From NCBI GenBank assembly GCA_000002435.2, contig CM018793.1: a stretch of DNA of 64,000 nucleotides. One strand, given 5' to 3'. Below the pieces are notes generated by a model. The model ran no database searches and was not told the DNA's origin. It saw nothing but the letters and a program-made list of their open reading frames with translations. Below, piece after piece: positions 1 to 64,000 of the stretch. This DNA is from Giardia intestinalis (Eukaryota). Position 1 is the stretch's first letter. Each line of letters begins with the position of its first letter. Both the position numbers and the translations under genes were made by a program.

Positions 1-137
1 CGCTCGTCTAAACGCTTGTTTGAATTGAAGCAATCTATAATCCATCGAGGATGAACAACATGAATTCCAGCATCATCTATATTCCACTGTGGAGTCCTTA
101 CTGGATCTAAAATCACGTGTGTGACAGCTGAGCTCAT
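1..137 (-). CDS. Partial gene running off the left edge. The N-terminus (ATG at 137, alternative ATG at 290) encodes MSSAVTHVILDPVRTPQWNIDDAGIHVVHPRWIIDCFNSNKRLDE, a BRCT-like signature
   Basis: Manual translation of the minus strand. The motif pattern THVI...VVHPRWIxDC...KRL resembles the BRCT fold. No AT-rich initiator lies upstream of 137, so the start is uncertain. Confidence 0.25.
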   Translation of the reverse strand, partial: MSSAVTHVILDPVRTPQWNIDDAGIHVVHPRWIIDCFNSNKRLDE

Positions 138-439
138 CTTGAAGACACAGCGTGCCCCGGCCCTAGTAGCAAGAACTCGAAGCCTGAGGGGCGAGGGAGT
201 TGTGGGTCCCTTGCAGTAAATAGTGCAGTTGCTGAGAGGAAGATCTGCGGTGTGCAATGGTTGAGCTCGCAACAATAATCGATAGCTCATTCGATCTGTA
301 AAACCTTAGCCTAACGTTGATTCACGCCTGACTGTTTTCTTCAATTGGCTAGACGCTACTTAGACGCCGCCTAGACAAAGACAGTCACCTGAGTTTTGTC
401 TAGAGTTTTGTTGTTAACAGTTGTCACGAAAAAATTTAC

Positions 440-1066
440 ATGATACAGCTGAGTACTGCCGTTCTTGGCCTATGGGGATTTATCAAGGATCTGCCAGAAT
501 ATTACAAGACCGTTTCCTTTAAGGACCCCCTCTGCGCCGTCATACTCAGCATACACGCAGTGATGATCGTAGGGCTTATATTGTCAATGAAGTCAGCTCT
601 AGGGTCCTTGGTGATTATATTCATCCTCCTGGGTTTCTCTTATCTCACGTCTTGGATAGACGAATTCCTGCGCAGCAACGTGGCTCTACTTTTGGAGAAA
701 AAGTACATTTCAACAGACTACTTCTTTGTCAAAGGGAAGTTCGTAGCGGCTGTTTGGACCGTGCCAATCTTCTTTTACACGGTATTTTTCTCGTTGTGTC
801 TCATCTTAACACTCTTGAAGGAGATATTACAAGAGTGTAGGAAAAGAACTAGCAAGGCTGGATCCTCGCGCAACTCAAGGCACGAGGAAACAGAGGGTGA
901 AATGAGCGGTTCACGCACCACGGAGAAGAGCGCAGCAAATAATATACATATGCATGGCTCAACGTCCTCTCCTAATGAACATAGTAGACACGACAAGCAT
1001 CATGGTGGACATAACAAGCACTACGCCGGACACGGGACACATGCCAATCATAAGCATGGAAAGTAA
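440..1066 (+). CDS. Hypothetical membrane protein with ~4 TM helices and a histidine-rich C-terminal tail (HSRHDKHHGGHNKHYAGHGTHANHKHGK)
   Basis: ATG at 440 preceded by AAAAAATTTAC. Hydrophobic segments and His-rich tail seen in the translation. Confidence 0.5.
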   Translation: MIQLSTAVLGLWGFIKDLPEYYKTVSFKDPLCAVILSIHAVMIVGLILSMKSALGSLVIIFILLGFSYLTSWIDEFLRSNVALLLEKKYISTDYFFVKGKFVAAVWTVPIFFYTVFFSLCLILTLLKEILQECRKRTSKAGSSRNSRHEETEGEMSGSRTTEKSAANNIHMHGSTSSPNEHSRHDKHHGGHNKHYAGHGTHANHKHGK

Positions 1067-1152
1067 ATCTTGCTGCATGGCGAAACATCCTTGATATCTT
1101 TTAGAAAAACACATCAAGGTTTATATTGAGAGGGAAGTGATGTGAGTTGGCT

Positions 1153-2904
1153 TTAGGAACTGCTCAACAGGTGCATGATGCGGTCCTTACAATAAGGATC
1201 GTACGTTTTTCCAACAAACGCAGCAATCGAGATAATCTTTCCTTTAATCTCTACTTGTAAGACTGTGCGTAGTGAGTCCACTACTTGCTCAGAAAAGGGC
1301 ACCCCTATGCATATCCTCTGTAACGCAAGTTGATACACAAGTTTCCAAAGCTCTGCGCCTTGTGCCGGTCTTCTACACAACTCCTGAAGTCCTAGAACAA
1401 TCAAATGGTCTACCTCAGTTGGCAGCCCGTCTAAGCAATCTAACCGGGACGATTCCATAGCTGTCTGCGCATACTCAAGGCATTGTATTATTATCTGACG
1501 CTTGCAAGAGATCGGAGCAAAGAGAAGAAGCTTTTTGAGGATAGAGAAGTTACCAAATCTAGAATACTGAAGCAATTGACAAACTGCACATGTAAAGTCA
1601 ATATAAATAGATGGCAAAGATATAGATAAAGATCCCTTAATGTGACCCTCAAGGTGAGAGAGCGAATCACCTATGTTGGATGACATATCAACCAAAACAG
1701 ATGTCCATTCGGCCAGTTGTTCCTTTGGACTGGCATTGGATATGTCCTGTTCATCAGCTGCTTGCGAAATCGATAGACATGATGCTAGTGAAGTGAAGCT
1801 TGTTTCCTTGTTGAGACTTGAGTGCCTGCTCGACAAATCTGCACGAAAGAGCTCGTCGAAGAGGCCAAACCGAACTGCAACATAGACAATCAATAAGTTA
1901 AAGACTTGCGCCAAAGATCTTGCTGTGATATCTGTAAATGACACTGCGGACACAGGAAAAACCCTTAGAAAGCGCGTCACACGTGCCGTGGTTTCCTTAT
2001 CACCGTCGATAGATTGAGGAAGGATCTTTAACACAATATAAAGAGTGTATAGCACAGTGAAGTACTTCAATGCATGCGTTTTAGTCTCGTCGGTTTGCCA
2101 CGAGAAGCTACAATCACTATCAACGTCTAAGAGCACATCTAATAGTGCATCAGTGCAAGATTTTAAACTCTCAGTAAGAGCAGTATGTCTGACGTCTGCA
2201 CTCCCAGTATCGCGAAGCTCACTTGCCCAGAGATCAGCCAAGGCAACCCATGGAGATGCTTTGAAGGTGTCACTTTTAGCAGATTGTGAGTCAGCCAGAT
2301 AATTTCGTAGAGCTACGGATGTGACTGCAAGGAGTGACTGTTTGCGCAGTAGTGATGGAAAGAGTCTTATAATAGAATCATCAAGGCCACTTGTAATAGG
2401 TGCTTGCACTAACCGCAAAGCGTCTGCTACTATGCTGTCGCTGAGGGATCCAAAGGCTAGTTCTAACTTCAGTGAGAACACACGTCCAAGTGCAGAGACT
2501 ACGCACGGAGAAAGTGATGATACAAGGAGCAGCGTGTCTGCGGCACCCTTGCGCACCTTTGCATCTGAATCAAGGATGCTATTAAGGCAAGCATCAGCAA
2601 CCTCCACCCCTTTGTCGTATGCAAATCTTGCTCCGTGCTGCTTACAAAGCCCGTGAAGTGCCAGGACAGCCTCACGGCGTGTTAGCACAGAAGAATTCTT
2701 CAGCTGGGATATAAGAGTGCCTACCGTCTGATGCCGGGCAGATAGATATACCTCCTTACTCTTATCCACGGTGATACTCTGTTGAAGCATGTTGATGCGC
2801 TTGAAGCTCACAGAAGTGTCTGTGTAGTTTGCTGGTTTTGCAGGCTGGTGCCCAACCTTTGTGTGCTTCCGCTTGAAAGTGGCGTGCTTTTGCGAATTAC
2901 CCAT
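1153..2904 (-). CDS. Hypothetical alpha-helical (HEAT/ARM-like) protein, ~583 aa
   Basis: Long minus-strand ORF. The ORF-track start at 2937 is a TTG codon. The first ATG (MGNSQKH...) is at 2904. Confidence 0.5.
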   Translation of the reverse strand: MGNSQKHATFKRKHTKVGHQPAKPANYTDTSVSFKRINMLQQSITVDKSKEVYLSARHQTVGTLISQLKNSSVLTRREAVLALHGLCKQHGARFAYDKGVEVADACLNSILDSDAKVRKGAADTLLLVSSLSPCVVSALGRVFSLKLELAFGSLSDSIVADALRLVQAPITSGLDDSIIRLFPSLLRKQSLLAVTSVALRNYLADSQSAKSDTFKASPWVALADLWASELRDTGSADVRHTALTESLKSCTDALLDVLLDVDSDCSFSWQTDETKTHALKYFTVLYTLYIVLKILPQSIDGDKETTARVTRFLRVFPVSAVSFTDITARSLAQVFNLLIVYVAVRFGLFDELFRADLSSRHSSLNKETSFTSLASCLSISQAADEQDISNASPKEQLAEWTSVLVDMSSNIGDSLSHLEGHIKGSLSISLPSIYIDFTCAVCQLLQYSRFGNFSILKKLLLFAPISCKRQIIIQCLEYAQTAMESSRLDCLDGLPTEVDHLIVLGLQELCRRPAQGAELWKLVYQLALQRICIGVPFSEQVVDSLRTVLQVEIKGKIISIAAFVGKTYDPYCKDRIMHLLSSS

Positions 2905-2992
2905 TCTGTAAGATCTTTCCGGGCCCAATAAAACCAAAAAAAAGTAACTATTTCAATTTACTTTTTTGCCTTCTAAAACGGGGTCCGCTGAG

Positions 2993-3322
2993 ATGTCCAC
3001 CAAGGTTGCAACAAAGAAGGCGCAGGATTCCATCTCTCTCACGCTCACCCTAGTTGTTAAGTCAGGCAAATACACCCTTGGGACTGATCAGGCTATAAGG
3101 AATATACGAGACGGAAAGGCACAGCTGGTCTTCATGGCCAACAACTGTCCACCTTTGGTAAAGTCTCAGGTTGACTACCTTTGTCACCTATCGAAGACCC
3201 CTGTCCGTGTCTTTGCTGGATCTTCCCGTGAGTTAGGAATAGCCGTTGGTAGACAGTTCAATGTTTCTATCATGACTATTCTCGAAGCGGGGGATGCTGA
3301 TCTCACGAGCATCCTCGGTTAA
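2993..3322 (+). CDS. RPL30: 60S ribosomal protein L30e
   Basis: KSGKYTLGTDQAIRNIRDGKAQLVFMANNCPPLVKSQVDYLCHLSKTPVRVFAGSSRELGIAVGRQF matches the eukaryotic L30e consensus (KSGKYVLG...GKAKLVILANNCP). The ORF-track start at 2966 is TTG, and the true ATG is at 2993. AGTAAAT lies 22 nt after the stop. Confidence 0.85.
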   Translation: MSTKVATKKAQDSISLTLTLVVKSGKYTLGTDQAIRNIRDGKAQLVFMANNCPPLVKSQVDYLCHLSKTPVRVFAGSSRELGIAVGRQFNVSIMTILEAGDADLTSILG

Positions 3323-3343
3323 AAGCGCCGCGACCCACTGGAA

Positions 3344-3350
3344 AGTAAAT
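3344..3350 (+). promoter_or_regulatory. AGTAAAT polyadenylation signal (Giardia AGTRAAY type) for RPL30
   Basis: Motif sits 22 nt downstream of the TAA at 3320-3322. Confidence 0.5.
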
Positions 3351-3363
3351 AACAGCTGCCGAG

Positions 3364-4755
3364 ATGTCCCATGTTCGGGTTCCCCCCGATGGTTCTCTCG
3401 GGGACGAAAGCTCCGGCTCACCAGAGTCCCCCTTCATATGGACCAGGCCATATGTCCTTCCAAGGCTGCTGGGAACCTACATCCCGGAGAAGCTCATCGG
3501 TCTGGAACAACAGCTCAAGACTGTTAAGCTGCATATTTTGGGAACTGCTCGGCATGGGATATCATCTACGCTACTTATCAGGGGGCTCCGTGGGTCGGGA
3601 AAGACTCAACTGATTGGCCTAGCTATTGCCCAAGCAACGCGAGAACTAAATAGTGATTTAGACAACAATACTTTACCCCATATTATTCAAGCGGATGCCA
3701 TCTCCGTTGACCCATTGCAGCTATGCTCAAGAATATGCTCTGTGCTGGACGAAGGCTTCGATCCTAAGAAGAGAGCGGCAAGGCATTTACTACTTGAAAA
3801 GGCTATGGAGTTGCTTGTTAATGGAGGACCAATTGTGCTAATCATAGAGAATATTGATAACTATCTGGCTTCAGGCTCTTTTCTATACAAATTATTTGAT
3901 TTATGTCACTCTGAGACACGCACGATTTGCGCTATCTACACCACGCGCGTATACAAATTTGTGTCGTCACTACCCATGCGTGTTCAGTCCAGGTTCACGT
4001 ATGAGCTTGTGGACACTATGCAGAACCTATCACTTGCACCGATCCCGACAGGCCACAATCTCAAAGAATTAGCACATAAAGCAAGCATAAGCTTTTTGAG
4101 ACAGTTCATACTAGATAGGCTCACTCTCGCTATCCCTGATAGTCACCCTTTATCAGCTGGATCCCCTGAGCCCACTCTCAAGAAGGTTGTAGACAAACAA
4201 TCTTTACTATCAATAGAATCTTCTAAACTATTTGACGTGATAGCTTGGAATGATGCACTAGAAGAAATTCTGAGGTCTCCCGAGATAGAAGATACCTTAT
4301 CATGGATAGTTTCTCTAATACGTGATTGCTACCTCTATCTGCAATTGACATCAGCGATCTACTTGAGCTTTATGAGATGCCCCAAGAAGCCTTCTGTAGA
4401 TGCATTCAACCATGCTGCAGTTTTATATATTCAATCTTCTCATCCAGATCAGCAAGCGCAAGCGCTCGAGGGTCTTTCGAATGAAGCATGCTATCTTTTG
4501 GGTGCAATAATAGATTATTGCAGATGTCAGAACAGCCCCATGTTTACTCTTTCAAATGTTATCAGCGCATTCAGCTCTGGAAAAGGAGCGCACTTATCTA
4601 CGCAAATGTATCAATTAATGCAAGCATCAATCTTCGAGCTCATTGATGGAAAGATCGTCGTTAAACGTCAAAGTAGTTGGAGGCTTGTTGTTCCAATGCC
4701 GAAGATACTTGAGTTTTCCAAGCGCCTTCCTGAAAGCATACGCATTCTATTCTGA
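3364..4755 (+). CDS. ORC4: Origin recognition complex subunit 4-like AAA+ ATPase
   Basis: Walker A GLRGSGKT. Downstream IVLIIENIDNYL...LYKLFDLCHSETRTICAIYTTRVYKFVSSLPMRVQSRFTYELV parallels ORC4 (VIFILDEFD...LYNLFDISQS...KRVKSRFSHRQI). ATG confirmed at 3364. Confidence 0.55.
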   Translation: MSHVRVPPDGSLGDESSGSPESPFIWTRPYVLPRLLGTYIPEKLIGLEQQLKTVKLHILGTARHGISSTLLIRGLRGSGKTQLIGLAIAQATRELNSDLDNNTLPHIIQADAISVDPLQLCSRICSVLDEGFDPKKRAARHLLLEKAMELLVNGGPIVLIIENIDNYLASGSFLYKLFDLCHSETRTICAIYTTRVYKFVSSLPMRVQSRFTYELVDTMQNLSLAPIPTGHNLKELAHKASISFLRQFILDRLTLAIPDSHPLSAGSPEPTLKKVVDKQSLLSIESSKLFDVIAWNDALEEILRSPEIEDTLSWIVSLIRDCYLYLQLTSAIYLSFMRCPKKPSVDAFNHAAVLYIQSSHPDQQAQALEGLSNEACYLLGAIIDYCRCQNSPMFTLSNVISAFSSGKGAHLSTQMYQLMQASIFELIDGKIVVKRQSSWRLVVPMPKILEFSKRLPESIRILF

Positions 4756-4757
4756 AT

Positions 4758-5201
4758 CTATTCCTCTGTAACATATTTCAACAGCTCATGGACCTTCTCC
4801 TCAGCGTCAGCACTTAGGGGGTCTCGCTCTACATCAAGATATGCCTTCATTTCTGCATCTGTCATATTGGAGAGAAGATCGGACACATATTGCGCACCAC
4901 CATCTAAGAGACTATTGAGTCCAATTCTTTCCGCTATCTCCAATGTAGATAGCAACTCTTCTTTGCTCAGCAATAAGAAGAACTGCTGCCGTAGCTCTTT
5001 GTTTTTCTGTGCGTCCTGCGATGATATGGACCCTTTTCCAAAAGTTGATATCCATTCCACGACGTGCTCGACTATGGCTGAGGGATAATCCAATTTGAGT
5101 TTTCCGTCCTCGACCAACTCCCTGTGATTAGCAAGAAGCGCGTCTAACTCTGCAGCCCCAACTTTCCATGTCTTTCCGTCCGATGCCACCAACTCTAGCA
5201 T
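4758..5201 (-). CDS. SKP1: SKP1 (SCF ubiquitin ligase adaptor)
   Basis: N-terminal LVASDGKTWKV... and C-terminal LLDGGAQYVSDLLSNMTDAEMKAYLDVERD resemble the SKP1 BTB/POZ and dimerisation regions. ATG at 5201. Confidence 0.7.
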   Translation of the reverse strand: MLELVASDGKTWKVGAAELDALLANHRELVEDGKLKLDYPSAIVEHVVEWISTFGKGSISSQDAQKNKELRQQFFLLLSKEELLSTLEIAERIGLNSLLDGGAQYVSDLLSNMTDAEMKAYLDVERDPLSADAEEKVHELLKYVTEE

Positions 5202-5303
5202 TAACGGTGCTAAATATTTCTATCAGTTTCACCAATTCACCAAAAATGATTATAAATTGCGTAAAGTAACGCTGTTTCAGTCGCTGCTTAGCCCTACTTT
5301 TAA

Positions 5304-6227
5304 ATGCAGACCACAGAAGGTGTAGCGGAGCAGTCTTCTTGCTATGTTGATGATAAAACAGGGCTCCCAATCATGATCGCGGGGTTGCCATATAAGGATC
5401 TTGTTCTCCTACTCACAGCAATCAACGAGAGTGTTTTACAATCAGCTCAAGCGACCGCTAGGTTGGATCCCCTTTCCGTGCCACTTCCTGCAACTCTTCC
5501 AGCCCTACCATCGATCGAAGTGGGCCATTGGCCGGCACCAAACCTGCCTCCGCCGTTGACCACCGTCGCTCCTGCCTTCCTTAGCCCGGTGAAGCAGGCG
5601 CCAATCTCCTGGGCGTATGTGGCAAAGCGGTCATCGCTGCCTGAAGGAATCTGTCGAACCGTTTGGGGCCGGTTGCAGGAGTCAGTAGGTCTCTGCACAA
5701 GCACGAGTAGCACTTCTACACAAGATCACTCTTTGGTTAGAATGCGCCAGCCTGGGCTTTCAGCACTAGGGGGACCGGGCGTACTCGAACCATACAGACA
5801 CTCGTTACTGTCTTCTGGGCGGACAAAGATTTCAGTCTCCACCGCCCCTCCCACAATCGGAGCACAACCTAAACCTGTAGTACCAGAGATATTGCAAAAG
5901 AAGAGGTTTTCAGAGGCGGAGGACCGACTGCTCCTGATGGCACTTCTCCTCCATGACGGAAATTATGAGCTTATTCAAAGCAAATACTTTCCCTTCTATC
6001 AACTTAATTACGTGAAATCACGCTATACAGCCACGCTCAAGAAGCATGCTATGACTAATGCAGGTTTAGTCAAGGCTAGCGATCTAAAGAGCATACTCAG
6101 TGAAAAGTCTGGCACCAAGATCCAGCTGGAGCTTTTATATCTATTCCCATGGTTGAAGTCGGCCCACATCACAGAGGATCTCCTGATAGATACTGCTAGA
6201 AAGATAGGCTGCCTTCCATATCGATAA
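5304..6227 (+). CDS. Hypothetical protein with a Myb/SANT-like segment (KKRFSEAEDRLLLMALLLHDGNYELIQSKYFP)
   Basis: ATG at 5304 with AT-rich upstream. SANT-like W/F-spaced helix seen in the translation. Confidence 0.45.
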   Translation: MQTTEGVAEQSSCYVDDKTGLPIMIAGLPYKDLVLLLTAINESVLQSAQATARLDPLSVPLPATLPALPSIEVGHWPAPNLPPPLTTVAPAFLSPVKQAPISWAYVAKRSSLPEGICRTVWGRLQESVGLCTSTSSTSTQDHSLVRMRQPGLSALGGPGVLEPYRHSLLSSGRTKISVSTAPPTIGAQPKPVVPEILQKKRFSEAEDRLLLMALLLHDGNYELIQSKYFPFYQLNYVKSRYTATLKKHAMTNAGLVKASDLKSILSEKSGTKIQLELLYLFPWLKSAHITEDLLIDTARKIGCLPYR

Positions 6228-6302
6228 CCCCAAAGTAAATTTCCTACAACTACTTCAGCTCCGGTGTCGCTTCAGAGGACGGAAGACCGGCTGGCACCGG
6301 CT

Positions 6303-8375
6303 ATGAGTTGGTGTACCCTTTATGCAGCGTCTCTAAAGCAGCGTGGACCAGATGTGGAAACGTGTTTAATTGTTCTTGCGCATAACTGTTATTCACGTCT
6401 TGAATATACGTTTAGAGTTCCTGTTATAAGCACTAGCCAGCATCTCCCAGGCATTCTTATAAAAGAGCTGTCTTCGCTTCTTCAAGCGGCTGTTGAATGG
6501 GCAGCAAACCTGATGAATGAAAATGCTCGCTTAGCTGCAATGGGCATAGGCGATGTGTACTACTTTAACCCAATAGCCATGGTTCTACACCCGCATCTTG
6601 ATGGACGAGTCATGACCACTTTAACTAAGATAGCATTGAAGCATGGTTGGGAAGTTCAAAGCCTTTCTACGCGACAAACCTTTAACCAAGAAACGCAACA
6701 CGTTAATAAACTAATCACACCAAAGGATCTCTGCCCACTCTGCTCCGCTCAACTGGGATGCATTCAGTACGATAATCTTGATAAGTTATTGAGCCACAGA
6801 CCCTTTCGAAAGCAATGTAATGCTATTTCTAGCGATACACCTCTTCGTGAAAGAGAACTAGAACGAATTGGGCGAGCAATCGCTAGTGATGGTATGCTTG
6901 CATTCAGACCTATTTTCCAGGATCCCCCTAGCATGAGCTTTTGCGCCAAGACACTAACAGAATTAATGATAGCGATTACAGAAGAGCAGGTATGCTCATG
7001 GAGTCCTTATGATGCCGCCCTATACTTTCTGCTTGATATACTTCAGGACTGCCGCTTGGATGTTCTTTATTTCCTTCATCAAGTTAAAAGCCTGTTTCCC
7101 GATAGCTTGTTTAAAACCATACTAATGTCTATGTCCTCTGACCTCCAGTTCTTACTCCCCCATCTTCCATCTCCGGAGCTTAACTACAATAGTGCCAAGT
7201 ACCTTGAGGAAGACATTAACAGCCATCTGTATACGTTACTTCAATCTCCGTCTCTGCGCATGACAATTTATGAATTTGCAGGATCATTTGTCAGGTTGCT
7301 TCCGTTTTACTTTAAATATGAGAATATTCATAGTACACAGCCCGACTCCAAAGGTTGTGCAAGGAATTATGGGAGTAGCAGCAATTTCTCTTCTTCTGTT
7401 TGTGCATTTGACACGCTACTTGATCTAGATGCATATCTGTCTGATTTGAATCTAGAGCAAAACTTGGCTTCTCCTCTCACTACTTCAAAGCACCACATGG
7501 CAAATAGATTTATCAACCAATCTGTTCCAGATTCTGTAACTAGCTCCTCGTATTTCAATATATGCCACGGTACACGCTTCTTAACCCTACTCAATTGTCT
7601 TACAATGCTGTTTCATGCAAAGCTCATCATGACGCAGATGTTGATGACTAGCTATGAGTCTATGTTTATCCTCCGCTCTTGTGCAGACAAAGACCCTGTT
7701 ATGGTGGAGTCTGTGATCAGGACCCAAATTCCCCTGTCTGTCTCAAGGCGCGAGTTTCTTATAAGGTTTCTAAAAGCCAACTATCTCATACAGAACATTA
7801 TTACTGACATCTGTTTCCTCAAAGATAACATTTTGGTAGAAACAGAGAGAGAGCGCTGTAAAGCTATGAAACTAATAGAGAAGAAACTAGAGGGGGATAC
7901 TGAGAGCTCTACTTCCGAGTCATGTGACAATCCTCAAGAGGTTAACGCTACTAATAAGGAAGGCGTGCTTGATAATACAGATACCGATCATGTCATAGAT
8001 GCCAGTCTTCATCTACTGGAAAGCATTGATACCTGCTCTAGTACTGGCGAAGATAGCTGTATCGAAGATGACGTACCAATAGACGAAAGCTTGTTTCGTG
8101 CTGCTATGCACCCTTCCAACTCGCTCCTTCCAGATTTACCTCTACAACCTGTTCAAGGATACCAGATCAAGCATAAAAATGTTCATAAAGTGGTCCAATC
8201 TGCGTTCAACTCTATCAAAAAGAGCAGCACGGAAAGAGAAAGAGTGGTGACTCGACCCCAGGGTGCAGTATCTGTCGCCTATGCCCGCAGTAATGCCATG
8301 CCTATCCTTCGTCCTGCCATTCAGGATAAGGCTATAAATGTGATATTAAATACTCTAAGGAACTGCTGTACATAG
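6303..8375 (+). CDS. Hypothetical protein (~690 aa), acidic C-terminal region
   Basis: The ORF-track start at 6264 is GTG. The first ATG is at 6303. Confidence 0.45.
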   Translation: MSWCTLYAASLKQRGPDVETCLIVLAHNCYSRLEYTFRVPVISTSQHLPGILIKELSSLLQAAVEWAANLMNENARLAAMGIGDVYYFNPIAMVLHPHLDGRVMTTLTKIALKHGWEVQSLSTRQTFNQETQHVNKLITPKDLCPLCSAQLGCIQYDNLDKLLSHRPFRKQCNAISSDTPLRERELERIGRAIASDGMLAFRPIFQDPPSMSFCAKTLTELMIAITEEQVCSWSPYDAALYFLLDILQDCRLDVLYFLHQVKSLFPDSLFKTILMSMSSDLQFLLPHLPSPELNYNSAKYLEEDINSHLYTLLQSPSLRMTIYEFAGSFVRLLPFYFKYENIHSTQPDSKGCARNYGSSSNFSSSVCAFDTLLDLDAYLSDLNLEQNLASPLTTSKHHMANRFINQSVPDSVTSSSYFNICHGTRFLTLLNCLTMLFHAKLIMTQMLMTSYESMFILRSCADKDPVMVESVIRTQIPLSVSRREFLIRFLKANYLIQNIITDICFLKDNILVETERERCKAMKLIEKKLEGDTESSTSESCDNPQEVNATNKEGVLDNTDTDHVIDASLHLLESIDTCSSTGEDSCIEDDVPIDESLFRAAMHPSNSLLPDLPLQPVQGYQIKHKNVHKVVQSAFNSIKKSSTERERVVTRPQGAVSVAYARSNAMPILRPAIQDKAINVILNTLRNCCT

Positions 8376-9099
8376 GACAACCAACTAGGGGATTTTACTT
8401 TTGCATTTATCCAAACAATATGGAGATTGAGGTTGTTATATCTGGTTTGCCTTCATCATATTATGATCTGCTTACTTACATTGACTACGAGAGTGATGTA
8501 ATTAGAGGAAGAAGAATGAAGGAGCTATACTATATACTTTTCTGGTGCTATGTTGTCGGGACCCTGCCTGCAAATGAGATGAAAATTAGTCGTGGATAGT
8601 ATAATGAGAGGCTTCTTTTAATAGCATACTCAGGTCTAGTGCATTCTTCAGTTCTCTGTGTGGCGTGTATACCCGACGTGAGTGTGTACTTCCAGTGATG
8701 CCTTGCTTCTTGGTTCTTCTTCATGTCAAGCAGGAGTTCAGTTTGTCACTGTCCTTTTTAACGATGCTTCTATTCGATTCGGTGACAACAGCCATCAGGT
8801 CTCGGGTTCCACTGGGGGTTGTGGTTCTGTGAGCGTTCATTTTAGCAGTATGAGGTCGGCGAGCTGTGGGTCTATGGTTGGCTAGTACGCGATTGCATCT
8901 ATCATCTCACGCTCACTTGGCCTGCTTATAATCTTTGGGTTACTCCAAAGCTCCAGGTGGTTGATACTTTTTTCCTCACAACCCTTCAGGACTCCAATGT
9001 GGAACCTTGCTGCCAATCTGCAAGTAGTTATCGGGCCCGATGTGGATCCTAAGCATTCACTCACTATAAACTGGCTCGCGCAGCTGTAGAGTCAAAACC

Positions 9100-10060
9100 T
9101 ATCATTGCCATGAGCCTCCTGGTCTCTACTGTCTAGATCCCCTTCGATCCCTGCTGTCGCCGCAGGACAAACCAGCACACAAGAGCAAGGACCACAGGGC
9201 GAGGACGGTGACGATGATCGTTGTGGAGCCGGCCTTCCTGGTCTGAGGGGCGCAGTCGTCATTCTTAAGGCTGTATCCTCGCATGCACGTGCAGAAAGGC
9301 GCAAAGGACTCCACCTGTCCGGCAGCCCGGGGTGCACAATCGCTTATTTGGCTGAACGCTGTTGGCGCTATTCGAGTACGAGAGGCACTCGCTGTCTACG
9401 TCACAGCTCGAGCAGCCCGTGTTCTAGGAGGGACAGTTGCTCGTGGGGACGCACTTCCCGGTGCTGTCTGATCCACAGCCGTTCACGCAGACATACCTGT
9501 TGTCACTGTCCTTCTCTTGATCCGGCTCGTTGCACTGGGCCCAGCTTGTAAATGGAACCACTCCATGGGAGCCTCCTGCGTCACGGACCTGTGCTGATCA
9601 GCGCGCCCCTGCTCTCCATCCTGGTGCTGGATGGGTGATGTGTCACACAGGCAGACCTGGAGGCAGAAGAGGAAGGGAGGGGCGGGGCATTTTAATTCGC
9701 AAAATGAACTCGACGGAGAACGCGTAATCGCTTGATGGGGGTCCTGAGGAGGCATTGAACGGCACTCAGTCTGTTCACTGATAGCCAGACAGCACACCTC
9801 TGCCAGCCAAGCAGCCGGTCCTCTGTCTCTTCGTAGGGAACAGGCAGAGCTACACTTGTTGAAGGAGCTCGGGTGTCACGCGACGCACGAGGACGTATCC
9901 CTTCCAGTCTCTTACACGACTTTTCCAGCTTGTACTGCACAGTGCGAGCAGGCAAGGCCGATGCAAAACCGTTTACAAACACCGAACGTGATACTCGGCA
10001 CCCGCTGAGGTAGAGCAGGCACTGCTGCATCACTAGACATACACCGATGAAGCTTGACAA
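9100..10060 (-). pseudogene. Decayed cysteine-rich (EGF-like, HCMP- or VSP-like) membrane protein gene remnant broken by frameshifts
   Basis: Cys-rich peptides lie in three minus-strand frames: ...QCNEPDQEKDSDNRYVCVNGCGSDSTGKCVPTSNCPS*, NTGCSSCDVDSECLSYSNS...CTPGCRTGG, and ...FCTCMRGYSLKNDDCAPQTRKAGSTTIIVTVLALWSLLLCAGLSCGD. The last fragment ends in a TM helix plus short tail. No intact ORF spans them. Confidence 0.3.
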
Positions 10061-10062
10061 CC

Positions 10063-12786
10063 CTATATCGACTTGGAGGGAATGAGCGTCATAGTACTGG
10101 GGGACGCATCGATGCGTCTGCCCCTAAAAATGAACCACCAGCAAAGGAAACCGACCAAGGCACCGATGGCGACCATAGCGACGGAGATTTCCATAATGGT
10201 CCTCATGGAGAGGCTGCTCTTGTTCGTGCTTCTGCCAGTACTGTTGCCATCTTTCATGAGGTAGCAGAGGACGGAGCCAGTATTGCTACCAATAGGAGGG
10301 ACACAGTTTAAGCAACCCTTGACACTAGTGATTGCATTGCCATCAGTTCCACTGTTACTTGTGCATTTCACGCATTTATTGTCAGTGGTTTTGTAATACC
10401 CTGCTAAGCAATCTGTGCAGGTTTCCTTACTACCCGCACACTTCACACATCCTTCAGTACACGCCGGACATTTTCCTCCAGCTGGGCTTTGTCCATTGGC
10501 ACACGTTTGGCATTGTCCCTTATTCTGTGCAGCCGTACATACAGAGCTACCAGGAAGCTTCTGTGTGTTGTAGCATCCGCCCGATAACAGAGCGTAGTTT
10601 GCTCCACACTCAGTGCATTTCCCGCCACTTGCCTTACATCCGGAGGCATCCCTCGCTGTTGCAGGTATGGATGTGCAGACGCCGTCGACTGGGGCGTACC
10701 CCTCCTCGCACTGATCGCAGTACTTCGAGCCTCCGACGTTCAGTGAGCAGCCGTCGGCCTTGCAGTGGGCCATAAAGTCTCCCGTGCACTCTTTTATGCA
10801 CGTTCCTGTGTCATCAGATGACCGACTCAGCACATACCCCGGATAGCAGGCCGTACACGACGTTTCTGCGTTAGTACTACAGCTTGCGCATGTATTGTGA
10901 CAGGAAGCGCAAATGCCGGTACTGTCACGATTATCGGGATATGTGCCGGCAGGGCACTCCTCCAGACATGCATCATTAAGGGGGCTCAGTCTTTTGGTCT
11001 CACACCCAGAGCACGTAACTATTGGACCTGCTCTTGCAGACGCTGCCTTGAGAGAGCACTTTGCACAGTCGGCTATGCCACCATTAGCAGTATCGCTGCA
11101 CTTAGCGCACACCTTCTTGCCCTGTGCATCGGTCGTGGGGAAGAATCCATCCTTACACTCCTCTGCACTGACACAGCTGGGTGTCTCACCAGCTTTGAAG
11201 TAGAGCCCGTCCTTACACTCTTCACATATATTATCCACCACACAGCTCTTGCAGTTGGTGTCAGAGCACAGCACACACCCACTGCCACCCTTGTTGGGCA
11301 CCTTACTATTGTCACAGGAGGTACAGACAGCGGGGGTCATACCACCATCAGATGGAGCTGTCGGGGCCTTACATTGTGAGCAGCCCTCGACCCCCACATA
11401 TGCCTTAGCAGTACCTTGAGGATCTACTAGTGTGCCTAGAGGATTGCCACAAGCTAGCACAGACTGATCAGTAGCCTGTGCCTCTGGTACTACGAAGTAC
11501 TTATTACTTGCCGCTTCTGTGCATATCCCACTACTATCTGCTTTCTTGCACATATGACTACCTGGTACTTGACCAACCTTATAACAGCCATTCATGTACA
11601 AGAAGTAATCAGCAGTACACTGTGTGCATGTATGACTGTCACAAGTATTAGCTCCCTTCTTACCACTATCACTAGTGCATATACCATCTATAGGAGCTTG
11701 TGAACTATCTCCACAATAGGAACAGTAGTGCTTTGCATTGCCCTTATCATCTATTATCATGGCATCGCAGGCACCAGAAGTACCACCACAAGCCGTGGGG
11801 TCCTCGCAGGTCTTCACACATGTATAGTCATCATTTGCATCTTCATTGGACTGCTTCTTATAGTTGGGCTTACAGTCAGTGCACTTGAACCCATTATTGT
11901 TAGAACATAGACTACAGCCTTCGTGGCCCCCATTGGTTGTATCACTACAAGCAACGCACTTCTTCCCCTGTGGATCTGTAGTAGTTACCAAGAAGTATCC
12001 CGGCATGCATGTATCACACTTATTTGGATCACCAGCAACAGAACATGTGGCACAGTTATCACCACAAGCATCACAAGCTGTATCACTAGTCTTAAAGAAG
12101 CCCGGAAGGCACTTAGTGCATTGTTGTGCTGCAGTACAGGTTGCACAATTAGGAACTCCCTTAGATTCATCACCACACAAAAGGCACGCAGTATCACCAT
12201 CTTTGAAATGATAATCATCTTGGCATCCAGAGCTCATATCAACACAGGTTGTTGTCCCATCCAGCTCTGTCTTCACCTTCTTACCGTTACAGGCACTGCA
12301 CACCGGCTTCTGTAGCTTTGCATCGTACGTGCAAGCAGTGCACTCTGGTATGCCCCCCTGATCTGCTGCACCGTTACAGGCTGTGCACTTCCCAGTGCTT
12401 GGGTCGGGGTACTTATCTCCATTACAACTGCTAGCCTCTACACAATTGTTCCCATCGAGATATTTCCCGCTCGCACAGAGAGTGCACTTAGTTGCGCCCT
12501 CACCGCTGCAAGTCAGACAAGCTTTATCGCAGACTTTGCATTCGTTGGTATTGGGTGATTTGTATGATCCGGCAGCACACTCTGTACATGTAACTACTCC
12601 TGCACTCTGTGGTGCCTGACACTGTGCGCAGTTGGCCACTCCCATGACCCCGTTTCTATCTGTAGTATCCCAGCACAAGATGCACTCGCTACCAGGCTTC
12701 GGTGTTGCATCAGGGTTCTGGAATATGTACTTGTTATCTGCCTTACAAGCAGTGCACAGTCCATCACTGGCTGCTGTGCATATCAC
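10063..12786 (-). pseudogene. VSP-family cysteine-rich surface protein paralog, 5'-truncated, with a degenerate C-terminal tail
   Basis: 907 codons rich in CXXC and GGCY motifs, ending ...VAIGALVGFLCWWF like a VSP TM helix. The conserved LCRGKA-stop is replaced by IFRGRRIDASPSTMTLIPSKSI. The ORF begins at a GTG with no signal peptide, directly after the stop and polyA signal of the upstream VSP. Confidence 0.55.
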
Positions 12787-12861
12787 ACTCCACTATCACC
12801 CATTATCACCCACTATCACCCACTATCACCTTCTATCACACACTATCACACATTGTACAGC
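12787..12861. repeat. Degenerate 10-bp microsatellite (CACTATCACC; minus-strand GGTGATAGTG) of about 7 units, between the two VSP-family genes
   Basis: Direct reading: cactatcacc cattatcacc cactatcacc cactatcacc ttctatcaca cactatcaca. Confidence 0.7.
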
Positions 12862-12875
12862 ATTCACTACCTAAG
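12862..12875 (-). promoter_or_regulatory. VSP extended polyadenylation signal CTTAGGTAGTGAAT immediately 3' of the VSP stop
   Basis: Minus-strand sequence after the TGA at 12878-12876 reads CTTAGGTAGTGAAT, matching the conserved VSP 3' motif with an AGTRAAY core. Confidence 0.7.
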
Positions 12876-15800
12876 TCACGCCTTCCCCCTGCAGAGGAAC
12901 CACCAGCAGAGGAAGCCCACGAGGCCCCCCACGACGACGACCACAGCGACGGAGATCCCCGCGATAGCCCCCGTGGAGAGCCCGCTACTCTTGTTTGTGC
13001 TACCGCTATCATTTATGAGGTAGCAGACGACAGATCCTTGATTATTAGGTGGAGGAGCGCAGCTCATGCAGCCAGCAACTCCCTTGACACTTCCACTGTT
13101 GCTGTCACACGAAATACATGTGTTTGGCCCTGACCCGACCATATAGTACCCAGCTGCGCATGACGTACACTTATCAGAGCTATCTGCAGTCGAGCATGTC
13201 TTGCAGGTCGAATGACACGAGGGGCATGCTCCATCATTGGGCTGAAGACTATTGGCGCACGTCTGACATCCACCATTGCTATCAGCTAGTGTGCATATCT
13301 GTATGCCAGGTTGTCTGCCGAGTTTATAGCAGCCTCCATCTTGAAGGAAATGATCTGCAGCACACTGAGTGCATACGCCACCTGCTGCGTTCGTGCAGAA
13401 TGAATTCCTTGTTACTGAATTAGCGCACACGCCATTCTGAGGTGCCCACTTATCTTCCTTGCATTTTGAACAGTACTTCGTACCGCCGATTACCGCTCCA
13501 CACTCTGCACACCCGTCCACCTCTGCTTTGCACTCATCTACACAAGATCCACCTTGATTAGGATCATCATTGGTGTACTGGAGCCTCTTCCCGGGAGGAC
13601 ACAGCGTGCACTTCGCTGGCCCCTTTGTGGTGCACCCAGCACAGCTAGGATCACAAGGCTCGCACGCTTTGTCTCCATCATAGTAGCTTCCTATTGCTCC
13701 GCAGCTCTGCGTGCACTGCTTTGTCGGGGTGAGGTAATCGCCGTCATTACATTCAGTGCAGATTTCGTTGTCTGTTTTGGGGTTGTCACAGGTCTTACAG
13801 TTGGGAGTATTGCAGGCCGTCTCTGATACGCACGTCGTCCCGTCCGACGAGGGCTTGTTCCCAGGCGTGCACTCGCAGACCCCACTATTTTCTGTGGTCA
13901 CGCTCGGAGGGCACGAAGCGATGCAGCCCTTCTTGTCCGGCCTGACCTTCTTTGAGGACGAGCAGGTGAGGCAGGTTTGTGCGCTACCCGTGCCGGTGCA
14001 GGTCGCACAGCCCGCGGTGGTCAAGGGGTCCTCGCATTGATCTGCGTTTGGGACGCACGTCGTCCCGTCCGACGAGGGCTTGTTCCCAGGCGTGCACTCG
14101 CAGACCCCACTATTTTCTGTGGTCACGCTCGGAGGGCACGAAGCGATGCAGCCCTTCTTGTCCGGCCTGACCTTCTTTGAGGACGAGCAGGTGAGGCAGG
14201 TTTGTGCGCTACCCGTGCCGGTGCAGGTCGCACAGCCCGCGGTGGTCAAGGGGTCCTCGCATTGATCTGCGTTTGGGACGCACGTCGTCCCGTCCGACGA
14301 GGGCTTGTTCCCAGGCGTGCACTCGCAGACCCCACTATTTTCTGTGGTCACGCTCGGAGGGCACGAAGCGATGCAGCCCTTCTTGTCCGGCCTGACCTTC
14401 TTTGAGGACGAGCAGGTGAGGCAGGTTTGTGCGCTACCCGTGCCGGTGCAGGTCGCACAGCCCGCGGTGGTCAAGGGGTCCTCGCATTGATCTGCGTTTG
14501 GGACGCACGTCGTCCCGTCCGACGAGGGCTTGTTCCCAGGCGTGCACTCGCAGACCCCACTATTTTCTGTGGTCACGCTCGGAGGGCACGAAGCGATGCA
14601 GCCCTTCTTGTCCGGCCTGACCTTCTTTGAGGACGAGCAGGTGAGGCAGGTTTGTGCGCTACCCGTGCCGGTGCAGGTCGCACAGCCCGCGGTGGTCAAG
14701 GGGTCCTCGCATTGATCTGCGTTTGGGACGCACGTCGTCCCGTCCGACGAGGGCTTGTTCCCAGGCGTGCACTCGCAGACCCCACTATTTTCTGTGGTCA
14801 CGCTCGGAGGGCACGAAGCGATGCAGCCCTTCTTGTCCGGCCTGACCTTCTTTGAGGACGAGCAGGTGAGGCAGGTTTGTGCGCTACCCGTGCCGGTGCA
14901 GGTCGCACAGCCCGCGGTGGTCAAGGGGTCCTCGCATTGATCTGCGTTTGGGACGCACGTCGTCCCGTCCGACGAGGGCTTGTTCCCAGGCGTGCACTCG
15001 CAGACCCCACTATTTTCTGTGGTCACGCTCGGAGGGCACGAAGCGATGCAGCCCTTCTTGTCCGGCCTGACCTTCTTTGAGGACGAGCAGGTGAGGCAGG
15101 TTTGTGCGCTACCCGTGCCGGTGCAGGTCGCACAGCCCGCGGTGGTCAAGGGGTCCTCGCATTGATCTGCGTTTGGGACGCACGTCGTCCCGTCCGACGA
15201 GGGCTTGTTCCCAGGCGTGCACTCGCAGACCCCACTATTTTCTGTGGTCACGCTCGGAGGGCACGAAGCGATGCAGCCCTTCTTGTCCGGCCTGACCTTC
15301 TTTGAGGACGAGCAGGTGAGGCAGGTTTGTGCGCTACCCGTGCCGGTGCAGGTCGCACAGCCCGCGGTGGTCAAGGGGTCCTCGCATTGATCTGCGTTTG
15401 GGACGCACGTCGTCCCGTCCGACGAGGGCTTGTTCCCAGGCGTGCACTCGCAGACCCCACTATTTTCTGTGGTCACGCTCGGAGGGCACGAAGCGATGCA
15501 GCCCTTCTTGTCCGGCCTGACCTTCTTTGAGGACGAGCAGGTGAGGCAGGTTTGTGCGCTACCCGTGCCGGTGCAGGTCGCACAGCCCGCGGTGGTCAAG
15601 GGGTCCTCGCATTGATCTGCGTTTGGGACGCACGTCGTCCCGTCCGACGAGGGCTTGTTCCCAGGCGTGCACTCGCAGACCCCACTATTTTCTGTGGTCA
15701 CGCTCGGAGGGCACGAAGCGATGCAGCCCTTCTTGTCCGGCCTGACCTTCTTTGAGGACGAGCAGGTGAGGCAGGTTTGTGCGCTACCCGTGCCGGTGCA

Positions 15801-18641
15801 GGTCGCACAGCCCGCGGTGGTCAAGGGGTCCTCGCATTGATCTGCGTTTGGGACGCACGTCGTCCCGTCCGACGAGGGCTTGTTCCCAGGCGTGCACTCG
15901 CAGACCCCACTATTTTCTGTGGTCACGCTCGGAGGGCACGAAGCGATGCAGCCCTTCTTGTCCGGCCTGACCTTCTTTGAGGACGAGCAGGTGAGGCAGG
16001 TTTGTGCGCTACCCGTGCCGGTGCAGGTCGCACAGCCCGCGGTGGTCAAGGGGTCCTCGCATTGATCTGCGTTTGGGACGCACGTCGTCCCGTCCGACGA
16101 GGGCTTGTTCCCAGGCGTGCACTCGCAGACCCCACTATTTTCTGTGGTCACGCTCGGAGGGCACGAAGCGATGCAGCCCTTCTTGTCCGGCCTGACCTTC
16201 TTTGAGGACGAGCAGGTGAGGCAGGTTTGTGCGCTACCCGTGCCGGTGCAGGTCGCACAGCCCGCGGTGGTCAAGGGGTCCTCGCATTGATCTGCGTTTG
16301 GGACGCACGTCGTCCCGTCCGACGAGGGCTTGTTCCCAGGCGTGCACTCGCAGACCCCACTATTTTCTGTGGTCACGCTCGGAGGGCACGAAGCGATGCA
16401 GCCCTTCTTGTCCGGCCTGACCTTCTTTGAGGACGAGCAGGTGAGGCAGGTTTGTGCGCTACCCGTGCCGGTGCAGGTCGCACAGCCCGCGGTGGTCAAG
16501 GGGTCCTCGCATTGATCTGCGTTTGGGACGCACGTCGTCCCGTCCGACGAGGGCTTGTTCCCAGGCGTGCACTCGCAGACCCCACTATTTTCTGTGGTCA
16601 CGCTCGGAGGGCACGAAGCGATGCAGCCCTTCTTGTCCGGCCTGACCTTCTTTGAGGACGAGCAGGTGAGGCAGGTTTGTGCGCTACCCGTGCCGGTGCA
16701 GGTCGCACAGCCCGCGGTGGTCAAGGGGTCCTCGCATTGATCTGCGTTTGGGACGCACGTCGTCCCGTCCGACGAGGGCTTGTTCCCAGGCGTGCACTCG
16801 CAGACCCCACTATTTTCTGTGGTCACGCTCGGAGGGCACGAAGCGATGCAGCCCTTCTTGTCCGGCCTGACCTTCTTTGAGGACGAGCAGGTGAGGCAGG
16901 TTTGTGCGCTACCCGTGCCGGTGCAGGTCGCACAGCCCGCGGTGGTCAAGGGGTCCTCGCATTGATCTGCGTTTGGGACGCACGTCGTCCCGTCCGACGA
17001 GGGCTTGTTCCCAGGCGTGCACTCGCAGACCCCACTATTTTCTGTGGTCACGCTCGGAGGGCACGAAGCGATGCAGCCCTTCTTGTCCGGCCTGACCTTC
17101 TTTGAGGACGAGCAGGTGAGGCAGGTTTGTGCGCTACCCGTGCCGGTGCAGGTCGCACAGCCCGCGGTGGTCAAGGGGTCCTCGCATTGATCTGCGTTTG
17201 GGACGCACGTCGTCCCGTCCGACGAGGGCTTGTTCCCAGGCGTGCACTCGCAGACCCCACTATTTTCTGTGGTCACGCTCGGAGGGCACGAAGCGATGCA
17301 GCCCTTCTTGTCCGGCCTGACCTTCTTTGAGGACGAGCAGGTGAGGCAGGTTTGTGCGCTACCCGTGCCGGTGCAGGTCGCACAGCCCGCGGTGGTCAAG
17401 GGGTCCTCGCATTGATCTGCGTTTGGGACGCACGTCGTCCCGTCCGACGAGGGCTTGTTCCCAGGCGTGCACTCGCAGACCCCACTATTTTCTGTGGTCA
17501 CGCTCGGAGGGCACGAAGCGATGCAGCCCTTCTTGTCCGGCCTGACCTTCTTTGAGGACGAGCAGGTGAGGCAGGTTTGTGCGCTACCCGTGCCGGTGCA
17601 GGTCGCACAGCCCGCGGTGGTCAAGGGGTCCTCGCATTGATCTGCGTTTGGGACGCACGTCGTCCCGTCCGACGAGGGCTTGTTCCCAGGCGTGCACTCG
17701 CAGACCCCACTATTTTCTGTGGTCACGCTCGGAGGGCACGAAGCGATGCAGCCCTTCTTGTCCGGCCTGACCTTCTTTGAGGACGAGCAGGTGAGGCAGG
17801 TTTGTGCGCTACCCGTGCCGGTGCAGGTCGCACAGCCCGCGGTGGTCAAGGGGTCCTCGCATTGATCTGCGTTTGGGACGCACGTCGTCCCGTCCGACGA
17901 GGGCTTGTTCCCAGGCGTGCACTCGCAGACCCCACTATTTTCTGTGGTCACGCTCGGAGGGCACGAAGCGATGCAGCCCTTCTTGTCCGGCCTGACCTTC
18001 TTTGAGGACGAGCAGGTGAGGCAGGTTTGTGCGCTACCCGTGCCGGTGCAGGTCGCACAGCCCGCGGTGGTCAAGGGGTCCTCGCATTGATCTGCGTTTG
18101 GGACGCACGTCGTCCCGTCCGACGAGGGCTTGTTCCCAGGCGTGCACTCGCAGACCCCACTATTTTCTGTGGTCACGCTCGGAGGGCACGAAGCGATGCA
18201 GCCCTTCTTGTCCGGCCTGACCTTCTTTGAGGACGAGCAGGTGAGGCAGGTTTGTGCGCTACCCGTGCCGGTGCAGGTCGCACAGCCCGCGGTGGTCAAG
18301 GGGTCCTCGCATTGATCTGCGTTTGGGACGCACGTCGTCCCGTCCGACGAGGGCTTGTTCCCAGGCGTGCACTCGCAGACCCCACTATTTTCTGTGGTCA
18401 CGCTCGGAGGGCACGAAGCGATGCAGCCCTTCTTGTCCGGCCTGACCTTCTTTGAGGACGAGCAGGTGAGGCAGGTTTGTGCGCTACCCGTGCCGGTGCA
18501 GGTCGCACAGCCCGCGGTGGTCAAGGGGTCCTCGCATTGATCTGCGTTTGGGACGCACGTCTGCCCGTTCGCCGACGGCGTGTTCCCAGCCTTGCAGTTT
18601 GCCCGTGCTACTGTACAAAATAGAAGAAGCCCTAGCAACAT
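12876..18641 (-). CDS. Variant-specific surface protein (VSP), 1921 aa, with ~21 tandem 75-aa cysteine-rich repeats
   Basis: Signal peptide MLLGLLLFCTVARA (ATG confirmed at 18641). Multiple CXXC motifs, GGCY motif, C-terminal TM helix and CRGKA* tail. Each repeat unit CVPNADQCEDPLTTAGCATCTGTGSAQTCLTCSSSKKVRPDKKGCIASCPPSVTTENSGVCECTPGNKPSSDGTT has 10 Cys. Confidence 0.85.
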   Translation of the reverse strand: MLLGLLLFCTVARANCKAGNTPSANGQTCVPNADQCEDPLTTAGCATCTGTGSAQTCLTCSSSKKVRPDKKGCIASCPPSVTTENSGVCECTPGNKPSSDGTTCVPNADQCEDPLTTAGCATCTGTGSAQTCLTCSSSKKVRPDKKGCIASCPPSVTTENSGVCECTPGNKPSSDGTTCVPNADQCEDPLTTAGCATCTGTGSAQTCLTCSSSKKVRPDKKGCIASCPPSVTTENSGVCECTPGNKPSSDGTTCVPNADQCEDPLTTAGCATCTGTGSAQTCLTCSSSKKVRPDKKGCIASCPPSVTTENSGVCECTPGNKPSSDGTTCVPNADQCEDPLTTAGCATCTGTGSAQTCLTCSSSKKVRPDKKGCIASCPPSVTTENSGVCECTPGNKPSSDGTTCVPNADQCEDPLTTAGCATCTGTGSAQTCLTCSSSKKVRPDKKGCIASCPPSVTTENSGVCECTPGNKPSSDGTTCVPNADQCEDPLTTAGCATCTGTGSAQTCLTCSSSKKVRPDKKGCIASCPPSVTTENSGVCECTPGNKPSSDGTTCVPNADQCEDPLTTAGCATCTGTGSAQTCLTCSSSKKVRPDKKGCIASCPPSVTTENSGVCECTPGNKPSSDGTTCVPNADQCEDPLTTAGCATCTGTGSAQTCLTCSSSKKVRPDKKGCIASCPPSVTTENSGVCECTPGNKPSSDGTTCVPNADQCEDPLTTAGCATCTGTGSAQTCLTCSSSKKVRPDKKGCIASCPPSVTTENSGVCECTPGNKPSSDGTTCVPNADQCEDPLTTAGCATCTGTGSAQTCLTCSSSKKVRPDKKGCIASCPPSVTTENSGVCECTPGNKPSSDGTTCVPNADQCEDPLTTAGCATCTGTGSAQTCLTCSSSKKVRPDKKGCIASCPPSVTTENSGVCECTPGNKPSSDGTTCVPNADQCEDPLTTAGCATCTGTGSAQTCLTCSSSKKVRPDKKGCIASCPPSVTTENSGVCECTPGNKPSSDGTTCVPNADQCEDPLTTAGCATCTGTGSAQTCLTCSSSKKVRPDKKGCIASCPPSVTTENSGVCECTPGNKPSSDGTTCVPNADQCEDPLTTAGCATCTGTGSAQTCLTCSSSKKVRPDKKGCIASCPPSVTTENSGVCECTPGNKPSSDGTTCVPNADQCEDPLTTAGCATCTGTGSAQTCLTCSSSKKVRPDKKGCIASCPPSVTTENSGVCECTPGNKPSSDGTTCVPNADQCEDPLTTAGCATCTGTGSAQTCLTCSSSKKVRPDKKGCIASCPPSVTTENSGVCECTPGNKPSSDGTTCVPNADQCEDPLTTAGCATCTGTGSAQTCLTCSSSKKVRPDKKGCIASCPPSVTTENSGVCECTPGNKPSSDGTTCVPNADQCEDPLTTAGCATCTGTGSAQTCLTCSSSKKVRPDKKGCIASCPPSVTTENSGVCECTPGNKPSSDGTTCVPNADQCEDPLTTAGCATCTGTGSAQTCLTCSSSKKVRPDKKGCIASCPPSVTTENSGVCECTPGNKPSSDGTTCVPNADQCEDPLTTAGCATCTGTGSAQTCLTCSSSKKVRPDKKGCIASCPPSVTTENSGVCECTPGNKPSSDGTTCVSETACNTPNCKTCDNPKTDNEICTECNDGDYLTPTKQCTQSCGAIGSYYDGDKACEPCDPSCAGCTTKGPAKCTLCPPGKRLQYTNDDPNQGGSCVDECKAEVDGCAECGAVIGGTKYCSKCKEDKWAPQNGVCANSVTRNSFCTNAAGGVCTQCAADHFLQDGGCYKLGRQPGIQICTLADSNGGCQTCANSLQPNDGACPSCHSTCKTCSTADSSDKCTSCAAGYYMVGSGPNTCISCDSNSGSVKGVAGCMSCAPPPNNQGSVVCYLINDSGSTNKSSGLSTGAIAGISVAVVVVVGGLVGFLCWWFLCRGKA
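13838..18560. repeat. Perfect tandem array, 225-bp unit x about 21 copies (intragenic, in the VSP)
   Basis: Sequence lines repeat exactly with period 225 bp from ~14040 to ~18540. The first and last units diverge at the array edges. Confidence 0.9.
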
Positions 18642-18787
18642 TAGCCGGAACCTACACTCGGTTATCGACTCGCATCTGCTCTTCGAAGGATTGCAACAGT
18701 AAAACTATGGACTACCACCAACCTAATTGTAGATCAATGCGTTGAGAATAACGAGCTCTAATGGATGTGTCACCATTCAGTGGCTAG

Positions 18788-19036
18788 CTACTGCCATGAC
18801 TCTGCCTCTGAAGCCAAGAACGGGCTTTCATCGTTGACGTAGCAGGTTCCTGTTTCAATAGCAAAGCCTCTAGCCCACTTGTATCTGTTCTGATTCCCTC
18901 GGTGGTTCTCTGCACAAATGTATTCAGAGGACTGACCCTCGTACAATCTTACCTTTGCTATGTTTATCACCGGTGATCCTGCCGGCTTCTTCTGTGGTGG
19001 TTTCTCCGCTGCGGGAAACCACGACACAATACTCAT
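18788..19036 (-). CDS. Small hypothetical protein (82 aa)
   Basis: ATG confirmed at 19036 with an AT-rich upstream stretch (GAAAAAGATAATAAGC). No recognisable family. Confidence 0.3.
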   Translation of the reverse strand: MSIVSWFPAAEKPPQKKPAGSPVINIAKVRLYEGQSSEYICAENHRGNQNRYKWARGFAIETGTCYVNDESPFLASEAESWQ

Positions 19037-19476
19037 TCAGATAGCAAATACGCCAGCTAATATTACCGTACGCTTATTATCTTTTTCATGCTCACACAGG
19101 TAGCTGGGCTCTGCACCTCTCTTCGTTGTAGTCGTTGCCTACACTAGTTGTGTGCACTAGACACCTGCTCTGCTCACTGTCTGCGAGGAGCAGCAGACCA
19201 ATGAGCTCGGCGACTAGCCACGTGTTTTGCATGGGCAATGGATGGTATAGACTTACACTTGTGCATCCTGCTCGATCATTGCTAGCGATGCCACGTTGCC
19301 AGAGAGTAAGCTCGAATATCAAAAATGGATTACAGGCCACTCGTGGAGCTAACCATGTGCGCCAAGGACTGTCACATGCATAAGACACAGCTGACCTGTG
19401 CAATTGAAATCTTGTGCAGCATTATAAACCAATGACTTAAAATTATTTAACGCTAAAAAATCAGTATGAGATAAAA

Positions 19477-20148
19477 ATGAGTCTTGGCGCGACTGGCGAA
19501 AATGAGTTTCAGTACTACACAATAGAGCGGATTATCCAAGGATGTATAATAGGCGACAAAAAGGTGGGAAAAACAACGATCATCCGCAGATTGTCCTGTT
19601 TGATGAATACTCTGAGCGGCGACATACGCGACGACTCCATTAACAAGGTTTCAGGCATTTATAGCTATCAGGAGTTATCCATTGGGATCCGCTTGTTTGA
19701 CTACCCGCGCCTCGGGGCACTGGACTCCGATGAAATTTTTCAGCTCCTCACAGATATGCAAGGCGTCATCTTTGTTTGTGATATCAATGATAAGGAGTCT
19801 ATAGCTACTGCAGCCAGGGGCGCTGAGTGCATTCGCGCCAAGCGCCCAGAACTAGTTATCTTACTGGTCTTCAACAAGGATGACGGAGACTATGATCGCT
19901 TGGTTCCCACAAACGTCGAATTGCAGGCCGTTGCCGCAAAGAGCGGATCCATCTGCCTACGCTGCAGTGCAAAAGAGAACTACAACATGGAGGACCTCTT
20001 GTTCAATTTTGTGGATAACATTGTGAATCCCAATCAGCAATATATGAAGTTTTGTCTGGCCAAGTCCATAAGTTTGACAAAACTTAAGACAGGGGAGTCC
20101 CAAAAGAATAACGCACACGGGGACAAGAAAGGCTGCTCCGTGATGTGA
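19477..20148 (+). CDS. Ras-superfamily small GTPase with C-terminal CaaX box
   Basis: G1 GDKKVGKT, G4 NKDD and G5 SAK motifs, plus C-terminal CSVM. Switch II is non-canonical (DYPRLG instead of DTAGQE). ATG at 19477 after AAAAATCAGTATGAGATAAAA. Confidence 0.65.
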   Translation: MSLGATGENEFQYYTIERIIQGCIIGDKKVGKTTIIRRLSCLMNTLSGDIRDDSINKVSGIYSYQELSIGIRLFDYPRLGALDSDEIFQLLTDMQGVIFVCDINDKESIATAARGAECIRAKRPELVILLVFNKDDGDYDRLVPTNVELQAVAAKSGSICLRCSAKENYNMEDLLFNFVDNIVNPNQQYMKFCLAKSISLTKLKTGESQKNNAHGDKKGCSVM

Positions 20149-20236
20149 CCCCGTGAGTTTACTGATTTTCAGCCGTGCACGTTTCCAAAATTATATTAAA
20201 TTTATTAAGTTTCTGCTTAAAGTATTCTAAAAAGAA

Positions 20237-21526
20237 ATGTCTTTGCCCTCCACCGTGCAGCTCAACTGCGGCCAGACGCTTCCGGGCAGGTATGCAAAGT
20301 CTGCCCTGAGTGAGCACCTTTCGGACGATCATGGCATCCCCCTTCCCGAGTACATCAACCTTTATAAACATTTTGCAAGTCAGCCAGGCGTCGGTCTAGT
20401 GATTTCGGGCCACATGATGGTTTCGAGGGAAGGACGAGGAGAACTGGGGAACGTTTGCTTCTCTAAGAGCGACTTTGAGAATGCTGAGACACCCTTGATA
20501 TCTCAGCTCAAGAAAACTGTAGAGGCCTCACGCAAAGGGAACCCTGATGTCAAGTTGCTGGCGCAAATAAACCACTGCGGAAGACAGATACCGAAAAAAG
20601 TCTTGAAGGCCAACTTCACTGAAGATAGCAAGTCTCACTACAAAGGCAAGGCCATCTCCTTTTACGACCGCGCATGTCCAGGGCTCTCGCTGATGTTCCC
20701 CAAACCTCTATGCATCAAGGATGAGCTTCCATTCTTTGAAAAGGGAGATGCTGCCAATTCGCCTATTCTGAACGAGCTCGTGGAGGAGTATAGCCAGACG
20801 GCTGAATGTGTGGTCCACAAATGTGGGTACGACGGGGTCCAACTTCACACAGCTCATGGATATCTGATGAGTGATATAGTCACCAATGGAGGCTGGGCTG
20901 TGTTTAGAAAGACTCTAGAAGCATGTCGAGCGAAAATCGGGTCTAGTTCTATTTTGGGCGTTAAAATTAACATTCCCGACACGGATTTGTCTGTCAAGGA
21001 GTACAGTGATAACCTTATTGCGATCGCTAATGACGAAGCAATCCTCCTTGATTTCATCGAGTTTTCAGCTGGGAGCTATAGCAAGCCTGTGATGATGTCC
21101 TCGGCTGGACACTTCACTCTGGACTTTGGAACCATTTTCAGGCAAGCCCTAGAAACTACCAAGTCGGGTTGCAAGGTTATGGTTACAGGACGATTCACAT
21201 CTGCGGAGATGGCAGACAAGGCAATTAGTGAGTCCAAGGTGGATCTGGTTGGCTTTGGCCGCGCATTCTGCCTCCCCCAGCCGTTTGACGAAAGCACGAC
21301 ACGCATCATCCGTGGAGGGCTGCCACTTTCCAAGTTCTCTGCGTCCATCATTTATCAGCTGGCAAAGCTAGTGCCGATGGTTTCGACCGGCCCCAACACC
21401 ATGTATTGGGCGGGCTGGATGGCTAAAGTTGCACGCGGCGAAGTCTCCACAAACAAGGAGGTTGAGGACTACAAGATAAAGGGCACGGGCCTCACTTGGT
21501 ATATCTCCACGCTGATGAAACTGTAA
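20237..21526 (+). CDS. Old Yellow Enzyme-family NADH:flavin oxidoreductase (TIM barrel)
   Basis: Motifs LAQINHCGRQ (OYE QLxHxGR) and HTAHGYLMS (HxAHGYL). ATG at 20237 after AAAAAGAA. Confidence 0.65.
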   Translation: MSLPSTVQLNCGQTLPGRYAKSALSEHLSDDHGIPLPEYINLYKHFASQPGVGLVISGHMMVSREGRGELGNVCFSKSDFENAETPLISQLKKTVEASRKGNPDVKLLAQINHCGRQIPKKVLKANFTEDSKSHYKGKAISFYDRACPGLSLMFPKPLCIKDELPFFEKGDAANSPILNELVEEYSQTAECVVHKCGYDGVQLHTAHGYLMSDIVTNGGWAVFRKTLEACRAKIGSSSILGVKINIPDTDLSVKEYSDNLIAIANDEAILLDFIEFSAGSYSKPVMMSSAGHFTLDFGTIFRQALETTKSGCKVMVTGRFTSAEMADKAISESKVDLVGFGRAFCLPQPFDESTTRIIRGGLPLSKFSASIIYQLAKLVPMVSTGPNTMYWAGWMAKVARGEVSTNKEVEDYKIKGTGLTWYISTLMKL

Positions 21527-21545
21527 ATGATCGTTTATTGAAGAG

Positions 21546-24500
21546 TCATCCAATGTGCTGGCGAAGCAGGGCCTCGATTGACTTCTTAATCTCTGCATTG
21601 GCATGTCTAGCGGCTTCTGTGGCATAATGAAGAGCGGATCTGCCCCTTCTGTCGCGAAGCCGAATCTCCTTAGGGATAAGCATACGAACGCAGTCTATGT
21701 GGCCAAACTGGCAAGCCCACATGAGGGCTGTTGTGCCCCATGCAGTCTGAATCTTAGCCTCACTTCCTATCAGCAGAGCAACTATCTGTTTATGGCCTGC
21801 GCCTGCAGCCAGCATAAGAGCGGTAATCCCCTCGGCATCCTGCAGCGCGCCCTGCGTTGGTATAAGAGACCACACTGCGTAAACATCATTGTTCTCGGCC
21901 GCAGACATGAGCTGTGTCCTTGTTCCGTTCACGCGCTCGATGGGTTCTACTTCAAGGCCCTCAGCCTTGCGCAGCTTCTCTGCAACTTCGTAGTGTCCTC
22001 GGTGAAGGGCAATGTGGATTGCCATTTGCCCTGATGAATCCTTTATCCCAGCTTCTTTTTCCAACAGAAGAGGCACGGAGCTCACTCTATTGTATTCAGC
22101 CGCAAGCATAAGTGCCGTCTTGCCATCTGGGGCAACTTGTCCGGCATACTCCAGGTTAGCTTCGATGTCTGATGCCTTGCCTTTCATAATGGCTCTCATA
22201 AGAGGAGTGTATGTAGCCAATCGTGCCTCTAGTAACGCGCTAGCTTGTTCGCCCGATAGTCCGAACGTCATCTTAAGTGCTCCCTTAGATCTCTCCTCCA
22301 GCTTTGGAGCAACGTGGTTGTCTGTGTCATAAAACTCTATGTGGTGCGAAGCCGAAACCTTGGAGGTCTTTTGCGAGGATTTATGCGAAGAAGACACATG
22401 CTTGGAAGAAGAGGCACTGGATCGAGAACGCGATTTCGATGACGAGCGCACAGAATTCCTACTAGCATTAGCCGCGGAACCCTTTTTGTCCTCAACCATC
22501 TGCAGCTCTCCGCCGATAGCATTGGTCAGCTCGTGTTTGAGCTTTTCGTTTTCCTCAGCTAGTTCGTCTATCTGCTCCTCGAGCTTTGTTGTGGTGTCCA
22601 CCAAGGCCTTGACCACGATGTCATGGTTGAAGGTTTCTTCCTCAGTTATTCTAGCAATTGCAGCAACGACCTTGGCTGCGGCTGAGACAGACCGAACATT
22701 CCGGCTAATGGCTGAAGGCTGCGCCTTCGCAGCCTTCTTCATCTTCTCGTTCTCCTTTTCTAGGGTTTCCAGGCGGTTCACGACATTATCAAGCTGCTTC
22801 TTCTGCTTTTTGAGAGCCGACTCTTGCGACTTTGAGTGAGCAAGGCTACTATCGAGTGCCGCGAGTATTTGTTTCTTTTCGTCAATGGTGCGTTGTAGAC
22901 AGTCTTCCACAATCTTTAGTTCATTGATGTGCTGTTGTCGGTTCTCTGCAGTATCTGTTTCTTTCTCCAAATCAATCCCCACGCTACGTGCCGGGGGCAC
23001 ATTCATATCGATAAGACCGCTCTTCACCAACATCGAATCAGTGCCTCCGTGGCTACCAAAACTCTTGTGCACTGCAGCCTCTGCATCAGGAGTCTCAGTG
23101 CGCACATTTTCAAGTGTAGCACAATGGTGCGATTCTGTATGATTGCCTTCATCTTTTGTGCTCCCTGGACGCGGTTGTGCAGACGTAGCACTATGAAGCT
23201 TCTTCTCTGTTATGCGAAGAAGATCCTTGGTTTCACTGAGCTGCTCGGATTGGAGCCTAAACTCAAGATTAAGCGACTGATATTTCTGTTCAAGGCTTTC
23301 GTTTTTCGCCGTTAGACGATCTAGCTTTCCTTTCAACAGCTTCAGCTGAGTTTCTTGTGTCTCTACCTGCATTTGCAGCTCATCACGCTCCTGTCTAAGG
23401 TCACTTAGTTCTGCCTCATTAGACTCATTCTGTGTAGCGTTGTTACCAATTGCTGACTCTATGTCTGCAATTGCCTTGAACATATTTTCTTTCTTGAGTG
23501 ATTGCTCTGTCTCCTCTAGTTTTTGTTCTAAGACATTGCACTTGTCCTTGGCATCTCTAAGAGCTTCCTGGAGCGCTACTATTTCAATCTGCTTAGCGTC
23601 CAGCTCTGCACTCTTCTCCCCATGCTCTAATGTTTTGTTTGCAAGCCTGTTTTCTGTGTCTACTAAAGTGTTCTCGGTATTCTTCAAAGTACATAACAGT
23701 TGGTCATTTTCTGCCCTCAGATCATTCACCTCTGCCTGAAGCTTCTCTTGAATTGCAGATTGCTCTGCTAGTTGAGCAGAAAGATCATCAATGGAGTTCT
23801 GCTGACCATTCTTCTCCAACAGCTCTGCCACTTGGTGAGTTGCATCACTCAGCTTATCTGTTAGCTCTTGCACCTCTCTACGCAAGCACTCTTCCTGACC
23901 AGTGAGTGTGTCCCTTTGTTCCTTTAACTCCACTACTTCATCTCGGGCGCTGGAGAGGTTCACAACTAGCTCAGAGTTACGGCCCTCAAGCTCCTGCAAA
24001 AGAGCCTGAAGTCTCTCGATTTCAGCATCCTTGTCAGCAGCAAGAGCTTCAATGGCTGACGCATCAGAATCCTTCTTGTCAGTGATGTTCATTATGTAAA
24101 GAGCAAGGCTGTCATGTCCATTTGCTTGAGCATTTTCTGCAGCTGCCATTCGTGCTGATGTGTCAAAGGGACACTCATGCAGTAGACTCTCCACACACTC
24201 ATGATGTCCGGCCCTCGACGCATAGTCCAACGCAGTTAGTCCCATGTTATCAGACTCGTTCCCGTAATGGAAGAATAGAACACGGAGCGCGTGTATACTT
24301 CCTGCTTCTGCTGCAACCATTAGAGGAGTCACGGAGTCATCTCTTCGGCAATCTGAAAGATAGGGGAGGAGAATTGGAATGCACGACGATACATCCAGCT
24401 TAGCGGCCAGCATGAGCGCATTGTCCCCATCATTGTTTGTAAGCTTTGCTTCTTGCTCAACTAATAGTCTGACCATTTTCGGATCATCGTTTTGTACTGC

Positions 24501-24620
24501 GAGCATCAGACCCGTAAGCCCGTCTGCATTCTGGGTCCCAGCAAACAAGGAGATGCCTTCCTGGACTGTGTGGTAGTCACGCGACACAATAGCGTCAAAC
24601 CAGCGCTCTGGGTCGTCCAT
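21546..24620 (-). CDS. Protein 21.1-type ankyrin-repeat / coiled-coil protein (1024 aa)
   Basis: N-terminal MDDPERWFDAIV...GLTGLMLAV ankyrin-like repeats, a central heptad-rich E/L/K/Q region, and C-terminal ankyrin repeats (TALMLAA, TALMWAC). ATG at 24620 with AT-rich upstream. Confidence 0.75.
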   Translation of the reverse strand: MDDPERWFDAIVSRDYHTVQEGISLFAGTQNADGLTGLMLAVQNDDPKMVRLLVEQEAKLTNNDGDNALMLAAKLDVSSCIPILLPYLSDCRRDDSVTPLMVAAEAGSIHALRVLFFHYGNESDNMGLTALDYASRAGHHECVESLLHECPFDTSARMAAAENAQANGHDSLALYIMNITDKKDSDASAIEALAADKDAEIERLQALLQELEGRNSELVVNLSSARDEVVELKEQRDTLTGQEECLRREVQELTDKLSDATHQVAELLEKNGQQNSIDDLSAQLAEQSAIQEKLQAEVNDLRAENDQLLCTLKNTENTLVDTENRLANKTLEHGEKSAELDAKQIEIVALQEALRDAKDKCNVLEQKLEETEQSLKKENMFKAIADIESAIGNNATQNESNEAELSDLRQERDELQMQVETQETQLKLLKGKLDRLTAKNESLEQKYQSLNLEFRLQSEQLSETKDLLRITEKKLHSATSAQPRPGSTKDEGNHTESHHCATLENVRTETPDAEAAVHKSFGSHGGTDSMLVKSGLIDMNVPPARSVGIDLEKETDTAENRQQHINELKIVEDCLQRTIDEKKQILAALDSSLAHSKSQESALKKQKKQLDNVVNRLETLEKENEKMKKAAKAQPSAISRNVRSVSAAAKVVAAIARITEEETFNHDIVVKALVDTTTKLEEQIDELAEENEKLKHELTNAIGGELQMVEDKKGSAANASRNSVRSSSKSRSRSSASSSKHVSSSHKSSQKTSKVSASHHIEFYDTDNHVAPKLEERSKGALKMTFGLSGEQASALLEARLATYTPLMRAIMKGKASDIEANLEYAGQVAPDGKTALMLAAEYNRVSSVPLLLEKEAGIKDSSGQMAIHIALHRGHYEVAEKLRKAEGLEVEPIERVNGTRTQLMSAAENNDVYAVWSLIPTQGALQDAEGITALMLAAGAGHKQIVALLIGSEAKIQTAWGTTALMWACQFGHIDCVRMLIPKEIRLRDRRGRSALHYATEAARHANAEIKKSIEALLRQHIG

Positions 24621-24790
24621 AGCTTACTCTAATTTTAAATTTTGAACTTTATCGCAACTTATAACTTCTTGCTAGAACTCTGGAATCTCCTTAAACCGGG
24701 AGGTGTATGATGGCAGTCGATTGATCGGGAGTTAGTACCATGTTTTTATGACTTTACATAAGGTCTTGCCACTTCACAATCGAGGAGTAT

Positions 24791-27700
24791 TTACATGTTT
24801 GACTCCACATAGGATAAAACCTTTGCTCGCGTCTTAAAATCAACGCTACTACAGGGGTATCTTGCATAGGAAAGGGCCGTCTTTCCACTGGTGCTGACTA
24901 TAGATTTTTCTTTGTGGAAAAGAAGACGCACAATGGACAAGTGCCCATAGAAACACGCTAACATCAATGCAGTTTGATGGGGAGCTAACAGTGAATCGGG
25001 AGACCCGACAAGACCGCATTCTTTGTCTGCTAGAAACTGGCAGATTGAGAGGTGGCCATTGCGGGCTGCCAACATCAGGGCAGATCCGCCCTGTAAATTT
25101 TGTTTCCCCGCTTCATCTCCCAATTCGGCCAAGATGCGAACAATGGGATACGCTCCTTTTTCCGCAGCATACATGAGTGCCGTATAGCCATTTCGGTCTT
25201 GAACTCCTGCTTGGAGCGGCAGCAGGCAGTAGACAGCAACAATATCATTGCGCTGGACAGCCATCATTAGGTCTGTAAGGCCATTATCAGGCGTCATCAA
25301 GGTGGTGATACTAAGAGAGCTAGTCGCAAGACTCTCTGTACAATTGCCTTTGGCTCTCCTTAAGACAGGAACACCTGCTGTATTTATCCCTTCCCTCTTC
25401 ACAAGGAGATCTGCGATGGCGAAGTGACTATTATGTAGGCTTATACTAAGGGCTGTCTCCCCCGCCTTACTGACCATTCCTGCCTCAGAACTAAGTAGCC
25501 GTGTCACGGCATCAAGATTGTTACACTCAGCAGCAACCATGAGGGCAGTCTTTCCATCAGGAGTTGTCATTCCTGCTTGGTCAATATAGACTGAAAGCCC
25601 TACTCGATCTCGTTTTAGGACAGCAGTCATAAGGTCTGTGTAACCTGACAGCTTACTTAGCGACGGGGCCTCTGCACTAGTATCAGCATTATTCTGATAC
25701 ACCAGTGCTCTGTATGCCTCTTTGATTTGACTCAACTCAGCCGATAGCTGACTGTTCTCGTACTGCAAATTCCGAATGTCACTGGCATTATCAGATAGAG
25801 ACTTATGTTCGTTGATAATATCGTGCGGTTCTTCTTGATTAGAAGGTTCAGAATGCACATTACTGACATCCATGGTATAGTGAGACATAAGACATGCCTG
25901 CTGAGAACGGATCGACTGTTCTCCCTCATTGTAATTTAACGACTTTTCATTGATGCCGATCCCAATAGACCTATTTGCCATCAAAGACGTATTCAATGAG
26001 GCACTCTTGTTTAGTAAGCTTGTTTCTATGCTACGATTAACTTGCTCAATTAGATTATTATATTGTTCCTCATCAATGTTCAAAGCGGAAAGAGCAACGT
26101 CTTCCATGGCCTTCTGCAAATCAGGTGACTCTCCTTGGAGTTTAGAAATAAGAAGCTTAAGCCCATCAATTTCGTTTTCCTTTTCTAAAATAACGCGTAT
26201 ATGTGCTTCTAGTTGTTCTCTCGTTGATAGAAGTTCCTCACGCACGATGTTATAATTGTTCAAATACTCTTCTGCGCGAGTCCTAAAATACGACGTTTCT
26301 TGAATCTGTTCATTGAGACGTGTGTTGAGGTCATTAACTATATTATCATACTCGGCATCATGTTGGGGCTCATCGCATGCTAACGTTGCACATGCTGAGC
26401 CAGGAGTTACTTTTTTGCTGTCACGACTTGCAGGACACGTTTGAATGGATACGTCTGCACTTGTTACTATCCGTGATTGCGCGCTGATCGTCTTGGGTTC
26501 CTTTCTCAGACCCTCGAGCTCTTTCTCAAGCTCCTCAAGTTGCTTGCACTTCCGTACATATCCATCCTTATACTTCTTTGACTTGTGCTTTAGGTCCTCT
26601 GCCTCTGTGCTACGGGATTGCACAATTTCCAAAGCTGCCTTTAGCTCGGCATTGGCCATCCGAAGCTCTAGAACCTCCTTGTGCGCGATCTCCAATCCAT
26701 GCTCATACTTTGCAAGCTCTTGTGCAGTAGCTTCCTTAATGGCATCACTGCTGAAACTCTTTGAATCGATATATGCGGTCTTATACTTCTTAACCTTTTG
26801 CTTCAGCTCACTAATCTCATCCTCTTTGGAACGAATAGTGGAGGAAAGCTCGTCTGTAATTTTATTGATGGATAGAGTCTTTACCTCTAACTCAGAGCGC
26901 AAATGCATGAGCTCTCTATTCATTTGGTCCTCTAGTGACTGTTTAGCATCTAAGGTTGCTCTGCTCAGCTCTGTTGAAAGTTTGTGATTTTCATTACGAA
27001 GCAGGTCTAACTCAGACCGAAGAACTTGGTGATGATCCAATAGTTCCGAATGCTCTATGGAGAGATGCCTGAGACGATTGTCGGAATCTTCCATTGCAAC
27101 TTTAGCTTCATCTAGAGCCTTTTTCATGGTGCTATTCTCAGCTGTTACAACCTTAAGTGTGGCCTCTAATTCAATTACTTTAGACTTAGCTGTTGCCACA
27201 CTCTCGTTAGTGGCGTCCAATCTTTTCAGAAGGTCCTCATTAAGAATTAGGGTAGAATCTAGCTTTACCTCTTTCGAAATTAAGTCCTGTCGCGTTTGTG
27301 ACAAGGTATCTTCGACTGCCTTTTTATCATGTGCTAGCTCAAGATTATCTCTCTTTAAGGCAAAGATCTCTTGATCAAGGGCACTGAGTCTTGCTTGAAG
27401 CTCTTCATTAGTCATCTTCTCTGTCTCTAGCATGCGTTTATTGACCATGTCAGTAGTTGCAAGGTCCAACTTATGCTCTAGTGTACTAATCTGAATCTCT
27501 TTCATGTGCTTTTCTTCAGTAAGGCCCTCCACCGCACGCGTCTTGCTATCCAGCTCTGCATGGAAGGCGTGTGATTGTGCAGATAGAAGGTTTCTCAATT
27601 CATCTATCTGCGAATCCTGTGTATTCTTAAGAGCGGTTACCTCGTCAAAGGCCGCTCGTAGTTCTTGGTAGCTGGTCATGAGGGTGTCTCTATCTAGCCT

Positions 27701-30259
27701 TAGTGTCTCCGTGATCTGTTTCAAATGTAAATTTTCATGGTTCATTTCCATGACTGAGTCACGACAGTGGTTGAGTTCTTCTTCGTAGACCCCTATTCTT
27801 TCTGTCAAAAGCTGGTTATCTTCGATAACCTGAGTTAGCAGTAATTCTTTCTTTTTAAGCTCGTCATACCTCATTACTACCTCCATATGCTCCTCCTTAA
27901 GCTTATGTATCTCTTCTGACTCAACGTGGAGAGTCTGCACGGAAGTCTCGAAGAGCTCTGGCTTAGCGTCCACGAAGGATGTCTGAATTATATTTGATGA
28001 TAGAAGTGGGGACGGGGGCAGCTGTACCAGTTGTGTTGAGGTGGAGAGACATGCATCTGAAACCAGCATACTAGTTTGGATCTCTACACACGATTGAGGC
28101 GGCACATATTGCTTAGCAGTCGGCACTAGCTCTGTTACAGACTCTTGCTGCTGAACCATAGAGAGGTGATTACTGTTCTCCTCTGGCAACTGCTTGACTT
28201 GTTTTTCCGTTGCGTCATGTGGAGACTTACTCGTTAATAACGGTGTGAATAGCTGAAGAGAATGCTCTAGCTCATGGCCCTTGGATACAGAGGCAGTAGA
28301 GTCGCTGTCATGAATAGCACTAATAGATCTGTCCGTGAGCTTCGGAGATAGAGGCTGCTCCATACTGGTGGAATGTGAAACAACTAGCTTAGCTTTGGAA
28401 GGGGAGTCTAACAGAAGAGTTAATCGCGCAATTTCAGCGTCTTTGCCTTTGATGATCTGTTCAACCTCCGCTTCAAATTGAATCTTTTCGTCCTTGACTC
28501 CTATCAATTCTTCACTGAGAAGCTGAACAGTGTCTGTTAGCTGAGCAATTTCAAGTTTTAGTTGTTCAATCTCAACGTCGTTACCACAGTCTTTGAGTCC
28601 AGAGGGCAATGGAGTATGAGAAGTGGGCATTAAGGTGGCTACCTGGGATAGTGGAGCAGTAGGAATCTTAGACGTGGAGAACCGCTTGGGCTGTACTGGA
28701 GCTGGGATGGCCACTGAGCACTCTAGCGAAGTCTCGCACACCTGGATGCCAAGGGAATCTGTAAGGGTCTTAGGTAAACCCCGTTGGGTATCAGCAGTCG
28801 TAAGCGCCAAAAGTTCGTCCTGAAGTGTCATGTTTCTCCTTTCCAAATCAGAGATACTCTGTCGAGCAGTTTCCAACTCAGTTTGCAAGGCGTGTACATC
28901 TGGCTTACTAGTTGATTGGCTCAGTGCGGATATGTCTGGTGAGGCATATGTAGAAATATGTTGAGGTTGTGGTTTTAAACAATCAATCTCAGCCAGGGTA
29001 GTCGTCTTTATAAAGGCATCTCTTGTAATTGGATAGACCTCAACGGATTTATCGAATGCTTGAGTCTGCGGTGGCGTTACCTTTTCAAGTTCTACCAGCT
29101 TATGCTTCAAACTTGCTACCTCCTCTTGTAAATGGGAGATATCCATGTTCTTGGAAGCCAGGAGCTGATTGTCCTCATCACGAGCAGCAAGTAAAAAGTG
29201 CAAGTCTTCTTTCAGGCCCTTGATTTCATTATCCTTTGTTACAATTAATGCCTCCAGCTCTCTGGTTCTTGTTTTCATCTGTTCGAGCTCCGCTTGGCAT
29301 TGAGTGAGCTTTTCCGGAACGGTATTAAATGTTGACGAATCTATTTTGTTAACAGTATCAGTTAATTGAACAACCCTTCTCTGAGCTTCTGACAAGGTAT
29401 TACGAAGATTGCTATTGTCTAAATTTTCTAGATGCAAGCTAGATTGGGACAAGTGACCTCGTTCAGAGGAGGCGGAGTTCACAAGTCGCTTCCCAGCCGG
29501 GTCCGTGTGTCCATGGTCGCCGTCTTCGTGCATTTCAGATACATCAGAAACGCTTCTGTTTAGTTTCATTGGAGTTTCGGAATACTTTGGAATTTGGGGG
29601 TACTCTAATGTGTCGGGTGCGAACTTGGCAGTACGAGCGATGGTACTTGTGAATAGATCACTAGCAGAGCTGTCGCCAAGTGTTCCTAGAGCTGATTTAA
29701 ACATAGTGTTGCGCACGGTATTCAGATAGGTGACTATATCAAAGTGCTTGCGAGCCATTGCAATGTTGACCGCATGCTCCAGATCGTCTGGGGTGAGATC
29801 CTGCCTCTTAACAATAAGCTGGACACATTCTAAATAGCCCTCACCTGCGGCATAATCCAGGGCGCTGGTTCCGTTATTATCTCGAATGGCCGGAAAATGA
29901 TCCACTAGCGCGTCCACGGCACTAGTATTACCTACTTGCGCGGCAAGCATCAAGGCATCGCGTCCATCACAGAGCAGACAATCCTTTTCGGATGCTACAA
30001 GGAACCTACACGCTTTTGCCTTATCACAAAGAGCAGCAACTATCAGTGCCGTCTGATTATCATCATTAGCCAGCCCTGCTTCATAAGGGAGAAGGATTTG
30101 TATCACTTTTGTATCTCCTTGCCGCGCAGCAAGCATAAGGCCTGTGTCTCCATACTTATCCCGTGAGCCTTGGAAAACAGCGGCCAGCTCTATAATCTTT
30201 GAGTAGTTCTTCTCCTCGATGGCAGAAAACCAGACCATCGCATCCTCCCGCCGTGTCAT
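24791..30259 (-). CDS. Protein 21.1-type ankyrin-repeat / long coiled-coil protein (~1822 aa)
   Basis: Ankyrin repeats at both ends and a ~1300-aa coiled-coil. The ORF-track start at 30343 lies in a GC-rich stretch. The ATG at 30259 (MTRREDAMVWFSAIEE) is preceded by AAATCTAAATTTCTAAC and matches the family N-terminus. Confidence 0.7.
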   Translation of the reverse strand: MTRREDAMVWFSAIEEKNYSKIIELAAVFQGSRDKYGDTGLMLAARQGDTKVIQILLPYEAGLANDDNQTALIVAALCDKAKACRFLVASEKDCLLCDGRDALMLAAQVGNTSAVDALVDHFPAIRDNNGTSALDYAAGEGYLECVQLIVKRQDLTPDDLEHAVNIAMARKHFDIVTYLNTVRNTMFKSALGTLGDSSASDLFTSTIARTAKFAPDTLEYPQIPKYSETPMKLNRSVSDVSEMHEDGDHGHTDPAGKRLVNSASSERGHLSQSSLHLENLDNSNLRNTLSEAQRRVVQLTDTVNKIDSSTFNTVPEKLTQCQAELEQMKTRTRELEALIVTKDNEIKGLKEDLHFLLAARDEDNQLLASKNMDISHLQEEVASLKHKLVELEKVTPPQTQAFDKSVEVYPITRDAFIKTTTLAEIDCLKPQPQHISTYASPDISALSQSTSKPDVHALQTELETARQSISDLERRNMTLQDELLALTTADTQRGLPKTLTDSLGIQVCETSLECSVAIPAPVQPKRFSTSKIPTAPLSQVATLMPTSHTPLPSGLKDCGNDVEIEQLKLEIAQLTDTVQLLSEELIGVKDEKIQFEAEVEQIIKGKDAEIARLTLLLDSPSKAKLVVSHSTSMEQPLSPKLTDRSISAIHDSDSTASVSKGHELEHSLQLFTPLLTSKSPHDATEKQVKQLPEENSNHLSMVQQQESVTELVPTAKQYVPPQSCVEIQTSMLVSDACLSTSTQLVQLPPSPLLSSNIIQTSFVDAKPELFETSVQTLHVESEEIHKLKEEHMEVVMRYDELKKKELLLTQVIEDNQLLTERIGVYEEELNHCRDSVMEMNHENLHLKQITETLRLDRDTLMTSYQELRAAFDEVTALKNTQDSQIDELRNLLSAQSHAFHAELDSKTRAVEGLTEEKHMKEIQISTLEHKLDLATTDMVNKRMLETEKMTNEELQARLSALDQEIFALKRDNLELAHDKKAVEDTLSQTRQDLISKEVKLDSTLILNEDLLKRLDATNESVATAKSKVIELEATLKVVTAENSTMKKALDEAKVAMEDSDNRLRHLSIEHSELLDHHQVLRSELDLLRNENHKLSTELSRATLDAKQSLEDQMNRELMHLRSELEVKTLSINKITDELSSTIRSKEDEISELKQKVKKYKTAYIDSKSFSSDAIKEATAQELAKYEHGLEIAHKEVLELRMANAELKAALEIVQSRSTEAEDLKHKSKKYKDGYVRKCKQLEELEKELEGLRKEPKTISAQSRIVTSADVSIQTCPASRDSKKVTPGSACATLACDEPQHDAEYDNIVNDLNTRLNEQIQETSYFRTRAEEYLNNYNIVREELLSTREQLEAHIRVILEKENEIDGLKLLISKLQGESPDLQKAMEDVALSALNIDEEQYNNLIEQVNRSIETSLLNKSASLNTSLMANRSIGIGINEKSLNYNEGEQSIRSQQACLMSHYTMDVSNVHSEPSNQEEPHDIINEHKSLSDNASDIRNLQYENSQLSAELSQIKEAYRALVYQNNADTSAEAPSLSKLSGYTDLMTAVLKRDRVGLSVYIDQAGMTTPDGKTALMVAAECNNLDAVTRLLSSEAGMVSKAGETALSISLHNSHFAIADLLVKREGINTAGVPVLRRAKGNCTESLATSSLSITTLMTPDNGLTDLMMAVQRNDIVAVYCLLPLQAGVQDRNGYTALMYAAEKGAYPIVRILAELGDEAGKQNLQGGSALMLAARNGHLSICQFLADKECGLVGSPDSLLAPHQTALMLACFYGHLSIVRLLFHKEKSIVSTSGKTALSYARYPCSSVDFKTRAKVLSYVESNM

Positions 30260-30297
30260 CAAGGTGTCTGTTAGAAATTTAGATTTACTAGTTTGGC

Positions 30298-31833
30298 CTA
30301 ACACTGAACCCGCCCAACACGCCTCACCTGCTCTGCATACCATTGTGCGTTACGCCTTGCGGGTGCGCGGGGTCTGGTTATTGCATTACGCTTTGATTGA
30401 GTTGGAGTAGAGACGTCGACGTGACTGATCATTTTATCTGAGTGGTATGCCCAGCTGTGCCCAGAGGTTATATTAGTAGATAATGAATCTTGTGATAGTG
30501 CCATATTTGCCAGCTTTTGCGCTGGTGACATAGCAGTTGCTCCAGAGCTCATGCTCCTCGGCAATCCAACCGACAGCTTTGTCGACATAGAATCTGTAAG
30601 TACGACTCCTACAGAGGATGGATTAACTGAAGAGCCCTCGTTACTAGTTTGCAACCACTGGACATTGTTGATAGCACTATGTGGAACACTCTTCGATAGA
30701 GAGTCAAGTTTTCCGCTAAGTATTTCTACTGTCTTTTTTAGGCTTATGTTTTCGGTGAAGATCCTCTCTGTGACCTTTCTCTCGGCTAAGTCTGTAGTGC
30801 TGGCTGATAGACGCAACTTATCTTCTAGTTCATTAATTGTCTCTGTTAAGAGATATACTGTTTTTTTGAGATTCTTCACCTCATCGGTATCGTTATTAAA
30901 GCTGTCAATAGCGACGGATTTATCACTAGCCCCCTGTCCGTCTGGTGCTGATACAGATACCATTGTCTTCTTCTGCTCAAGCTTCTCAGTAAGCTCATCG
31001 ATTCTGAGCATTGCTGCAGCAAGGTCAGATTGTAACTTATCCACATTCTCTAATTCTGTGTGATCACTTGTGTGAGTGATTAGGTTAGCCACCTTTAGCT
31101 TCATATGGCTGGACAGCTGCACAAGAAGCGTTTGAAGCCGCAGTATCTCTTGGTCCTTGGCATAAAGAAGAAAGTCATAATCTATCTGACGTGGTCTGTG
31201 GGGAGCCAGCGAGCAACTCCGTGACCCATCGCCAAAGCTGACTGACATGGACAGACTTAGATTTCTGCCATCTGCTGTAATATATGTTCCCGGGGTATCA
31301 CCAATCTTATTCACACCACTAATAGTGGGTCTGATGGAATTTGCTCTACTAGTGTCAGCAGCACCAACCTTGTGTTGCAAAGCTTCCACTACGTCATGGT
31401 AATCCATATCATTGGCAAGTTCTAATGCCCGACTGTAGTCCAGAGCATCATCTTCTTCGCTAAATGCGATAATTTCAAGAGCTGAGCTTTTGGCGTGAGC
31501 CTGCAATGCAAGAAGAAGTGGGTCTTTGCCAGTTTCCTTCATGAAGCGAGCTTCATACTGTAACAATATAGGAATAGATTTTAACTGCTCTTCTAAAATT
31601 GCGTATTCCAACGCACATCGCCCCTCCGGTGATAATATTTTTGCTTCTAATGGCGCAAGAAGAGCTAGAGTATCAAGCGCACCCATTTCTCCTGCAAGCA
31701 TGAGACCCGTCTTTCCAGCCTGATTAACAGAGCCTACGCAGTCAGACTTGTGTTTATTAATGTATTCCTTGTTACCGGTAATAGCGGCAGAAAACCACTC
31801 TTCTAGACGGTCAGGCTCCTTATGAATCTGCAT
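30298..31833 (-). CDS. Protein 21.1-type ankyrin-repeat / coiled-coil protein (511 aa)
   Basis: N-terminal EEWFSAAITGNKEYI...GKTGLMLAG ankyrin repeats followed by coiled-coil. ATG at 31833. Confidence 0.65.
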   Translation of the reverse strand: MQIHKEPDRLEEWFSAAITGNKEYINKHKSDCVGSVNQAGKTGLMLAGEMGALDTLALLAPLEAKILSPEGRCALEYAILEEQLKSIPILLQYEARFMKETGKDPLLLALQAHAKSSALEIIAFSEEDDALDYSRALELANDMDYHDVVEALQHKVGAADTSRANSIRPTISGVNKIGDTPGTYITADGRNLSLSMSVSFGDGSRSCSLAPHRPRQIDYDFLLYAKDQEILRLQTLLVQLSSHMKLKVANLITHTSDHTELENVDKLQSDLAAAMLRIDELTEKLEQKKTMVSVSAPDGQGASDKSVAIDSFNNDTDEVKNLKKTVYLLTETINELEDKLRLSASTTDLAERKVTERIFTENISLKKTVEILSGKLDSLSKSVPHSAINNVQWLQTSNEGSSVNPSSVGVVLTDSMSTKLSVGLPRSMSSGATAMSPAQKLANMALSQDSLSTNITSGHSWAYHSDKMISHVDVSTPTQSKRNAITRPRAPARRNAQWYAEQVRRVGRVQC

Positions 31834-31913
31834 TGCTCAGCTCTCCTGCGTCTTAGTTTTTTGAGTTGATACGCCATAAAGTGGATTTACTACTATGTAC
31901 GTTTTGATGCTGA

Positions 31914-34900
31914 CTAACAACCTCTCCAAGTGCTGGTTTGGGTCTTCAGAAGATTTGCTATTTCAGTGTGCCCATTTTCTACAGCCAGCTTGTAGGCCGT
32001 CATACCATCATTGCGCACAAGATCTGCTTCCTTGTCGATCAATAGCTTCACTGCACGCATATTTCCCTGCTGTGCTGCAAACATAAGGGCTGACCAACCG
32101 TCCCTGTTCTGTTTTCCGCTTTGAATTAGGTAGGCTTTGATGTCGGCCTCATTTCCAAGTGCTACCGCTTGCATTAACCGTGTATTGCCGTACCAGTCGA
32201 CCAGGTCTGTCAGAATAACTTGTTGACCAATCGTATTAGGAATGGAGGTGCGAGGACTGGAGACAGGGGTAATTACATCGGGAAGATATCCAACAGAGCC
32301 CATAATTCCCTGCAATCGCTCTTCTTGTTCGTTATAGGCTTGTGATTTGGCTAAATATGCTTTTTTATATCGCTTTACCTCACCCCGCAAGTCTTCGACT
32401 TCTTGCACTAAAGCATCAGATAGACTTACATCTGAACCTAGGTGGTGAAGGTCAGTCAAGGTCAAGCCATTGCTAGGTAAAACAGGATTAGTCTTATCTG
32501 GTTCAGCAAATTGTTTGGCCTTTAGCTCAGCTATAGCGGACGATAAAGCAGAATTTTCAGCCTGAAGCCTCAAACGCGCATCCTCTGACTCACGTAACTG
32601 TATGGCTTTTCGAAGGTATCCTGATTTGTACTTAAATACTCTGTCCTTTAACTCTTTTTCCGATAACGGGTTGATGTTCGACCTAGCATAATCAGCTTTT
32701 GTAAGACGCAATAGAGCATTATCTTTGCGAAGATCCTCTAGTTCTCGTTGCAGTTCGGCAAGTGTGGGCTCGTGAGCCCTATCATGCAGGGATGACGAAT
32801 GTGTAGCAAGGAATAAGTCATCGACAGGTTTAGATTCATCGGAGACCTTCTGTGCCAGGACGTCCCCGGTGGGCTGGGAGAGCAGGGCCTCCTGGAGGCG
32901 CTTGATCTCGCGGTCCTTCTCGGCCAGGAGCGCGTCGTAGTCGGTGGTGGTCTGGGCCAGGCGCGGGCTCGCGGCTCCGCTAGCGACGGCGTCCTCGAGG
33001 CGCTTGCTGAGGCCTTCGTTCTCCTTGACCTTTTCTGCCAGTCGGCCAAGGGCGCTTTGGATTGCAGCCCGGTCTGCCTGCTCGTTGGCGCGCAGCTGCT
33101 GCCGGAGATCGTCCAGCGCCTGCTGGTGCCGGGCTTCGTCGGCTGCGCGAGCCTCTTCCGCGGCCCGGAGAAGGGCAGGATAGTCAATGGCGGGCTCGGC
33201 GGCTGCGGCCTGGAGGCGGGCAAGCTCTTCGTCACGGGCTTGGAGGGCCTCTTCAAGGGCCTGGATTCGGGCTGCTGCCCCGGGCTCTTCGGATTCGAGA
33301 GATCTCGGGTCCTGGGCGGCGAGCCTCTCCTGAAGCCTGGAGATCTCGGCGTTCTTCCGTTCGGCATCTGTCCTTGCTTCCGCAGCGGCATCTTCTAGAG
33401 CCCGGATGCGAGCCGTAAGTCCATCAATGGTAACTGGCAATTCGCCCTCGGCGCTTGCAGATTCCACACCCTGGACGATATTGCCCATGAGTTGTGTAAC
33501 CAGGCTGCCGTTGTCCTGAACCTTGTCGGCGAGCTGGTTGATAGCTGTTTGCAGACCATCTGCAGGAGACCGCGTTGCAGAAAGTGCGTCTCTGAGTTGG
33601 GCAATCTCGTCGTCCTTCTGTGCCAGGACGTCCCCGGTGGGCTGGGAGAGCAGGGCCTCCTGGAGGCGCTTGATCTCGCGGTCCTTCTCGGCCAGGAGCG
33701 CGTCGTAGTCGGTGGTGGTCTGGGCCAGGCGCGGGCTCGCGGCTCCGCTAGCGACGGCGTCCTCGAGGCGCTTGCTGAGGCCTTCGTTCTCCTTGACCTT
33801 TTCTGCCAGTCGGCCAAGGGCGCTTTGGATTGCAGCCCGGTCTGCCTGCTCGTTGGCGCGCAGCTGCTGCCGGAGATCGTCCAGCGCCTGCTGGTGCCGG
33901 GCTTCGTCGGCTGCGCGAGCCTCTTCCGCGGCCCGGAGAAGGGCAGGATAGTCAATGGCGGGCTCGGCGGCTGCGGCCTGGAGGCGGGCAAGCTCTTCGT
34001 CACGGGCTTGGAGGGCCTCTTCAAGGGCCTGGATTCGGGCTGCTGCCCCGGGCTCTTCGGATTCGAGAGATCTCGGGTCCTGGGCGGCGAGCCTCTCCTG
34101 AAGCCTGGAGATCTCGGCGTTCTTCCGTTCGGCATCTGTCCTTGCTTCCGCAGCGGCATCTTCTAGAGCCCGGATGCGAGCCGTAAGTCCATCAATGGTA
34201 ACTGGCAATTCGCCCTCGGCGCTTGCAGATTCCACACCCTGGACGATATTGCCCATGAGTTGTGTAACCAGGCTGCCGTTGTCCTGAACCTTGTCGGCGA
34301 GCTGGTTGATAGCTGTTTGCAGACCATCTGCAGGAGACCGCGTTGCAGAAAGTGCGTCTCTGAGTTGGGCAATCTCGTCGTCCTTCTGTGCCAGGACGTC
34401 CCCGGTGGGCTGGGAGAGCAGGGCCTCCTGGAGGCGCTTGATCTCGCGGTCCTTCTCGGCCAGGAGCGCGTCGTAGTCGGTGGTGGTCTGGGCCAGGCGC
34501 GGGCTCGCGGCTCCGCTAGCGACGGCGTCCTCGAGGCGCTTGCTGAGGCCTTCGTTCTCCTTGACCTTTTCTGCCAGTCGGCCAAGGGCGCTTTGGATTG
34601 CAGCCCGGTCTGCCTGCTCGTTGGCGCGCAGCTGCTGCCGGAGATCGTCCAGCGCCTGCTGGTGCCGGGCTTCGTCGGCTGCGCGAGCCTCTTCCGCGGC
34701 CCGGAGAAGGGCAGGATAGTCAATGGCGGGCTCGGCGGCTGCGGCCTGGAGGCGGGCAAGCTCTTCGTCACGGGCTTGGAGGGCCTCTTCAAGGGCCTGG
34801 ATTCGGGCTGCTGCCCCGGGCTCTTCGGATTCGAGAGATCTCGGGTCCTGGGCGGCGAGCCTCTCCTGAAGCCTGGAGATCTCGGCGTTCTTCCGTTCGG

Positions 34901-37900
34901 CATCTGTCCTTGCTTCCGCAGCGGCATCTTCTAGAGCCCGGATGCGAGCCGTAAGTCCATCAATGGTAACTGGCAATTCGCCCTCGGCGCTTGCAGATTC
35001 CACACCCTGGACGATATTGCCCATGAGTTGTGTAACCAGGCTGCCGTTGTCCTGAACCTTGTCGGCGAGCTGGTTGATAGCTGTTTGCAGACCATCTGCA
35101 GGAGACCGCGTTGCAGAAAGTGCGTCTCTGAGTTGGGCAATCTCGTCGTCCTTCTGTGCCAGGACGTCCCCGGTGGGCTGGGAGAGCAGGGCCTCCTGGA
35201 GGCGCTTGATCTCGCGGTCCTTCTCGGCCAGGAGCGCGTCGTAGTCGGTGGTGGTCTGGGCCAGGCGCGGGCTCGCGGCTCCGCTAGCGACGGCGTCCTC
35301 GAGGCGCTTGCTGAGGCCTTCGTTCTCCTTGACCTTTTCTGCCAGTCGGCCAAGGGCGCTTTGGATTGCAGCCCGGTCTGCCTGCTCGTTGGCGCGCAGC
35401 TGCTGCCGGAGATCGTCCAGCGCCTGCTGGTGCCGGGCTTCGTCGGCTGCGCGAGCCTCTTCCGCGGCCCGGAGAAGGGCAGGATAGTCAATGGCGGGCT
35501 CGGCGGCTGCGGCCTGGAGGCGGGCAAGCTCTTCGTCACGGGCTTGGAGGGCCTCTTCAAGGGCCTGGATTCGGGCTGCTGCCCCGGGCTCTTCGGATTC
35601 GAGAGATCTCGGGTCCTGGGCGGCGAGCCTCTCCTGAAGCCTGGAGATCTCGGCGTTCTTCCGTTCGGCATCTGTCCTTGCTTCCGCAGCGGCATCTTCT
35701 AGAGCCCGGATGCGAGCCGTAAGTCCATCAATGGTAACTGGCAATTCGCCCTCGGCGCTTGCAGATTCCACACCCTGGACGATATTGCCCATGAGTTGTG
35801 TAACCAGGCTGCCGTTGTCCTGAACCTTGTCGGCGAGCTGGTTGATAGCTGTTTGCAGACCATCTGCAGGAGACCGCGTTGCAGAAAGTGCGTCTCTGAG
35901 TTGGGCAATCTCGTCGTCCTTCTGTGCCAGGACGTCCCCGGTGGGCTGGGAGAGCAGGGCCTCCTGGAGGCGCTTGATCTCGCGGTCCTTCTCGGCCAGG
36001 AGCGCGTCGTAGTCGGTGGTGGTCTGGGCCAGGCGCGGGCTCGCGGCTCCGCTAGCGACGGCGTCCTCGAGGCGCTTGCTGAGGCCTTCGTTCTCCTTGA
36101 CCTTTTCTGCCAGTCGGCCAAGGGCGCTTTGGATTGCAGCCCGGTCTGCCTGCTCGTTGGCGCGCAGCTGCTGCCGGAGATCGTCCAGCGCCTGCTGGTG
36201 CCGGGCTTCGTCGGCTGCGCGAGCCTCTTCCGCGGCCCGGAGAAGGGCAGGATAGTCAATGGCGGGCTCGGCGGCTGCGGCCTGGAGGCGGGCAAGCTCT
36301 TCGTCACGGGCTTGGAGGGCCTCTTCAAGGGCCTGGATTCGGGCTGCTGCCCCGGGCTCTTCGGATTCGAGAGATCTCGGGTCCTGGGCGGCGAGCCTCT
36401 CCTGAAGCCTGGAGATCTCGGCGTTCTTCCGTTCGGCATCTGTCCTTGCTTCCGCAGCGGCATCTTCTAGAGCCCGGATGCGAGCCGTAAGTCCATCAAT
36501 GGTAACTGGCAATTCGCCCTCGGCGCTTGCAGATTCCACACCCTGGACGATATTGCCCATGAGTTGTGTAACCAGGCTGCCGTTGTCCTGAACCTTGTCG
36601 GCGAGCTGGTTGATAGCTGTTTGCAGACCATCTGCAGGAGACCGCGTTGCAGAAAGTGCGTCTCTGAGTTGGGCAATCTCGTCGTCCTTCTGTGCCAGGA
36701 CGTCCCCGGTGGGCTGGGAGAGCAGGGCCTCCTGGAGGCGCTTGATCTCGCGGTCCTTCTCGGCCAGGAGCGCGTCGTAGTCGGTGGTGGTCTGGGCCAG
36801 GCGCGGGCTCGCGGCTCCGCTAGCGACGGCGTCCTCGAGGCGCTTGCTGAGGCCTTCGTTCTCCTTGACCTTTTCTGCCAGTCGGCCAAGGGCGCTTTGG
36901 ATTGCAGCCCGGTCTGCCTGCTCGTTGGCGCGCAGCTGCTGCCGGAGATCGTCCAGCGCCTGCTGGTGCCGGGCTTCGTCGGCTGCGCGAGCCTCTTCCG
37001 CGGCCCGGAGAAGGGCAGGATAGTCAATGGCGGGCTCGGCGGCTGCGGCCTGGAGGCGGGCAAGCTCTTCGTCACGGGCTTGGAGGGCCTCTTCAAGGGC
37101 CTGGATTCGGGCTGCTGCCCCGGGCTCTTCGGATTCGAGAGATCTCGGGTCCTGGGCGGCGAGCCTCTCCTGAAGCCTGGAGATCTCGGCGTTCTTCCGT
37201 TCGGCATCTGTCCTTGCTTCCGCAGCGGCATCTTCTAGAGCCCGGATGCGAGCCGTAAGTCCATCAATGGTAACTGGCAATTCGCCCTCGGCGCTTGCAG
37301 ATTCCACACCCTGGACGATATTGCCCATGAGTTGTGTAACCAGGCTGCCGTTGTCCTGAACCTTGTCGGCGAGCTGGTTGATAGCTGTTTGCAGACCATC
37401 TGCAGGAGACCGCGTTGCAGAAAGTGCGTCTCTGAGTTGGGCAATCTCGTCGTCCTTCTGTGCCAGGACGTCCCCGGTGGGCTGGGAGAGCAGGGCCTCC
37501 TGGAGGCGCTTGATCTCGCGGTCCTTCTCGGCCAGGAGCGCGTCGTAGTCGGTGGTGGTCTGGGCCAGGCGCGGGCTCGCGGCTCCGCTAGCGACGGCGT
37601 CCTCGAGGCGCTTGCTGAGGCCTTCGTTCTCCTTGACCTTTTCTGCCAGTCGGCCAAGGGCGCTTTGGATTGCAGCCCGGTCTGCCTGCTCGTTGGCGCG
37701 CAGCTGCTGCCGGAGATCGTCCAGCGCCTGCTGGTGCCGGGCTTCGTCGGCTGCGCGAGCCTCTTCCGCGGCCCGGAGAAGGGCAGGATAGTCAATGGCG
37801 GGCTCGGCGGCTGCGGCCTGGAGGCGGGCAAGCTCTTCGTCACGGGCTTGGAGGGCCTCTTCAAGGGCCTGGATTCGGGCTGCTGCCCCGGGCTCTTCGG

Positions 37901-40900
37901 ATTCGAGAGATCTCGGGTCCTGGGCGGCGAGCCTCTCCTGAAGCCTGGAGATCTCGGCGTTCTTCCGTTCGGCATCTGTCCTTGCTTCCGCAGCGGCATC
38001 TTCTAGAGCCCGGATGCGAGCCGTAAGTCCATCAATGGTAACTGGCAATTCGCCCTCGGCGCTTGCAGATTCCACACCCTGGACGATATTGCCCATGAGT
38101 TGTGTAACCAGGCTGCCGTTGTCCTGAACCTTGTCGGCGAGCTGGTTGATAGCTGTTTGCAGACCATCTGCAGGAGACCGCGTTGCAGAAAGTGCGTCTC
38201 TGAGTTGGGCAATCTCGTCGTCCTTCTGTGCCAGGACGTCCCCGGTGGGCTGGGAGAGCAGGGCCTCCTGGAGGCGCTTGATCTCGCGGTCCTTCTCGGC
38301 CAGGAGCGCGTCGTAGTCGGTGGTGGTCTGGGCCAGGCGCGGGCTCGCGGCTCCGCTAGCGACGGCGTCCTCGAGGCGCTTGCTGAGGCCTTCGTTCTCC
38401 TTGACCTTTTCTGCCAGTCGGCCAAGGGCGCTTTGGATTGCAGCCCGGTCTGCCTGCTCGTTGGCGCGCAGCTGCTGCCGGAGATCGTCCAGCGCCTGCT
38501 GGTGCCGGGCTTCGTCGGCTGCGCGAGCCTCTTCCGCGGCCCGGAGAAGGGCAGGATAGTCAATGGCGGGCTCGGCGGCTGCGGCCTGGAGGCGGGCAAG
38601 CTCTTCGTCACGGGCTTGGAGGGCCTCTTCAAGGGCCTGGATTCGGGCTGCTGCCCCGGGCTCTTCGGATTCGAGAGATCTCGGGTCCTGGGCGGCGAGC
38701 CTCTCCTGAAGCCTGGAGATCTCGGCGTTCTTCCGTTCGGCATCTGTCCTTGCTTCCGCAGCGGCATCTTCTAGAGCCCGGATGCGAGCCGTAAGTCCAT
38801 CAATGGTAACTGGCAATTCGCCCTCGGCGCTTGCAGATTCCACACCCTGGACGATATTGCCCATGAGTTGTGTAACCAGGCTGCCGTTGTCCTGAACCTT
38901 GTCGGCGAGCTGGTTGATAGCTGTTTGCAGACCATCTGCAGGAGACCGCGTTGCAGAAAGTGCGTCTCTGAGTTGGGCAATCTCGTCGTCCTTCTGTGCC
39001 AGGACGTCCCCGGTGGGCTGGGAGAGCAGGGCCTCCTGGAGGCGCTTGATCTCGCGGTCCTTCTCGGCCAGGAGCGCGTCGTAGTCGGTGGTGGTCTGGG
39101 CCAGGCGCGGGCTCGCGGCTCCGCTAGCGACGGCGTCCTCGAGGCGCTTGCTGAGGCCTTCGTTCTCCTTGACCTTTTCTGCCAGTCGGCCAAGGGCGCT
39201 TTGGATTGCAGCCCGGTCTGCCTGCTCGTTGGCGCGCAGCTGCTGCCGGAGATCGTCCAGCGCCTGCTGGTGCCGGGCTTCGTCGGCTGCGCGAGCCTCT
39301 TCCGCGGCCCGGAGAAGGGCAGGATAGTCAATGGCGGGCTCGGCGGCTGCGGCCTGGAGGCGGGCAAGCTCTTCGTCACGGGCTTGGAGGGCCTCTTCAA
39401 GGGCCTGGATTCGGGCTGCTGCCCCGGGCTCTTCGGATTCGAGAGATCTCGGGTCCTGGGCGGCGAGCCTCTCCTGAAGCCTGGAGATCTCGGCGTTCTT
39501 CCGTTCGGCATCTGTCCTTGCTTCCGCAGCGGCATCTTCTAGAGCCCGGATGCGAGCCGTAAGTCCATCAATGGTAACTGGCAATTCGCCCTCGGCGCTT
39601 GCAGATTCCACACCCTGGACGATATTGCCCATGAGTTGTGTAACCAGGCTGCCGTTGTCCTGAACCTTGTCGGCGAGCTGGTTGATAGCTGTTTGCAGAC
39701 CATCTGCAGGAGACCGCGTTGCAGAAAGTGCGTCTCTGAGTTGGGCAATCTCGTCGTCCTTCTGTGCCAGGACGTCCCCGGTGGGCTGGGAGAGCAGGGC
39801 CTCCTGGAGGCGCTTGATCTCGCGGTCCTTCTCGGCCAGGAGCGCGTCGTAGTCGGTGGTGGTCTGGGCCAGGCGCGGGCTCGCGGCTCCGCTAGCGACG
39901 GCGTCCTCGAGGCGCTTGCTGAGGCCTTCGTTCTCCTTGACCTTTTCTGCCAGTCGGCCAAGGGCGCTTTGGATTGCAGCCCGGTCTGCCTGCTCGTTGG
40001 CGCGCAGCTGCTGCCGGAGATCGTCCAGCGCCTGCTGGTGCCGGGCTTCGTCGGCTGCGCGAGCCTCTTCCGCGGCCCGGAGAAGGGCAGGATAGTCAAT
40101 GGCGGGCTCGGCGGCTGCGGCCTGGAGGCGGGCAAGCTCTTCGTCACGGGCTTGGAGGGCCTCTTCAAGGGCCTGGATTCGGGCTGCTGCCCCGGGCTCT
40201 TCGGATTCGAGAGATCTCGGGTCCTGGGCGGCGAGCCTCTCCTGAAGCCTGGAGATCTCATCGTCCTTTCGCGCTAATACGTCACTGATGGGTTGAGAGA
40301 GAAGCAAATCATTCAAGTTCATTTTGGAGGATTGAATATCATATGCAGGAGTAGGAGCCATTCCCAACATAACTTCATCTAGTAAGTTGTGGTTTGGCGT
40401 ATAAGGAATTGAGGAGGATATATTGATACACAGGTTTCTCAACCGATCGATTTCTTTATCGCGCTCTTTGAGAAGCTTATGAAATTGGGCCCTTATTTCA
40501 TTGACATCATCTGAAGAAAAGTCAGTATCAGGCATAGAAAGAGGAGCTAGAGACACACCGTATGTTGAGATAAGAAGCTCCCTAAAGCAGTTCATTCCAT
40601 CCCTAATATCGATTGGATACTCGGTATTCTTAAAAGAGTGGTAATCGGCGAACGTCTGATAAATGTTCAACAGGTCGTCACGCAAATCTTCTTTATGATC
40701 ACCAGAAGTAAGTGCTGTATCGACTTTATCAGAATAATCCATCAGCAGTTTTCGACAAACCAGCGGGGCAAGAGTAGGCTGCACACATGTCCCATACACC
40801 GGTACGGATGTTCGACTAAGAAATTGCAATTCAACCTCATCCTGGTTTGTGAGGGTGAAGTCTGTTATGCGCTTTGTTCCACATCTATTTGTCGATGTCA

Positions 40901-41828
40901 CGAACTGCTCAAGTATCTGCTTAGCATATGCAAGGTATTCTCTGATATCAGTGTCGGCATTGGAAGCTGCATCACCTAATAAGCGTTGACAGCAGAAGAT
41001 AGCCCATGTATAATTTTCTTCTACGAGATTCTGCGCTCTGTAACGCGTACAGGCAAGAGAGGCTATATTGATGTAGAGCAAATCTGATCGTATGTCGGCA
41101 AGATCAAGAATAGATTCGCTTATAGCGAAAAGGCCTTTACAAACAAGACTATCTGGCTGCGAACGATGTACAGCAACCTTTTTATAAAGCTTCGAAGCCT
41201 GCTGCCTGTACCTGGTCACCGAGTCATGTTCTTCGGTTAATTCTGGGCTAGTTGAGATAAGGTCCATGGCGAGTGCCCTGCTAAAGTGTTCTAGAGCCTG
41301 TAATACGTCACGGTTTAAGAGGGTTCCATCTAAAGTGGAAAACGTGCTATCGACTTGCTGCAATGTTTCAGAAATCATGTTTGCCGCTTGCAAAATATAT
41401 CCTACTGAATGGTGAATAGCTTTGGCATTGGAGGCAGCGAGTGTGTAACACGCAGACACGGTGTTATATAACAGTGCTACAATATCCAGTAAAACACTAT
41501 TTGCAATTATGGTGAGTGAAGATCCAGTGGACCATATCAGCATGGCCTGTTCAGAGGGCGCTTTAATTTCGGGGCTCTCCCAGGGAAGCATGAACAAGAG
41601 ATCCTTGGCAAGAAGATAGCATTCATAGACAGTATCCATATGAATAGACATGTCAAAGCTGGCTAATATCTTCCGCTTTTCCTTCAACCTTCTAATTACA
41701 TTAGAGATGAGTTCCACAGCCCCTGAAGGGAATATTTGGACCGTAGCTTCTAGCACTGAATAAAAGGACCCATCGTCCTGGGGTTCTAATGGGGGAAGAG
41801 AAGGAATGACGGGCGGTGGCGCGTTCAT
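31914..41828 (-). CDS. Giant coiled-coil protein (~3304 aa) with ~9.6 identical 256-aa repeats and C-terminal ankyrin repeats. The N-terminal ~450 aa form a globular, possibly Bro1-like domain
   Basis: The ORF-track start at 41831 is TTG. The ATG at 41828 is preceded by AAAAATTTAAAAAATTCGG. C-terminal NTRLMQAVALGN...GWSALMFAAQQGNMRAVKLL are ankyrin repeats. Confidence 0.7.
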   Translation of the reverse strand: MNAPPPVIPSLPPLEPQDDGSFYSVLEATVQIFPSGAVELISNVIRRLKEKRKILASFDMSIHMDTVYECYLLAKDLLFMLPWESPEIKAPSEQAMLIWSTGSSLTIIANSVLLDIVALLYNTVSACYTLAASNAKAIHHSVGYILQAANMISETLQQVDSTFSTLDGTLLNRDVLQALEHFSRALAMDLISTSPELTEEHDSVTRYRQQASKLYKKVAVHRSQPDSLVCKGLFAISESILDLADIRSDLLYINIASLACTRYRAQNLVEENYTWAIFCCQRLLGDAASNADTDIREYLAYAKQILEQFVTSTNRCGTKRITDFTLTNQDEVELQFLSRTSVPVYGTCVQPTLAPLVCRKLLMDYSDKVDTALTSGDHKEDLRDDLLNIYQTFADYHSFKNTEYPIDIRDGMNCFRELLISTYGVSLAPLSMPDTDFSSDDVNEIRAQFHKLLKERDKEIDRLRNLCINISSSIPYTPNHNLLDEVMLGMAPTPAYDIQSSKMNLNDLLLSQPISDVLARKDDEISRLQERLAAQDPRSLESEEPGAAARIQALEEALQARDEELARLQAAAAEPAIDYPALLRAAEEARAADEARHQQALDDLRQQLRANEQADRAAIQSALGRLAEKVKENEGLSKRLEDAVASGAASPRLAQTTTDYDALLAEKDREIKRLQEALLSQPTGDVLAQKDDEIAQLRDALSATRSPADGLQTAINQLADKVQDNGSLVTQLMGNIVQGVESASAEGELPVTIDGLTARIRALEDAAAEARTDAERKNAEISRLQERLAAQDPRSLESEEPGAAARIQALEEALQARDEELARLQAAAAEPAIDYPALLRAAEEARAADEARHQQALDDLRQQLRANEQADRAAIQSALGRLAEKVKENEGLSKRLEDAVASGAASPRLAQTTTDYDALLAEKDREIKRLQEALLSQPTGDVLAQKDDEIAQLRDALSATRSPADGLQTAINQLADKVQDNGSLVTQLMGNIVQGVESASAEGELPVTIDGLTARIRALEDAAAEARTDAERKNAEISRLQERLAAQDPRSLESEEPGAAARIQALEEALQARDEELARLQAAAAEPAIDYPALLRAAEEARAADEARHQQALDDLRQQLRANEQADRAAIQSALGRLAEKVKENEGLSKRLEDAVASGAASPRLAQTTTDYDALLAEKDREIKRLQEALLSQPTGDVLAQKDDEIAQLRDALSATRSPADGLQTAINQLADKVQDNGSLVTQLMGNIVQGVESASAEGELPVTIDGLTARIRALEDAAAEARTDAERKNAEISRLQERLAAQDPRSLESEEPGAAARIQALEEALQARDEELARLQAAAAEPAIDYPALLRAAEEARAADEARHQQALDDLRQQLRANEQADRAAIQSALGRLAEKVKENEGLSKRLEDAVASGAASPRLAQTTTDYDALLAEKDREIKRLQEALLSQPTGDVLAQKDDEIAQLRDALSATRSPADGLQTAINQLADKVQDNGSLVTQLMGNIVQGVESASAEGELPVTIDGLTARIRALEDAAAEARTDAERKNAEISRLQERLAAQDPRSLESEEPGAAARIQALEEALQARDEELARLQAAAAEPAIDYPALLRAAEEARAADEARHQQALDDLRQQLRANEQADRAAIQSALGRLAEKVKENEGLSKRLEDAVASGAASPRLAQTTTDYDALLAEKDREIKRLQEALLSQPTGDVLAQKDDEIAQLRDALSATRSPADGLQTAINQLADKVQDNGSLVTQLMGNIVQGVESASAEGELPVTIDGLTARIRALEDAAAEARTDAERKNAEISRLQERLAAQDPRSLESEEPGAAARIQALEEALQARDEELARLQAAAAEPAIDYPALLRAAEEARAADEARHQQALDDLRQQLRANEQADRAAIQSALGRLAEKVKENEGLSKRLEDAVASGAASPRLAQTTTDYDALLAEKDREIKRLQEALLSQPTGDVLAQKDDEIAQLRDALSATRSPADGLQTAINQLADKVQDNGSLVTQLMGNIVQGVESASAEGELPVTIDGLTARIRALEDAAAEARTDAERKNAEISRLQERLAAQDPRSLESEEPGAAARIQALEEALQARDEELARLQAAAAEPAIDYPALLRAAEEARAADEARHQQALDDLRQQLRANEQADRAAIQSALGRLAEKVKENEGLSKRLEDAVASGAASPRLAQTTTDYDALLAEKDREIKRLQEALLSQPTGDVLAQKDDEIAQLRDALSATRSPADGLQTAINQLADKVQDNGSLVTQLMGNIVQGVESASAEGELPVTIDGLTARIRALEDAAAEARTDAERKNAEISRLQERLAAQDPRSLESEEPGAAARIQALEEALQARDEELARLQAAAAEPAIDYPALLRAAEEARAADEARHQQALDDLRQQLRANEQADRAAIQSALGRLAEKVKENEGLSKRLEDAVASGAASPRLAQTTTDYDALLAEKDREIKRLQEALLSQPTGDVLAQKDDEIAQLRDALSATRSPADGLQTAINQLADKVQDNGSLVTQLMGNIVQGVESASAEGELPVTIDGLTARIRALEDAAAEARTDAERKNAEISRLQERLAAQDPRSLESEEPGAAARIQALEEALQARDEELARLQAAAAEPAIDYPALLRAAEEARAADEARHQQALDDLRQQLRANEQADRAAIQSALGRLAEKVKENEGLSKRLEDAVASGAASPRLAQTTTDYDALLAEKDREIKRLQEALLSQPTGDVLAQKDDEIAQLRDALSATRSPADGLQTAINQLADKVQDNGSLVTQLMGNIVQGVESASAEGELPVTIDGLTARIRALEDAAAEARTDAERKNAEISRLQERLAAQDPRSLESEEPGAAARIQALEEALQARDEELARLQAAAAEPAIDYPALLRAAEEARAADEARHQQALDDLRQQLRANEQADRAAIQSALGRLAEKVKENEGLSKRLEDAVASGAASPRLAQTTTDYDALLAEKDREIKRLQEALLSQPTGDVLAQKVSDESKPVDDLFLATHSSSLHDRAHEPTLAELQRELEDLRKDNALLRLTKADYARSNINPLSEKELKDRVFKYKSGYLRKAIQLRESEDARLRLQAENSALSSAIAELKAKQFAEPDKTNPVLPSNGLTLTDLHHLGSDVSLSDALVQEVEDLRGEVKRYKKAYLAKSQAYNEQEERLQGIMGSVGYLPDVITPVSSPRTSIPNTIGQQVILTDLVDWYGNTRLMQAVALGNEADIKAYLIQSGKQNRDGWSALMFAAQQGNMRAVKLLIDKEADLVRNDGMTAYKLAVENGHTEIANLLKTQTSTWRGC
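32853..40258. repeat. Perfect tandem array, 768-bp unit x about 9.6 copies (intragenic). GC-rich, and encodes the 256-aa coiled-coil unit
   Basis: Identical ORF-track peptides recur at 768-bp offsets (33395, 34163, ..., 39539). Sequence lines are identical between copies. Confidence 0.9.
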
Positions 41829-41911
41829 CAATCTCCGAATTTTTTAAATTTTTACCGAACAAATTCAAAAGACGTCACTAATGATTTACTGAAAAGGCCA
41901 TAAGGCATCCC

Positions 41912-43279
41912 TTACGACGAGCTATATTGGAGAAAGATTGGTTGATATACTTTGAAATCCTGCTCTGTGTTTAAAACAACTCCATAGACGTTTTCGTGTC
42001 CTCCAGCAATTGTTGCAGATGAAGGGTCTGCGGTGCTGCTGGTAAAGCTAGTATAGAATGCAGGGTTGATGGAGTAAGACGCTCTAATTCCTGCGACTGC
42101 ATCCGGAGTATATGTAGGAACTGGCCAAGTGAATCTGTTGGCATGTCTCGCCACGTGCCGTAGTGCCCGCTCCTTGTCAGCAAACCGAGCGGTAGCTCCA
42201 GGCGCTGCAGCTCCATCATCTGAAGATTCCAGGTCATCTCCAACTAGAACACGGTGGGCTCTGGGATCTAATTGATCCATCGAATCCTCTGGAAGGTTGA
42301 GGTTCTGGAGCTCTGAGTTATTCTCGTCATTTCCCTCCGAAGAGGACTCCTCCACCTCGGTGGACTGGTCAAATCCGCATGTCTCACAATCATAGTCTAT
42401 TCCATCTTCGATTTCAAACGGACTACACGGACCCACTCGTGAGTAAACAGCATGGATACAGTGATGGCCAAAGAATGTACGCGATGGCATGAAAATGCTT
42501 GCAACTCCTCTCGTAAAACCCTTCTCTTCGTTGGGCTTTTCCTCGTTGTAATAGCGCTGTAGTTCCTTAATTCGCTGGTGAACATACCTGACACGTTCCT
42601 CATAGTACTTGACCATCTTGGCGTCGTTCTGTGCCGGGATGATCAGCTCGCCCTGCGTATTTGCGTTGATAAACTGCTGAAGCTGGAGACCAGCGCCAGG
42701 TGGATACGATGCAAGGACACGTAGGGTCTCTGGGGTCTCGAAAAACCCGAAGAAGACTCTCCTGACCTTGTTTGCAGTGACCACATCAACGTCATTATTT
42801 AGAAGGGTTTTCCGTAAAGTTATGTGTGGCTGCATGATGGCATTTGTTGGCTGGGATTTTCGCTTGTCTTCACAGTTTTGATAGAATGAAGCCAGACATG
42901 ACAGTTGGTTTTCCGGTGGGGTTTTAGCATGGAAGAGCCGCCTGAAAAAGGCTTCTATATCCTCCACGGTAGTATAGACAGCATGAGTCGGTAGAGGATA
43001 AGATAAATCTGTCTTAGCTAGAGGACGCTCAAAGGCAGAGACAGACGGCTTCAAGGGTTGTGTGCATGTCGGTGCCTGTGCACCAGTACTCTGCTTTGGT
43101 GCCTTTTTAACAAAGTCAAGGATATTCATATATTTGGACCTGCGTCCTGGGCCCTTTTTTCCATCTGGCGGCCCCGCTGATGGCACTGCAGAAGGTTCAG
43201 CTGCTACTTCACAAACTTCGTCCAAGGTTTCATCGTTAAATAAAGCGTCTGGAAGGCTCAGAGAAGGGAGCTGTGACAT
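41912..43279 (-). CDS. Hypothetical protein (~455 aa) with an acidic Ser-rich segment and Cys/His cluster (HHCIHAVYSRVGPCSPFEIEDGIDYDCETCGFD)
   Basis: The ORF-track start at 43309 is GTG. The ATG at 43279 lies 27 nt after the upstream gene's stop, with GTAAAAAAATCC in between. Confidence 0.45.
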   Translation of the reverse strand: MSQLPSLSLPDALFNDETLDEVCEVAAEPSAVPSAGPPDGKKGPGRRSKYMNILDFVKKAPKQSTGAQAPTCTQPLKPSVSAFERPLAKTDLSYPLPTHAVYTTVEDIEAFFRRLFHAKTPPENQLSCLASFYQNCEDKRKSQPTNAIMQPHITLRKTLLNNDVDVVTANKVRRVFFGFFETPETLRVLASYPPGAGLQLQQFINANTQGELIIPAQNDAKMVKYYEERVRYVHQRIKELQRYYNEEKPNEEKGFTRGVASIFMPSRTFFGHHCIHAVYSRVGPCSPFEIEDGIDYDCETCGFDQSTEVEESSSEGNDENNSELQNLNLPEDSMDQLDPRAHRVLVGDDLESSDDGAAAPGATARFADKERALRHVARHANRFTWPVPTYTPDAVAGIRASYSINPAFYTSFTSSTADPSSATIAGGHENVYGVVLNTEQDFKVYQPIFLQYSSS

Positions 43280-43308
43280 GAGAAGATCCAAGGATTTTTT
43301 TACAACCA

Positions 43309-45918
43309 CTAGGCTATTGCGAGATTCACAGCGGTATCACTGAAAACAACGTCCTTAATGGCGTGTGCAGAGGTTGCAGAGATTACAATGCCTTTTTCCA
43401 TGAGAGAAATAGCCGAGTGGGTTGCTACCAGTGAACTAGAATCCATCAGTCGGATCCCTGTAACAGAGTCTCTCAGAAAGCTATCTTTCAAGTAGATGTC
43501 TGATTGGAATGCACCTATCCCCATGTGTCCCGCGCCAACTATGGTTGTCTGTCCATCTATGCAAATAGTTGTCCCTCGTACAATGCATGCTGAGCGTCTT
43601 TGACGTGAAATCATGGAGTGGGTGCAAAGAATTTCGGATCCAAGTGCAAACAATCCGTCATTGCAATTGCACAAAGCGACGTTACCAATTACAACTGCAG
43701 AGGTGTCTATGTGAAGCCCACGCCAAAAAGACTCCGTTGCCAGAAGCACATTAGAGATGGTGCCCATGCTCCTGGTCAGCGAAATTCCAATGGAATTGAC
43801 CCGTAGTACTTCCTCACGAAGCAGGCCCGGCGTAACTCCATCTACGTGTCTAAGGTGCTTGAGCATCATGTTCTTGCTTGAGCTCTCTTGCTTCTTGATG
43901 CACTTAAGCCGCTGGATTAAGATCCTAGCAATGGCGATGGGAAACGGAGAGGCCCTGTCCGACAGAACAAATGGAGCAATCTTCCCACGGAGGTGTCCAA
44001 ACTTTGAGTACTCCAACAAGTCACTGTCTATCATATCTTCAGCGTAGAGCTTTGCACTGACACAGTAGCAATCTCGAATGTCTGCATTACATTCATAGAG
44101 GGCTATACACGATGATTCTGGCTCTGAAAATACAATGCGAAGAAGGTGTAAGAAAGAGCCTACGCCTTGCACACCTGTCACGATGCTCCGTAGCTTTCCG
44201 GAAATCTTTTCATCTGTTTTCAGAGAGGATACAGTGATAGGATCTAAGTACGATGGATCCGGCGCCAAAAATAACTTTCGAGATATCTCGACCGTCGGAC
44301 TGATTATTGAACAATCTGCAATAATAATGGGATGATGATGGTCGCCATACGTTGCAATTCCTGTCAAGCAGAACTGGAAGCTACACTGAGAGATGGACTT
44401 AATCATGTTATCTGACAGATTGTCTTTTGATATTAATGACCCCCCGATCAGAAGCTCCTTAATACCATCGGGATTATTGTAGTAGCAATCCATAAACTCA
44501 TGGTGAAATGGAGATAGTGTATTGAATTTCAGCTCTGCGCCAAAGGTATCGGCAATGTATTCCTTTCCTGTCATGACCTTGTCATTAGAGCAGAAGTTCT
44601 CACCAAAAGAAGCAACCCCGCAGTGGCAAAGGAAGAACAATGACTTCTGCACCAGCACGGTGGAAAGGCCTCGACACACAACTGCTGCAGTGTGGGGAAG
44701 CTCAACGGAGCTTATAGCAGGAAATGCCATTCCGTGGCCCCTGAATATGCAACCATCGATTACCACATCTGTAGAGTGTTCTACAACTATTCCTGGGCCA
44801 GTGTTTGGTCCAAAGTGACAGTCTTTGAAGATTACAACTGCAGATCCAAAGACATGTACTTGGGCGTGAGATACTTTGAGAAATGTCCCATATTTGCCGG
44901 AAATGTGCTCCCGAATGCTCATTATGGTTGCAAGCTCCTGTTCCATAGCATGCTTGCTCGTTACTGTCGCCCTTTGAAGCTTTGTCCGAGCTCGAGATAC
45001 TACTCGGTCCCAAAATGACGCACTGGGAACCCGCTTAATGGGCCCAAAGGAACAATTAATAAAAGTAATGGCAATGTTATCCAGTTTTCTTTTGATTGAA
45101 CTGATAGTTGGTCTTCTAACAAACACTTGTCCACTGAAGTGAATGCTCTCAAACGTAGTGCTTGATGATATAATAAGAAGGGGCTGCTTGAACCAACTCC
45201 GCTTCTGATTGAGTATTTTGTAAAAGGACTCTATAGGCGGTATTCGCTCTTGGTAGACATTGGAGCGGGTGTCGTTTGCCTTGAAGGGGCCAAAAGCTCG
45301 GTTCTTCACAGCTAGTAGCTTGGGATCAAACTGTGTCGATCCACCTCCAACAGAAGAATTAATTCTCCAACGTGGCTTATCACATGGACCCAAAAGTGTG
45401 TCGCATGTTCGCGTTATTCGAAAGGCCCCCTTACACTGGCGATAGAAATCTATAGGTGTCTCTATTATCGCAAGCTTCCTGAAAAGGCTGATCTTTGCAG
45501 GAATCGAAAAGACAATCGGCGCCTGAATGTTGTTTCTAATGCGTATGTCCTTTTTCATGCGGTACATACTCATTGAGCTCAAGATTGTAGTAAACTTAGT
45601 TCGCTCATTTCCACATGTCTTGTCAGCCAGCGTGGATACAAGGCCTTTACGGAACTGCCACTCACACACGTCTGCTAGATACTGGTAGGTAAGAAGCTGT
45701 GTGTAGACAGATGTAGTGTTTCCTTTAATGACGTTAGTTGTGTCCTCTACTATTTGTTCAAGACGAGCATGCTCAATGGCTTTTGTGGCGTCTTCAAAGC
45801 CCGTTGCTTCGTTGACCTTCTTCAAATGTTTATTGACGTCGTGCACAATAGCTGCCATCCTCTCTGTTACATTACTCATCTGTGTAAGGAGCCCATAGAT
45901 GGGGTGCAAGACATTCAT
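43309..45918 (-). CDS. Parallel beta-helix (PbH1/CASH-like) repeat protein, ~869 aa
   Basis: Repeats of the form VVIFKDCHFGPNTGPGIVVEHSTDVVIDGCIFRGHGMAFPAI and IVRGTTICIDGQTTIVGAGHMGIGAFQSDIYLKDSFLRDSVTGIRLMD. The ORF-track start at 45960 is TTG. The ATG at 45918 is preceded by AAGTAAATTTTATACC. Confidence 0.5.
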   Translation of the reverse strand: MNVLHPIYGLLTQMSNVTERMAAIVHDVNKHLKKVNEATGFEDATKAIEHARLEQIVEDTTNVIKGNTTSVYTQLLTYQYLADVCEWQFRKGLVSTLADKTCGNERTKFTTILSSMSMYRMKKDIRIRNNIQAPIVFSIPAKISLFRKLAIIETPIDFYRQCKGAFRITRTCDTLLGPCDKPRWRINSSVGGGSTQFDPKLLAVKNRAFGPFKANDTRSNVYQERIPPIESFYKILNQKRSWFKQPLLIISSSTTFESIHFSGQVFVRRPTISSIKRKLDNIAITFINCSFGPIKRVPSASFWDRVVSRARTKLQRATVTSKHAMEQELATIMSIREHISGKYGTFLKVSHAQVHVFGSAVVIFKDCHFGPNTGPGIVVEHSTDVVIDGCIFRGHGMAFPAISSVELPHTAAVVCRGLSTVLVQKSLFFLCHCGVASFGENFCSNDKVMTGKEYIADTFGAELKFNTLSPFHHEFMDCYYNNPDGIKELLIGGSLISKDNLSDNMIKSISQCSFQFCLTGIATYGDHHHPIIIADCSIISPTVEISRKLFLAPDPSYLDPITVSSLKTDEKISGKLRSIVTGVQGVGSFLHLLRIVFSEPESSCIALYECNADIRDCYCVSAKLYAEDMIDSDLLEYSKFGHLRGKIAPFVLSDRASPFPIAIARILIQRLKCIKKQESSSKNMMLKHLRHVDGVTPGLLREEVLRVNSIGISLTRSMGTISNVLLATESFWRGLHIDTSAVVIGNVALCNCNDGLFALGSEILCTHSMISRQRRSACIVRGTTICIDGQTTIVGAGHMGIGAFQSDIYLKDSFLRDSVTGIRLMDSSSLVATHSAISLMEKGIVISATSAHAIKDVVFSDTAVNLAIA

Positions 45919-45960
45919 GGAGCCGGTATAAAATTTACTTGGGGGGCTGTTAGCTCTCAA

Positions 45961-46650
45961 CTAATTCCTTATGATTTTCAAATTGAGGCTATCGACCGCA
46001 GGGACCTGCTGGCGGATAACGTGGCTAATGCCCTCTATCATGAGGTAGGCTACCACCCTGGTGATGAATTCAGCAAATATCTCCTTGAAGCCGCCTCGAA
46101 GTGCCCCCCGTAGCCACTCCCTCTTTGACTTGGAGAATAAGAAGCTGGTAAGGAACCCAGCGATGCTTCCGGTAACAAATGCCTCTGGCGGAGTAAGACG
46201 TCGACCATATGAGAACAGAGTGTTCTTCAAGGCCAGCATTTTCAAAAACTCGACAGAAAACTGATACGTGAGAGACCTGACCAGCTCCACAGGGGAGAAA
46301 ATGTGAAATATAGACAGAGATGAAATCGCAGATGCTGCAGAGGTGCTAAGGACCTTCTTAATGTCCGCTTTTATGATGCGCTGCATACACGTGTCAGACT
46401 TATCTACGCTGTTAGAGCCAAAAACCATTGAGGTAAGCTCTGAGAGAAGAGCTCCGGGGCCTTCGTTATGCAGGACATCGTAAATTCTATGAACCACGCC
46501 AAAAAGACCTCCCATGGTAAGACAGTGGAAAGATATGCCGGACTCTATGTTCGCCGTATTGGTCTTGTCAATAAAATCGTTATATTGGGCAAAGACATCA
46601 TGCAGAATGTCCATGGCCACCCAATTTATTTGAAATTTAGTTGGATGCAT
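45961..46650 (-). CDS. Hypothetical protein (~229 aa)
   Basis: Start uncertain. The ORF-track start at 46689 is GTG. Candidate ATGs are at 46650 and 46620. Confidence 0.35.
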   Translation of the reverse strand: MHPTKFQINWVAMDILHDVFAQYNDFIDKTNTANIESGISFHCLTMGGLFGVVHRIYDVLHNEGPGALLSELTSMVFGSNSVDKSDTCMQRIIKADIKKVLSTSAASAISSLSIFHIFSPVELVRSLTYQFSVEFLKMLALKNTLFSYGRRLTPPEAFVTGSIAGFLTSFLFSKSKREWLRGALRGGFKEIFAEFITRVVAYLMIEGISHVIRQQVPAVDSLNLKIIRN

Positions 46651-47057
46651 GACAACATCCAGAGCCGTAGGCGGTTCATAAGAACACACAGAGACACAAC
46701 AAATATAATTAGAGACACACCAGCTCTTATTAGAGATTCAATCAAATAGCGTGTCTGCTCTTTGTTCGATGGTGCGATTGGAAGTGAAACTTGACGATTC
46801 CACGCCCTAACAGTTGTTATTGCAACAAGAGAGCTAGAAAGAAGAGTGCTGGGAACATCTCTGGCTAAAACAGCAACTAAGAACATGACGCAGGGCAGAT
46901 AAGCCTCGTATCTGGCCATTCTATTCGCACGGGCTTTCGTGTCGAGAGACGAGTAGAATGCTTCTGCAAAGTATAACAGCACGATAGACTGGTAGAGGGA
47001 GAGAACCAACTGGCTCAGTGCCAGGAACATTTGGAGGCTATGAGTCAGGATGAACAT
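46626..47057 (-). CDS. Possible small multi-TM membrane protein (143 aa)
   Basis: Hydrophobic ORF with ATG at 47057. Its 5' end overlaps the ATG (47040) of the divergent plus-strand gene, so it may be spurious. Confidence 0.2.
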   Translation of the reverse strand: MFILTHSLQMFLALSQLVLSLYQSIVLLYFAEAFYSSLDTKARANRMARYEAYLPCVMFLVAVLARDVPSTLLSSSLVAITTVRAWNRQVSLPIAPSNKEQTRYLIESLIRAGVSLIIFVVSLCVLMNRLRLWMLSCIQLNFK

Positions 47058-50000
47058 TTAAAAAAGATTATATCATCGCAAGGTTGGTTTGGTGCGATTA
47101 CGGCCGGGGACGCTGCAGAGGTGTCGCGTCTGTGTGCTCGCTTCCTTCGGGAGACAGACCGGACCGGCACCACTGGGCTCATGTATGCTGCAGCATCCGA
47201 TAACGAGGAGATTGTGCAGATGCTCGTTAAGGATGAGAACTCCATGCGCAATCATATCGGGGAGACAGCTCTGCTGATCGCTGCTGCCCAGAACTCGGCC
47301 AAAGTCATCCCTCTTCTGTTACCATATGAACATGAAATGGTACTACTTAATGGAGCTACTGCGTTGCATGTCGCTGTTCAACATGGGAGTATGGAATCAA
47401 TACCACAGTTGGTTGACTGCTACAGCTGTGCCCGTGATAGAAACGGGTTTACCGCAATGGAGTACTGCGCCTACAACAATCTTCTTCCCCAGCTATCTCT
47501 GTTGGTAAAACATGGGAGTTATACCATTGAAGACCTAAAACATGCTGCTTCGATTGCAGATTCCGCGGGACATAAGCTCTGTGCCGCGGCCTTGTGGAAA
47601 GCCTCAAATACATATCCTGGGACTTCACTAAGATTGTCTAATCTAAAATTAACCACTGCACACATAGATGTGCCACCCAATAGTGCACAAAGTATTGATT
47701 CGTTGTCAGGAAGCAGGTTTACTGCCACTTCTCACTCCCATCCCTTAACCCTTACTCAACTGGATGCCAAGCAGCTGCAAGCTGCCTTCCATGCACTGAG
47801 TGATGAAGCAGACACGAATGGGAGTCCAGAGGGAGAAGGAAACAACCTTGCTGCAAACCATCCAAATGTAGTGCTTGCCTCGAACAACGATCCTTGCGAA
47901 AATCAGGGGATTTGTATGCTTAACTCAATGGCTGAATGCAGTGCGAGCACCAGTCCGTCCATTTTCCAAGGAAGACAGGAGTCTGTGTTAGTTCCTGATG
48001 TACCGCAGGGAGGCAACGAGCTGGTATTAAGTCCGAGCTCTTTGGATTCTTCCTTACCCTTGCTGGCTTCTCAGTTGTCTGGTACAGATAGGAGCACGCA
48101 GAGGAGTGAAGTACGTATTCTAGTTGAGCATTTACGCTCCGCCTTAGAGCAAGCAAGGGGTGATCTTAAAGACAAGACGGTTACAATACTGCGCTTGGAA
48201 GAAGAGGTAAAGAAGTTGACAGAAAAGAACGTACAGAGATCCTCAGGTTTTCTCTCTGCAGCGGAAGCCTTATCTCTACGTGAAGAGGTAGCGTACTATA
48301 AGCATCTCTTGGTCAAGCGCGATGCCCACGAAAAAGAGCTAAAGCAAGAGATAGGTAGGCTGCAGAACGAAAGCACGGATGTCTTATCGTCATTACGCTG
48401 TAAGATCAAGCAGGACCAAGAACATGGCAAGGATCTTAGACTTGAGGAAAAAGGCCAATCATCCGCCCAAGTTGACTCGCCAGAGTCACTATCGGAATGT
48501 TCACACAATTTGTGTGCGTTGGCATACGCGGTGAAGCAGCTGTGGACCATGCTTGATGCGCAGGAGGCAAATCTACCGGTTCCAGATTTGGTTCCAGAAA
48601 CGGCGACTATTGCTGACATCCTTCTCAGCTTTAAATCCTTGGAAGTACAGCTTCAAAGATTGACTTGTGATGTCAGCTCAAGGCCTCGTACTGACCCCCC
48701 TTCGTCTGCAAAGACTATACTTGACGCCAATTTAGATACTTCAAACGAGCAGATTGAGCAACTTATAGAAGAGTTAGCAGATAGCAACGCCAGAAGACGC
48801 CAGCTTGAAGAGCAGCTTGCGGAGGCACAGGGTTCCATTGATCAATACAAACAATTGGCCGAGGCTGCTCGAAGCTGCCAAGCACAATCAGAGGCCAGGC
48901 TTTCCCAGTACTTTGAGGTTCACCGCAACGAATTGGCATTGATCACTAATGAAGTGAATAGTGCCAAAGAGACGATTGCTAGAATGATAGAGGGTCCCGT
49001 TGATAACGACGTCAGTGTAACCACCATCACAGATTCATTGTCTTCTGGGTCTGCAAAGTCTCTTACGTACTATGTGGAGCTCGTCTTCACGCTTATCAAT
49101 TGGTACAAAGGGGCAATGGAGAGCATAAAGCAGGAGCTAGAGCAGCTTCAAGCGGATAATGATGCACTTAGGCTGACAAATGCAGAGTTAAAACGGTTAA
49201 ATGATGTACTGGAACACCCCATTAGACTTAGCTCTAGCAACCCTGACACCGCTGCTATGGAAGCCAAAATCGTAGCTTTAGACGCCAAAAATACTGACCT
49301 CCACAATGAGCTCGTCGATTGCCGTAAGAAACTCTATGATCTACAGAAGGAGGTAGCAAATTACAAAGATAAACTCCTTACAGCTCACTCCAGCGAAGAA
49401 CTTGAAGCCGTCAAGCTTCGATCACATCTATCTATGTACGCTGATGCATACAAAACTCTCAAAGACAGCTCTCTTTCTATGGGCCAGGAGCTTGACATGC
49501 TTCGGTCTGAATTAGATCTGTATCGATCGCTTCACGGAGATATTAAGGAACGAACGGAATCACAACCAGTGGACACAGACGTAACTGCATCACGTGTCTA
49601 TCCTTCCACGTTGGAGACTTCAAATTTGACAGCACCGTCCGGGCCTCTTTCAACAACAGTTATCAGACAAAACGTCATGACGCCTTTAATGATTGCTGCC
49701 CAACAGGGATCTCTCCGAGAGTGTAAAAACAACATGCAGTATGTTCGCCAGCAACTTCCCAATGGAATGACTGCACTCATGTTTGCAGCGAGTGCTGGAA
49801 ACAAGGAGATTGTCGAGCTGTTGGCGCCACATGAGTGCTCCTTTATCAGACACGATAATATGTGTGCAGCAGAGGTTGCTCTGACATGCGGTCATTATGA
49901 CTGTGCAGAGCTTCTTCGGAGTGCAGAGGCCCTGCATACCAGCAAGCTTGGTGGCATGGCAGAAGGTATGTTGTCCAGTATTATTTCAGCTGCAATCTCA

Positions 50001-50327
50001 AATAGTCTATTTGCTGTCTGGTCTTTTTTGCCCAGTCAGAAGGGAATGAAAGATGACCAAGGTATGACAGCCCTAATGCATGCCGCGATGCGTGGGCACA
50101 GAGATGTCGTACGCCTATTGAGCAAATACGAGCTACGGCTTCAAGACAACCATGGTCGAACAGCCCTGATGTTCGCTGCAGAACACTTGCATTCTCGTGT
50201 GTTGGAGTTTCTTGTGTCTGAAGTGGATTTAAAGGACCATGATAACAAAAGTGCTATCGATTATCTTCCCTCGCGGACAAACGCAAATGGCCCCCTCTAT
50301 GATTACTTTCTGGAGACTTTAGGGTAA
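47040..50327 (+). CDS. Protein 21.1-type ankyrin-repeat / coiled-coil protein (~1095 aa)
   Basis: N-terminal SQGWFGAITAGDAAEV...GTTGLMYAA ankyrin repeats, central coiled-coil, C-terminal ankyrin repeats. The ORF-track start at 47031 is TTG, and the ATG is at 47040. Confidence 0.7.
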   Translation: MSQDEHLKKIISSQGWFGAITAGDAAEVSRLCARFLRETDRTGTTGLMYAAASDNEEIVQMLVKDENSMRNHIGETALLIAAAQNSAKVIPLLLPYEHEMVLLNGATALHVAVQHGSMESIPQLVDCYSCARDRNGFTAMEYCAYNNLLPQLSLLVKHGSYTIEDLKHAASIADSAGHKLCAAALWKASNTYPGTSLRLSNLKLTTAHIDVPPNSAQSIDSLSGSRFTATSHSHPLTLTQLDAKQLQAAFHALSDEADTNGSPEGEGNNLAANHPNVVLASNNDPCENQGICMLNSMAECSASTSPSIFQGRQESVLVPDVPQGGNELVLSPSSLDSSLPLLASQLSGTDRSTQRSEVRILVEHLRSALEQARGDLKDKTVTILRLEEEVKKLTEKNVQRSSGFLSAAEALSLREEVAYYKHLLVKRDAHEKELKQEIGRLQNESTDVLSSLRCKIKQDQEHGKDLRLEEKGQSSAQVDSPESLSECSHNLCALAYAVKQLWTMLDAQEANLPVPDLVPETATIADILLSFKSLEVQLQRLTCDVSSRPRTDPPSSAKTILDANLDTSNEQIEQLIEELADSNARRRQLEEQLAEAQGSIDQYKQLAEAARSCQAQSEARLSQYFEVHRNELALITNEVNSAKETIARMIEGPVDNDVSVTTITDSLSSGSAKSLTYYVELVFTLINWYKGAMESIKQELEQLQADNDALRLTNAELKRLNDVLEHPIRLSSSNPDTAAMEAKIVALDAKNTDLHNELVDCRKKLYDLQKEVANYKDKLLTAHSSEELEAVKLRSHLSMYADAYKTLKDSSLSMGQELDMLRSELDLYRSLHGDIKERTESQPVDTDVTASRVYPSTLETSNLTAPSGPLSTTVIRQNVMTPLMIAAQQGSLRECKNNMQYVRQQLPNGMTALMFAASAGNKEIVELLAPHECSFIRHDNMCAAEVALTCGHYDCAELLRSAEALHTSKLGGMAEGMLSSIISAAISNSLFAVWSFLPSQKGMKDDQGMTALMHAAMRGHRDVVRLLSKYELRLQDNHGRTALMFAAEHLHSRVLEFLVSEVDLKDHDNKSAIDYLPSRTNANGPLYDYFLETLG

Positions 50328-50360
50328 ATGCAACTAAAATTTCGAGACAATCATTTCTCC

Positions 50361-52508
50361 ATGACCCTGCACGATTGGTTTCGAGCAGCAGAGATTGGAG
50401 ACACAGACTATATCAAAGAGAATGTAACAAAATTTAAAGGAAGAACCACAGATGCTGGCTCAACAGCGCTTATGATAGCTACGCACAATCATCGGCCTCA
50501 GATCGTCGAGATTCTAGCCCCTTTAGAACAGGGAGTCCGTGATTCTGATGGGAAAACTGCCCTGAGTATCGCAGCAGCTTTAGATGACGAAGAATCATGC
50601 GCCATGCTACTTAGATGGGAAAAGAGCCTTGAATTGCCCGGTGGGAAAAATCCATTGATGGTGTGCATTGAGCACGGAGGCACAAACGCTCTTCCATTGT
50701 TACTAGAGGCCTACGGACAGGGGTGTGATGCACTGGGCTGCACTGCTTTAGAGTATGCTGTACTAAGCAAATCTTCAGAGACACTCCGCATAATCTTAGA
50801 GCATATAAAGCCCTCCATGTCGGAAGTGGCGAATACCGTAACAAAAGCCTCTTCTGATTTGGAGACAACTCTGTCCGAGTTGCAAGGTATAATAGCACGT
50901 TTAGCAGAGGAGAATAAGTTGGTCAATCAGCAATTGAAAGAGGCAGAGACAGAACTAGACGCAGCCAACCTTGAAGCCCATAACCTTCGCTGCAAGATTC
51001 GCTCAATGGAGGACTACACTGACGGTATTCACGATGTCCTTCGCCAGGTCACCCATATGGAGTCGATCGATGATATACTAACTTGTCTCATAGACCCTGC
51101 TTTCAACGCAGAGCTCCTCAGCTACCTGGAGAAGAGTAAGCTGACATCTACTACCAATGTATCAACAAGTCCGTTTACCAATATTTTGTCGTGCTCTCCT
51201 GCAGGGCTACGGAATAGCCAACCAGATCCCTCCCTCGTAGAAGAACTAGAAGGCCTGAAAGAGCAACTGGCTCACAAGGACAGAGAAATTTCATCTCTCA
51301 AAGAAAAGATTAGTTCTAACTATTTCGTCAACTGTTCTACCAACGAACATTCAGAACATAATTTATCTATGGTTGAGAACTACATGCAGCAGATATCTGA
51401 TCAAAAGGTTAAGTTAGAGAGGCAAGCAGAGGAGCTTCATGCATTGAGGCGCCTTGTTGGGTCAATGGCTGTGGAGAACATAGCCGGTTGTTCAGCAGAT
51501 GCCCTGCACACGGCAGAACAGCAAGTGTTTTTGAACTCAGCTAAAGAGAAGCGCCTCACTGCTCTCCAGCAGTCGAAGATGGTCTCAAAGGAGGATGAAT
51601 TACCTACCATTCCAGAGCAAGGCACACACATTGATCCTAGCCAATTCACCTACTCCTTTGATAAGGGTTCTATGTCTGATAGAGATATCGCGGATATGTA
51701 TCGGGTAATGAGGGACCTCCTGGGCGCAGACCCTTCCACGCAACCTTTAGAAGACAGTATATCTAATGTTCAGACACTACCTACGCTAAGGCTATTCACG
51801 GAAACGATGGACGACTCGATAGAAACGTATATGCCTGTAAAGCCCGACGACTTCAAGGCTGTATTCGAACAAGTGATGGAGAAATTCGTAAATATACAAA
51901 AGAGGAATGACATCTTAGCAGATTGCCATGATGCCAGTGGATCTAGCACGCCCAGACACAAAGCTATTCACACAGAGCGTTGGGAGTTTGGACACGGCTT
52001 TATAGATTCTATGGCCAATAAAGCCGAAGATGCCGCAGCGTTTGCAACAGAATCATTGGCCACAGCACGACCAGCAAAGAGTCCTAGTCCCCCTCAGCTC
52101 CTGTCATCTTGTGGCGAACGTCGTAATGAAGGTCCAGAAGAAACCTATCAGTGTACTAGCCTAGCCGAATCAGTGGTAAAAGAAGGGGGTAGTACTACAC
52201 TAGACACCGAAGCGATAGATAAAGCGGTCTGCTCTGAGCCAGGGTCGTTCTCGAGAGCTCCAGTTCGGATCATAAACGTCCAGCAGGAAGACGAAGAACT
52301 ACTGAGGTGCATGGTGGTACCCGATATACCATCGGTACCAGAGAAAACATCCAAAGACCGCGCTTTGGATTTGGAAAGAATATACGGTACGTTAAATGGA
52401 CAAGCCCGGACAAGCGCTCAGGCTCGTCAAGTAGAAACAACAATAGTGTCAGCTGTGTTTAGCTCCCGTGGGGTACAGGTTAGGACCAGCAAGGGAAGAA
52501 CTCTTTGA
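50361..52508 (+). CDS. Protein 21.1-type ankyrin-repeat / coiled-coil protein (~715 aa)
   Basis: The ATG at 50328 abuts the upstream stop (TAAATG). The family N-terminal motif MTLHDWFRAAEIGDTDYI starts at the ATG at 50361, preceded by CAACTAAAATTTCGAGACAATCATTTCTCC. AGTGAAC lies 21 nt after the stop. Confidence 0.65.
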   Translation: MTLHDWFRAAEIGDTDYIKENVTKFKGRTTDAGSTALMIATHNHRPQIVEILAPLEQGVRDSDGKTALSIAAALDDEESCAMLLRWEKSLELPGGKNPLMVCIEHGGTNALPLLLEAYGQGCDALGCTALEYAVLSKSSETLRIILEHIKPSMSEVANTVTKASSDLETTLSELQGIIARLAEENKLVNQQLKEAETELDAANLEAHNLRCKIRSMEDYTDGIHDVLRQVTHMESIDDILTCLIDPAFNAELLSYLEKSKLTSTTNVSTSPFTNILSCSPAGLRNSQPDPSLVEELEGLKEQLAHKDREISSLKEKISSNYFVNCSTNEHSEHNLSMVENYMQQISDQKVKLERQAEELHALRRLVGSMAVENIAGCSADALHTAEQQVFLNSAKEKRLTALQQSKMVSKEDELPTIPEQGTHIDPSQFTYSFDKGSMSDRDIADMYRVMRDLLGADPSTQPLEDSISNVQTLPTLRLFTETMDDSIETYMPVKPDDFKAVFEQVMEKFVNIQKRNDILADCHDASGSSTPRHKAIHTERWEFGHGFIDSMANKAEDAAAFATESLATARPAKSPSPPQLLSSCGERRNEGPEETYQCTSLAESVVKEGGSTTLDTEAIDKAVCSEPGSFSRAPVRIINVQQEDEELLRCMVVPDIPSVPEKTSKDRALDLERIYGTLNGQARTSAQARQVETTIVSAVFSSRGVQVRTSKGRTL

Positions 52509-52674
52509 TTGCAAAGGTGTAGATGAAGGAGTGAACGGCAATAGAAATTCATGCATGGACTAAGGTTGCGGCGGCTTGGTGCAAGCTATTCCAGGGTTCG
52601 GGCGGTTAAGCACACATGGTCAAAAAAACAGGGCATTTTTGGCGCCGGCGCCTTTAAAGGGAATTCAAAAAAGG

Positions 52675-55452
52675 ATGAACTCGATCGGTGACAAGAAGTC
52701 GTGGTTTGACTGCATCACAAAGCGTCAGTACACAACGATCCGCACAGGGCTGCGCCTCTATGGAGGAGCAAGCAACGCAGTTGGAGAAACAGGTCTGATG
52801 AATGCCGCGCGCACAAACGACTGTGAACTTGCGAAGATCCTCTGCATCCAGGAAGCCGGGATCAAGAATAAAGACGGTCATACCGCGCTGATACTTGCAG
52901 CGTGCTATGATCACCACGAGATCTGCGATGTCATCGCTCCCTTCGAGAAGAAGTATGCGACTAATGAGGGAAAAAATGCCCTTATGTTTGCTGCGGAGTA
53001 CGGTTGCACCGAGTCTGTAAAGGTTCTCTGCGGGTATTTCGACCTGAAGGAGCGTGACAATGACGGGCTGAGCGCCCTCGACTACGCTATGAACAACACT
53101 CACCCGGCATGTGTGGAAGCCATCATGGAAGCCGGGAAGCTTACCGAAGAGGCTGCAAACAAGCAAATCGCCCAGTCCATTCGTAACTCGTTCTCTTCTC
53201 TCGAAGAGTTCTACAGGTTAGCGACTGAATACGCCGAGCTTCCTGATACTCGGTGCAAGTGCTGTGACCTCCCGTACAATCTTTGCTCAAATAAGGACAA
53301 CGTTGTCAACATAGTGCGCAAGTACCCTCCCTTTTTTGCTCAGAACCCTACGTCTGCGTCCGCCACTGTCACGACCAAGGTTGGTCAGGCACATGGGATT
53401 TCGCCCCTTGACCCCAACCAAGAGGAGCTACTGAATCAGCTCGGTCCTGTCCTGAAGGAGGCCCAGCTCAGAGCCTGGTATAGCGATATTTGCGAAGAAA
53501 TTTCGCGCTTACGTGAGGATCACGCGAAGATCACCATTGAGAACCGTGAACTGACCGATAACCTTGGCACGGAGACGGCGACCCACGACGCCCTGAAGCT
53601 GAAGTTCGATAAGCTTAAGCTTGACAACGACGAGACAACCCTCAAGTACGAGGATCTTATTTCTCGTCATAACGCTCTGATGCACGAGTGCAAGACGCTA
53701 CAAGAGGATGCCGAGAAGGCAAGGGAGCAGAGAGTTGCTGTGGAGGTCTTGCACCAGAAGATCTCGAACATGCTTTCCAGTACGGATGACGATATCAGTA
53801 AGACAATAGAGAATATGCTAAAGACTCATAACACAGAAATGCAGAAGCGCACAGAGGAGCTTGAGCTTATGAAGCATTCGGTAGATATCATGGCTGCAGA
53901 GCACGCAGTTGTCAAGAAGGAGATGGACAAGCTTACGGAGAGCAAGGTTCAGGCCGAGGCACAGGTCTCCATCATCCAGAATAAACTCCTGGCCAAGGAG
54001 GAAGAGAATCGCCACATGACTAACAGACTCGAGGCGACCACTGCCATGATCAACGAGCTCGAGGCAAAGAACAACGAGCTCGAGATAGAGACGTCCAAGC
54101 TTATGGACGAGGTGACGAAGTCCAGGCTGATGACGCAGCAGCTTATCGGGAAGATGAACGAGAAGGAGAAGCTCTTGGAGGACACACGCGATGAACTGGC
54201 ACACACGCTGGGTGAGCGCGAGGCGCTCTATCATCGCATCAACCTTATCACAGATGATAAGGAAGCTGCAGAGGCGCGGATCCAGCGCAAGGATGAGAGC
54301 ATAAGCCTTCTCCACGACGACAAGCGCAACCTGGAAGGTCAGGTGCTTTTCCTTACCGAGGAGCTAACAAAGTCGCAAATAGCAGCGAAGAACATGTCAT
54401 CCAAGATGCGCCTGGAGAATCCACTGGGTGGAAGTGGCGGGAACGGGCCTAAGCAACTCTACCCTGTCGACATCAACAAGGACGCCGGGTCTCCAAACAG
54501 CAATAGCAACGCCGTCGATGCGTTCATCAATAACATGAATAACATATCAACGGGGCCAAACAGCATGGCAGGGAGCCCTCAGCGCAAAGAGTCACAAATC
54601 AACGCCATCATCAGGAACATGATGCACCCCACGAATCAAGATCTCCACCAAGCAATACTCGATTCAGATAAGCCGGAGATAGCCAGCAACATCACGAACG
54701 CTATGATGTCCGCTAACGCACTTGCAAATTTTGACGTGACCGAGCGCACTGACTCGGTCAACAACAGTGCAGCACGATCGAGCAGTAACTCATCACGTTT
54801 CCTTAATTTACAGTTGATGTCCGGGTCTATGAGAATCAAGACCAGCCTCCACAACCGCGACAACAACATTGCCGTCACCGGTCAAGACAAGCGCAACAAC
54901 AGATTGACTGAGCTTATGGAGGCGGCCAGGGACAACGACTTTGTAAAGGCGTACCACCGCATTGACGTCCAGGGAGGCCTGCAGGATGACCATGGATATA
55001 CTGCTCTTATGTATGCTGCCAGTGAAGGAAACCTTGAGATGTGCCGCCTTCTTGTCGAGAAGGAGGCTGGAATGTGCAGCCACGATGGAACGACGGCTTT
55101 AATGAGGGCTGTGTCTGGAGGGCATGCAGATGTTACCGCCTTTCTCCTTGACAAGGAGGCTGGCATGCAGAGAAACGACGGGTGGACTGCGCTTATGGCT
55201 GCTGCATGCGATAATAGACCAGACATTGTCACGATTCTTGCGCACAACGAGTCTGCAATCGTTACTAACGAAAACTTTCCGGCAGGAGGAGGCGTGTCTG
55301 CGCTGATGCTTGCTGCGACAGGAGGGCACCAGGAGTGTGTCCAGCTTCTTCTCCCATATGAGGCTGCTCTGCAGCACTCGAGCGGACGCACCGCTGCAGA
55401 CTATGCTAACAGTGAAGATCTACGCGACATCATTTTGGAGTATACCGTTTGA
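52675..55452 (+). CDS. Protein 21.1-type ankyrin-repeat / coiled-coil protein (~925 aa)
   Basis: The ORF-track start at 52576 is TTG. The ATG at 52675 (MNSIGDKKSWFDCITKRQY) is preceded by TTTAAAGGGAATTCAAAAAAGG. AGTAAAT lies 13 nt after the stop. Confidence 0.7.
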   Translation: MNSIGDKKSWFDCITKRQYTTIRTGLRLYGGASNAVGETGLMNAARTNDCELAKILCIQEAGIKNKDGHTALILAACYDHHEICDVIAPFEKKYATNEGKNALMFAAEYGCTESVKVLCGYFDLKERDNDGLSALDYAMNNTHPACVEAIMEAGKLTEEAANKQIAQSIRNSFSSLEEFYRLATEYAELPDTRCKCCDLPYNLCSNKDNVVNIVRKYPPFFAQNPTSASATVTTKVGQAHGISPLDPNQEELLNQLGPVLKEAQLRAWYSDICEEISRLREDHAKITIENRELTDNLGTETATHDALKLKFDKLKLDNDETTLKYEDLISRHNALMHECKTLQEDAEKAREQRVAVEVLHQKISNMLSSTDDDISKTIENMLKTHNTEMQKRTEELELMKHSVDIMAAEHAVVKKEMDKLTESKVQAEAQVSIIQNKLLAKEEENRHMTNRLEATTAMINELEAKNNELEIETSKLMDEVTKSRLMTQQLIGKMNEKEKLLEDTRDELAHTLGEREALYHRINLITDDKEAAEARIQRKDESISLLHDDKRNLEGQVLFLTEELTKSQIAAKNMSSKMRLENPLGGSGGNGPKQLYPVDINKDAGSPNSNSNAVDAFINNMNNISTGPNSMAGSPQRKESQINAIIRNMMHPTNQDLHQAILDSDKPEIASNITNAMMSANALANFDVTERTDSVNNSAARSSSNSSRFLNLQLMSGSMRIKTSLHNRDNNIAVTGQDKRNNRLTELMEAARDNDFVKAYHRIDVQGGLQDDHGYTALMYAASEGNLEMCRLLVEKEAGMCSHDGTTALMRAVSGGHADVTAFLLDKEAGMQRNDGWTALMAAACDNRPDIVTILAHNESAIVTNENFPAGGGVSALMLAATGGHQECVQLLLPYEAALQHSSGRTAADYANSEDLRDIILEYTV

Positions 55453-55496
55453 TGTCTTCGTGCGCAGTAAATGTGGATGTCATTTTGGCTTTGTGT

Positions 55497-57842
55497 TCAT
55501 GTCGAGTTCCCGCTGGGACGGGAAGTTGCAGCGGAGAAGTCATAGGTGAACTCCAGCTCTGTCTGAGTCGTAAGAGCACTCTGGCCAGTAAGCTGTTTGG
55601 CAGCAGAAATTAAAGCAGCAAGACTAGTGAAGTCCACTTCCTCATCAGCATCTTCTATAGTATCCTTTTCCTCTGGTTGTCCAGACGAATGAGTTTGAAC
55701 AGGAAACGAAAGAGGTGGAGGGTGTGAACCTGGTAGTTGGGGCTGTAAGTCACTGGGAGAACGGAGAAGGTGACAAAGGGTAGTCTCAGCCAAAGCCTCT
55801 AAAGAACTAGAATCAATAAATTCGTCAAATGAACGAATGACAGGTTCAAACTTTTCATAGAAGGATGGAAATGATTCCAGGATAGACCTGTCGATCACCT
55901 CCTCCCACTGCATTGCAACCTGCGCCCTCATAAGTCTATAAATCTCTGCTTGCCGCGCGTCAGCGACCCGTTCTTTTCGAAGATCTAGTATCGCATGCCT
56001 CCATGCAAAGATAACTGTGCGCCCAATGACTTTCTGCCGAAGCCTCTTGCCTTGCACTTGTGCTTCAAGGTCAGCCTGATGCAAGCGCCATCGCATGGAC
56101 GCAAGGGACCTGCGAAACAGGCTTAGTGTAAAGAAGTGATCTGCTTGTAGGAAGCGTTGCCTCGATTGTTGCAGAAGAGGAATAAACCCTTCTAAAAATA
56201 CAACTTGCTTTGTAAATCTGTCCATAATGCGACCTATAGCATCATCCACCTTACTCAGGACTTCTATCCTTTTGCCTAGTTTCTCTCTGGCTTGCTGGAT
56301 CCAGATAGAAAAAACATAAGACAGCATTCTTTGTAAGGATGTGGTGTGCCACAAAGCAAGCTTAGTATGGAGTGCAACCAGGGACCGATATCCTATCCGC
56401 AAAAGAAGACCTGCGTGGCAAGACGTGGCTATTTCTAATTGCTCTTTTCGTACTTGTGCCTTTCGACGTGCTAGTTCCTCCTGCAAGACCCTCTTGGAGT
56501 GCTCAGCTTGCTCTTTTGCAAGCCTGTCTTCTTCGAGGCGCCGAAGACGTTCCTGTTTGCGGTCTGCAGCTCGTTTGCTATAATCTATATAAACTTGTGG
56601 TGCTTTACGAAGTAGCTTGCGCGTAGTAAACTGTTCAACTGCTTGATTCACGGGCGCAGCCACCTGGTTGCTTTCTGAAAAGGGCCTCAAGCTATCGGCA
56701 GACGATACTTGAGGCTCCTCTGTTGTTTCAAATCGGACCTTTTTCGAGGATGTGGTTAGATGTCCGAGAGTATCGTTGTGACTCTGATTCTGTTGGGTCT
56801 CTGGATTGGTAGATACAGATTCCTGCTTTTGTTCAAGCCCTTCTGTACACGATACTACTGGCGATGGTGATCGAGGAGATGCATCGTTAGTTTCGTTTTG
56901 AGATAAGCATAAAGATTTGCTGACTTCTATTCGCTGAATAAAGGATTGGATGCGTCTTTCTCTGCATGCCCGTTGTTCTTCTTGTCTCCGCCGCGTTTGT
57001 AGCCTTTGAGCCTCAACACGCATAGCTAGCAGTGTTTTTTTCATGAGCACAACAACATAGTTCGTCTCAGCCATTCGTATTTGAGATTTTATAGTCTCCA
57101 TCCGCAACCGTTGGCGTTCCTTTTCATATGTTTCTTTACGATGAAGGAAAGTTGACAGCCATGTATGGAACGTCAACCGCAACAAACATAATAGGTAATT
57201 CTTCTTAATAATGGCTTCATTACGGTTCAGTGCCTTTATATGTGCTTTCCAGCTAACAAGGATCTGTGTGGCTAGAACCACCTGCCTGCGACGGATCATC
57301 ATTGCAACGCACTTCTCAAGGGCCTCCATCCGATATCGCTCCTTTTGTTCCGCGATAACCTTGGCAGTCTTCTCACGCTCCTTTTCTACCAGGAGCCTGG
57401 CTTCTTCCTGAATACGTATCCGCTGCCTTTCAGCCAGCTCTTTCGCTCTCTGTGCAATCACTTCCTCTCGTATCTCCTCTTCAAGCCTGCGTGTCTTTGC
57501 TTGGGCTTCTGCATAAAGCTTAGATCGTTCTGCTCCGACAGCGCGCACATCTGGGAGGTCAGACTGGGAAATAATCCCCTTTAACCGCTCTCGGGGCGGA
57601 GTGCGAGGTTCTGATTTCCGTTGCCGGGGGCGATCCTTTGCCTTTTCGACCTTGGAAAAGATATCATCTATCTGTAAGTCCTGTGCGATTTGCTTTGCTT
57701 TGAGGCGAATTTCTGCATTGTCTTCCGAGAGGACTCTGTGAGGATCGGTTCCTGAAAGCTCATTAATGAAATTGAGGGCTGTGTCGATGGTTACACGTGT
57801 GTTTTTCGTTAGATCTGCGAGCACCTTATAAGCATTGTCCAT
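55497..57842 (-). CDS. Hypothetical charged coiled-coil protein (~781 aa, E/R/K/Q-rich)
   Basis: The ORF-track start at 57899 is GTG, and the first ATG is at 57842. Long heptad-like charged helices. Confidence 0.55.
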   Translation of the reverse strand: MDNAYKVLADLTKNTRVTIDTALNFINELSGTDPHRVLSEDNAEIRLKAKQIAQDLQIDDIFSKVEKAKDRPRQRKSEPRTPPRERLKGIISQSDLPDVRAVGAERSKLYAEAQAKTRRLEEEIREEVIAQRAKELAERQRIRIQEEARLLVEKEREKTAKVIAEQKERYRMEALEKCVAMMIRRRQVVLATQILVSWKAHIKALNRNEAIIKKNYLLCLLRLTFHTWLSTFLHRKETYEKERQRLRMETIKSQIRMAETNYVVVLMKKTLLAMRVEAQRLQTRRRQEEQRACRERRIQSFIQRIEVSKSLCLSQNETNDASPRSPSPVVSCTEGLEQKQESVSTNPETQQNQSHNDTLGHLTTSSKKVRFETTEEPQVSSADSLRPFSESNQVAAPVNQAVEQFTTRKLLRKAPQVYIDYSKRAADRKQERLRRLEEDRLAKEQAEHSKRVLQEELARRKAQVRKEQLEIATSCHAGLLLRIGYRSLVALHTKLALWHTTSLQRMLSYVFSIWIQQAREKLGKRIEVLSKVDDAIGRIMDRFTKQVVFLEGFIPLLQQSRQRFLQADHFFTLSLFRRSLASMRWRLHQADLEAQVQGKRLRQKVIGRTVIFAWRHAILDLRKERVADARQAEIYRLMRAQVAMQWEEVIDRSILESFPSFYEKFEPVIRSFDEFIDSSSLEALAETTLCHLLRSPSDLQPQLPGSHPPPLSFPVQTHSSGQPEEKDTIEDADEEVDFTSLAALISAAKQLTGQSALTTQTELEFTYDFSAATSRPSGNST

Positions 57843-58036
57843 GTAAACTACTCGCTGATCGTAACAAATTTTTGGGGGATGGTTTGTCTCGTGTGACACT
57901 GATACAATCGACCAATCTGGTGTTTAATGTTGCTGGTAAGAGAATTGGTGAACTAGTAAAAGAATAAGTAACATAACAAGCTCTTAACTGAGACAGTCTT
58001 TGGGCTAGAGAGAATAAACAGGCCATTTCAAAAACC

Positions 58037-58594
58037 ATGCTTATCTGGGCACTGCTGACCCTTAGCCTGTCGCTTATGGTGAAAATAGGCCCTGGCGAAA
58101 CCCGCTGTTTTAGAGATCAGGTGAAGAAAGACGATCGCCTCTCCATCAACGTGCATGTCTCTGGGGGAAACCGTCTCTCCTTTACTCTCCGGGCCCCGAA
58201 CCAAGGGATCCTTAAGCAAGATGCGTTAGTAAAAAGTTGGAGTTATGCGCTTTCGAAGACAGAGGCAGGCCACTACGAATTCTGCGCCTCTTCTCCTAGC
58301 AATAACAAGCCTGCAAACATGACTCTCTTCTGGCTATCGCAGCCCAATGAGCCGACAGACACACCCTCTGGCATACCAGGGATCCTCAATCAGACGTCAG
58401 GGGTGGTAAAGCACCTGGTTGCAAACCAACGATTTACACAAACAGCCGAAAATTCTCACAAGCAGCTGATCAGTTCTCTCTCCGGCAGCCTCTCGTTTTG
58501 GATGGCGGCTAAGATTGTTGTCGTTGCCACGTGCATCGCGTACCAGATGGTCGTAACCAAAAAACACTTTTCCAAACGCAGGACCGCGGTTTAA
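58037..58594 (+). CDS. p24/emp24 (GOLD domain) cargo receptor
   Basis: Signal peptide MLIWALLTLSLSL. GOLD-type motifs RCFRDQV and GHYEFCASS. C-terminal TM helix plus short basic tail. ATG at 58037, and AGTAAAT 4 nt after the stop. Confidence 0.6.
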   Translation: MLIWALLTLSLSLMVKIGPGETRCFRDQVKKDDRLSINVHVSGGNRLSFTLRAPNQGILKQDALVKSWSYALSKTEAGHYEFCASSPSNNKPANMTLFWLSQPNEPTDTPSGIPGILNQTSGVVKHLVANQRFTQTAENSHKQLISSLSGSLSFWMAAKIVVVATCIAYQMVVTKKHFSKRRTAV

Positions 58595-58621
58595 ATAAGT
58601 AAATCCGTGAATAGAGTGCCA

Positions 58622-59644
58622 ATGACTCAGGATTTGCTCCATGCAATACTTCAGGACAATGCGGTAGGAAGTAAAGACACGGAACTGGAAAATCTTAGGC
58701 ACCGCTGTGAAGCCCTGGAGGCAGCTGTGCTATCTCTCGCGCTTGGAATCTATGACGTGCAGGACTACATATCCTTATATGCCAAGTACCCTAAGCTGCG
58801 GCGAAAGCTAAGGAAGTGTGGACATAACATGCACGTCCCCTTGACAAAATACCATGTCGCCCAGTTCAAAAAGGGAGGCCCACCAATTCAAATAGATACG
58901 CAGTACCTAGTAGAGAGTGCTATCTCGCTGGAAAAGTCACACGTGCTAGATCTCTTCAAGCAGGGATACCATACTGTTGCGGGGTCAATCCACACAGAGT
59001 ATGAGGCGATTGTCCGCCGAAGCTTGTACTACAAGTTCCTCGAGCAAGCGACCAAGATTCTGCTGATGTTTCTTGGCATAATAATCTCTGCTTTTGGCCT
59101 TCTCGTTCATATAGTACGTAGACCAAAGAAAGCCATCAAATTCATCCTAAGGATTGACATATCCTTCACGGAGAAAGTTCACCGCATTGTCCACACATGG
59201 TTCCCGATGTTGGTAAACCCGGAGCGCTATTTGAGAGATGTACATAACGACCCCAACCATAGAGTGCTTGTTGAAATATCAAACACATTGGAGAGCAACT
59301 GGTGGAACGCTGATATGGGGTCTTACAGCGAAGGTGAACACTTTGACGACACTATAAGCGACATGATAAGCGAGGAAAGTGGGGCTCCGCAACCGTCAGC
59401 TGATGCCCCCGAGTCCCAGTCCATATGTGGAGCAAGTCCGATTGAGGGGACACTTCACTCTATCGTATCTCCAAGGATCGAACCCTTAGTTATTGACGTT
59501 CTCACTGACGTGCGTCCATCCCGGAATGACATTCCAGGTGAGCCACCTAGCAGCCTCACTACCCAGGAAGGAAGAAGCACATATGGACAGTGGGCAGTAA
59601 TTATAGTTGCAGTAATTTTGGCCATTGTGTATATCATGCTGTGA
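58622..59644 (+). CDS. Hypothetical membrane protein with an internal TM and a C-terminal tail-anchor TM
   Basis: The ORF-track start at 58607 is GTG. The ATG at 58622 is preceded by TTTAAATAAGTAAATCC. C-terminal WAVIIVAVILAIVYIML. Confidence 0.45.
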   Translation: MTQDLLHAILQDNAVGSKDTELENLRHRCEALEAAVLSLALGIYDVQDYISLYAKYPKLRRKLRKCGHNMHVPLTKYHVAQFKKGGPPIQIDTQYLVESAISLEKSHVLDLFKQGYHTVAGSIHTEYEAIVRRSLYYKFLEQATKILLMFLGIIISAFGLLVHIVRRPKKAIKFILRIDISFTEKVHRIVHTWFPMLVNPERYLRDVHNDPNHRVLVEISNTLESNWWNADMGSYSEGEHFDDTISDMISEESGAPQPSADAPESQSICGASPIEGTLHSIVSPRIEPLVIDVLTDVRPSRNDIPGEPPSSLTTQEGRSTYGQWAVIIVAVILAIVYIML

Positions 59645-59678
59645 GGGGCGTAACGTCTGTGCGTACGATACAGCCAAC

Positions 59679-62600
59679 CTACTCTGCCAAAAAAGCTAAC
59701 ATATAGGCCTCGTCTTCCCTATTTCTTGCTTGTTTCTCCGCTGATCGGAAGGTCATTTTGGCAAGTATGCGTAGCGCAGATTGGAAGCGGAATCCGTGAT
59801 TGGGTAGCTTGCATGTGTGCAGAAAGAATCGAAACAAGGATACAAAGAATAGGAACAGATTGCTCTCTTCCCACTGTAACGTTGTGTAGAAAATGCCCGT
59901 TGCTTGCTTGCGAAGAGAGTCTAAGTCTGTGGGCATACCTGCAGCTATAACAGAGTCTATTATGTAGTAACTATATTCAGGGAATATCCCGTTTGGCAGG
60001 CCAAATGCACAGTCCACTAACAGCTCTGCGACAGAGGCAGGATGTATGTACAGAGGGATGCGAGCCCAGTCACCCTTTGTGAGATGAATGTATAACTTAT
60101 TACTATCTTCAGCTGGCCCCAAAGAGACGAACAGGCTCCTTGTGCAATAGTATCTAAAGGACTGAAGCTCAGTTTTCAGTTTCTCTAGTAGTGGGTCTAA
60201 TACGCTTACCTCGCCTGACTGTGACATGTGTGCCCTTAAGCTCTCGATGCCAGTGATACAGAGGTGATAGAATAATAAGTAAAGCTTTTCTTTTTCTCTT
60301 TCATTGTCTATTGCAGAAAACTTCCGTGCTTGTGGTACAGGATCTGCTAAGCGATGTTGCTCAAGAAAAGAGCTAAGGGATTGGGTGGTAGGCCCAGTGT
60401 GTATGTGCGGGAAAACTGTCGCTATAAATCGAAGTGGAGTAGACGGGAGCTCCATATTGGTATCTTTGGCTTTCAAGGTGTCATACAGACCCAGCAAAAT
60501 GTCGTCTAACTGCTTAGTTTTAAAGGTGCAGTTCGAGGCCTGGAACGCTTGCACGGCACTGACATCCTGATTAGATGGAGATCCACTGGATAAAAATTCC
60601 TCAAAGTAATTAGCGATATTGATAAAATAACCAGGTACTAGAGCACTGCTTTTTTTAACGAGATCATGTAGAGGCTTAGAGAAAAGCGATTCTTTCAGTC
60701 CAAGGTATTCGATTTTGCAATTAATGGTTTCTGTAGCAATGACGTTGTTCCGTGATAATGTAGTTGCCCTTCCAGAGACAAAGCAGAGGCTAATCGTGAA
60801 CGATTGGAGGGATATCTTCTCGTCGATTATTTGCCTGAGAATAAAAGCTCGCTGACTTTCAAAGCTCTCGAGAGACAAGGTATCAGGTTTTTCAACGGTC
60901 TGCATCAAGTGGCGGATGTACGACGCCTGGACATTCGGTGGAGTATCCAAAAAGTAACGGAATCGGTGTAGCAACACAATCTCCCCTTGAGTCATGGCCT
61001 TGAGGGTAAAGCATGCCGGCCTCATATATATCCACGGTGGGGTAGTGATGGGGTCTAGCACAATATTCAATGAGGAAATGGGATGGTCATTTCGCAAAGG
61101 AAGAGGATGGGCTGTTTCCATTCCATATGAAACTCTTCCAAAGTCTAGTGTAGACTCAAGCAACGTGTAGCGTGGCTGCAGCTCCGTAGTAAAGATGGGG
61201 AGTCTACCAAGGATCTTAGCTTGTTCTGCCTTGAGTTTAGCGTCATCTAGAACTCGAACATTGATCGTGCTGAGGAGACAGACCGGATGATGATCACTGA
61301 ACTCAACTGCAGAAACAGACATGTACCCAATCGGATTGATGAGAGTGTCCTGAGAGAGCCCTCGGAATAAGATTCTGTCACAATATGCAGGAACCCTAGG
61401 TTTGCTTGCCTCAGGGTCAACTTCATAGTTTGGAATAGCGGTAGTATTACTGTTAGAAGGATGGCTTAACTGAGAACTTAGTGATGGAGCAGAGGAAACA
61501 GTGTCTACACATGCCTGGGGGTCCGGGGTAGTTCTTTCAGTAGCAGGCTCCGTAGAAACTACATTGAGGACATCAAAAAGATTGAGGGAACCACCAGGAA
61601 TGAGTTGCATGGGCTGACACGGAGCAGCTGGCGGCTGCTCCTGTTTTGGACCTTGCTTAGACTGAGCCAACTTCTTGGGCTTGCTTTTCCCCTTTCCTTT
61701 TTCCCCTATAAGTATTTTGTATGTAGGATTAAAGGAGATATCCATTTCTTTGAACCCATAAAGGTAGTTACATGGATCAAATGGATAGCTAAGATATTCT
61801 TCATAATAATTTGTATTTCCGGCCAGTGTTGGAGGGGTTACCTCAACATCATCGTCATCTGATTCTATGTCGGCGCCACTTACGGCCAAAGCGGCAACAG
61901 CAGCCGTTGCAGCGACATTCTGAACAAAAAACGTTGCGTCATCCTCTGCATCGACGTCGTCACCTACCCTCATGTTTTCATTAGCATACGTTGGAGTGTA
62001 CGAGCTACTGCTAAGCGCCCGTAACTGCATTGAGAGCTGATCAATTCGCAAAAATGTCCGTCGACCAACTTCACTGTCGGCCAAGAAGTGCTCTAGGATA
62101 AGGTGTGGCTTTGTTGAGAAGGTGTGCAAGCGATAGTTCAAGTCTCCTAAGAGGAATATCACGTCATGGCCCCTTAGAAGAGACGGAAACTTGGGGGTAA
62201 GGTTAGAATCGAAGTTACAATTGGCGAGACAATTAGTAAAGTTATAGTTTGGATTGACAATGGGATGATTTAGTTCATCCTCAATAATGTAGTCATCCAA
62301 GATTTCTACTCCGGGCTTGCTGTCTCGATGGTACAGTTCGAAAATAGTAGGCCCCCTCGGATCCTTGGGGGAGGTCGACATGCTAAGACGTGAAAGCACT
62401 TCGTAAATATCTCTGTTTCGTTTCTTAGGTCCATCAGGGGTTCTATTGGCTGACAGGTGAAGATTGCAGAAAAGAATTCTAGTGTCATAGAGCCTTATAG
62501 TTGCGGCAAGCCCACCTTTATTTCCACCTCGGTTCCACAAGCCCACACCGCATGCCTTAAATCCTTCCACGACGGCGCTTGCCGGTGGGCAGGTGATGCT

Positions 62601-63002
62601 TTTGTGCAGACCAATGACAAGTAAGAGGCCCATCATTTGTTTGTAGGACAATACATACTGGTCTCCAAGTACTGAAGCCACAGCATCAACCCAGGGCTGT
62701 GCACGACTGGTCTCGCCGACCATAAGGGCCTTTGCGGACATGTCGACTTCCTGAAAACCGATTGCATACACAAGAGGGCACGATGGCGCTGGAGCATCAG
62801 GAACTTGGTGCCTTGAAAAGTAGTGAAGCCATGGGCGCAGAAAAGACGAGTCCCCCGGAAACTTCCTGTTACCAACGTTAAAAGTCCCCGCAAATACCGG
62901 AAGTGGAAGATAGCTACTGAACTTTCCGAGCGAGAGCAGTAGCTGGCGGTTCACATAGGACGTCGGATCATAGAAGTGAGAGATATCAAACGACTCTCGC
63001 AT
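59679..63002 (-). CDS. Inositol polyphosphate 5-phosphatase (IPPc/EEP family) with large insertions and a long C-terminal extension
   Basis: Catalytic motifs FAGTFNVGN, GFQEVD, FCNLHLSAN, HDVIFLLGDLNYRL, FNPTYK and PAYCDRILF. ATG at 63002. Confidence 0.65.
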   Translation of the reverse strand: MRESFDISHFYDPTSYVNRQLLLSLGKFSSYLPLPVFAGTFNVGNRKFPGDSSFLRPWLHYFSRHQVPDAPAPSCPLVYAIGFQEVDMSAKALMVGETSRAQPWVDAVASVLGDQYVLSYKQMMGLLLVIGLHKSITCPPASAVVEGFKACGVGLWNRGGNKGGLAATIRLYDTRILFCNLHLSANRTPDGPKKRNRDIYEVLSRLSMSTSPKDPRGPTIFELYHRDSKPGVEILDDYIIEDELNHPIVNPNYNFTNCLANCNFDSNLTPKFPSLLRGHDVIFLLGDLNYRLHTFSTKPHLILEHFLADSEVGRRTFLRIDQLSMQLRALSSSSYTPTYANENMRVGDDVDAEDDATFFVQNVAATAAVAALAVSGADIESDDDDVEVTPPTLAGNTNYYEEYLSYPFDPCNYLYGFKEMDISFNPTYKILIGEKGKGKSKPKKLAQSKQGPKQEQPPAAPCQPMQLIPGGSLNLFDVLNVVSTEPATERTTPDPQACVDTVSSAPSLSSQLSHPSNSNTTAIPNYEVDPEASKPRVPAYCDRILFRGLSQDTLINPIGYMSVSAVEFSDHHPVCLLSTINVRVLDDAKLKAEQAKILGRLPIFTTELQPRYTLLESTLDFGRVSYGMETAHPLPLRNDHPISSLNIVLDPITTPPWIYMRPACFTLKAMTQGEIVLLHRFRYFLDTPPNVQASYIRHLMQTVEKPDTLSLESFESQRAFILRQIIDEKISLQSFTISLCFVSGRATTLSRNNVIATETINCKIEYLGLKESLFSKPLHDLVKKSSALVPGYFINIANYFEEFLSSGSPSNQDVSAVQAFQASNCTFKTKQLDDILLGLYDTLKAKDTNMELPSTPLRFIATVFPHIHTGPTTQSLSSFLEQHRLADPVPQARKFSAIDNEREKEKLYLLFYHLCITGIESLRAHMSQSGEVSVLDPLLEKLKTELQSFRYYCTRSLFVSLGPAEDSNKLYIHLTKGDWARIPLYIHPASVAELLVDCAFGLPNGIFPEYSYYIIDSVIAAGMPTDLDSLRKQATGIFYTTLQWEESNLFLFFVSLFRFFLHTCKLPNHGFRFQSALRILAKMTFRSAEKQARNREDEAYMLAFLAE

Positions 63003-63033
63003 CCCTTAATCTTTTATCTTGTTAAGCTCAAAA
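63003..63033. promoter_or_regulatory. 31-bp AT-rich divergent intergenic region serving two head-to-head genes
   Basis: CCCTTAATCTTTTATCTTGTTAAGCTCAAAA lies between the ATG at 63002 (minus) and the ATG at 63034 (plus). Confidence 0.4.
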
Positions 63034-64000
63034 ATGTTTGATCAATTGGCATTTGTCCACACTTCTGGGCTTGTTATTTGGCAGTCCACCAAGCAGCCAG
63101 ACACCTACCCGATTGATCACCTTATAACGCTGGTCTACGTTGAGAAGCGTGCTATTCCGTCTCCATATGTACTGGAGGGCTATGCCCTTCACTATCTCTA
63201 CATCAAGGAGCTCTCTATGTTTGCAATTGCAATTATTAAGCAAGGGCTAACTGTGTCTGGAGCAGAGGATATACTGCTTGCAATGACACACCTTTTCATC
63301 AAGGAGTATGAGGCCAGCATTCGTGTGCTTCCAGTAGAGTATGCAAAGGAGACGTATCAATCATTTGATGCCCAGTACGACGGAAATCTTAAGTCGCTTA
63401 TTTCAACTGGGAAAACTCTCCATGAACGGGGCTTGTCAGTACAACAGACTAACCAAGAATCTACAGCTAAAGACACCGCTCAATTGGATCCAGATAGTAT
63501 CGGAGACAAAGTGGTTGACTTATCTGCTGATGCTGCTTCTATTAATCTAGAAGACGTTAAAGCTAAGATTAAGCAAATGGCTTTTGAACGCCAGGAGAGT
63601 CTACGTGCCTCAAAGAGGCTGTCTGGCCTACCTGATAAGAAGAGTAATGAAACCACTCCTCAGGCTAAGAGGAACGATCGGCAAGTCGATGAATTCTTGC
63701 AGTACTCTAAAGTCGAAACTACAAAGTCTTCAGCCGCGAACATCATAGCAGAACCAGAGGTCTCGCAAGCTAGTAAGCCCTCTTCCATTTCTGATGCAAA
63801 GCACATCACGTTCACGCCTTCCAGAGAAGCCGTATTTGGATTGTTCAATAACAAAAAAGAACTGACAAGCAATGACGTCGAGAAGCTTCTTTCTTCATTG
63901 AGGCAAGCGCTTATTAATCAGAATGTTGCATCAGATGTTGCTGATGAGCTACTTAAGGGAGTGTCAGCCAGCCTAGAAGGAGAAAAGGTCGGGCTCTTTT
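63034..64000 (+). CDS. SRPRA: Signal recognition particle receptor alpha subunit (SRX plus N-domain), truncated at the window end
   Basis: Manual translation: MFDQLAFVHTSGLVIWQSTK... (SRX-like). Later DVEKLLSSLRQALINQNVASDVADELLKGVSASLEGEKVG matches the FtsY/SRalpha N-domain helix. It was not in the ORF track because it lacks a stop. Confidence 0.6.
   Translation, partial: MFDQLAFVHTSGLVIWQSTKQPDTYPIDHLITLVYVEKRAIPSPYVLEGYALHYLYIKELSMFAIAIIKQGLTVSGAEDILLAMTHLFIKEYEASIRVLPVEYAKETYQSFDAQYDGNLKSLISTGKTLHERGLSVQQTNQESTAKDTAQLDPDSIGDKVVDLSADAASINLEDVKAKIKQMAFERQESLRASKRLSGLPDKKSNETTPQAKRNDRQVDEFLQYSKVETTKSSAANIIAEPEVSQASKPSSISDAKHITFTPSREAVFGLFNNKKELTSNDVEKLLSSLRQALINQNVASDVADELLKGVSASLEGEKVGLF

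What the first reader, a model, noticed from the sequence alone, without database searches (positions are those of the whole stretch)
12787..12875. 10-bp (GGTGATAGTG)n microsatellite fused to the VSP polyA signal at the VSP-VSP junction
The 89-bp spacer between the intact VSP and the truncated paralog holds the conserved CTTAGGTAGTGAAT polyA motif, followed by about seven degenerate 10-bp units. A simple repeat at the exact junction of tandem VSPs is a plausible substrate for unequal crossover or a breakpoint scar. It also sits where VSP 3' regulatory signals act.
Basis: seen in the sequence. Interest (0 to 1): 0.5.

Follow-up and report, generated by a model that had tools for sequence, protein, structure and literature searches.

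The report
Variable 10-bp repeat between Giardia VSPs
A short, imperfect 10-base repeat sits in the 89-base gap between a Giardia surface-antigen (VSP) gene and the start-less gene copy behind it; peptide evidence puts similar repeats, with other copy numbers, at about five other such gaps in this genome, so it looks like a slippage-prone part of a duplicated junction with no shown function.

Summary
On the minus strand, an intact 1921-aa Giardia duodenalis WB VSP ends in CRGKA-TGA. The stop overlaps a perfect extended VSP poly(A) signal (ACTTAGGTAGTGAATGC). An 11-nt linker follows, then six 10-bp units (12850..12791). A seventh GTGATA core forms the first two codons of the downstream start-less ORF. 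TRF scores the array 92; 60 dinucleotide shuffles gave at most 62.

The repeat is not unique, and it is not a private breakpoint scar. Five spurious antisense ORFs from the 2007 WB annotation carry the peptide image of the same flank. After it they show GTGATA-core repeats of period 10 (5-6 cores) or period 6 (2-3 cores). Two or three of them also share the downstream gene's truncation point. One DH (assemblage A2) junction shows the 6-bp form directly in DNA. About eight other VSP 3' flanks lack it.

The locus fits the published VSP "linear array" pattern. Best reading: a slippage-prone short tandem repeat inside a junction module copied with the array unit. It starts at about the predicted cleavage site, so it is probably not in the mature mRNA. 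A role in recombination or 3'-end formation is not excluded and not shown. Polymorphism between isolates could not be tested. Modest interest.

The parts
12876..18641 (-). Intact VSP gene of 1921 aa. It has the signal peptide MLLGLLLFCTVARA, the initiator TAATGTT at the ATG, and the C-terminus CRGKA followed by TGA.
   Evidence: The C-terminal 320 aa hit PF03302 VSPs, best 89% identity.
13828..18596 (-). 21.2 copies of a 225-bp (75-aa) coding tandem repeat inside the VSP, 99% identical to one another.
12860..12876 (-). Extended VSP poly(A) signal ACTTAGGTAGTGAATGC. It overlaps the last base of the stop codon. The hexamer AGTGAA lies at 12868..12863.
   Evidence: It matches the published consensus ACUUAGRUAGURAAYRY (bioRxiv 10.1101/2022.03.07.483299, read).
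12851..12861 (-). Linker GCTGTACAATG. The part GCTGTACA is shared with the DH junction L011 and, as the peptide (T/I)VQHSLPK, with five WB antisense ORFs.
12791..12850 (-). Six imperfect 10-bp units (consensus GGTGATAGTG), each holding a GTGATA core. The predicted mRNA cleavage site falls at about the first unit.
   Evidence: The 13-15 nt distance from hexamer to cleavage site comes from the paper read.
12781..12790 (-). GAGT plus a seventh GTGATA core (12786..12781). The core is also the first two codons (V, I) of the downstream ORF. This is the boundary between the repeat and the truncated coding sequence.
   Evidence: core spacings 13,10,10,10,10,10.
10063..12786 (-). 5'-truncated VSP-like ORF. 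It is 907 codons from a GTG, and the first in-frame ATG at 12645 gives 860 aa. It has no signal peptide and no Inr, and it ends in an HCMP-type tail with no VSP poly(A) signal after it. The 860-aa form is 100% identical to WB 'High cysteine membrane protein Group 1' (XP_001709262.1 / KAE8305144.1). It is probably a pseudogene or silent cassette.

Best explanation
The decamer array is a slippage-prone short tandem repeat. It belongs to a conserved junction module of Giardia WB VSP linear arrays.

The module reads: VSP 3' end, extended poly(A) signal of the AGTGAAT type, GCTGTACA, a GTGATA-core repeat, then a VSP body truncated at '..S-V-I-C-T-A-A-S..'.

Inferred history: one ancestral event joined a 5'-truncated VSP body to the 3' flank of another VSP. 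That unit was then copied, by tandem duplication, unequal exchange or gene conversion, to several places in the genome. In each copy the repeat then drifted in unit number and period, most likely by replication slippage.

At this chromosome-5 locus the array has its largest known size: seven cores, six of them at period 10. It starts about where the upstream VSP transcript is predicted to be cleaved, so it is most likely not part of the mature mRNA and has no demonstrated function of its own.

Shown: the anatomy, the non-randomness, the recurrence at other junctions, and the differing copy numbers.
Inferred: duplication as the origin, slippage as the cause of variation, and neutrality.
For: 1. 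The array is real and non-random.
2. The locus matches the published linear-array pattern. Spacers average 60 bp (range: overlap to 241 bp), the first member carries an Inr, and downstream members lack an Inr or ATG (PMC2996952). Here the spacer is 89 bp, the first gene has TAATGTT, and the second ORF has no start and no signal peptide.
3. DH locus L011 carries, after an identical CTTAGGTAGTGAATGCTGTACA, the sequence GTGATAGTGATAGTG followed by a truncated 99-aa VSP.
4. phmmer with the antisense ORF that crosses the array found five WB ORFs: GL50803_31679, _18368, _31655, _115723 and _18726. Their peptides encode the same flank followed by GTGATA-core repeats. Threading allows 5, 5 and 6 cores at period about 10, and 2 and 3 cores at period 6. 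The window has 7. The other 38 hits allow at most 1.
5. GL50803_18368 and _31655 are 66-67% identical to the window's 80-aa antisense ORF across the 5' end of the truncated gene. The truncation point is therefore shared.
6. The terminal 13-nt spacing next to the truncated gene is also kept in two of the three decamer-type ORFs (GL50803_31679 and _18368; _31655 allows 11), so the variation is mainly internal to the array.
7. Short-period arrays are otherwise rare. None scored above 50 in 123 kb of other Giardia loci, apart from one 16-bp x2 repeat that scored exactly 50.
Against: - The other WB junctions were seen only as peptides of spurious antisense ORFs. Their DNA was back-translated, not read, so core counts are upper bounds.
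- Neutrality is assumed, not tested.
- Every junction with the repeat is followed by a truncated VSP wherever the downstream sequence could be seen. This would also fit a role for the repeat in making such junctions.
- No comparison between isolates at this exact locus was possible. Logan contigs stop near window 9050-9600, and exact-protein look-ups of the flanking ORFs failed.
- The downstream gene has an HCMP-type tail rather than CRGKA, so the 'VSP array unit' label is not exact here.
Confidence: 0.68

Rival explanations
1. Recombination element. The GT-rich repeat upstream of each silent, 5'-truncated cassette is a preferred site for unequal exchange or gene conversion. It would set the 5' limit of cassette transfer, as the 70-bp repeats do upstream of Trypanosoma brucei VSG genes (own knowledge).
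For: - The repeat lies exactly at the 5' boundary of the truncated gene.
- It recurs at several VSP-to-truncated-VSP junctions.
- It is absent from about eight sampled VSP 3' flanks that are not followed by the truncated 'ICTAAS' VSP body.
- Adam et al. proposed that downstream array members act as recombination cassettes (PMC2996952).
Against: - No breakpoint inside a repeat was observed.
- The flanks on both sides of the repeat are conserved together, which simple co-duplication explains just as well.
- The repeat-free flanks come mostly from other assemblages (P15, GS), so the contrast is confounded.
- There is no three-tetrad G-quadruplex motif. Only two-tetrad motifs occur, and about 90-105 of those are found per strand in the window.
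- VSP switching is described as epigenetic rather than recombinational (abstract of PMC2996952).
Confidence: 0.14
2. 3'-end formation element. The GT-rich array just after the cleavage site acts as a downstream or termination element for the upstream VSP. It might compensate for the less common AGUGAA hexamer.
For: - The array begins 12 nt after the hexamer, where cleavage is expected 13-15 nt downstream.
- G+T make up 71% of the spacer.
- All repeat-bearing flanks use the AGTGAAT variant.
Against: - No downstream element is described for Giardia in the papers read.
- A 100-nt VSP 3' region made no difference to expression in the reporter tests cited.
- Copy number ranges from 2 to 7 and the period from 6 to 10, which argues against a constrained signal.
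- One other flank with AGTGAAT (L013, minus strand) has no repeat, though it does not follow a VSP.
Confidence: 0.08
3. Private breakpoint scar. The array is filler DNA or a slippage product created at this locus when the downstream gene lost its 5' end.
For: The array abuts the truncation point, and its seventh core overlaps the first retained codons.
Against: The same flank, repeat and truncation point occur in other WB ORFs. The repeat core also follows the same poly(A) flank in DH.
Confidence: 0.04

Closest known systems
Giardia lamblia VSP linear arrays (Adam et al. 2010, BMC Genomics 11:424; PMC2996952)
   Same: Head-to-tail VSP-family genes separated by a very short spacer (89 bp here; published mean 60 bp, range overlap to 241 bp). 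The first gene has the PyAatgTT initiator and an upstream non-coding region. The downstream member has no Inr and no start codon.
   Different: The paper does not describe any conserved or repetitive sequence in the spacers; the word 'microsatellite' occurs 0 times in it. Here the downstream member carries an HCMP-type tail instead of CRGKA, and the array has only two members.
Extended VSP polyadenylation signal ACUUAGRUAGURAAYRY (bioRxiv 10.1101/2022.03.07.483299)
   Same: An exact 17/17 match overlapping the stop codon (12876..12860).
   Different: The decamer array is not part of this signal. It starts 10 nt after the signal's last base. Similarity between the repeat unit and the signal (7/10) is reached by 14% of random decamers.
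Giardia SSR catalogue (Durigan et al. 2018, PMC6291164)
   Same: That survey reports simple repeats in or near VSP genes, some of them polymorphic, and speculates that they add to antigen diversity.
   Different: In that survey tri- and tetranucleotide repeats were the commonest classes. As far as I read the paper, it does not report a 10-bp unit array or link repeats to array junctions.
Trypanosoma brucei 70-bp repeats upstream of VSG genes (own knowledge, not tested here)
   Same: An imperfect, strand-biased short repeat lies immediately upstream of silent antigen-gene cassettes and varies in copy number between copies.
   Different: This is a different organism, sequence and scale. Gene conversion bounded by the repeat is established for VSG. 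No recombination role is shown for the Giardia repeat.

Membership tests
Giardia VSP linear array | Two or more adjacent head-to-tail VSP genes with a spacer from overlapping to 241 bp | tested here: met
   The spacer is 89 bp (12787-12875) and both ORFs are on the minus strand. The definition comes from PMC2996952.
Giardia VSP linear array | The first member has the Inr PyAatgTT; downstream members lack an Inr and often an ATG | tested here: met
   GGCTAATGTTGC at 18641. The downstream ORF opens with GTG. Its first in-frame ATG is codon 48, in the context GTCATGGG.
Giardia VSP linear array | Every member is a VSP (CRGKA tail plus extended poly(A) signal) | tested here: not met
   The downstream ORF ends ...CWWFIFRGRRIDASPSTMTLIPSKSI and no CTTAGRTAGTRAAY follows it. 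It is annotated HCMP Group 1. It does hit PF03302 and is 47-57% identical to VSPs.
VSP gene (upstream ORF) | Signal peptide, CXXC-rich ectodomain, transmembrane domain, CRGKA tail, extended poly(A) signal | tested here: met
   The signal peptide was judged by eye, not by a predictor.
Microsatellite (SSR, unit 1-6 bp) | Unit length of 1-6 bp | tested here: not met
   The period here is 10. The related DH and WB junctions with GTGATA x2-3 would qualify by unit length but are very short.
Hypervariable tandem repeat | Copy number differs between homologous copies | tested here: met
   Paralogous junctions allow 7, 6, 5, 5, 3, 2 and 2 cores. The peptide-derived counts are inferred. Variation between alleles or isolates at this locus was not testable.
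G-quadruplex-forming repeat | Four or more G3+ runs with loops of 7 nt or less | tested here: not met
   No G3 motif is present. Only two-tetrad motifs occur, and these are common in the window (89 and 105 on the two strands).
Recombination-boundary repeat (70-bp-repeat-like) | Conversion or crossover tracts end in the repeat | not testable with these tools
   This needs breakpoint maps from several isolates or clones.
Known structured RNA | Rfam match at or above the gathering score | tested here: not met
   Nothing was found in 12787-12875. The only hit in 12000-13600 is sR14 at 13520-13574: 19.7 bits against a gathering score of 38, E = 0.015.

The most novel reading that the evidence does not exclude
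The GTGATA-core repeat could be a dedicated recombination boundary that marks the 5' edge of silent VSP cassettes in Giardia linear arrays, working like the 70-bp repeats of trypanosome VSG genes. Array expansion and the creation of new chimeric VSPs would then start preferentially at this repeat.
Probability: 0.08. Interest if true: 0.65.

Novelty: new member of a known kind. Interest (0 to 1): 0.3.

Why it matters
VSP linear arrays hold more than half of the Giardia VSP repertoire, and how they arise and whether they feed antigen diversity are open questions (PMC2996952).

A recognisable junction module with a variable repeat could serve three purposes:
- a sequence tag to trace how array units were copied;
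- a candidate marker for typing closely related assemblage A isolates;
- a concrete site at which to test whether array rearrangements start at the junction.

Taken alone, though, the repeat is a small non-coding feature with no shown function.

Tried and rejected
- Exact-protein look-ups of the 1921-aa VSP and of the 860-aa and 907-aa forms of the downstream ORF all returned 'not on record'.
- A look-up of the WB paralog P0001 also failed.
- Logan contigs carrying the neighbouring 307-aa gene stop at about window 9050-9600, before the junction.
- Syntenic contigs from a 97%-identical isolate (L009) and from P15 (L010) also end before the junction. P15 has a different HCMP at that position.
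- Two scans of JGI metagenome contigs, one for the exact array and one for a degenerate VSP 3'-end pattern, found nothing.
- The junction-spanning ORFs of the window are not in the 15-billion-protein collection.
- The idea that the decamer is a degenerate copy of the poly(A) signal was dropped. The 7/10 match is reached by 14% of random decamers.
- The G-quadruplex idea was dropped.
- The Rfam search gave no credible hit.
- A literature search for the repeat sequence found no Giardia paper among the listed hits (10 of 312).

Full report
**What is in the sequence**

The window is Giardia duodenalis (lamblia) WB. The 860-aa ATG form of the ORF at 12645..10063 is 100% identical to XP_001709262.1 / KAE8305144.1, 'High cysteine membrane protein Group 1', which lies on a 4,018,654-bp contig. 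All relevant features are on the minus strand.

The ORF at 18641..12876 encodes a 1921-aa VSP. It has:
- the signal-peptide-like N-terminus MLLGLLLFCTVARA;
- the initiator TAATGTT at its ATG;
- 21.2 near-identical copies of a 225-bp (75-aa) repeat;
- the canonical C-terminus ...CWWFLCRGKA followed by TGA.

The last base of the stop codon begins ACTTAGGTAGTGAATGC (12876..12860). This is a 17/17 match to the published extended VSP poly(A) signal ACUUAGRUAGURAAYRY. It is the only such motif in the window.

Downstream of the signal come, in order:
- the linker GCTGTACAATG (12861..12851);
- six decamers at 12850..12791: TGTGATAGTG, TGTGATAGAA, GGTGATAGTG, GGTGATAGTG, GGTGATAATG, GGTGATAGTG;
- GAGT and a seventh GTGATA core at 12790..12781.

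**Is it more than chance?**

- TRF reports period 10, 6.0 copies, 86% matches and score 92.
- Sixty dinucleotide-preserving shuffles of the whole window gave a maximum score of 62.
- Lag-10 self-similarity of at least 0.8 in 60-nt windows occurs nowhere else in the 64 kb.

The array is 11 nt from the poly(A) motif rather than fused to it. There are six regular units plus one offset core.

**The two genes**

The upstream gene has every VSP hallmark.

The downstream ORF (12786..10063) opens with GTG and has no in-frame ATG until codon 48. Aligned with full-length paralogs, it lacks about 105 N-terminal residues, including the signal peptide. Homology begins at S-V-I-C-T-A-A-S, directly at the end of the array.

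Its C-terminus is ...CWWFIFRGRRIDASPSTMTLIPSKSI, with no VSP poly(A) signal behind it. This resembles a tail quoted for another WB Cys-rich gene, FLCRGKRISSSTSVTSLIHSKSM. It is therefore an HCMP/CRMP-type tail and not random read-through.

By the published classification (an ORF without a signal peptide), this gene would be counted as a pseudogene. That placement is my inference.

**Fit to known organisation**

Adam et al. 2010 describe VSP 'linear arrays'. In them, head-to-tail genes are separated by a mean of 60 bp (range: overlap to 241 bp). The first gene has an Inr and an upstream non-coding region. Downstream genes lack an Inr and sometimes a start codon, and are thought to be silent cassettes or remnants. 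This locus is a two-member example. That paper does not mention repeats in the spacers.

**Is the repeat unique to this locus?**

No. Two lines of evidence show this.

*DNA evidence.* In the DH (assemblage A2) contig AHGT01000035.1, the 533-aa VSP P0011 is followed by TTAGGTAGTGAATGCTGTACA. That stretch is identical to the window through the A of GCTGTACA. It is then followed by GTGATAGTGATAGTG and a truncated 99-aa VSP. About eight other VSP 3' flanks sampled from DH, P15 and GS lack both GCTGTACA and the repeat.

*Peptide evidence.* I used the spurious 143-aa plus-strand ORF that crosses the array as a probe against 1.84 billion representative proteins.
- It found 43 Giardia ORFs that are antisense to VSP 3' ends.
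- Five of them carry (T/I)VQHSLPK, the peptide image of CTTAGGTAGTGAATGCTGTACA(A/G)T, preceded by cyclic pieces of PLSPTITHYH or by TITIT.
- All five come from the 2007 WB annotation: GL50803_31679, _18368, _31655, _115723 and _18726.
- PLSPTITHYH is what (CCACTATCAC)n encodes in any frame.

Back-translation threading gives the possible TATCAC cores and their spacings:

| Source | Cores | Spacings |
|---|---|---|
| Window | 7 | 13,10,10,10,10,10 |
| GL50803_31679 | 5 | 13,10,10,10 |
| GL50803_18368 | 5 | 13,8,10,10 |
| GL50803_31655 | 6 | 11,10,10,10,10 |
| GL50803_115723 | 2 | 6 |
| GL50803_18726 | 3 | 6,6 |
| The other 38 hits | at most 1 | - |

GL50803_18368 and _31655 are also 66-67% identical to the window's 80-aa antisense ORF over the stretch opposite the 5' end of the truncated gene. 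Those junctions therefore share the truncation point as well. By my own back-translation, GL50803_31679 also seems to share it, with a small indel.

These other WB junctions were seen only as peptides. Their DNA and their genomic positions were not available.

**Interpretation**

The truncation point and the repeat are not a private scar. Together with the poly(A) flank they form a junction module that exists in several diverged copies. The module was most likely spread by duplication of an array unit. The repeat differs in unit number and period between copies, as expected for replication slippage.

The hexamer AGTGAA ends at 12863, and Giardia cleavage sites lie mostly 13-15 nt from the signal. 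The transcript should therefore end at about 12850, at the first unit, which would leave the array outside the mature mRNA. This is an inference; no RNA data were available.

**Rivals**

- *Recombination-promoting role.* This fits the position of the repeat and its recurrence at junctions, but nothing shows breakpoints inside it. The repeat-free comparison flanks come mostly from other assemblages.
- *Downstream 3'-processing element.* This fits the position and the GT-richness. The free variation in copy number and period argues against it.
- *G-quadruplex.* Formation is not supported.
- *Derivation from the poly(A) signal.* This is not statistically supported.
- *Known RNA family.* None matches.

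**What could not be done**

Length polymorphism between isolates at this locus could not be tested. Short-read Logan contigs stop before the junction. Exact-protein look-ups failed. JGI metagenome scans were empty. The syntenic contigs from a close isolate and from P15 end too early.

**Verdict**

This is a real, non-random and locally unusual short tandem repeat. It is a variable component of a multi-copy VSP array junction in Giardia WB. I did not find it described in the papers searched, but it is of a familiar kind and has no demonstrated function. Interest is modest.

Noticed in passing
window 32850-40270 (minus-strand ORF 41831..31914, 3305 aa): A perfect tandem repeat of 768 bp (256 aa), about 9-10 copies, with 100% identity at lag 768 between 33000 and 40000. 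TRF did not report it because the period exceeds 500.
   Followed up: partly
window 12876-18641: The 1921-aa VSP with 21 x 225-bp repeats has no identical or near-identical protein on record. The best match to its C-terminal 320 aa is 89% (WB 'VSP with INR', 419 aa, on another chromosome). Yet its neighbour is 100% identical to an annotated WB protein. The gene may be unannotated, annotated as a pseudogene, or collapsed in earlier assemblies.
   Followed up: partly
L008 1-483 (DH contig AHGT01000018.1): The DH VSP P0002 is 88% identical to the window VSP C-terminus. It also starts with a 225-bp coding repeat, seen as 2.1 copies at the contig edge. The unit sequence differs, and so does the 3' neighbourhood (a kinase and ankyrin genes).
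   Followed up: no
window about 9050-9610; L001-L007, L009: All short-read Logan contigs carrying the conserved neighbours (463-aa AAA_16 protein, 307-aa and 673-aa genes) end within about 600 bp of each other. The break lies downstream of the 673-aa gene and before the cysteine-rich gene, which suggests repeated or heterozygous sequence there.
   Followed up: no
L010 12850-14619 (P15 contig ACVC01000185.1): At the syntenic position, assemblage E has a different high-cysteine membrane protein in the same convergent orientation (tail CWFVLRRRQGQKGVPILAGTKRLMGSVDEF). The contig ends inside it. The site holds a cysteine-rich gene in both assemblages, but not the same one.
   Followed up: partly
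window 13520-13574 (minus): A weak match to the C/D-box snoRNA family sR14 (19.7 bits, gathering score 38, E = 0.015), inside VSP coding sequence. It is probably a chance match.
   Followed up: no
window 10063-10140 (minus): The cytoplasmic tail RGRRIDASPSTMTLIPSKSI of the downstream ORF resembles RGKRISSSTSVTSLIHSKSM, quoted in the literature for GL50803_00114617. This suggests a conserved tail family among HCMP/CRMP genes.
   Followed up: no

What the first reader, a model, noticed from the sequence alone, without database searches (positions are those of the whole stretch)
12876..18641. Giant VSP carrying ~21 perfectly identical 225-bp repeats
The 1921-aa variant-specific surface protein has an N-terminal signal peptide, a C-terminal TM helix and a CRGKA tail. 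About 1575 aa of it consist of ~21 copies of one 75-aa, 10-Cys module, and the copies are identical at the nucleotide level. Repeat-bearing VSPs are known, but this period (225 bp) and its perfect identity imply very recent expansion or ongoing concerted evolution. Copy number is probably polymorphic between isolates. Such an array is also a classic site for assembly collapse or inflation.
Basis: partly seen in the sequence, partly recalled or inferred. Interest (0 to 1): 0.8.

Follow-up and report, generated by a model that had tools for sequence, protein, structure and literature searches.

The report
Known Giardia VSP-AS7 with 21 identical repeats
This is a real but already catalogued surface-antigen gene of the parasite Giardia intestinalis WB (VSP-AS7, GL50803_137717), whose 225-bp repeat array was compressed to about 4 copies in the 2007 genome and restored to 21 identical copies by the 2020 long-read reference.

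Summary
The ORF at 12876..18641 (-) encodes 1,921 aa. It holds 21.04 copies of a 225-bp (75-aa, 10-Cys) unit with zero mismatches over 4,734 nt. It also has a hydrophobic leader, a TM helix and a CRGKA tail.

The VSP call is correct: Pfam VSP E=1.7e-83, a TAATGTT initiator and an AGTGAA poly(A) signal.

It is not new. The protein is exactly XP_001709261.2 / KAE8305145.1 of Giardia intestinalis WB-C6. Adam et al. 2010 list it as vsp21 = AS7 = GL50803_137717, 'TR225', on chromosome 5. Two shorter deposited versions, of 646 aa (4 copies) and 721 aa (5 copies), differ from it only in copy number. So the Sanger assembly collapsed the array, as its authors had warned.

The syntenic orthologue in isolate DH has about 2 copies. 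Both DH copies carry five codon states absent from all 21 WB copies. Paralogous WB arrays are each internally perfect but only 34-64% identical to one another. This is the signature of array-specific homogenisation or recent expansion.

Repeat-bearing giant VSPs (vspA6/CRP170, vspC5), their copy-number variation and their immunodominance have been known since the 1990s. This is an ordinary, well-explained feature of low interest.

The parts
12876..18641 (-). Complete CDS of VSP-AS7 / vsp21 / GL50803_137717 (1,921 aa, 191.6 kDa), stop codon included
   Evidence: ORF listing. Exact match to XP_001709261.2 / KAE8305145.1. Pfam VSP E=1.7e-83.
18637..18643 (-). Initiator element TAATGTT spanning the start codon
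   Evidence: Sequence read. Same Inr type as listed for vsp21 in the Adam 2010 table.
18600..18641 (-). N-terminal hydrophobic leader MLLGLLLFCTVARA (putative signal peptide)
   Evidence: GRAVY 2.03. No SignalP was run here. The reference annotation criterion for 'VSP' required SignalP.
18561..18596 (-). Diverged start of the edge (first) repeat copy, aa 16-27 CKAGNTPSANGQ
   Evidence: 7 of its first 12 codons differ from the internal unit. TRF extends the array to 18596.
13828..18561 (-). Perfect tandem array: 21.04 copies of a 225-bp / 75-aa / 10-Cys unit, 0 mismatches
   Evidence: Periodicity run. One distinct unit among copies 2-21. TRF score 9482.
12972..13826 (-). Non-repetitive Cys-rich ectodomain body (aa 1606-1890), the canonical VSP region
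   Evidence: The best Pfam VSP stretch lies at the C-terminus. It aligns with invariant Cys columns across 120 VSPs. pLDDT is about 90 in the model of the 646-aa version.
12894..12971 (-). Transmembrane helix GAIAGISVAVVVVVGGLVGFLCWWFL
   Evidence: GRAVY 2.26. Modelled as a helix. Nearly invariant across the family.
12879..12893 (-). Cytoplasmic CRGKA tail (stop codon at 12876-12878)
12863..12868 (-). AGTGAA, Giardia-type poly(A) signal starting 8 nt after the stop codon
   Evidence: Sequence read. Reading it as a poly(A) signal rests on established knowledge of the Giardia AGTRAA motif.

Best explanation
The locus is the chromosome-5 gene GL50803_137717 (vsp21, VSP-AS7) of Giardia intestinalis assemblage AI isolate WB-C6, as represented in the 2020 PacBio reference AACB03.

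It encodes a type-I membrane coat protein with these parts in order:
- a cleavable leader;
- a long disulfide-rich ectodomain;
- one TM helix;
- the 5-residue CRGKA cytoplasmic tail.

Like vspA6/CRP170 and vspC5, most of its ectodomain is an in-frame tandem array. Here the array has 21 identical 75-aa modules. Each module is predicted to fold as short beta-hairpins of the furin-like/EGF-like cysteine-rich kind. The protein is therefore probably an extended rod that displays the same epitopes 21 times.

It is one member of a repertoire of about 130-300 VSPs. One VSP is expressed per trophozoite and expression is switched epigenetically or post-transcriptionally (antigenic variation).

The array is kept homogeneous, and changes length, by unequal recombination, replication slippage or gene conversion between units. 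Edge copies escape this process and diverge.

The 4-copy form in the 2007 genome is a Sanger assembly collapse.

What is shown: gene identity, anatomy, perfect identity of units, difference from the earlier versions by whole units only, synteny with DH, and unit differences fixed array-wide.

What is inferred: the homogenisation mechanism, the rod shape, repeat immunodominance (by analogy with vspA6), and that 21 is the true copy number in the sequenced culture.
For: Identity:
- Exact match to XP_001709261.2 / KAE8305145.1 on a 4,018,654-bp contig.
- Adam 2010 Additional file 1 lists vsp21, clade II, AS7, AY142136, GL50803_137717, TR225, chromosome 5, Inr TAATGTT, 646 aa.
- Removing 17 or 16 units from the window protein reproduces XP_001709261.1 (646 aa) and AAN52110.1 (AS7, 721 aa) exactly.

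Family features:
- Pfam VSP.
- Inr, poly(A) signal, TM and CRGKA.
- 373 VSP homologues at E<=1e-20.

Assembly:
- PacBio RS II at 200x, read N50 12.7 kb, 10% of reads >20 kb, HGAP3 plus Illumina correction. Such reads span the 4.7-kb array many times over.

Homogenisation:
- One distinct unit among WB copies 2-21.
- Five codon states shared by both DH units but absent from all WB units.
- A diverged edge copy.
- Paralogues P0004 (10.2 x 75 aa) and P0009 (13.1 x 74 aa) are internally perfect but 34-64% identical between arrays.

Synteny with DH:
- 98% and 96.7% identity on the two flanks.

Fold:
- AlphaFold mean pLDDT 82.7, all short hairpins.
- Best local matches are R-spondin furin-like repeats (prob 0.96-0.97), EGF arrays and ErbB Cys-rich domains.

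The general phenomenon is already described: 36 of 136 WB VSPs carry tandem repeats, averaging 1,174 aa.
Against: - No raw reads could be examined. The copy number of 21 and the absolute identity of all units rest on the deposited consensus.
- Consensus polishing over identical repeats can erase rare single-unit variants.
- Three different copy numbers (4, 5, 21) are on record for one isolate. How the 5-copy AY142136 clone was obtained could not be established.
- Expression of this particular gene was not verified. Literature that uses the name VSPAS7 points to other gene IDs, 101496 and 137740.
- Fold-search TM-scores are low (TMt <= 0.41), so the fold class is only a resemblance.
- DH is a short-read assembly and could itself under-represent the array.
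Confidence: 0.9

Rival explanations
1. The 21x perfect array is partly an assembly or polishing artefact. Under this reading, the true array in WB-C6 has a different length, or contains a few variant units that consensus calling homogenised.
For: - Three copy numbers are deposited for the same gene.
- A second, unrelated array in the same window (768 bp x 9.65 copies) is also mismatch-free. This could reflect polishing behaviour as well as biology.
- Illumina 75-bp reads used for correction cannot be placed uniquely within identical units.
Against: - Read N50 is 12.7 kb at 200x, against a 4.7-kb array. Long-read assemblers resolve arrays that single reads span.
- Independent Sanger-era sequences show the same unit, identical across their 4-5 copies at protein level.
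- The assembly agreed with optical maps over 92.2% of their length.
Confidence: 0.1
2. The different deposited copy numbers are real. Under this reading, WB (tetraploid, with two nuclei) carries or has carried alleles or sub-lines with about 5 and about 21 units, as shown for vspA6 and vspC5. The reference shows only the majority or longest allele.
For: [quoted passage not shown]
- The AS7 GenBank entry has 5.04 copies rather than the 4.04 of the WGS assembly. So it is not simply the same collapse.
- Regions around VSPs show higher allelic variation in mapped reads.
Against: - The 4-copy WGS version is most simply a collapse of about 800-bp Sanger reads over identical 225-bp units.
- PCR or cloning of tandem arrays in E. 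coli commonly deletes units, which could explain the 5-copy clone.
- Overall allelic heterozygosity in WB is only 0.03%.
- No read-level data were available here.
Confidence: 0.2
3. The gene is an intact-looking but silent or decaying family member (a pseudo-VSP) with no role in the coat. Under this reading, the repeat expansion is neutral junk.
For: - The new annotation recognises 208 pseudo-VSPs against 133 VSPs.
- The immediately downstream gene (10063..12786) is pseudo-VSP-like.
- No expression data specific to GL50803_137717 were found.
Against: - The reading frame is open for 5.7 kb through 21 repeats.
- The leader, Inr, poly(A) signal, TM and CRGKA are intact.
- It is annotated as VSP rather than pseudo-VSP in the reference.
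- The name AS7 comes from an individually deposited VSP sequence, AY142136.
Confidence: 0.05

Closest known systems
GL50803_137717 = vsp21 = VSP-AS7 (AY142136 / AAN52110.1; XP_001709261) of Giardia intestinalis WB
   Same: It is the same gene. The window protein is an exact match to XP_001709261.2. It is identical to the earlier 646-aa and 721-aa versions once whole units are removed. The period (TR225), chromosome, Inr type and clade match the Adam 2010 table.
   Different: Only the copy number differs: 21.04 here, against 4.04 (2007 assembly; tabulated as 3 in 2010) and 5.04 (AS7 GenBank entry).
vspA6 / CRP170 (vsp67) of WB, a 195-bp x ~22-23 repeat VSP
   Same: - Same architecture: a short unique 5' end, then about 20 in-frame identical repeats, then about 1 kb of non-repetitive Cys-rich body, then the conserved TM-CRGKA end.
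- Similar size: ~5.6 kb and 170 kDa, against 5.8 kb and 192 kDa here.
- Copy number varies between alleles and related genes, and the repeats are immunodominant.
   Different: The unit is different: 65 aa against 75 aa, with unrelated sequence. For AS7, allele-specific expression and antibody epitopes have not been demonstrated.
WB paralogues P0004 (1,099 aa, 10.2 x 75 aa) and P0009 (1,029 aa, 13.1 x 74 aa)
   Same: P0004 shares the leader, the module length (75 aa), the Cys spacing and the C-terminal body, at 67% overall identity. Both paralogues have internally perfect arrays.
   Different: Their units are only 64% (P0004) and 35% (P0009) identical to the AS7 unit. They lie on other chromosomes, on contigs of 1.54 and 2.76 Mb.
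DH (assemblage AII) positional orthologue P0008, AHGT01000037
   Same: It has the same flanking genes (Ras-family GTPase, FMN oxidoreductase, ankyrin proteins, AAA ATPase) at 97-98% nucleotide identity. It has the same leader and a module that is 88% (aa) and 93-95% (nt) identical.
   Different: It has only about 2 units, and these differ from each other at 8 codons. Its C-terminal body is a different, P0004-like sequence, which suggests a mosaic or recombinant gene.
Furin-like / EGF-like cysteine-rich repeats (R-spondin Fu1-Fu2, ErbB domain IV, LRP2 and NELL EGF arrays)
   Same: The predicted architecture is disulfide-bonded beta-hairpins. Local Foldseek matches reach prob 0.96-0.97. Weak summed Pfam hits to cEGF and GF_recep_IV were found.
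   Different: There is no significant sequence match to any solved structure. TM-scores are <= 0.41, and no single Pfam stretch passes on its own. This is a resemblance of fold class, not membership.

Membership tests
Giardia variant-specific surface protein (VSP) | Match to the family profile (Pfam PF03302) | tested here: met
   281.2 bits, E=1.7e-83, against a curated cut-off of 31.4. 373 VSP homologues at E<=1e-20.
Giardia variant-specific surface protein (VSP) | C-terminal hydrophobic membrane anchor followed by the invariant CRGKA pentapeptide and a stop | tested here: met
   The C-terminus reads ...GAIAGISVAVVVVVGGLVGFLCWWFLCRGKA*. A helix is predicted.
Giardia variant-specific surface protein (VSP) | N-terminal signal peptide | tested here: inconclusive
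   MLLGLLLFCTVARA is strongly hydrophobic (GRAVY 2.03). It is shared with P0004 and P0008. No signal-peptide predictor was available. The reference annotation required a SignalP-positive leader for the name 'VSP'.
Giardia variant-specific surface protein (VSP) | Cysteine-rich ectodomain (~11-13% Cys) with many CXXC motifs | tested here: met
   253 Cys (13.2%) and 56 CXXC motifs. Cys columns are invariant in the alignment of 120 VSPs.
Giardia variant-specific surface protein (VSP) | Initiator element (T/C)AATGTT at the start codon, and an AGTRAA poly(A) signal just after the stop | tested here: met
   TAATGTT at 18643..18637 and AGTGAA at 12868..12863.
Giardia variant-specific surface protein (VSP) | Surface localisation with mutually exclusive, switching expression | not testable with these tools
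   No expression data specific to GL50803_137717 were found. Papers that use the name VSPAS7 refer to other gene IDs.
Tandem-repeat VSP subclass (vspA6 / vspC5 type) | A short unique 5' segment (66-99 bp), then in-frame tandem repeats (105-516 bp unit), then the conserved 3' end | tested here: met
   The array starts at ORF nt 46 (edge copy) or nt 81 (perfect part). The unit is 225 bp, and 225 = 75 x 3 keeps the frame. About 0.95 kb of non-repeat sequence follows, ending in the conserved 3' end. Criteria are from Adam 2010.
Tandem-repeat VSP subclass (vspA6 / vspC5 type) | Repeat copy number varies between alleles, isolates or related genes | tested here: inconclusive
   Copy numbers on record are 21 (WB 2020), 5 (AS7 clone), 4 (WB 2007) and about 2 (DH). 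Technical collapse cannot be separated from biology without reads.
Furin-like / EGF-like cysteine-rich repeat superfamily | Significant sequence or structural match of a single module | tested here: inconclusive
   The Pfam cEGF and GF_recep_IV scores are summed only, with 0 stretches passing on their own. There are no PDB sequence hits. Foldseek local prob is up to 0.97 but TM <= 0.41.

The most novel reading that the evidence does not exclude
The copy numbers deposited for this one gene in one isolate (4, 5 and 21) are not all technical. Under this reading, the AS7 array is somatically or allelically unstable within the WB lineage, so trophozoite sub-populations or homologous chromosomes carry AS7 proteins of very different length. 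This would add a second, recombination-based layer of antigen size variation on top of VSP switching.
Probability: 0.2. Interest if true: 0.35.

Novelty: already known. Interest (0 to 1): 0.12.

Why it matters
It matters little as a discovery. The gene, its 225-bp repeat, the class of giant repeat-bearing VSPs, their copy-number variability and the risk of assembly collapse are all in the literature (Adam et al. 2010; Xu et al. 2020; the 2022 Cys-rich-protein preprint).

There are three practical points:
1. Anyone using GL50803_137717 should know that the protein is about 192 kDa with 21 modules, not 65 kDa. This affects proteomic quantification, RNA-seq multi-mapping and antigen design.
2. 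The name 'VSPAS7' is attached to at least three different gene IDs in published work. Only 137717 matches the AS7 GenBank sequence.
3. The WB/DH comparison gives a clean textbook example of concerted evolution in an antigen array.

Tried and rejected
- Exact-product look-up of the 1,921-aa protein and of paralogue P0004 in the contig index found nothing on record. So nucleotide-level identity of the paralogous arrays could not be checked, and only protein-level identity is reported.
- A full-text search for '137717' found no paper.
- The primary paper on allelic vspA6 repeat variation (PMC308127) is not held. That precedent is cited through Adam 2010.
- The origin of the 5-copy AY142136 clone could not be traced.
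- I considered that the 2023 'VSPAS7' pyroptosis paper supplied functional data for this gene. I rejected that because it used GL50803_101496, whose product (P0010) is only 73% identical to the window gene and is not encoded in the window.
- A sequence search of the PDB gave no hits.
- An Rfam scan of the whole window gave no hits.
- Bacterial promoter/terminator scans and the phage, plasmid and E. coli collections were not used, because the organism is a eukaryote.
- I considered a frameshift explanation for the odd tail of the downstream pseudo-VSP. I dropped it because the tail differs by substitutions rather than a clean 1-nt shift.
Full report
**1. Observation**

The window contains an ATG-to-TGA ORF at 12876..18641 on the minus strand that encodes 1,921 aa. 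Tandem Repeats Finder reports a 225-bp period with 21.2 copies at 13828..18596.

A direct self-comparison shows that ORF positions 81-4814 (window 13828..18561) are perfectly periodic at 225 nt. That span is 4,734 nt, or 21.04 copies, with no mismatch. Units 2-21 reduce to one distinct sequence.

The unit is 75 aa with 10 Cys. The protein is 191.6 kDa, with 253 Cys (13.2%) and 56 CXXC motifs. Only the first (edge) copy is diverged, at 7 of its first 12 codons.

The N-terminus MLLGLLLFCTVARA is strongly hydrophobic. The C-terminus is a 26-residue hydrophobic helix followed by CRGKA and a stop.

**2. What it is**

Pfam assigns the protein to the Giardia VSP family (PF03302, 281 bits, E=1.7e-83). 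The start codon sits in the VSP initiator TAATGTT (18643..18637). A Giardia-type poly(A) signal, AGTGAA, begins 8 nt after the stop.

An exact-sequence look-up identifies the protein as KAE8305145.1 / XP_001709261.2, 'VSP', of Giardia intestinalis ATCC 50803 / WB clone C6, on a 4,018,654-bp contig. Its 90% cluster holds two shorter entries:
- XP_001709261.1, 646 aa, from the 2007 genome.
- AAN52110.1, 'variant-specific surface protein AS7', 721 aa.

Deleting 17 or 16 whole units from the window protein reproduces these two sequences exactly. So the three records describe one gene and differ only in copy number: 4.04, 5.04 and 21.04.

Additional file 1 of Adam et al. 2010 (PMC2996952) lists the gene as vsp21, clade II, AS7, AY142136, GL50803_137717, 'TR225', 3 repeats, chromosome 5, Inr TAATGTT, 646 aa. 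Two further WB VSPs are listed there with 225-nt repeats, so the period is not unusual.

**3. Why the copy number changed**

The 2007 assembly came from Sanger reads at about 11x. The current reference (AACB03, GCA_000002435.2) was built from PacBio RS II reads at 200x with N50 12.7 kb, 10% of reads >20 kb, HGAP3 and Illumina base correction. It was checked against optical maps. Such reads span a 4.7-kb array many times over.

[quoted passage not shown] They also noted that vspA6 and vspC5 show allelic copy-number variation.

I could not inspect raw reads. The exact number 21, and the absence of any rare unit variant, therefore rest on the deposited consensus.

**4. Surroundings and orthology**

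On the start-codon side of the VSP, a 223-aa Ras-family gene is divergently oriented (19477..20148, +). Beyond it lie an FMN-oxidoreductase-like gene and ankyrin-repeat genes.

On the stop-codon side lies a VSP-like ORF (10063..12786, -). It has no usable ATG or leader, and its tail reads ...CWWFIFRGRR plus 18 further residues instead of CRGKA. [quoted passage not shown].

The closest non-WB relative, P0008 (493 aa), lies on contig AHGT01000037 of assembly GCA_000498715.1. I identify this assembly as isolate DH (assemblage AII) from my own knowledge of the accession. The flanks align at high identity:
- Window 28641..18103 aligns to the locus at 98.0%.
- Window 11175..2876 aligns at 96.7%.
- The same neighbouring genes are present.

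P0008 is therefore the positional orthologue. It has about 2 units, which are 93-95% identical in nucleotides to the WB unit. Its C-terminal body does not align with the WB gene and instead resembles paralogue P0004. This indicates mosaic evolution of the gene body.

**5. Mechanism of homogeneity**

Both DH units carry five codon states that are absent from every one of the 21 WB units: codons 13 and 32 (synonymous), 17 N>S, 18 A>T and 23 D>G. The WB units do not differ among themselves at all.

Within WB, two paralogues are also internally perfect at protein level: P0004 (10.2 x 75 aa) and P0009 (13.1 x 74 aa). Yet their units are only 64% and 35% identical to the AS7 unit.

Together with the diverged edge copy, this is the classical signature of unequal crossing-over, slippage or gene conversion acting within each array. 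Equivalently, it fits an expansion from one unit after the AI/AII split. That is an inference from pattern; the recombination itself is not observed.

The two DH units differ at 8 codons near the junctions, and perfect periodicity there spans only 193 nt. So the DH assembly does not look like a simple collapse of identical copies. Because it is a short-read-era assembly, the inter-isolate polymorphism (21 versus about 2) is probable rather than proven.

**6. How the protein is likely to work**

The AlphaFold model of the 4-copy version, built with 120 VSP relatives, is confident (mean pLDDT 82.7). It consists of short beta-hairpins throughout the ectodomain, then a low-confidence linker, then a TM helix.

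Foldseek finds only local similarity, with TM <= 0.41. The most probable matches are R-spondin furin-like repeats (prob 0.96-0.97). EGF arrays (LRP2, NELL2) and ErbB cysteine-rich domains also appear. No solved structure is related by sequence.

I infer an elongated, disulfide-stapled stalk that presents the same 75-aa surface 21 times. By analogy with vspA6, whose repeats are immunodominant, the array would dominate the antibody response when this VSP is the one expressed. Expression, surface localisation and immunodominance of AS7 itself were not testable here.

**7. Comparison with what is known, and novelty**

Tandem-repeat VSPs have been known since the description of CRP170/vspA6 (195 bp x ~23, 170 kDa) and vspC5 (105 bp x ~25). 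The 2010 repertoire paper counts 30 of them, with units of 105-516 bp. An analysis of the new assembly counts 36 of 136 VSPs with repeats, averaging 1,174 aa.

The present gene is one of these, under a known name and accession. Nothing in its anatomy departs from the class. Novelty: already known.

**8. A caution on nomenclature**

'VSPAS7' is used for GL50803_101496 in a 2023 functional paper and for GL_137740 in a 2017 transcriptomic paper. The product of 101496 (P0010) is only 73% identical to the window gene and is not encoded in this window. The AS7 GenBank protein matches 137717 exactly, apart from copy number. Functional claims made for 'VSPAS7' should not be transferred to this gene.

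**9. Verdict**

The feature is ordinary and already explained, and interest is low (0.12).

The least ordinary reading still open is that the 5-copy and 21-copy forms are both real alleles or sub-line variants in WB (probability about 0.2). That would extend a phenomenon already documented for vspA6 and vspC5.

Noticed in passing
window 31914..41831 (-), array 32846..40259: A second giant ORF (3,305 aa) has a coiled-coil-like body and C-terminal ankyrin repeats. It holds a perfectly identical 768-bp (256-aa) tandem array of 9.65 copies (7,414 nt, 0 mismatches). TRF missed it because its period limit is 500. Mismatch-free in-frame arrays in this assembly are therefore not peculiar to VSPs. The 224-aa and 254-aa ORFs that recur every 768 bp on both strands are by-products of this array.
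   Followed up: partly
window 12790..12849: A 10-bp tandem repeat (GTGATAGTGG-like on the minus strand, 6 copies, 86% matches) lies immediately 3' of the AS7 poly(A) signal and 5' of the next VSP-like ORF. Its function is unknown.
   Followed up: no
window 10063..12786 (-): A VSP-family ORF (Pfam VSP E=4.3e-76) lies head-to-tail behind AS7. It has no in-frame ATG before residue 48 and no leader, and its tail reads ...CWWFIFRGRR plus 18 residues instead of CRGKA. It is probably a pseudo-VSP. The DH locus has a 590-aa VSP gene call at the equivalent place.
   Followed up: partly
window ~11175..13712 versus L001 10655..12180: Between otherwise 97-98% identical flanks, WB and DH do not align in the C-terminal body of the VSP or the start of the downstream VSP-like gene. 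The DH protein body resembles the WB chromosome-2 paralogue P0004. This suggests recombination or gene conversion between VSP loci.
   Followed up: partly
literature, not a window coordinate: The name VSPAS7 is applied to three gene IDs: 137717 in Adam 2010, 137740 in Ansell 2017 and 101496 in Parasit Vectors 2023. Only 137717 matches the AS7 GenBank protein.
   Followed up: yes
window 18642..19476: An 835-bp non-coding gap separates the VSP start from the divergently transcribed Ras-family gene. This is larger than the genome's mean intergenic distance of about 480 bp. It is consistent with the published remark that regions around VSPs are gene-poor.
   Followed up: no

Follow-up and report, generated by a model that had tools for sequence, protein, structure and literature searches.

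An OCRL-type inositol polyphosphate 5-phosphatase in Giardia, with ASH and RhoGAP-like domains in its diverged C-terminal half

The window analysed here is a stretch of 64,000 nucleotides from Giardia intestinalis (contig CM018793.1 of assembly GCA_000002435.2). Near its end lies a gene in which the original prediction, made from the letters alone, had seen an inositol 5-phosphatase with a large tail free of recognisable domains. The question that this locus raises is whether that tail is an invention of the parasite or a known architecture that has diverged. Among the inositol polyphosphate 5-phosphatases, the gene is very probably the Giardia orthologue of the OCRL/INPP5B/Dd5P4 subfamily. 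Its domains follow the canonical order of the family: first an EEP 5-phosphatase, then a linker helix and an ASH beta-sandwich, and last a RhoGAP-like domain without arginine finger. This architecture is the conserved eukaryotic one and not a parasite-specific invention; the protein is largely ordinary, with the usual family tail, very diverged, and some lineage-specific additions. The parts that are specific to the lineage are only the three catalytic-domain inserts, the ASH expansion and the module at residues 770-928. The features are as follows.

59679..63002, minus strand: complete CDS of the OCRL-type inositol polyphosphate 5-phosphatase (1107 aa plus stop)
61248..62897, minus strand: 5-phosphatase catalytic domain, EEP fold (residues 36-585), all catalytic residues intact
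62199..62366, minus strand: Insertion 1 (residues 213-268), ahead of the GDLNYR strand
61770..62012, minus strand: Insertion 2 (residues 331-411), acidic and Ala-rich, between GDLNYR and FNPTYK
61431..61697, minus strand: Insertion 3 (residues 436-524), a P/S/Q/K-rich low-complexity loop between PTYK and KPRVPAYCDR
61173..61247, minus strand: predicted linker helix (residues 586-610), from catalytic domain to ASH
60699..61172, minus strand: ASH domain, an MSP/PapD-like beta-sandwich (residues 611-768), expanded by helices at about 683-726
60219..60695, minus strand: lineage-specific seven-helix module (residues 770-928), between ASH and RhoGAP-like domain
59682..60218, minus strand: RhoGAP-like domain without arginine finger (residues 929-1107)

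The ORF listing gives an uninterrupted frame of 1107 aa exactly between the two ends of the CDS. Its start is the first start codon downstream of an in-frame stop, which makes an N-terminal extension or a PH domain impossible; the catalytic domain begins after only 35 residues. Upstream of the ATG there is an AT-rich initiator-like sequence. The product is 98% identical over 100% of its length to a G. duodenalis protein that databases call “Type II inositol-1,4,5-trisphosphate 5-phosphatase” and also “Inositol 5-phosphatase 4”. This match is probably GL50803_14787, which is up-regulated late in encystation (PMC8700996). Outside its own lineage, the best matches of the window protein all combine PF22669, PF21310 and PF00620, that is, they are OCRL-type, and per-segment identities indicate purifying selection on all parts of the protein. 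We found no mention of it in a 2026 GlRac paper. One further database sequence, P0031, is the same gene again, as a read-through fragment.

The catalytic domain is intact. Its match to Pfam PF22669 (Exo_endo_phos2, the 5-phosphatase family) scored 106.7 bits (E=2e-30), the cut-off being 27. When the family profile was run against the PDB, the nearest solved enzymes were the catalytic domains of human INPP5B (3n9v, E=3e-41) and OCRL (4cmn, E=2e-38), followed by fission-yeast synaptojanin (1e-25), human synaptojanin-1 (2e-15), SHIP1/2 (about 1e-9 to 1e-7) and INPP5E (4.5e-8). In this ranking of PDB matches, INPP5B and OCRL are ahead of the other 5-phosphatases by many orders of magnitude. The signature motifs are all present and in order, as had been predicted: GTFNV (39-43), GFQEV (82-86), GNKGG (160-164), NLHLSA (180-185), GDLNYR (286-291), NPTYK (425-429), KPRVPAYCDRIL (534-545) and SDHHPV (569-574). 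Both 5-phosphatase signatures, GDxN[FY]R and P[AS][WY][CT]DR[IV]L, are found, the first as GDLNYR and the second as PAYCDRIL (538-545). N42, E85, N161/K162, N180/H182, D287/N289/R291, Y428/K429, D542/R543 and D570/H571 are invariant in the eight aligned relatives, and N42, E85, H182, D287/N289 and D570/H571 align with their INPP5B/OCRL equivalents. None of the catalytic residues is substituted. The gene had been read correctly as that of an inositol 5-phosphatase whose active site is intact and which carries a large acidic insertion. The domain does not end at PAYCDRILF, as first proposed; it runs about 40 residues further, via SDHHPV, to about residue 585.

By comparison with the solved enzymes, E85 is predicted to hold the metal. 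The scissile phosphate would be the target of H571 and the D287/N289 motif, and the 4-phosphate would be bound by Y428/K429 plus K534/R536. The enzyme, predicted to depend on Mg2+, would take the 5-phosphate off PI(4,5)P2 and/or PI(3,4,5)P3, with soluble IP3 and IP4 as possible further substrates.

Against OCRL-family catalytic domains the alignment reveals three loop insertions of 56, 81 and 89 aa, where a single long one had been described between GDLNYR and FNPTYK; the acidic, Ala-rich stretch noted there does exist and lies within the ca. 80 residues of Insertion 2. Insertion 1 is found in all relatives of the Giardia lineage (70-98% identity within the G. duodenalis complex), with T219, Y224, G231 and D236 invariant in 8/8 sequences. 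Insertion 2 has a net charge of -16 and contains the most hydrophobic stretch of the protein (356-374, Kyte-Doolittle mean 1.69), conserved only within the G. duodenalis complex. G. muris and two metagenomic relatives have both of these insertions too. Conservation is lowest in Insertion 3 (57-76% within the complex), which is short in G. muris and absent in P0007. The low-complexity inserts are most likely tolerated loop expansions, as is typical of Giardia proteins, and the conserved Insertion 1, along with the 770-928 module, may provide additional interaction surfaces. The 89 aa of Insertion 3 separate the two halves of the 4-phosphate-binding element, an arrangement that could change specificity.

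So much inserted sequence invites two other interpretations. One would be that the three insertions disable the enzyme and that the protein is a pseudo-phosphatase scaffold, since about 225 inserted residues break up the fold and Insertion 3 splits the PTYK...K-x-R element. However, the catalytic and substrate-binding residues are all invariant across lineages down to 30-38% overall identity, conservation in the window protein is highest in the core segments, and the inserts sit in loops that vary in other family members (P0016 and P0023, for example, also carry extra residues at the site of Insertion 1), and we regard a dead enzyme as highly improbable. The other alternative, that introns have gone unrecognised or that the insertions stem from faulty assembly, could draw on the unusual composition of Insertions 2 and 3, but we give it almost no credence. 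Giardia has very few introns, and the reading frame is single and uninterrupted. Besides, the inserts are in frame in four lineages of the G. duodenalis complex (57-98% amino-acid identity), among which their length differences preserve the frame, and the first two are retained in G. muris and the metagenomic relatives as well.

The C-terminal half is strongly diverged, with an identity of only about 12-20% to human OCRL1 and INPP5B. Whether run on the whole protein or on its C-terminal half, Pfam missed both ASH and RhoGAP, which stayed below threshold; the best single-sequence values were E=0.0052 for RhoGAP and E=0.13 for an OCRL-like ASH, each in one of seven relatives. As plain Pfam misses both domains, the first impression of a tail of about 550 residues without any domain is understandable. 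Hints of Cep192_D2 and DUF3114 in the tail were noise. A HMMER profile of the tail gave only weak matches to PDB sequences (FAP47 at 0.0017, OCRL 3qis at 0.32), suggestive and insufficient.

More sensitive comparisons do place known domains in the ca. 520 residues that remain after the phosphatase. The predicted linker helix spans residues 3-23 of model m30ba45f1ca4c and can be aligned to the beginning of OCRL 3qis and to that of OCRL-family C-termini, and the ASH domain sits immediately C-terminal to the phosphatase domain. Profile-profile alignment (hhalign) of this region with OCRL-family ASH gave a probability of 97.3% (E=1.6e-11) against 0.2% or less in swapped controls, and the full-length profile found 3qis with E=6e-6. 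The first AlphaFold model of residues 585-1107, built from seven sequences, had a mediocre pLDDT (64.6) and was usable for the ASH part only. The top Foldseek matches of this region were ciliary ASH proteins, OCRL (3qis and 3qbt), VAP MSP domains and PapD-like chaperones, and OCRL 540-678 (helix plus ASH, 3qbt) superposes on the Giardia model with a TM-score of 0.60-0.68.

For the RhoGAP-like domain hhalign probabilities were 95-97%, with negative swapped controls. An unbiased search of 1.84 billion proteins, with a profile that included no ASH residues, recovered two OCRL-type ASH plus RhoGAP proteins (E of 9e-6 and 2e-5); another candidate from the exhaustive search, P0032, was a repeat or low-complexity artefact. 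The best Foldseek E-value of the predicted structure, 0.079, is below significance, and OCRL has the highest sequence identity among the top RhoGAP-fold matches. We placed helix A at 929-954, because hhalign, the boundaries of the P0033 and P0034 matches and the helix order of the model agree on a contiguous domain from about residue 929. Two other positions were dropped in favour of this one: LVPGYFINIANYFEEF at 788-803, which would have made “AFQASN” the finger site, and ELPSTPLRFIATVF near residue 850. MAFFT misplaced the OCRL helix A, which was trimmed from the modelling alignment. In total, ASH and RhoGAP-like domain were found by three independent routes and in the order that they have in OCRL.

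This largely refutes the idea of a novel C-terminal module for regulation or targeting that has no relation to known domains, an idea which we now consider very unlikely. In its favour there are the lack of any Pfam match above threshold in the tail and a segment, 770-928, without detectable relative or fold match, but all except about 160 of the ca. 520 tail residues are assigned. About two thirds of the supposed parasite-specific module is the ASH and RhoGAP-like tandem by which the pan-eukaryotic OCRL/INPP5B/Dd5P4 subfamily is defined, and the notion of a targeting or regulatory role survives, as it fits what the tandem does in OCRL.

The RhoGAP-like domain differs from canonical RhoGAPs (p50RhoGAP, p190, Myo9b, chimaerin; PF00620) in having no arginine finger, which in those sits in a loop of the GxFRxSG type, and the window protein itself did not reach the PF00620 threshold in the Pfam scan. 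The finger column, a Gln in OCRL, is occupied by Val959 (F958-V959 in LFVSLGP), the finger loop aligning as “LFQTPG” in OCRL, “LFVSLGP” in Giardia and “LFSTPG” in P0007. One might argue that a non-canonical residue does the catalysis, for example R955, three positions before F958, where all lineage relatives have a basic residue, K or R (TRSLF, MKNVF, LKNML, MRLLF), and the OCRL-family protein of Trypanosoma brucei is proposed to bind a Rho-like GTPase (PMC3214021). We find this hard to believe. The canonical position is a Val, the same column holds Q, F, T, N, P, V or I in most members of the OCRL family, which are regarded as inactive (PMC6563779), and where the OCRL helix has its conserved Asn (“VSANMLATLF”), Giardia has, by our reading of the alignment, a Ser (“FRFQSALRIL”). 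A separate putative RhoGAP, DHA2_13550, is moreover annotated in Giardia (PMC12506490).

The clearest departure from the solved OCRL tandem is that ASH does not directly abut the RhoGAP-like domain as a rigid unit, since the module of ca. 160 aa at 770-928 intervenes. Searches that included the 1.84 billion proteins found for it no relative outside its own family and no fold match, and it is not a hidden copy of either the RhoGAP or the ASH domain (probability <1%). The structure prediction suggests that it packs against the RhoGAP-like domain. A speculative and rather unlikely scenario is that this is a diplomonad-specific docking domain, replacing the missing PH domain, the clathrin/AP-2 motifs and possibly F&H-adaptor binding, and coupling PI(4,5)P2 hydrolysis to the peripheral vacuoles, which are the unusual endocytic organelles of Giardia, or to encystation vesicle traffic via partners without counterpart in other eukaryotes; the conserved Insertion 1 might add to such docking.

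The ordered core is common to the Giardia protein and to the human type II enzymes OCRL1 and INPP5B (PDB 4cmn, 3mtc/3n9v, 2qv2, 3qis, 3qbt), and OCRL is among the top ASH matches. Unlike these human proteins, the Giardia one has no N-terminal PH domain, none of the clathrin boxes and AP-2 motif of OCRL and no CAAX of INPP5B, whereas it adds the three catalytic inserts, the expanded ASH and the module between ASH and RhoGAP-like domain. A motif scan of the protein for clathrin-box, AP-2 (FxDxF, DPF), NPF, 14-3-3, F..H and CAAX motifs found none. The conserved core of the family consists of the 5-phosphatase and the ASH-RhoGAP tandem, and the PH domain, clathrin/AP-2 motifs and CAAX are features of the animal proteins outside it (PMC6743453). 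Among protists, Dictyostelium Dd5P4, the OCRL homologue from which the name “Inositol 5-phosphatase 4” comes and which binds F&H-motif adaptors, was likened by description, not by sequence. TbOCRL (Tb09.160.4180) of T. brucei, sampled among Excavata, has the RhoGAP arginine substituted (R to Q) and is proposed to bind and not inactivate its GTPase (PMC3214021). Compared likewise by description, the RhoGAP of TbOCRL was recognisable in the domain searches of that study, in contrast to the Giardia tail, which Pfam missed and which has the extra helical module.

In OCRL, the helix and ASH bind Rabs and the RhoGAP-like domain binds Rac/Cdc42 and endocytic adaptors. By analogy, the Giardia tandem, from the helix to the RhoGAP-like domain, would have no catalytic role and would be a docking platform, whose small GTPases and adaptors could bring the phosphatase to membranes, likely those of the endocytic/secretory system.

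No new kind of system is revealed here. Giardia had been said to possess OCRL-like proteins (PMC6743453), and the present data provide direct evidence for that published but undocumented statement. Even a eukaryote as reduced and fast-evolving as Giardia thus has the 5-phosphatase-ASH-RhoGAP-like core, which fits an ancient origin. The analysis also establishes the domain layout of a phosphoinositide phosphatase for which databases annotate the catalytic domain only, and from this map one can take construct boundaries for the catalytic core, for each of the three removable inserts and for a 770-1107 unit. Within the latter, residues 770-928 are the piece of interest for PI(4,5)P2 turnover at Giardia endocytic compartments or in encystation.

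The phosphatase is encoded by an uninterrupted 1107-codon ORF at window 59679..63002 (-), exactly where the original prediction had placed it. This ORF begins at the first start codon downstream of an in-frame stop, and therefore the protein has no N-terminal extension; AT-rich, initiator-like sequence lies upstream of the ATG. Within the gene, short ORFs in other frames are shadows of this long ORF. The protein has 98% full-length identity to the Giardia duodenalis "Type II inositol-1,4,5-trisphosphate 5-phosphatase", 89% to "Inositol 5-phosphatase 4" of assemblage E (P15), 76% and 72% to two other Giardia-like sequences, 35% to a G. muris protein and, over the aligned parts, about 30-38% to two relatives from public assemblies. 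Its catalytic domain scored 106.7 bits with Pfam PF22669 (cut-off 27), and a profile built from eight relatives ranked INPP5B and OCRL first among the solved structures.

Solved structures ranked by the eight-relative profile
INPP5B (3n9v), E 3e-41
OCRL (4cmn), E 2e-38
Fission-yeast synaptojanin catalytic domain (1i9y), E 1e-25
Human synaptojanin-1, E 2e-15
SHIP1/2, E about 1e-9 to 1e-7
INPP5E, E 4.5e-8

All the diagnostic 5-phosphatase residues align and are invariant in 8/8 relatives. Among them are what we take, from the structures of fission-yeast synaptojanin and INPP5B, to be the metal-binding Glu, the catalytic His and the 4-phosphate contacts (Y/K and K/R).

Invariant residues and their motifs
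N42, GTFNV
E85, GFQEV
N161/K162, GNKGG
N180/H182, NLHLSA
D287/N289/R291, GDLNYR
Y428/K429, NPTYK
K534/R536 and D542/R543, KPRVPAYCDRIL
D570/H571, SDHHPV

Since all of these are invariant, no catalytic residue is substituted, which was the finding named beforehand as able to refute the enzyme reading; the alignment shows an intact 5-phosphatase active site, and the call of an inositol 5-phosphatase was correct. The domain extends about 40 residues beyond PAYCDRILF, via SDHHPV, to about residue 585, so the tail has about 520 residues, not the ~550 counted from PAYCDRILF.

Alignment against six OCRL-family catalytic domains showed that this lineage carries three insertions. Only one had been described, between GDLNYRL and FNPTYK; its acidic, Ala-rich stretch is indeed present (Ins2), but it is not alone.

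Catalytic-domain insertions
Ins1, residues 213-268, before the GDLNYR strand, conserved
Ins2, residues 331-411, from the DQL helix to the FNPTYK strand, acidic and Ala-rich
Ins3, residues 436-524, from PTYK to KPRVPAYCDR, low complexity

All three keep the reading frame in every lineage, evidence against their being introns or artefacts. Ins1 occurs in all relatives, with T219, Y224, G231 and D236 invariant, and its identity within the G. duodenalis complex (70-98%) is on par with the catalytic core. The net charge of Ins2 is -16; within it lies the protein's most hydrophobic 19-mer, ATFFVQNVAATAAVAALAV (residues 356-374, window 61881..61937, -), bordered by Asp/Glu clusters. Its Kyte-Doolittle mean of 1.69 is slightly over the classical transmembrane threshold; topology makes a transmembrane helix implausible midway through a catalytic domain. 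The stretch is kept in the G. duodenalis complex and absent from G. muris and two metagenomic relatives. Ins3, rich in P/S/Q/K, shows the lowest conservation of any segment (57-76%); G. muris has a short version and the database protein P0007 has none. Within this otherwise poorly conserved insertion there is an N-L-F-D-V-L island (residues 474-479, window 61566..61583, -), matched by NFFGAL in the relative P0006 and by DLFSVL in G. muris, which may be a short linear motif for interactions; a motif scan found no fit to clathrin-box or AP-2 consensus patterns.

The tail had been described as without recognisable domain, an impression explained by the Pfam scan, which gave no significant match there. 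The best matches outside the lineage all combine PF22669 with PF21310 (OCRL-like ASH) and PF00620 (RhoGAP), and therefore the presence of ASH and RhoGAP domains was tested directly on the tail. A tail profile of seven relatives (A2) matched an OCRL-family tail profile of eleven members with 96.2% probability (E=2e-9), collinearly over both domains. The Giardia ASH and helical parts were also compared separately with the OCRL-family ASH and RhoGAP profiles, the swapped pairs acting as controls.

Split profile comparison
Giardia ASH part with ASH profile, 97.3%, E 1.6e-11
Giardia helical part with RhoGAP profile, 95.4%, E 1.8e-8
Giardia ASH part with RhoGAP profile (control), 0.2%, E 0.36
Giardia helical part with ASH profile (control), 0.1%, E 0.61

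With the query cut to residues 929-1107 the RhoGAP match rose to 97.4% (E=1.5e-11), and 3qis, the crystallised ASH-RhoGAP part of OCRL, matched the full-length profile at E=6e-6. In the most independent test, a HMMER profile of residues 780-1107 only, containing zero ASH residues, was run exhaustively against 1.84 billion representative proteins. Of its eight matches, five were family members, one was a repeat artefact and two were OCRL-like ASH plus RhoGAP proteins, P0033 and P0034 (E 9e-6 and 2e-5 over the whole library), each matched inside its Pfam RhoGAP domain. The verdict of a domain-less tail was thus mistaken.

A first AlphaFold model (residues 585-1107, with a mediocre pLDDT of 64.6) has a long helix, a beta-sandwich with a helical excursion and a helical region. 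Foldseek against the PDB retrieved ciliary ASH-repeat proteins, VAP/MSP domains, PapD-like chaperones, OCRL 3qis (E 1e-5) and the OCRL helix plus ASH fragment 3qbt (TM-score 0.60-0.68), and the predicted sandwich is an ASH/MSP fold, with its helical expansion at about 683-726. A second model (residues 770-1107) reached pLDDT 82.2 and pTM 0.82, and depends partly on the sequence-based RhoGAP call, as seven OCRL-family RhoGAP cores minus helix A were in its alignment beside seven lineage sequences (the window's included). Its Foldseek E-values were weak (best 0.079); the geometrically sensible matches were RhoGAP/BH domains. RhoGAP domains account for only some 165 of the 338 residues in the model. 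Judged from helix order and the boundaries of the P0033 and P0034 matches, the RhoGAP-like domain spans about 929-1107.

In solved OCRL structures the ASH domain directly abuts the RhoGAP-like domain, whereas in Giardia residues 770-928 lie between them; given that adjacency, the two architectures genuinely differ. The second model confidently predicts seven helices here, and its high pTM suggests that these and the RhoGAP-like domain are packed into a single unit. The region had zero Pfam matches at E<=10, no similarity (<1%) to RhoGAP or ASH profiles and no reported out-of-family match in the exhaustive 780-1107 search. It is kept in 4/4 divergent lineages, with P790, Y799 and F800 invariant, and is the one piece that may be worth further work. 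Animal OCRL/INPP5B also have a PH domain, while the Giardia protein has none and only 35 residues N-terminal to the catalytic domain; a motif scan of the phosphatase found neither a clathrin box nor a CAAX box, and no match to FxDxF, DPF or NPF. What the family conserves as its core, a 5-phosphatase with the ASH-RhoGAP tandem, lacks these PH, clathrin, AP-2 and CAAX features (PMC6743453), so their absence is no argument against membership.

Loop aligned with the finger-bearing loop of active RhoGAPs
OCRL, LFQTPG
P0007, LFSTPG
P0009 (database protein), LFVIGG
P0034, LFVESG
Giardia phosphatase, LFVSLGP (F958, V959)

Two members of the OCRL family, P0017 and P0020, read LFRVPF at this place, which fits this column being the finger position. 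With V959 in place of the arginine finger we call the domain RhoGAP-like, and by the canonical criterion it is predicted to be inactive. The RhoGAP domains of OCRL/INPP5B (PMC6563779) and of TbOCRL (PMC3214021) are likewise described as inactive. A basic residue three positions upstream of F958 (R955) is kept across the lineage; a non-canonical role for it seems unlikely.

Helix, ASH and finger-less RhoGAP-like domain thus stand in canonical order, and all parts are conserved across the compared relatives, consistent with purifying selection. By analogy with the family, the enzyme would hydrolyse the 5-phosphate of PI(4,5)P2 and/or PI(3,4,5)P3, and its non-catalytic tail would recruit it to membranes, with a Rab docking on the helix plus ASH and a Rho-family GTPase or an adaptor on the RhoGAP-like domain. 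The site of action may be Giardia endocytic or secretory traffic, as PIPs are reported to be important for uptake at peripheral vacuoles (summarised in PMC8700996) and GL50803_14787, a protein with the same 5-phosphatase name, is up-regulated late in encystation in a transcriptome (PMC8700996); it is probably the phosphatase described here.

Database entries already give the gene 5-phosphatase names of INPP5B/Dd5P4 type, its precomputed Pfam annotation covers the catalytic domain only, and Giardia has been said to have OCRL-like proteins (PMC6743453, citing a review). What appears to be new is detail, on a protein of known kind: the explicit assignment of ASH and RhoGAP-like domains, and a map of the additions specific to this lineage. 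P0006 (1166 aa), encoded at 3001-6501 of a compact, gene-dense 108-kb contig (locus L001, Logan SRR31929897), has Ins1, Ins2, a 770-928-type module and the RhoGAP-like domain in common with the Giardia phosphatase, and probably comes from an unsequenced Giardia relative or another diplomonad.

Neighbouring ORFs and the gene's 3' end
58037..58594 (+), 185 aa
58607..59644 (+), 345 aa, convergent with the phosphatase gene
About 59640..59700, read-through site of the database protein P0031

The 185-aa ORF is hydrophobic at its N-terminus and again near its C-terminus, where a hydrophobic stretch precedes a basic tail (KKHFSKRRTAV); judged by eye, it is similar to a p24/emp24-type cargo receptor. 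The 345-aa ORF, with two hydrophobic stretches, is the downstream neighbour, the two stop codons being 34 nt apart. P0031 (283 aa) corresponds to the final ~200 residues of the phosphatase and then passes the stop codon in another frame ('...AYMLAFFGRVGWLYRTHRRYAPHS...'), suggesting either that the T-run immediately ahead of the stop differs in length in some assembly or that gene calling produced an artefact. Elsewhere in the window, a 3305-aa ORF (31914..41831, -) carries a 768-nt (256-aa) repeat in about 9 tandem copies and seems to encode a giant repeat protein; the repeat is visible as nested shadow ORFs on both strands, at a strict 768-nt spacing (33395, 34163, 34931 ... 39539).
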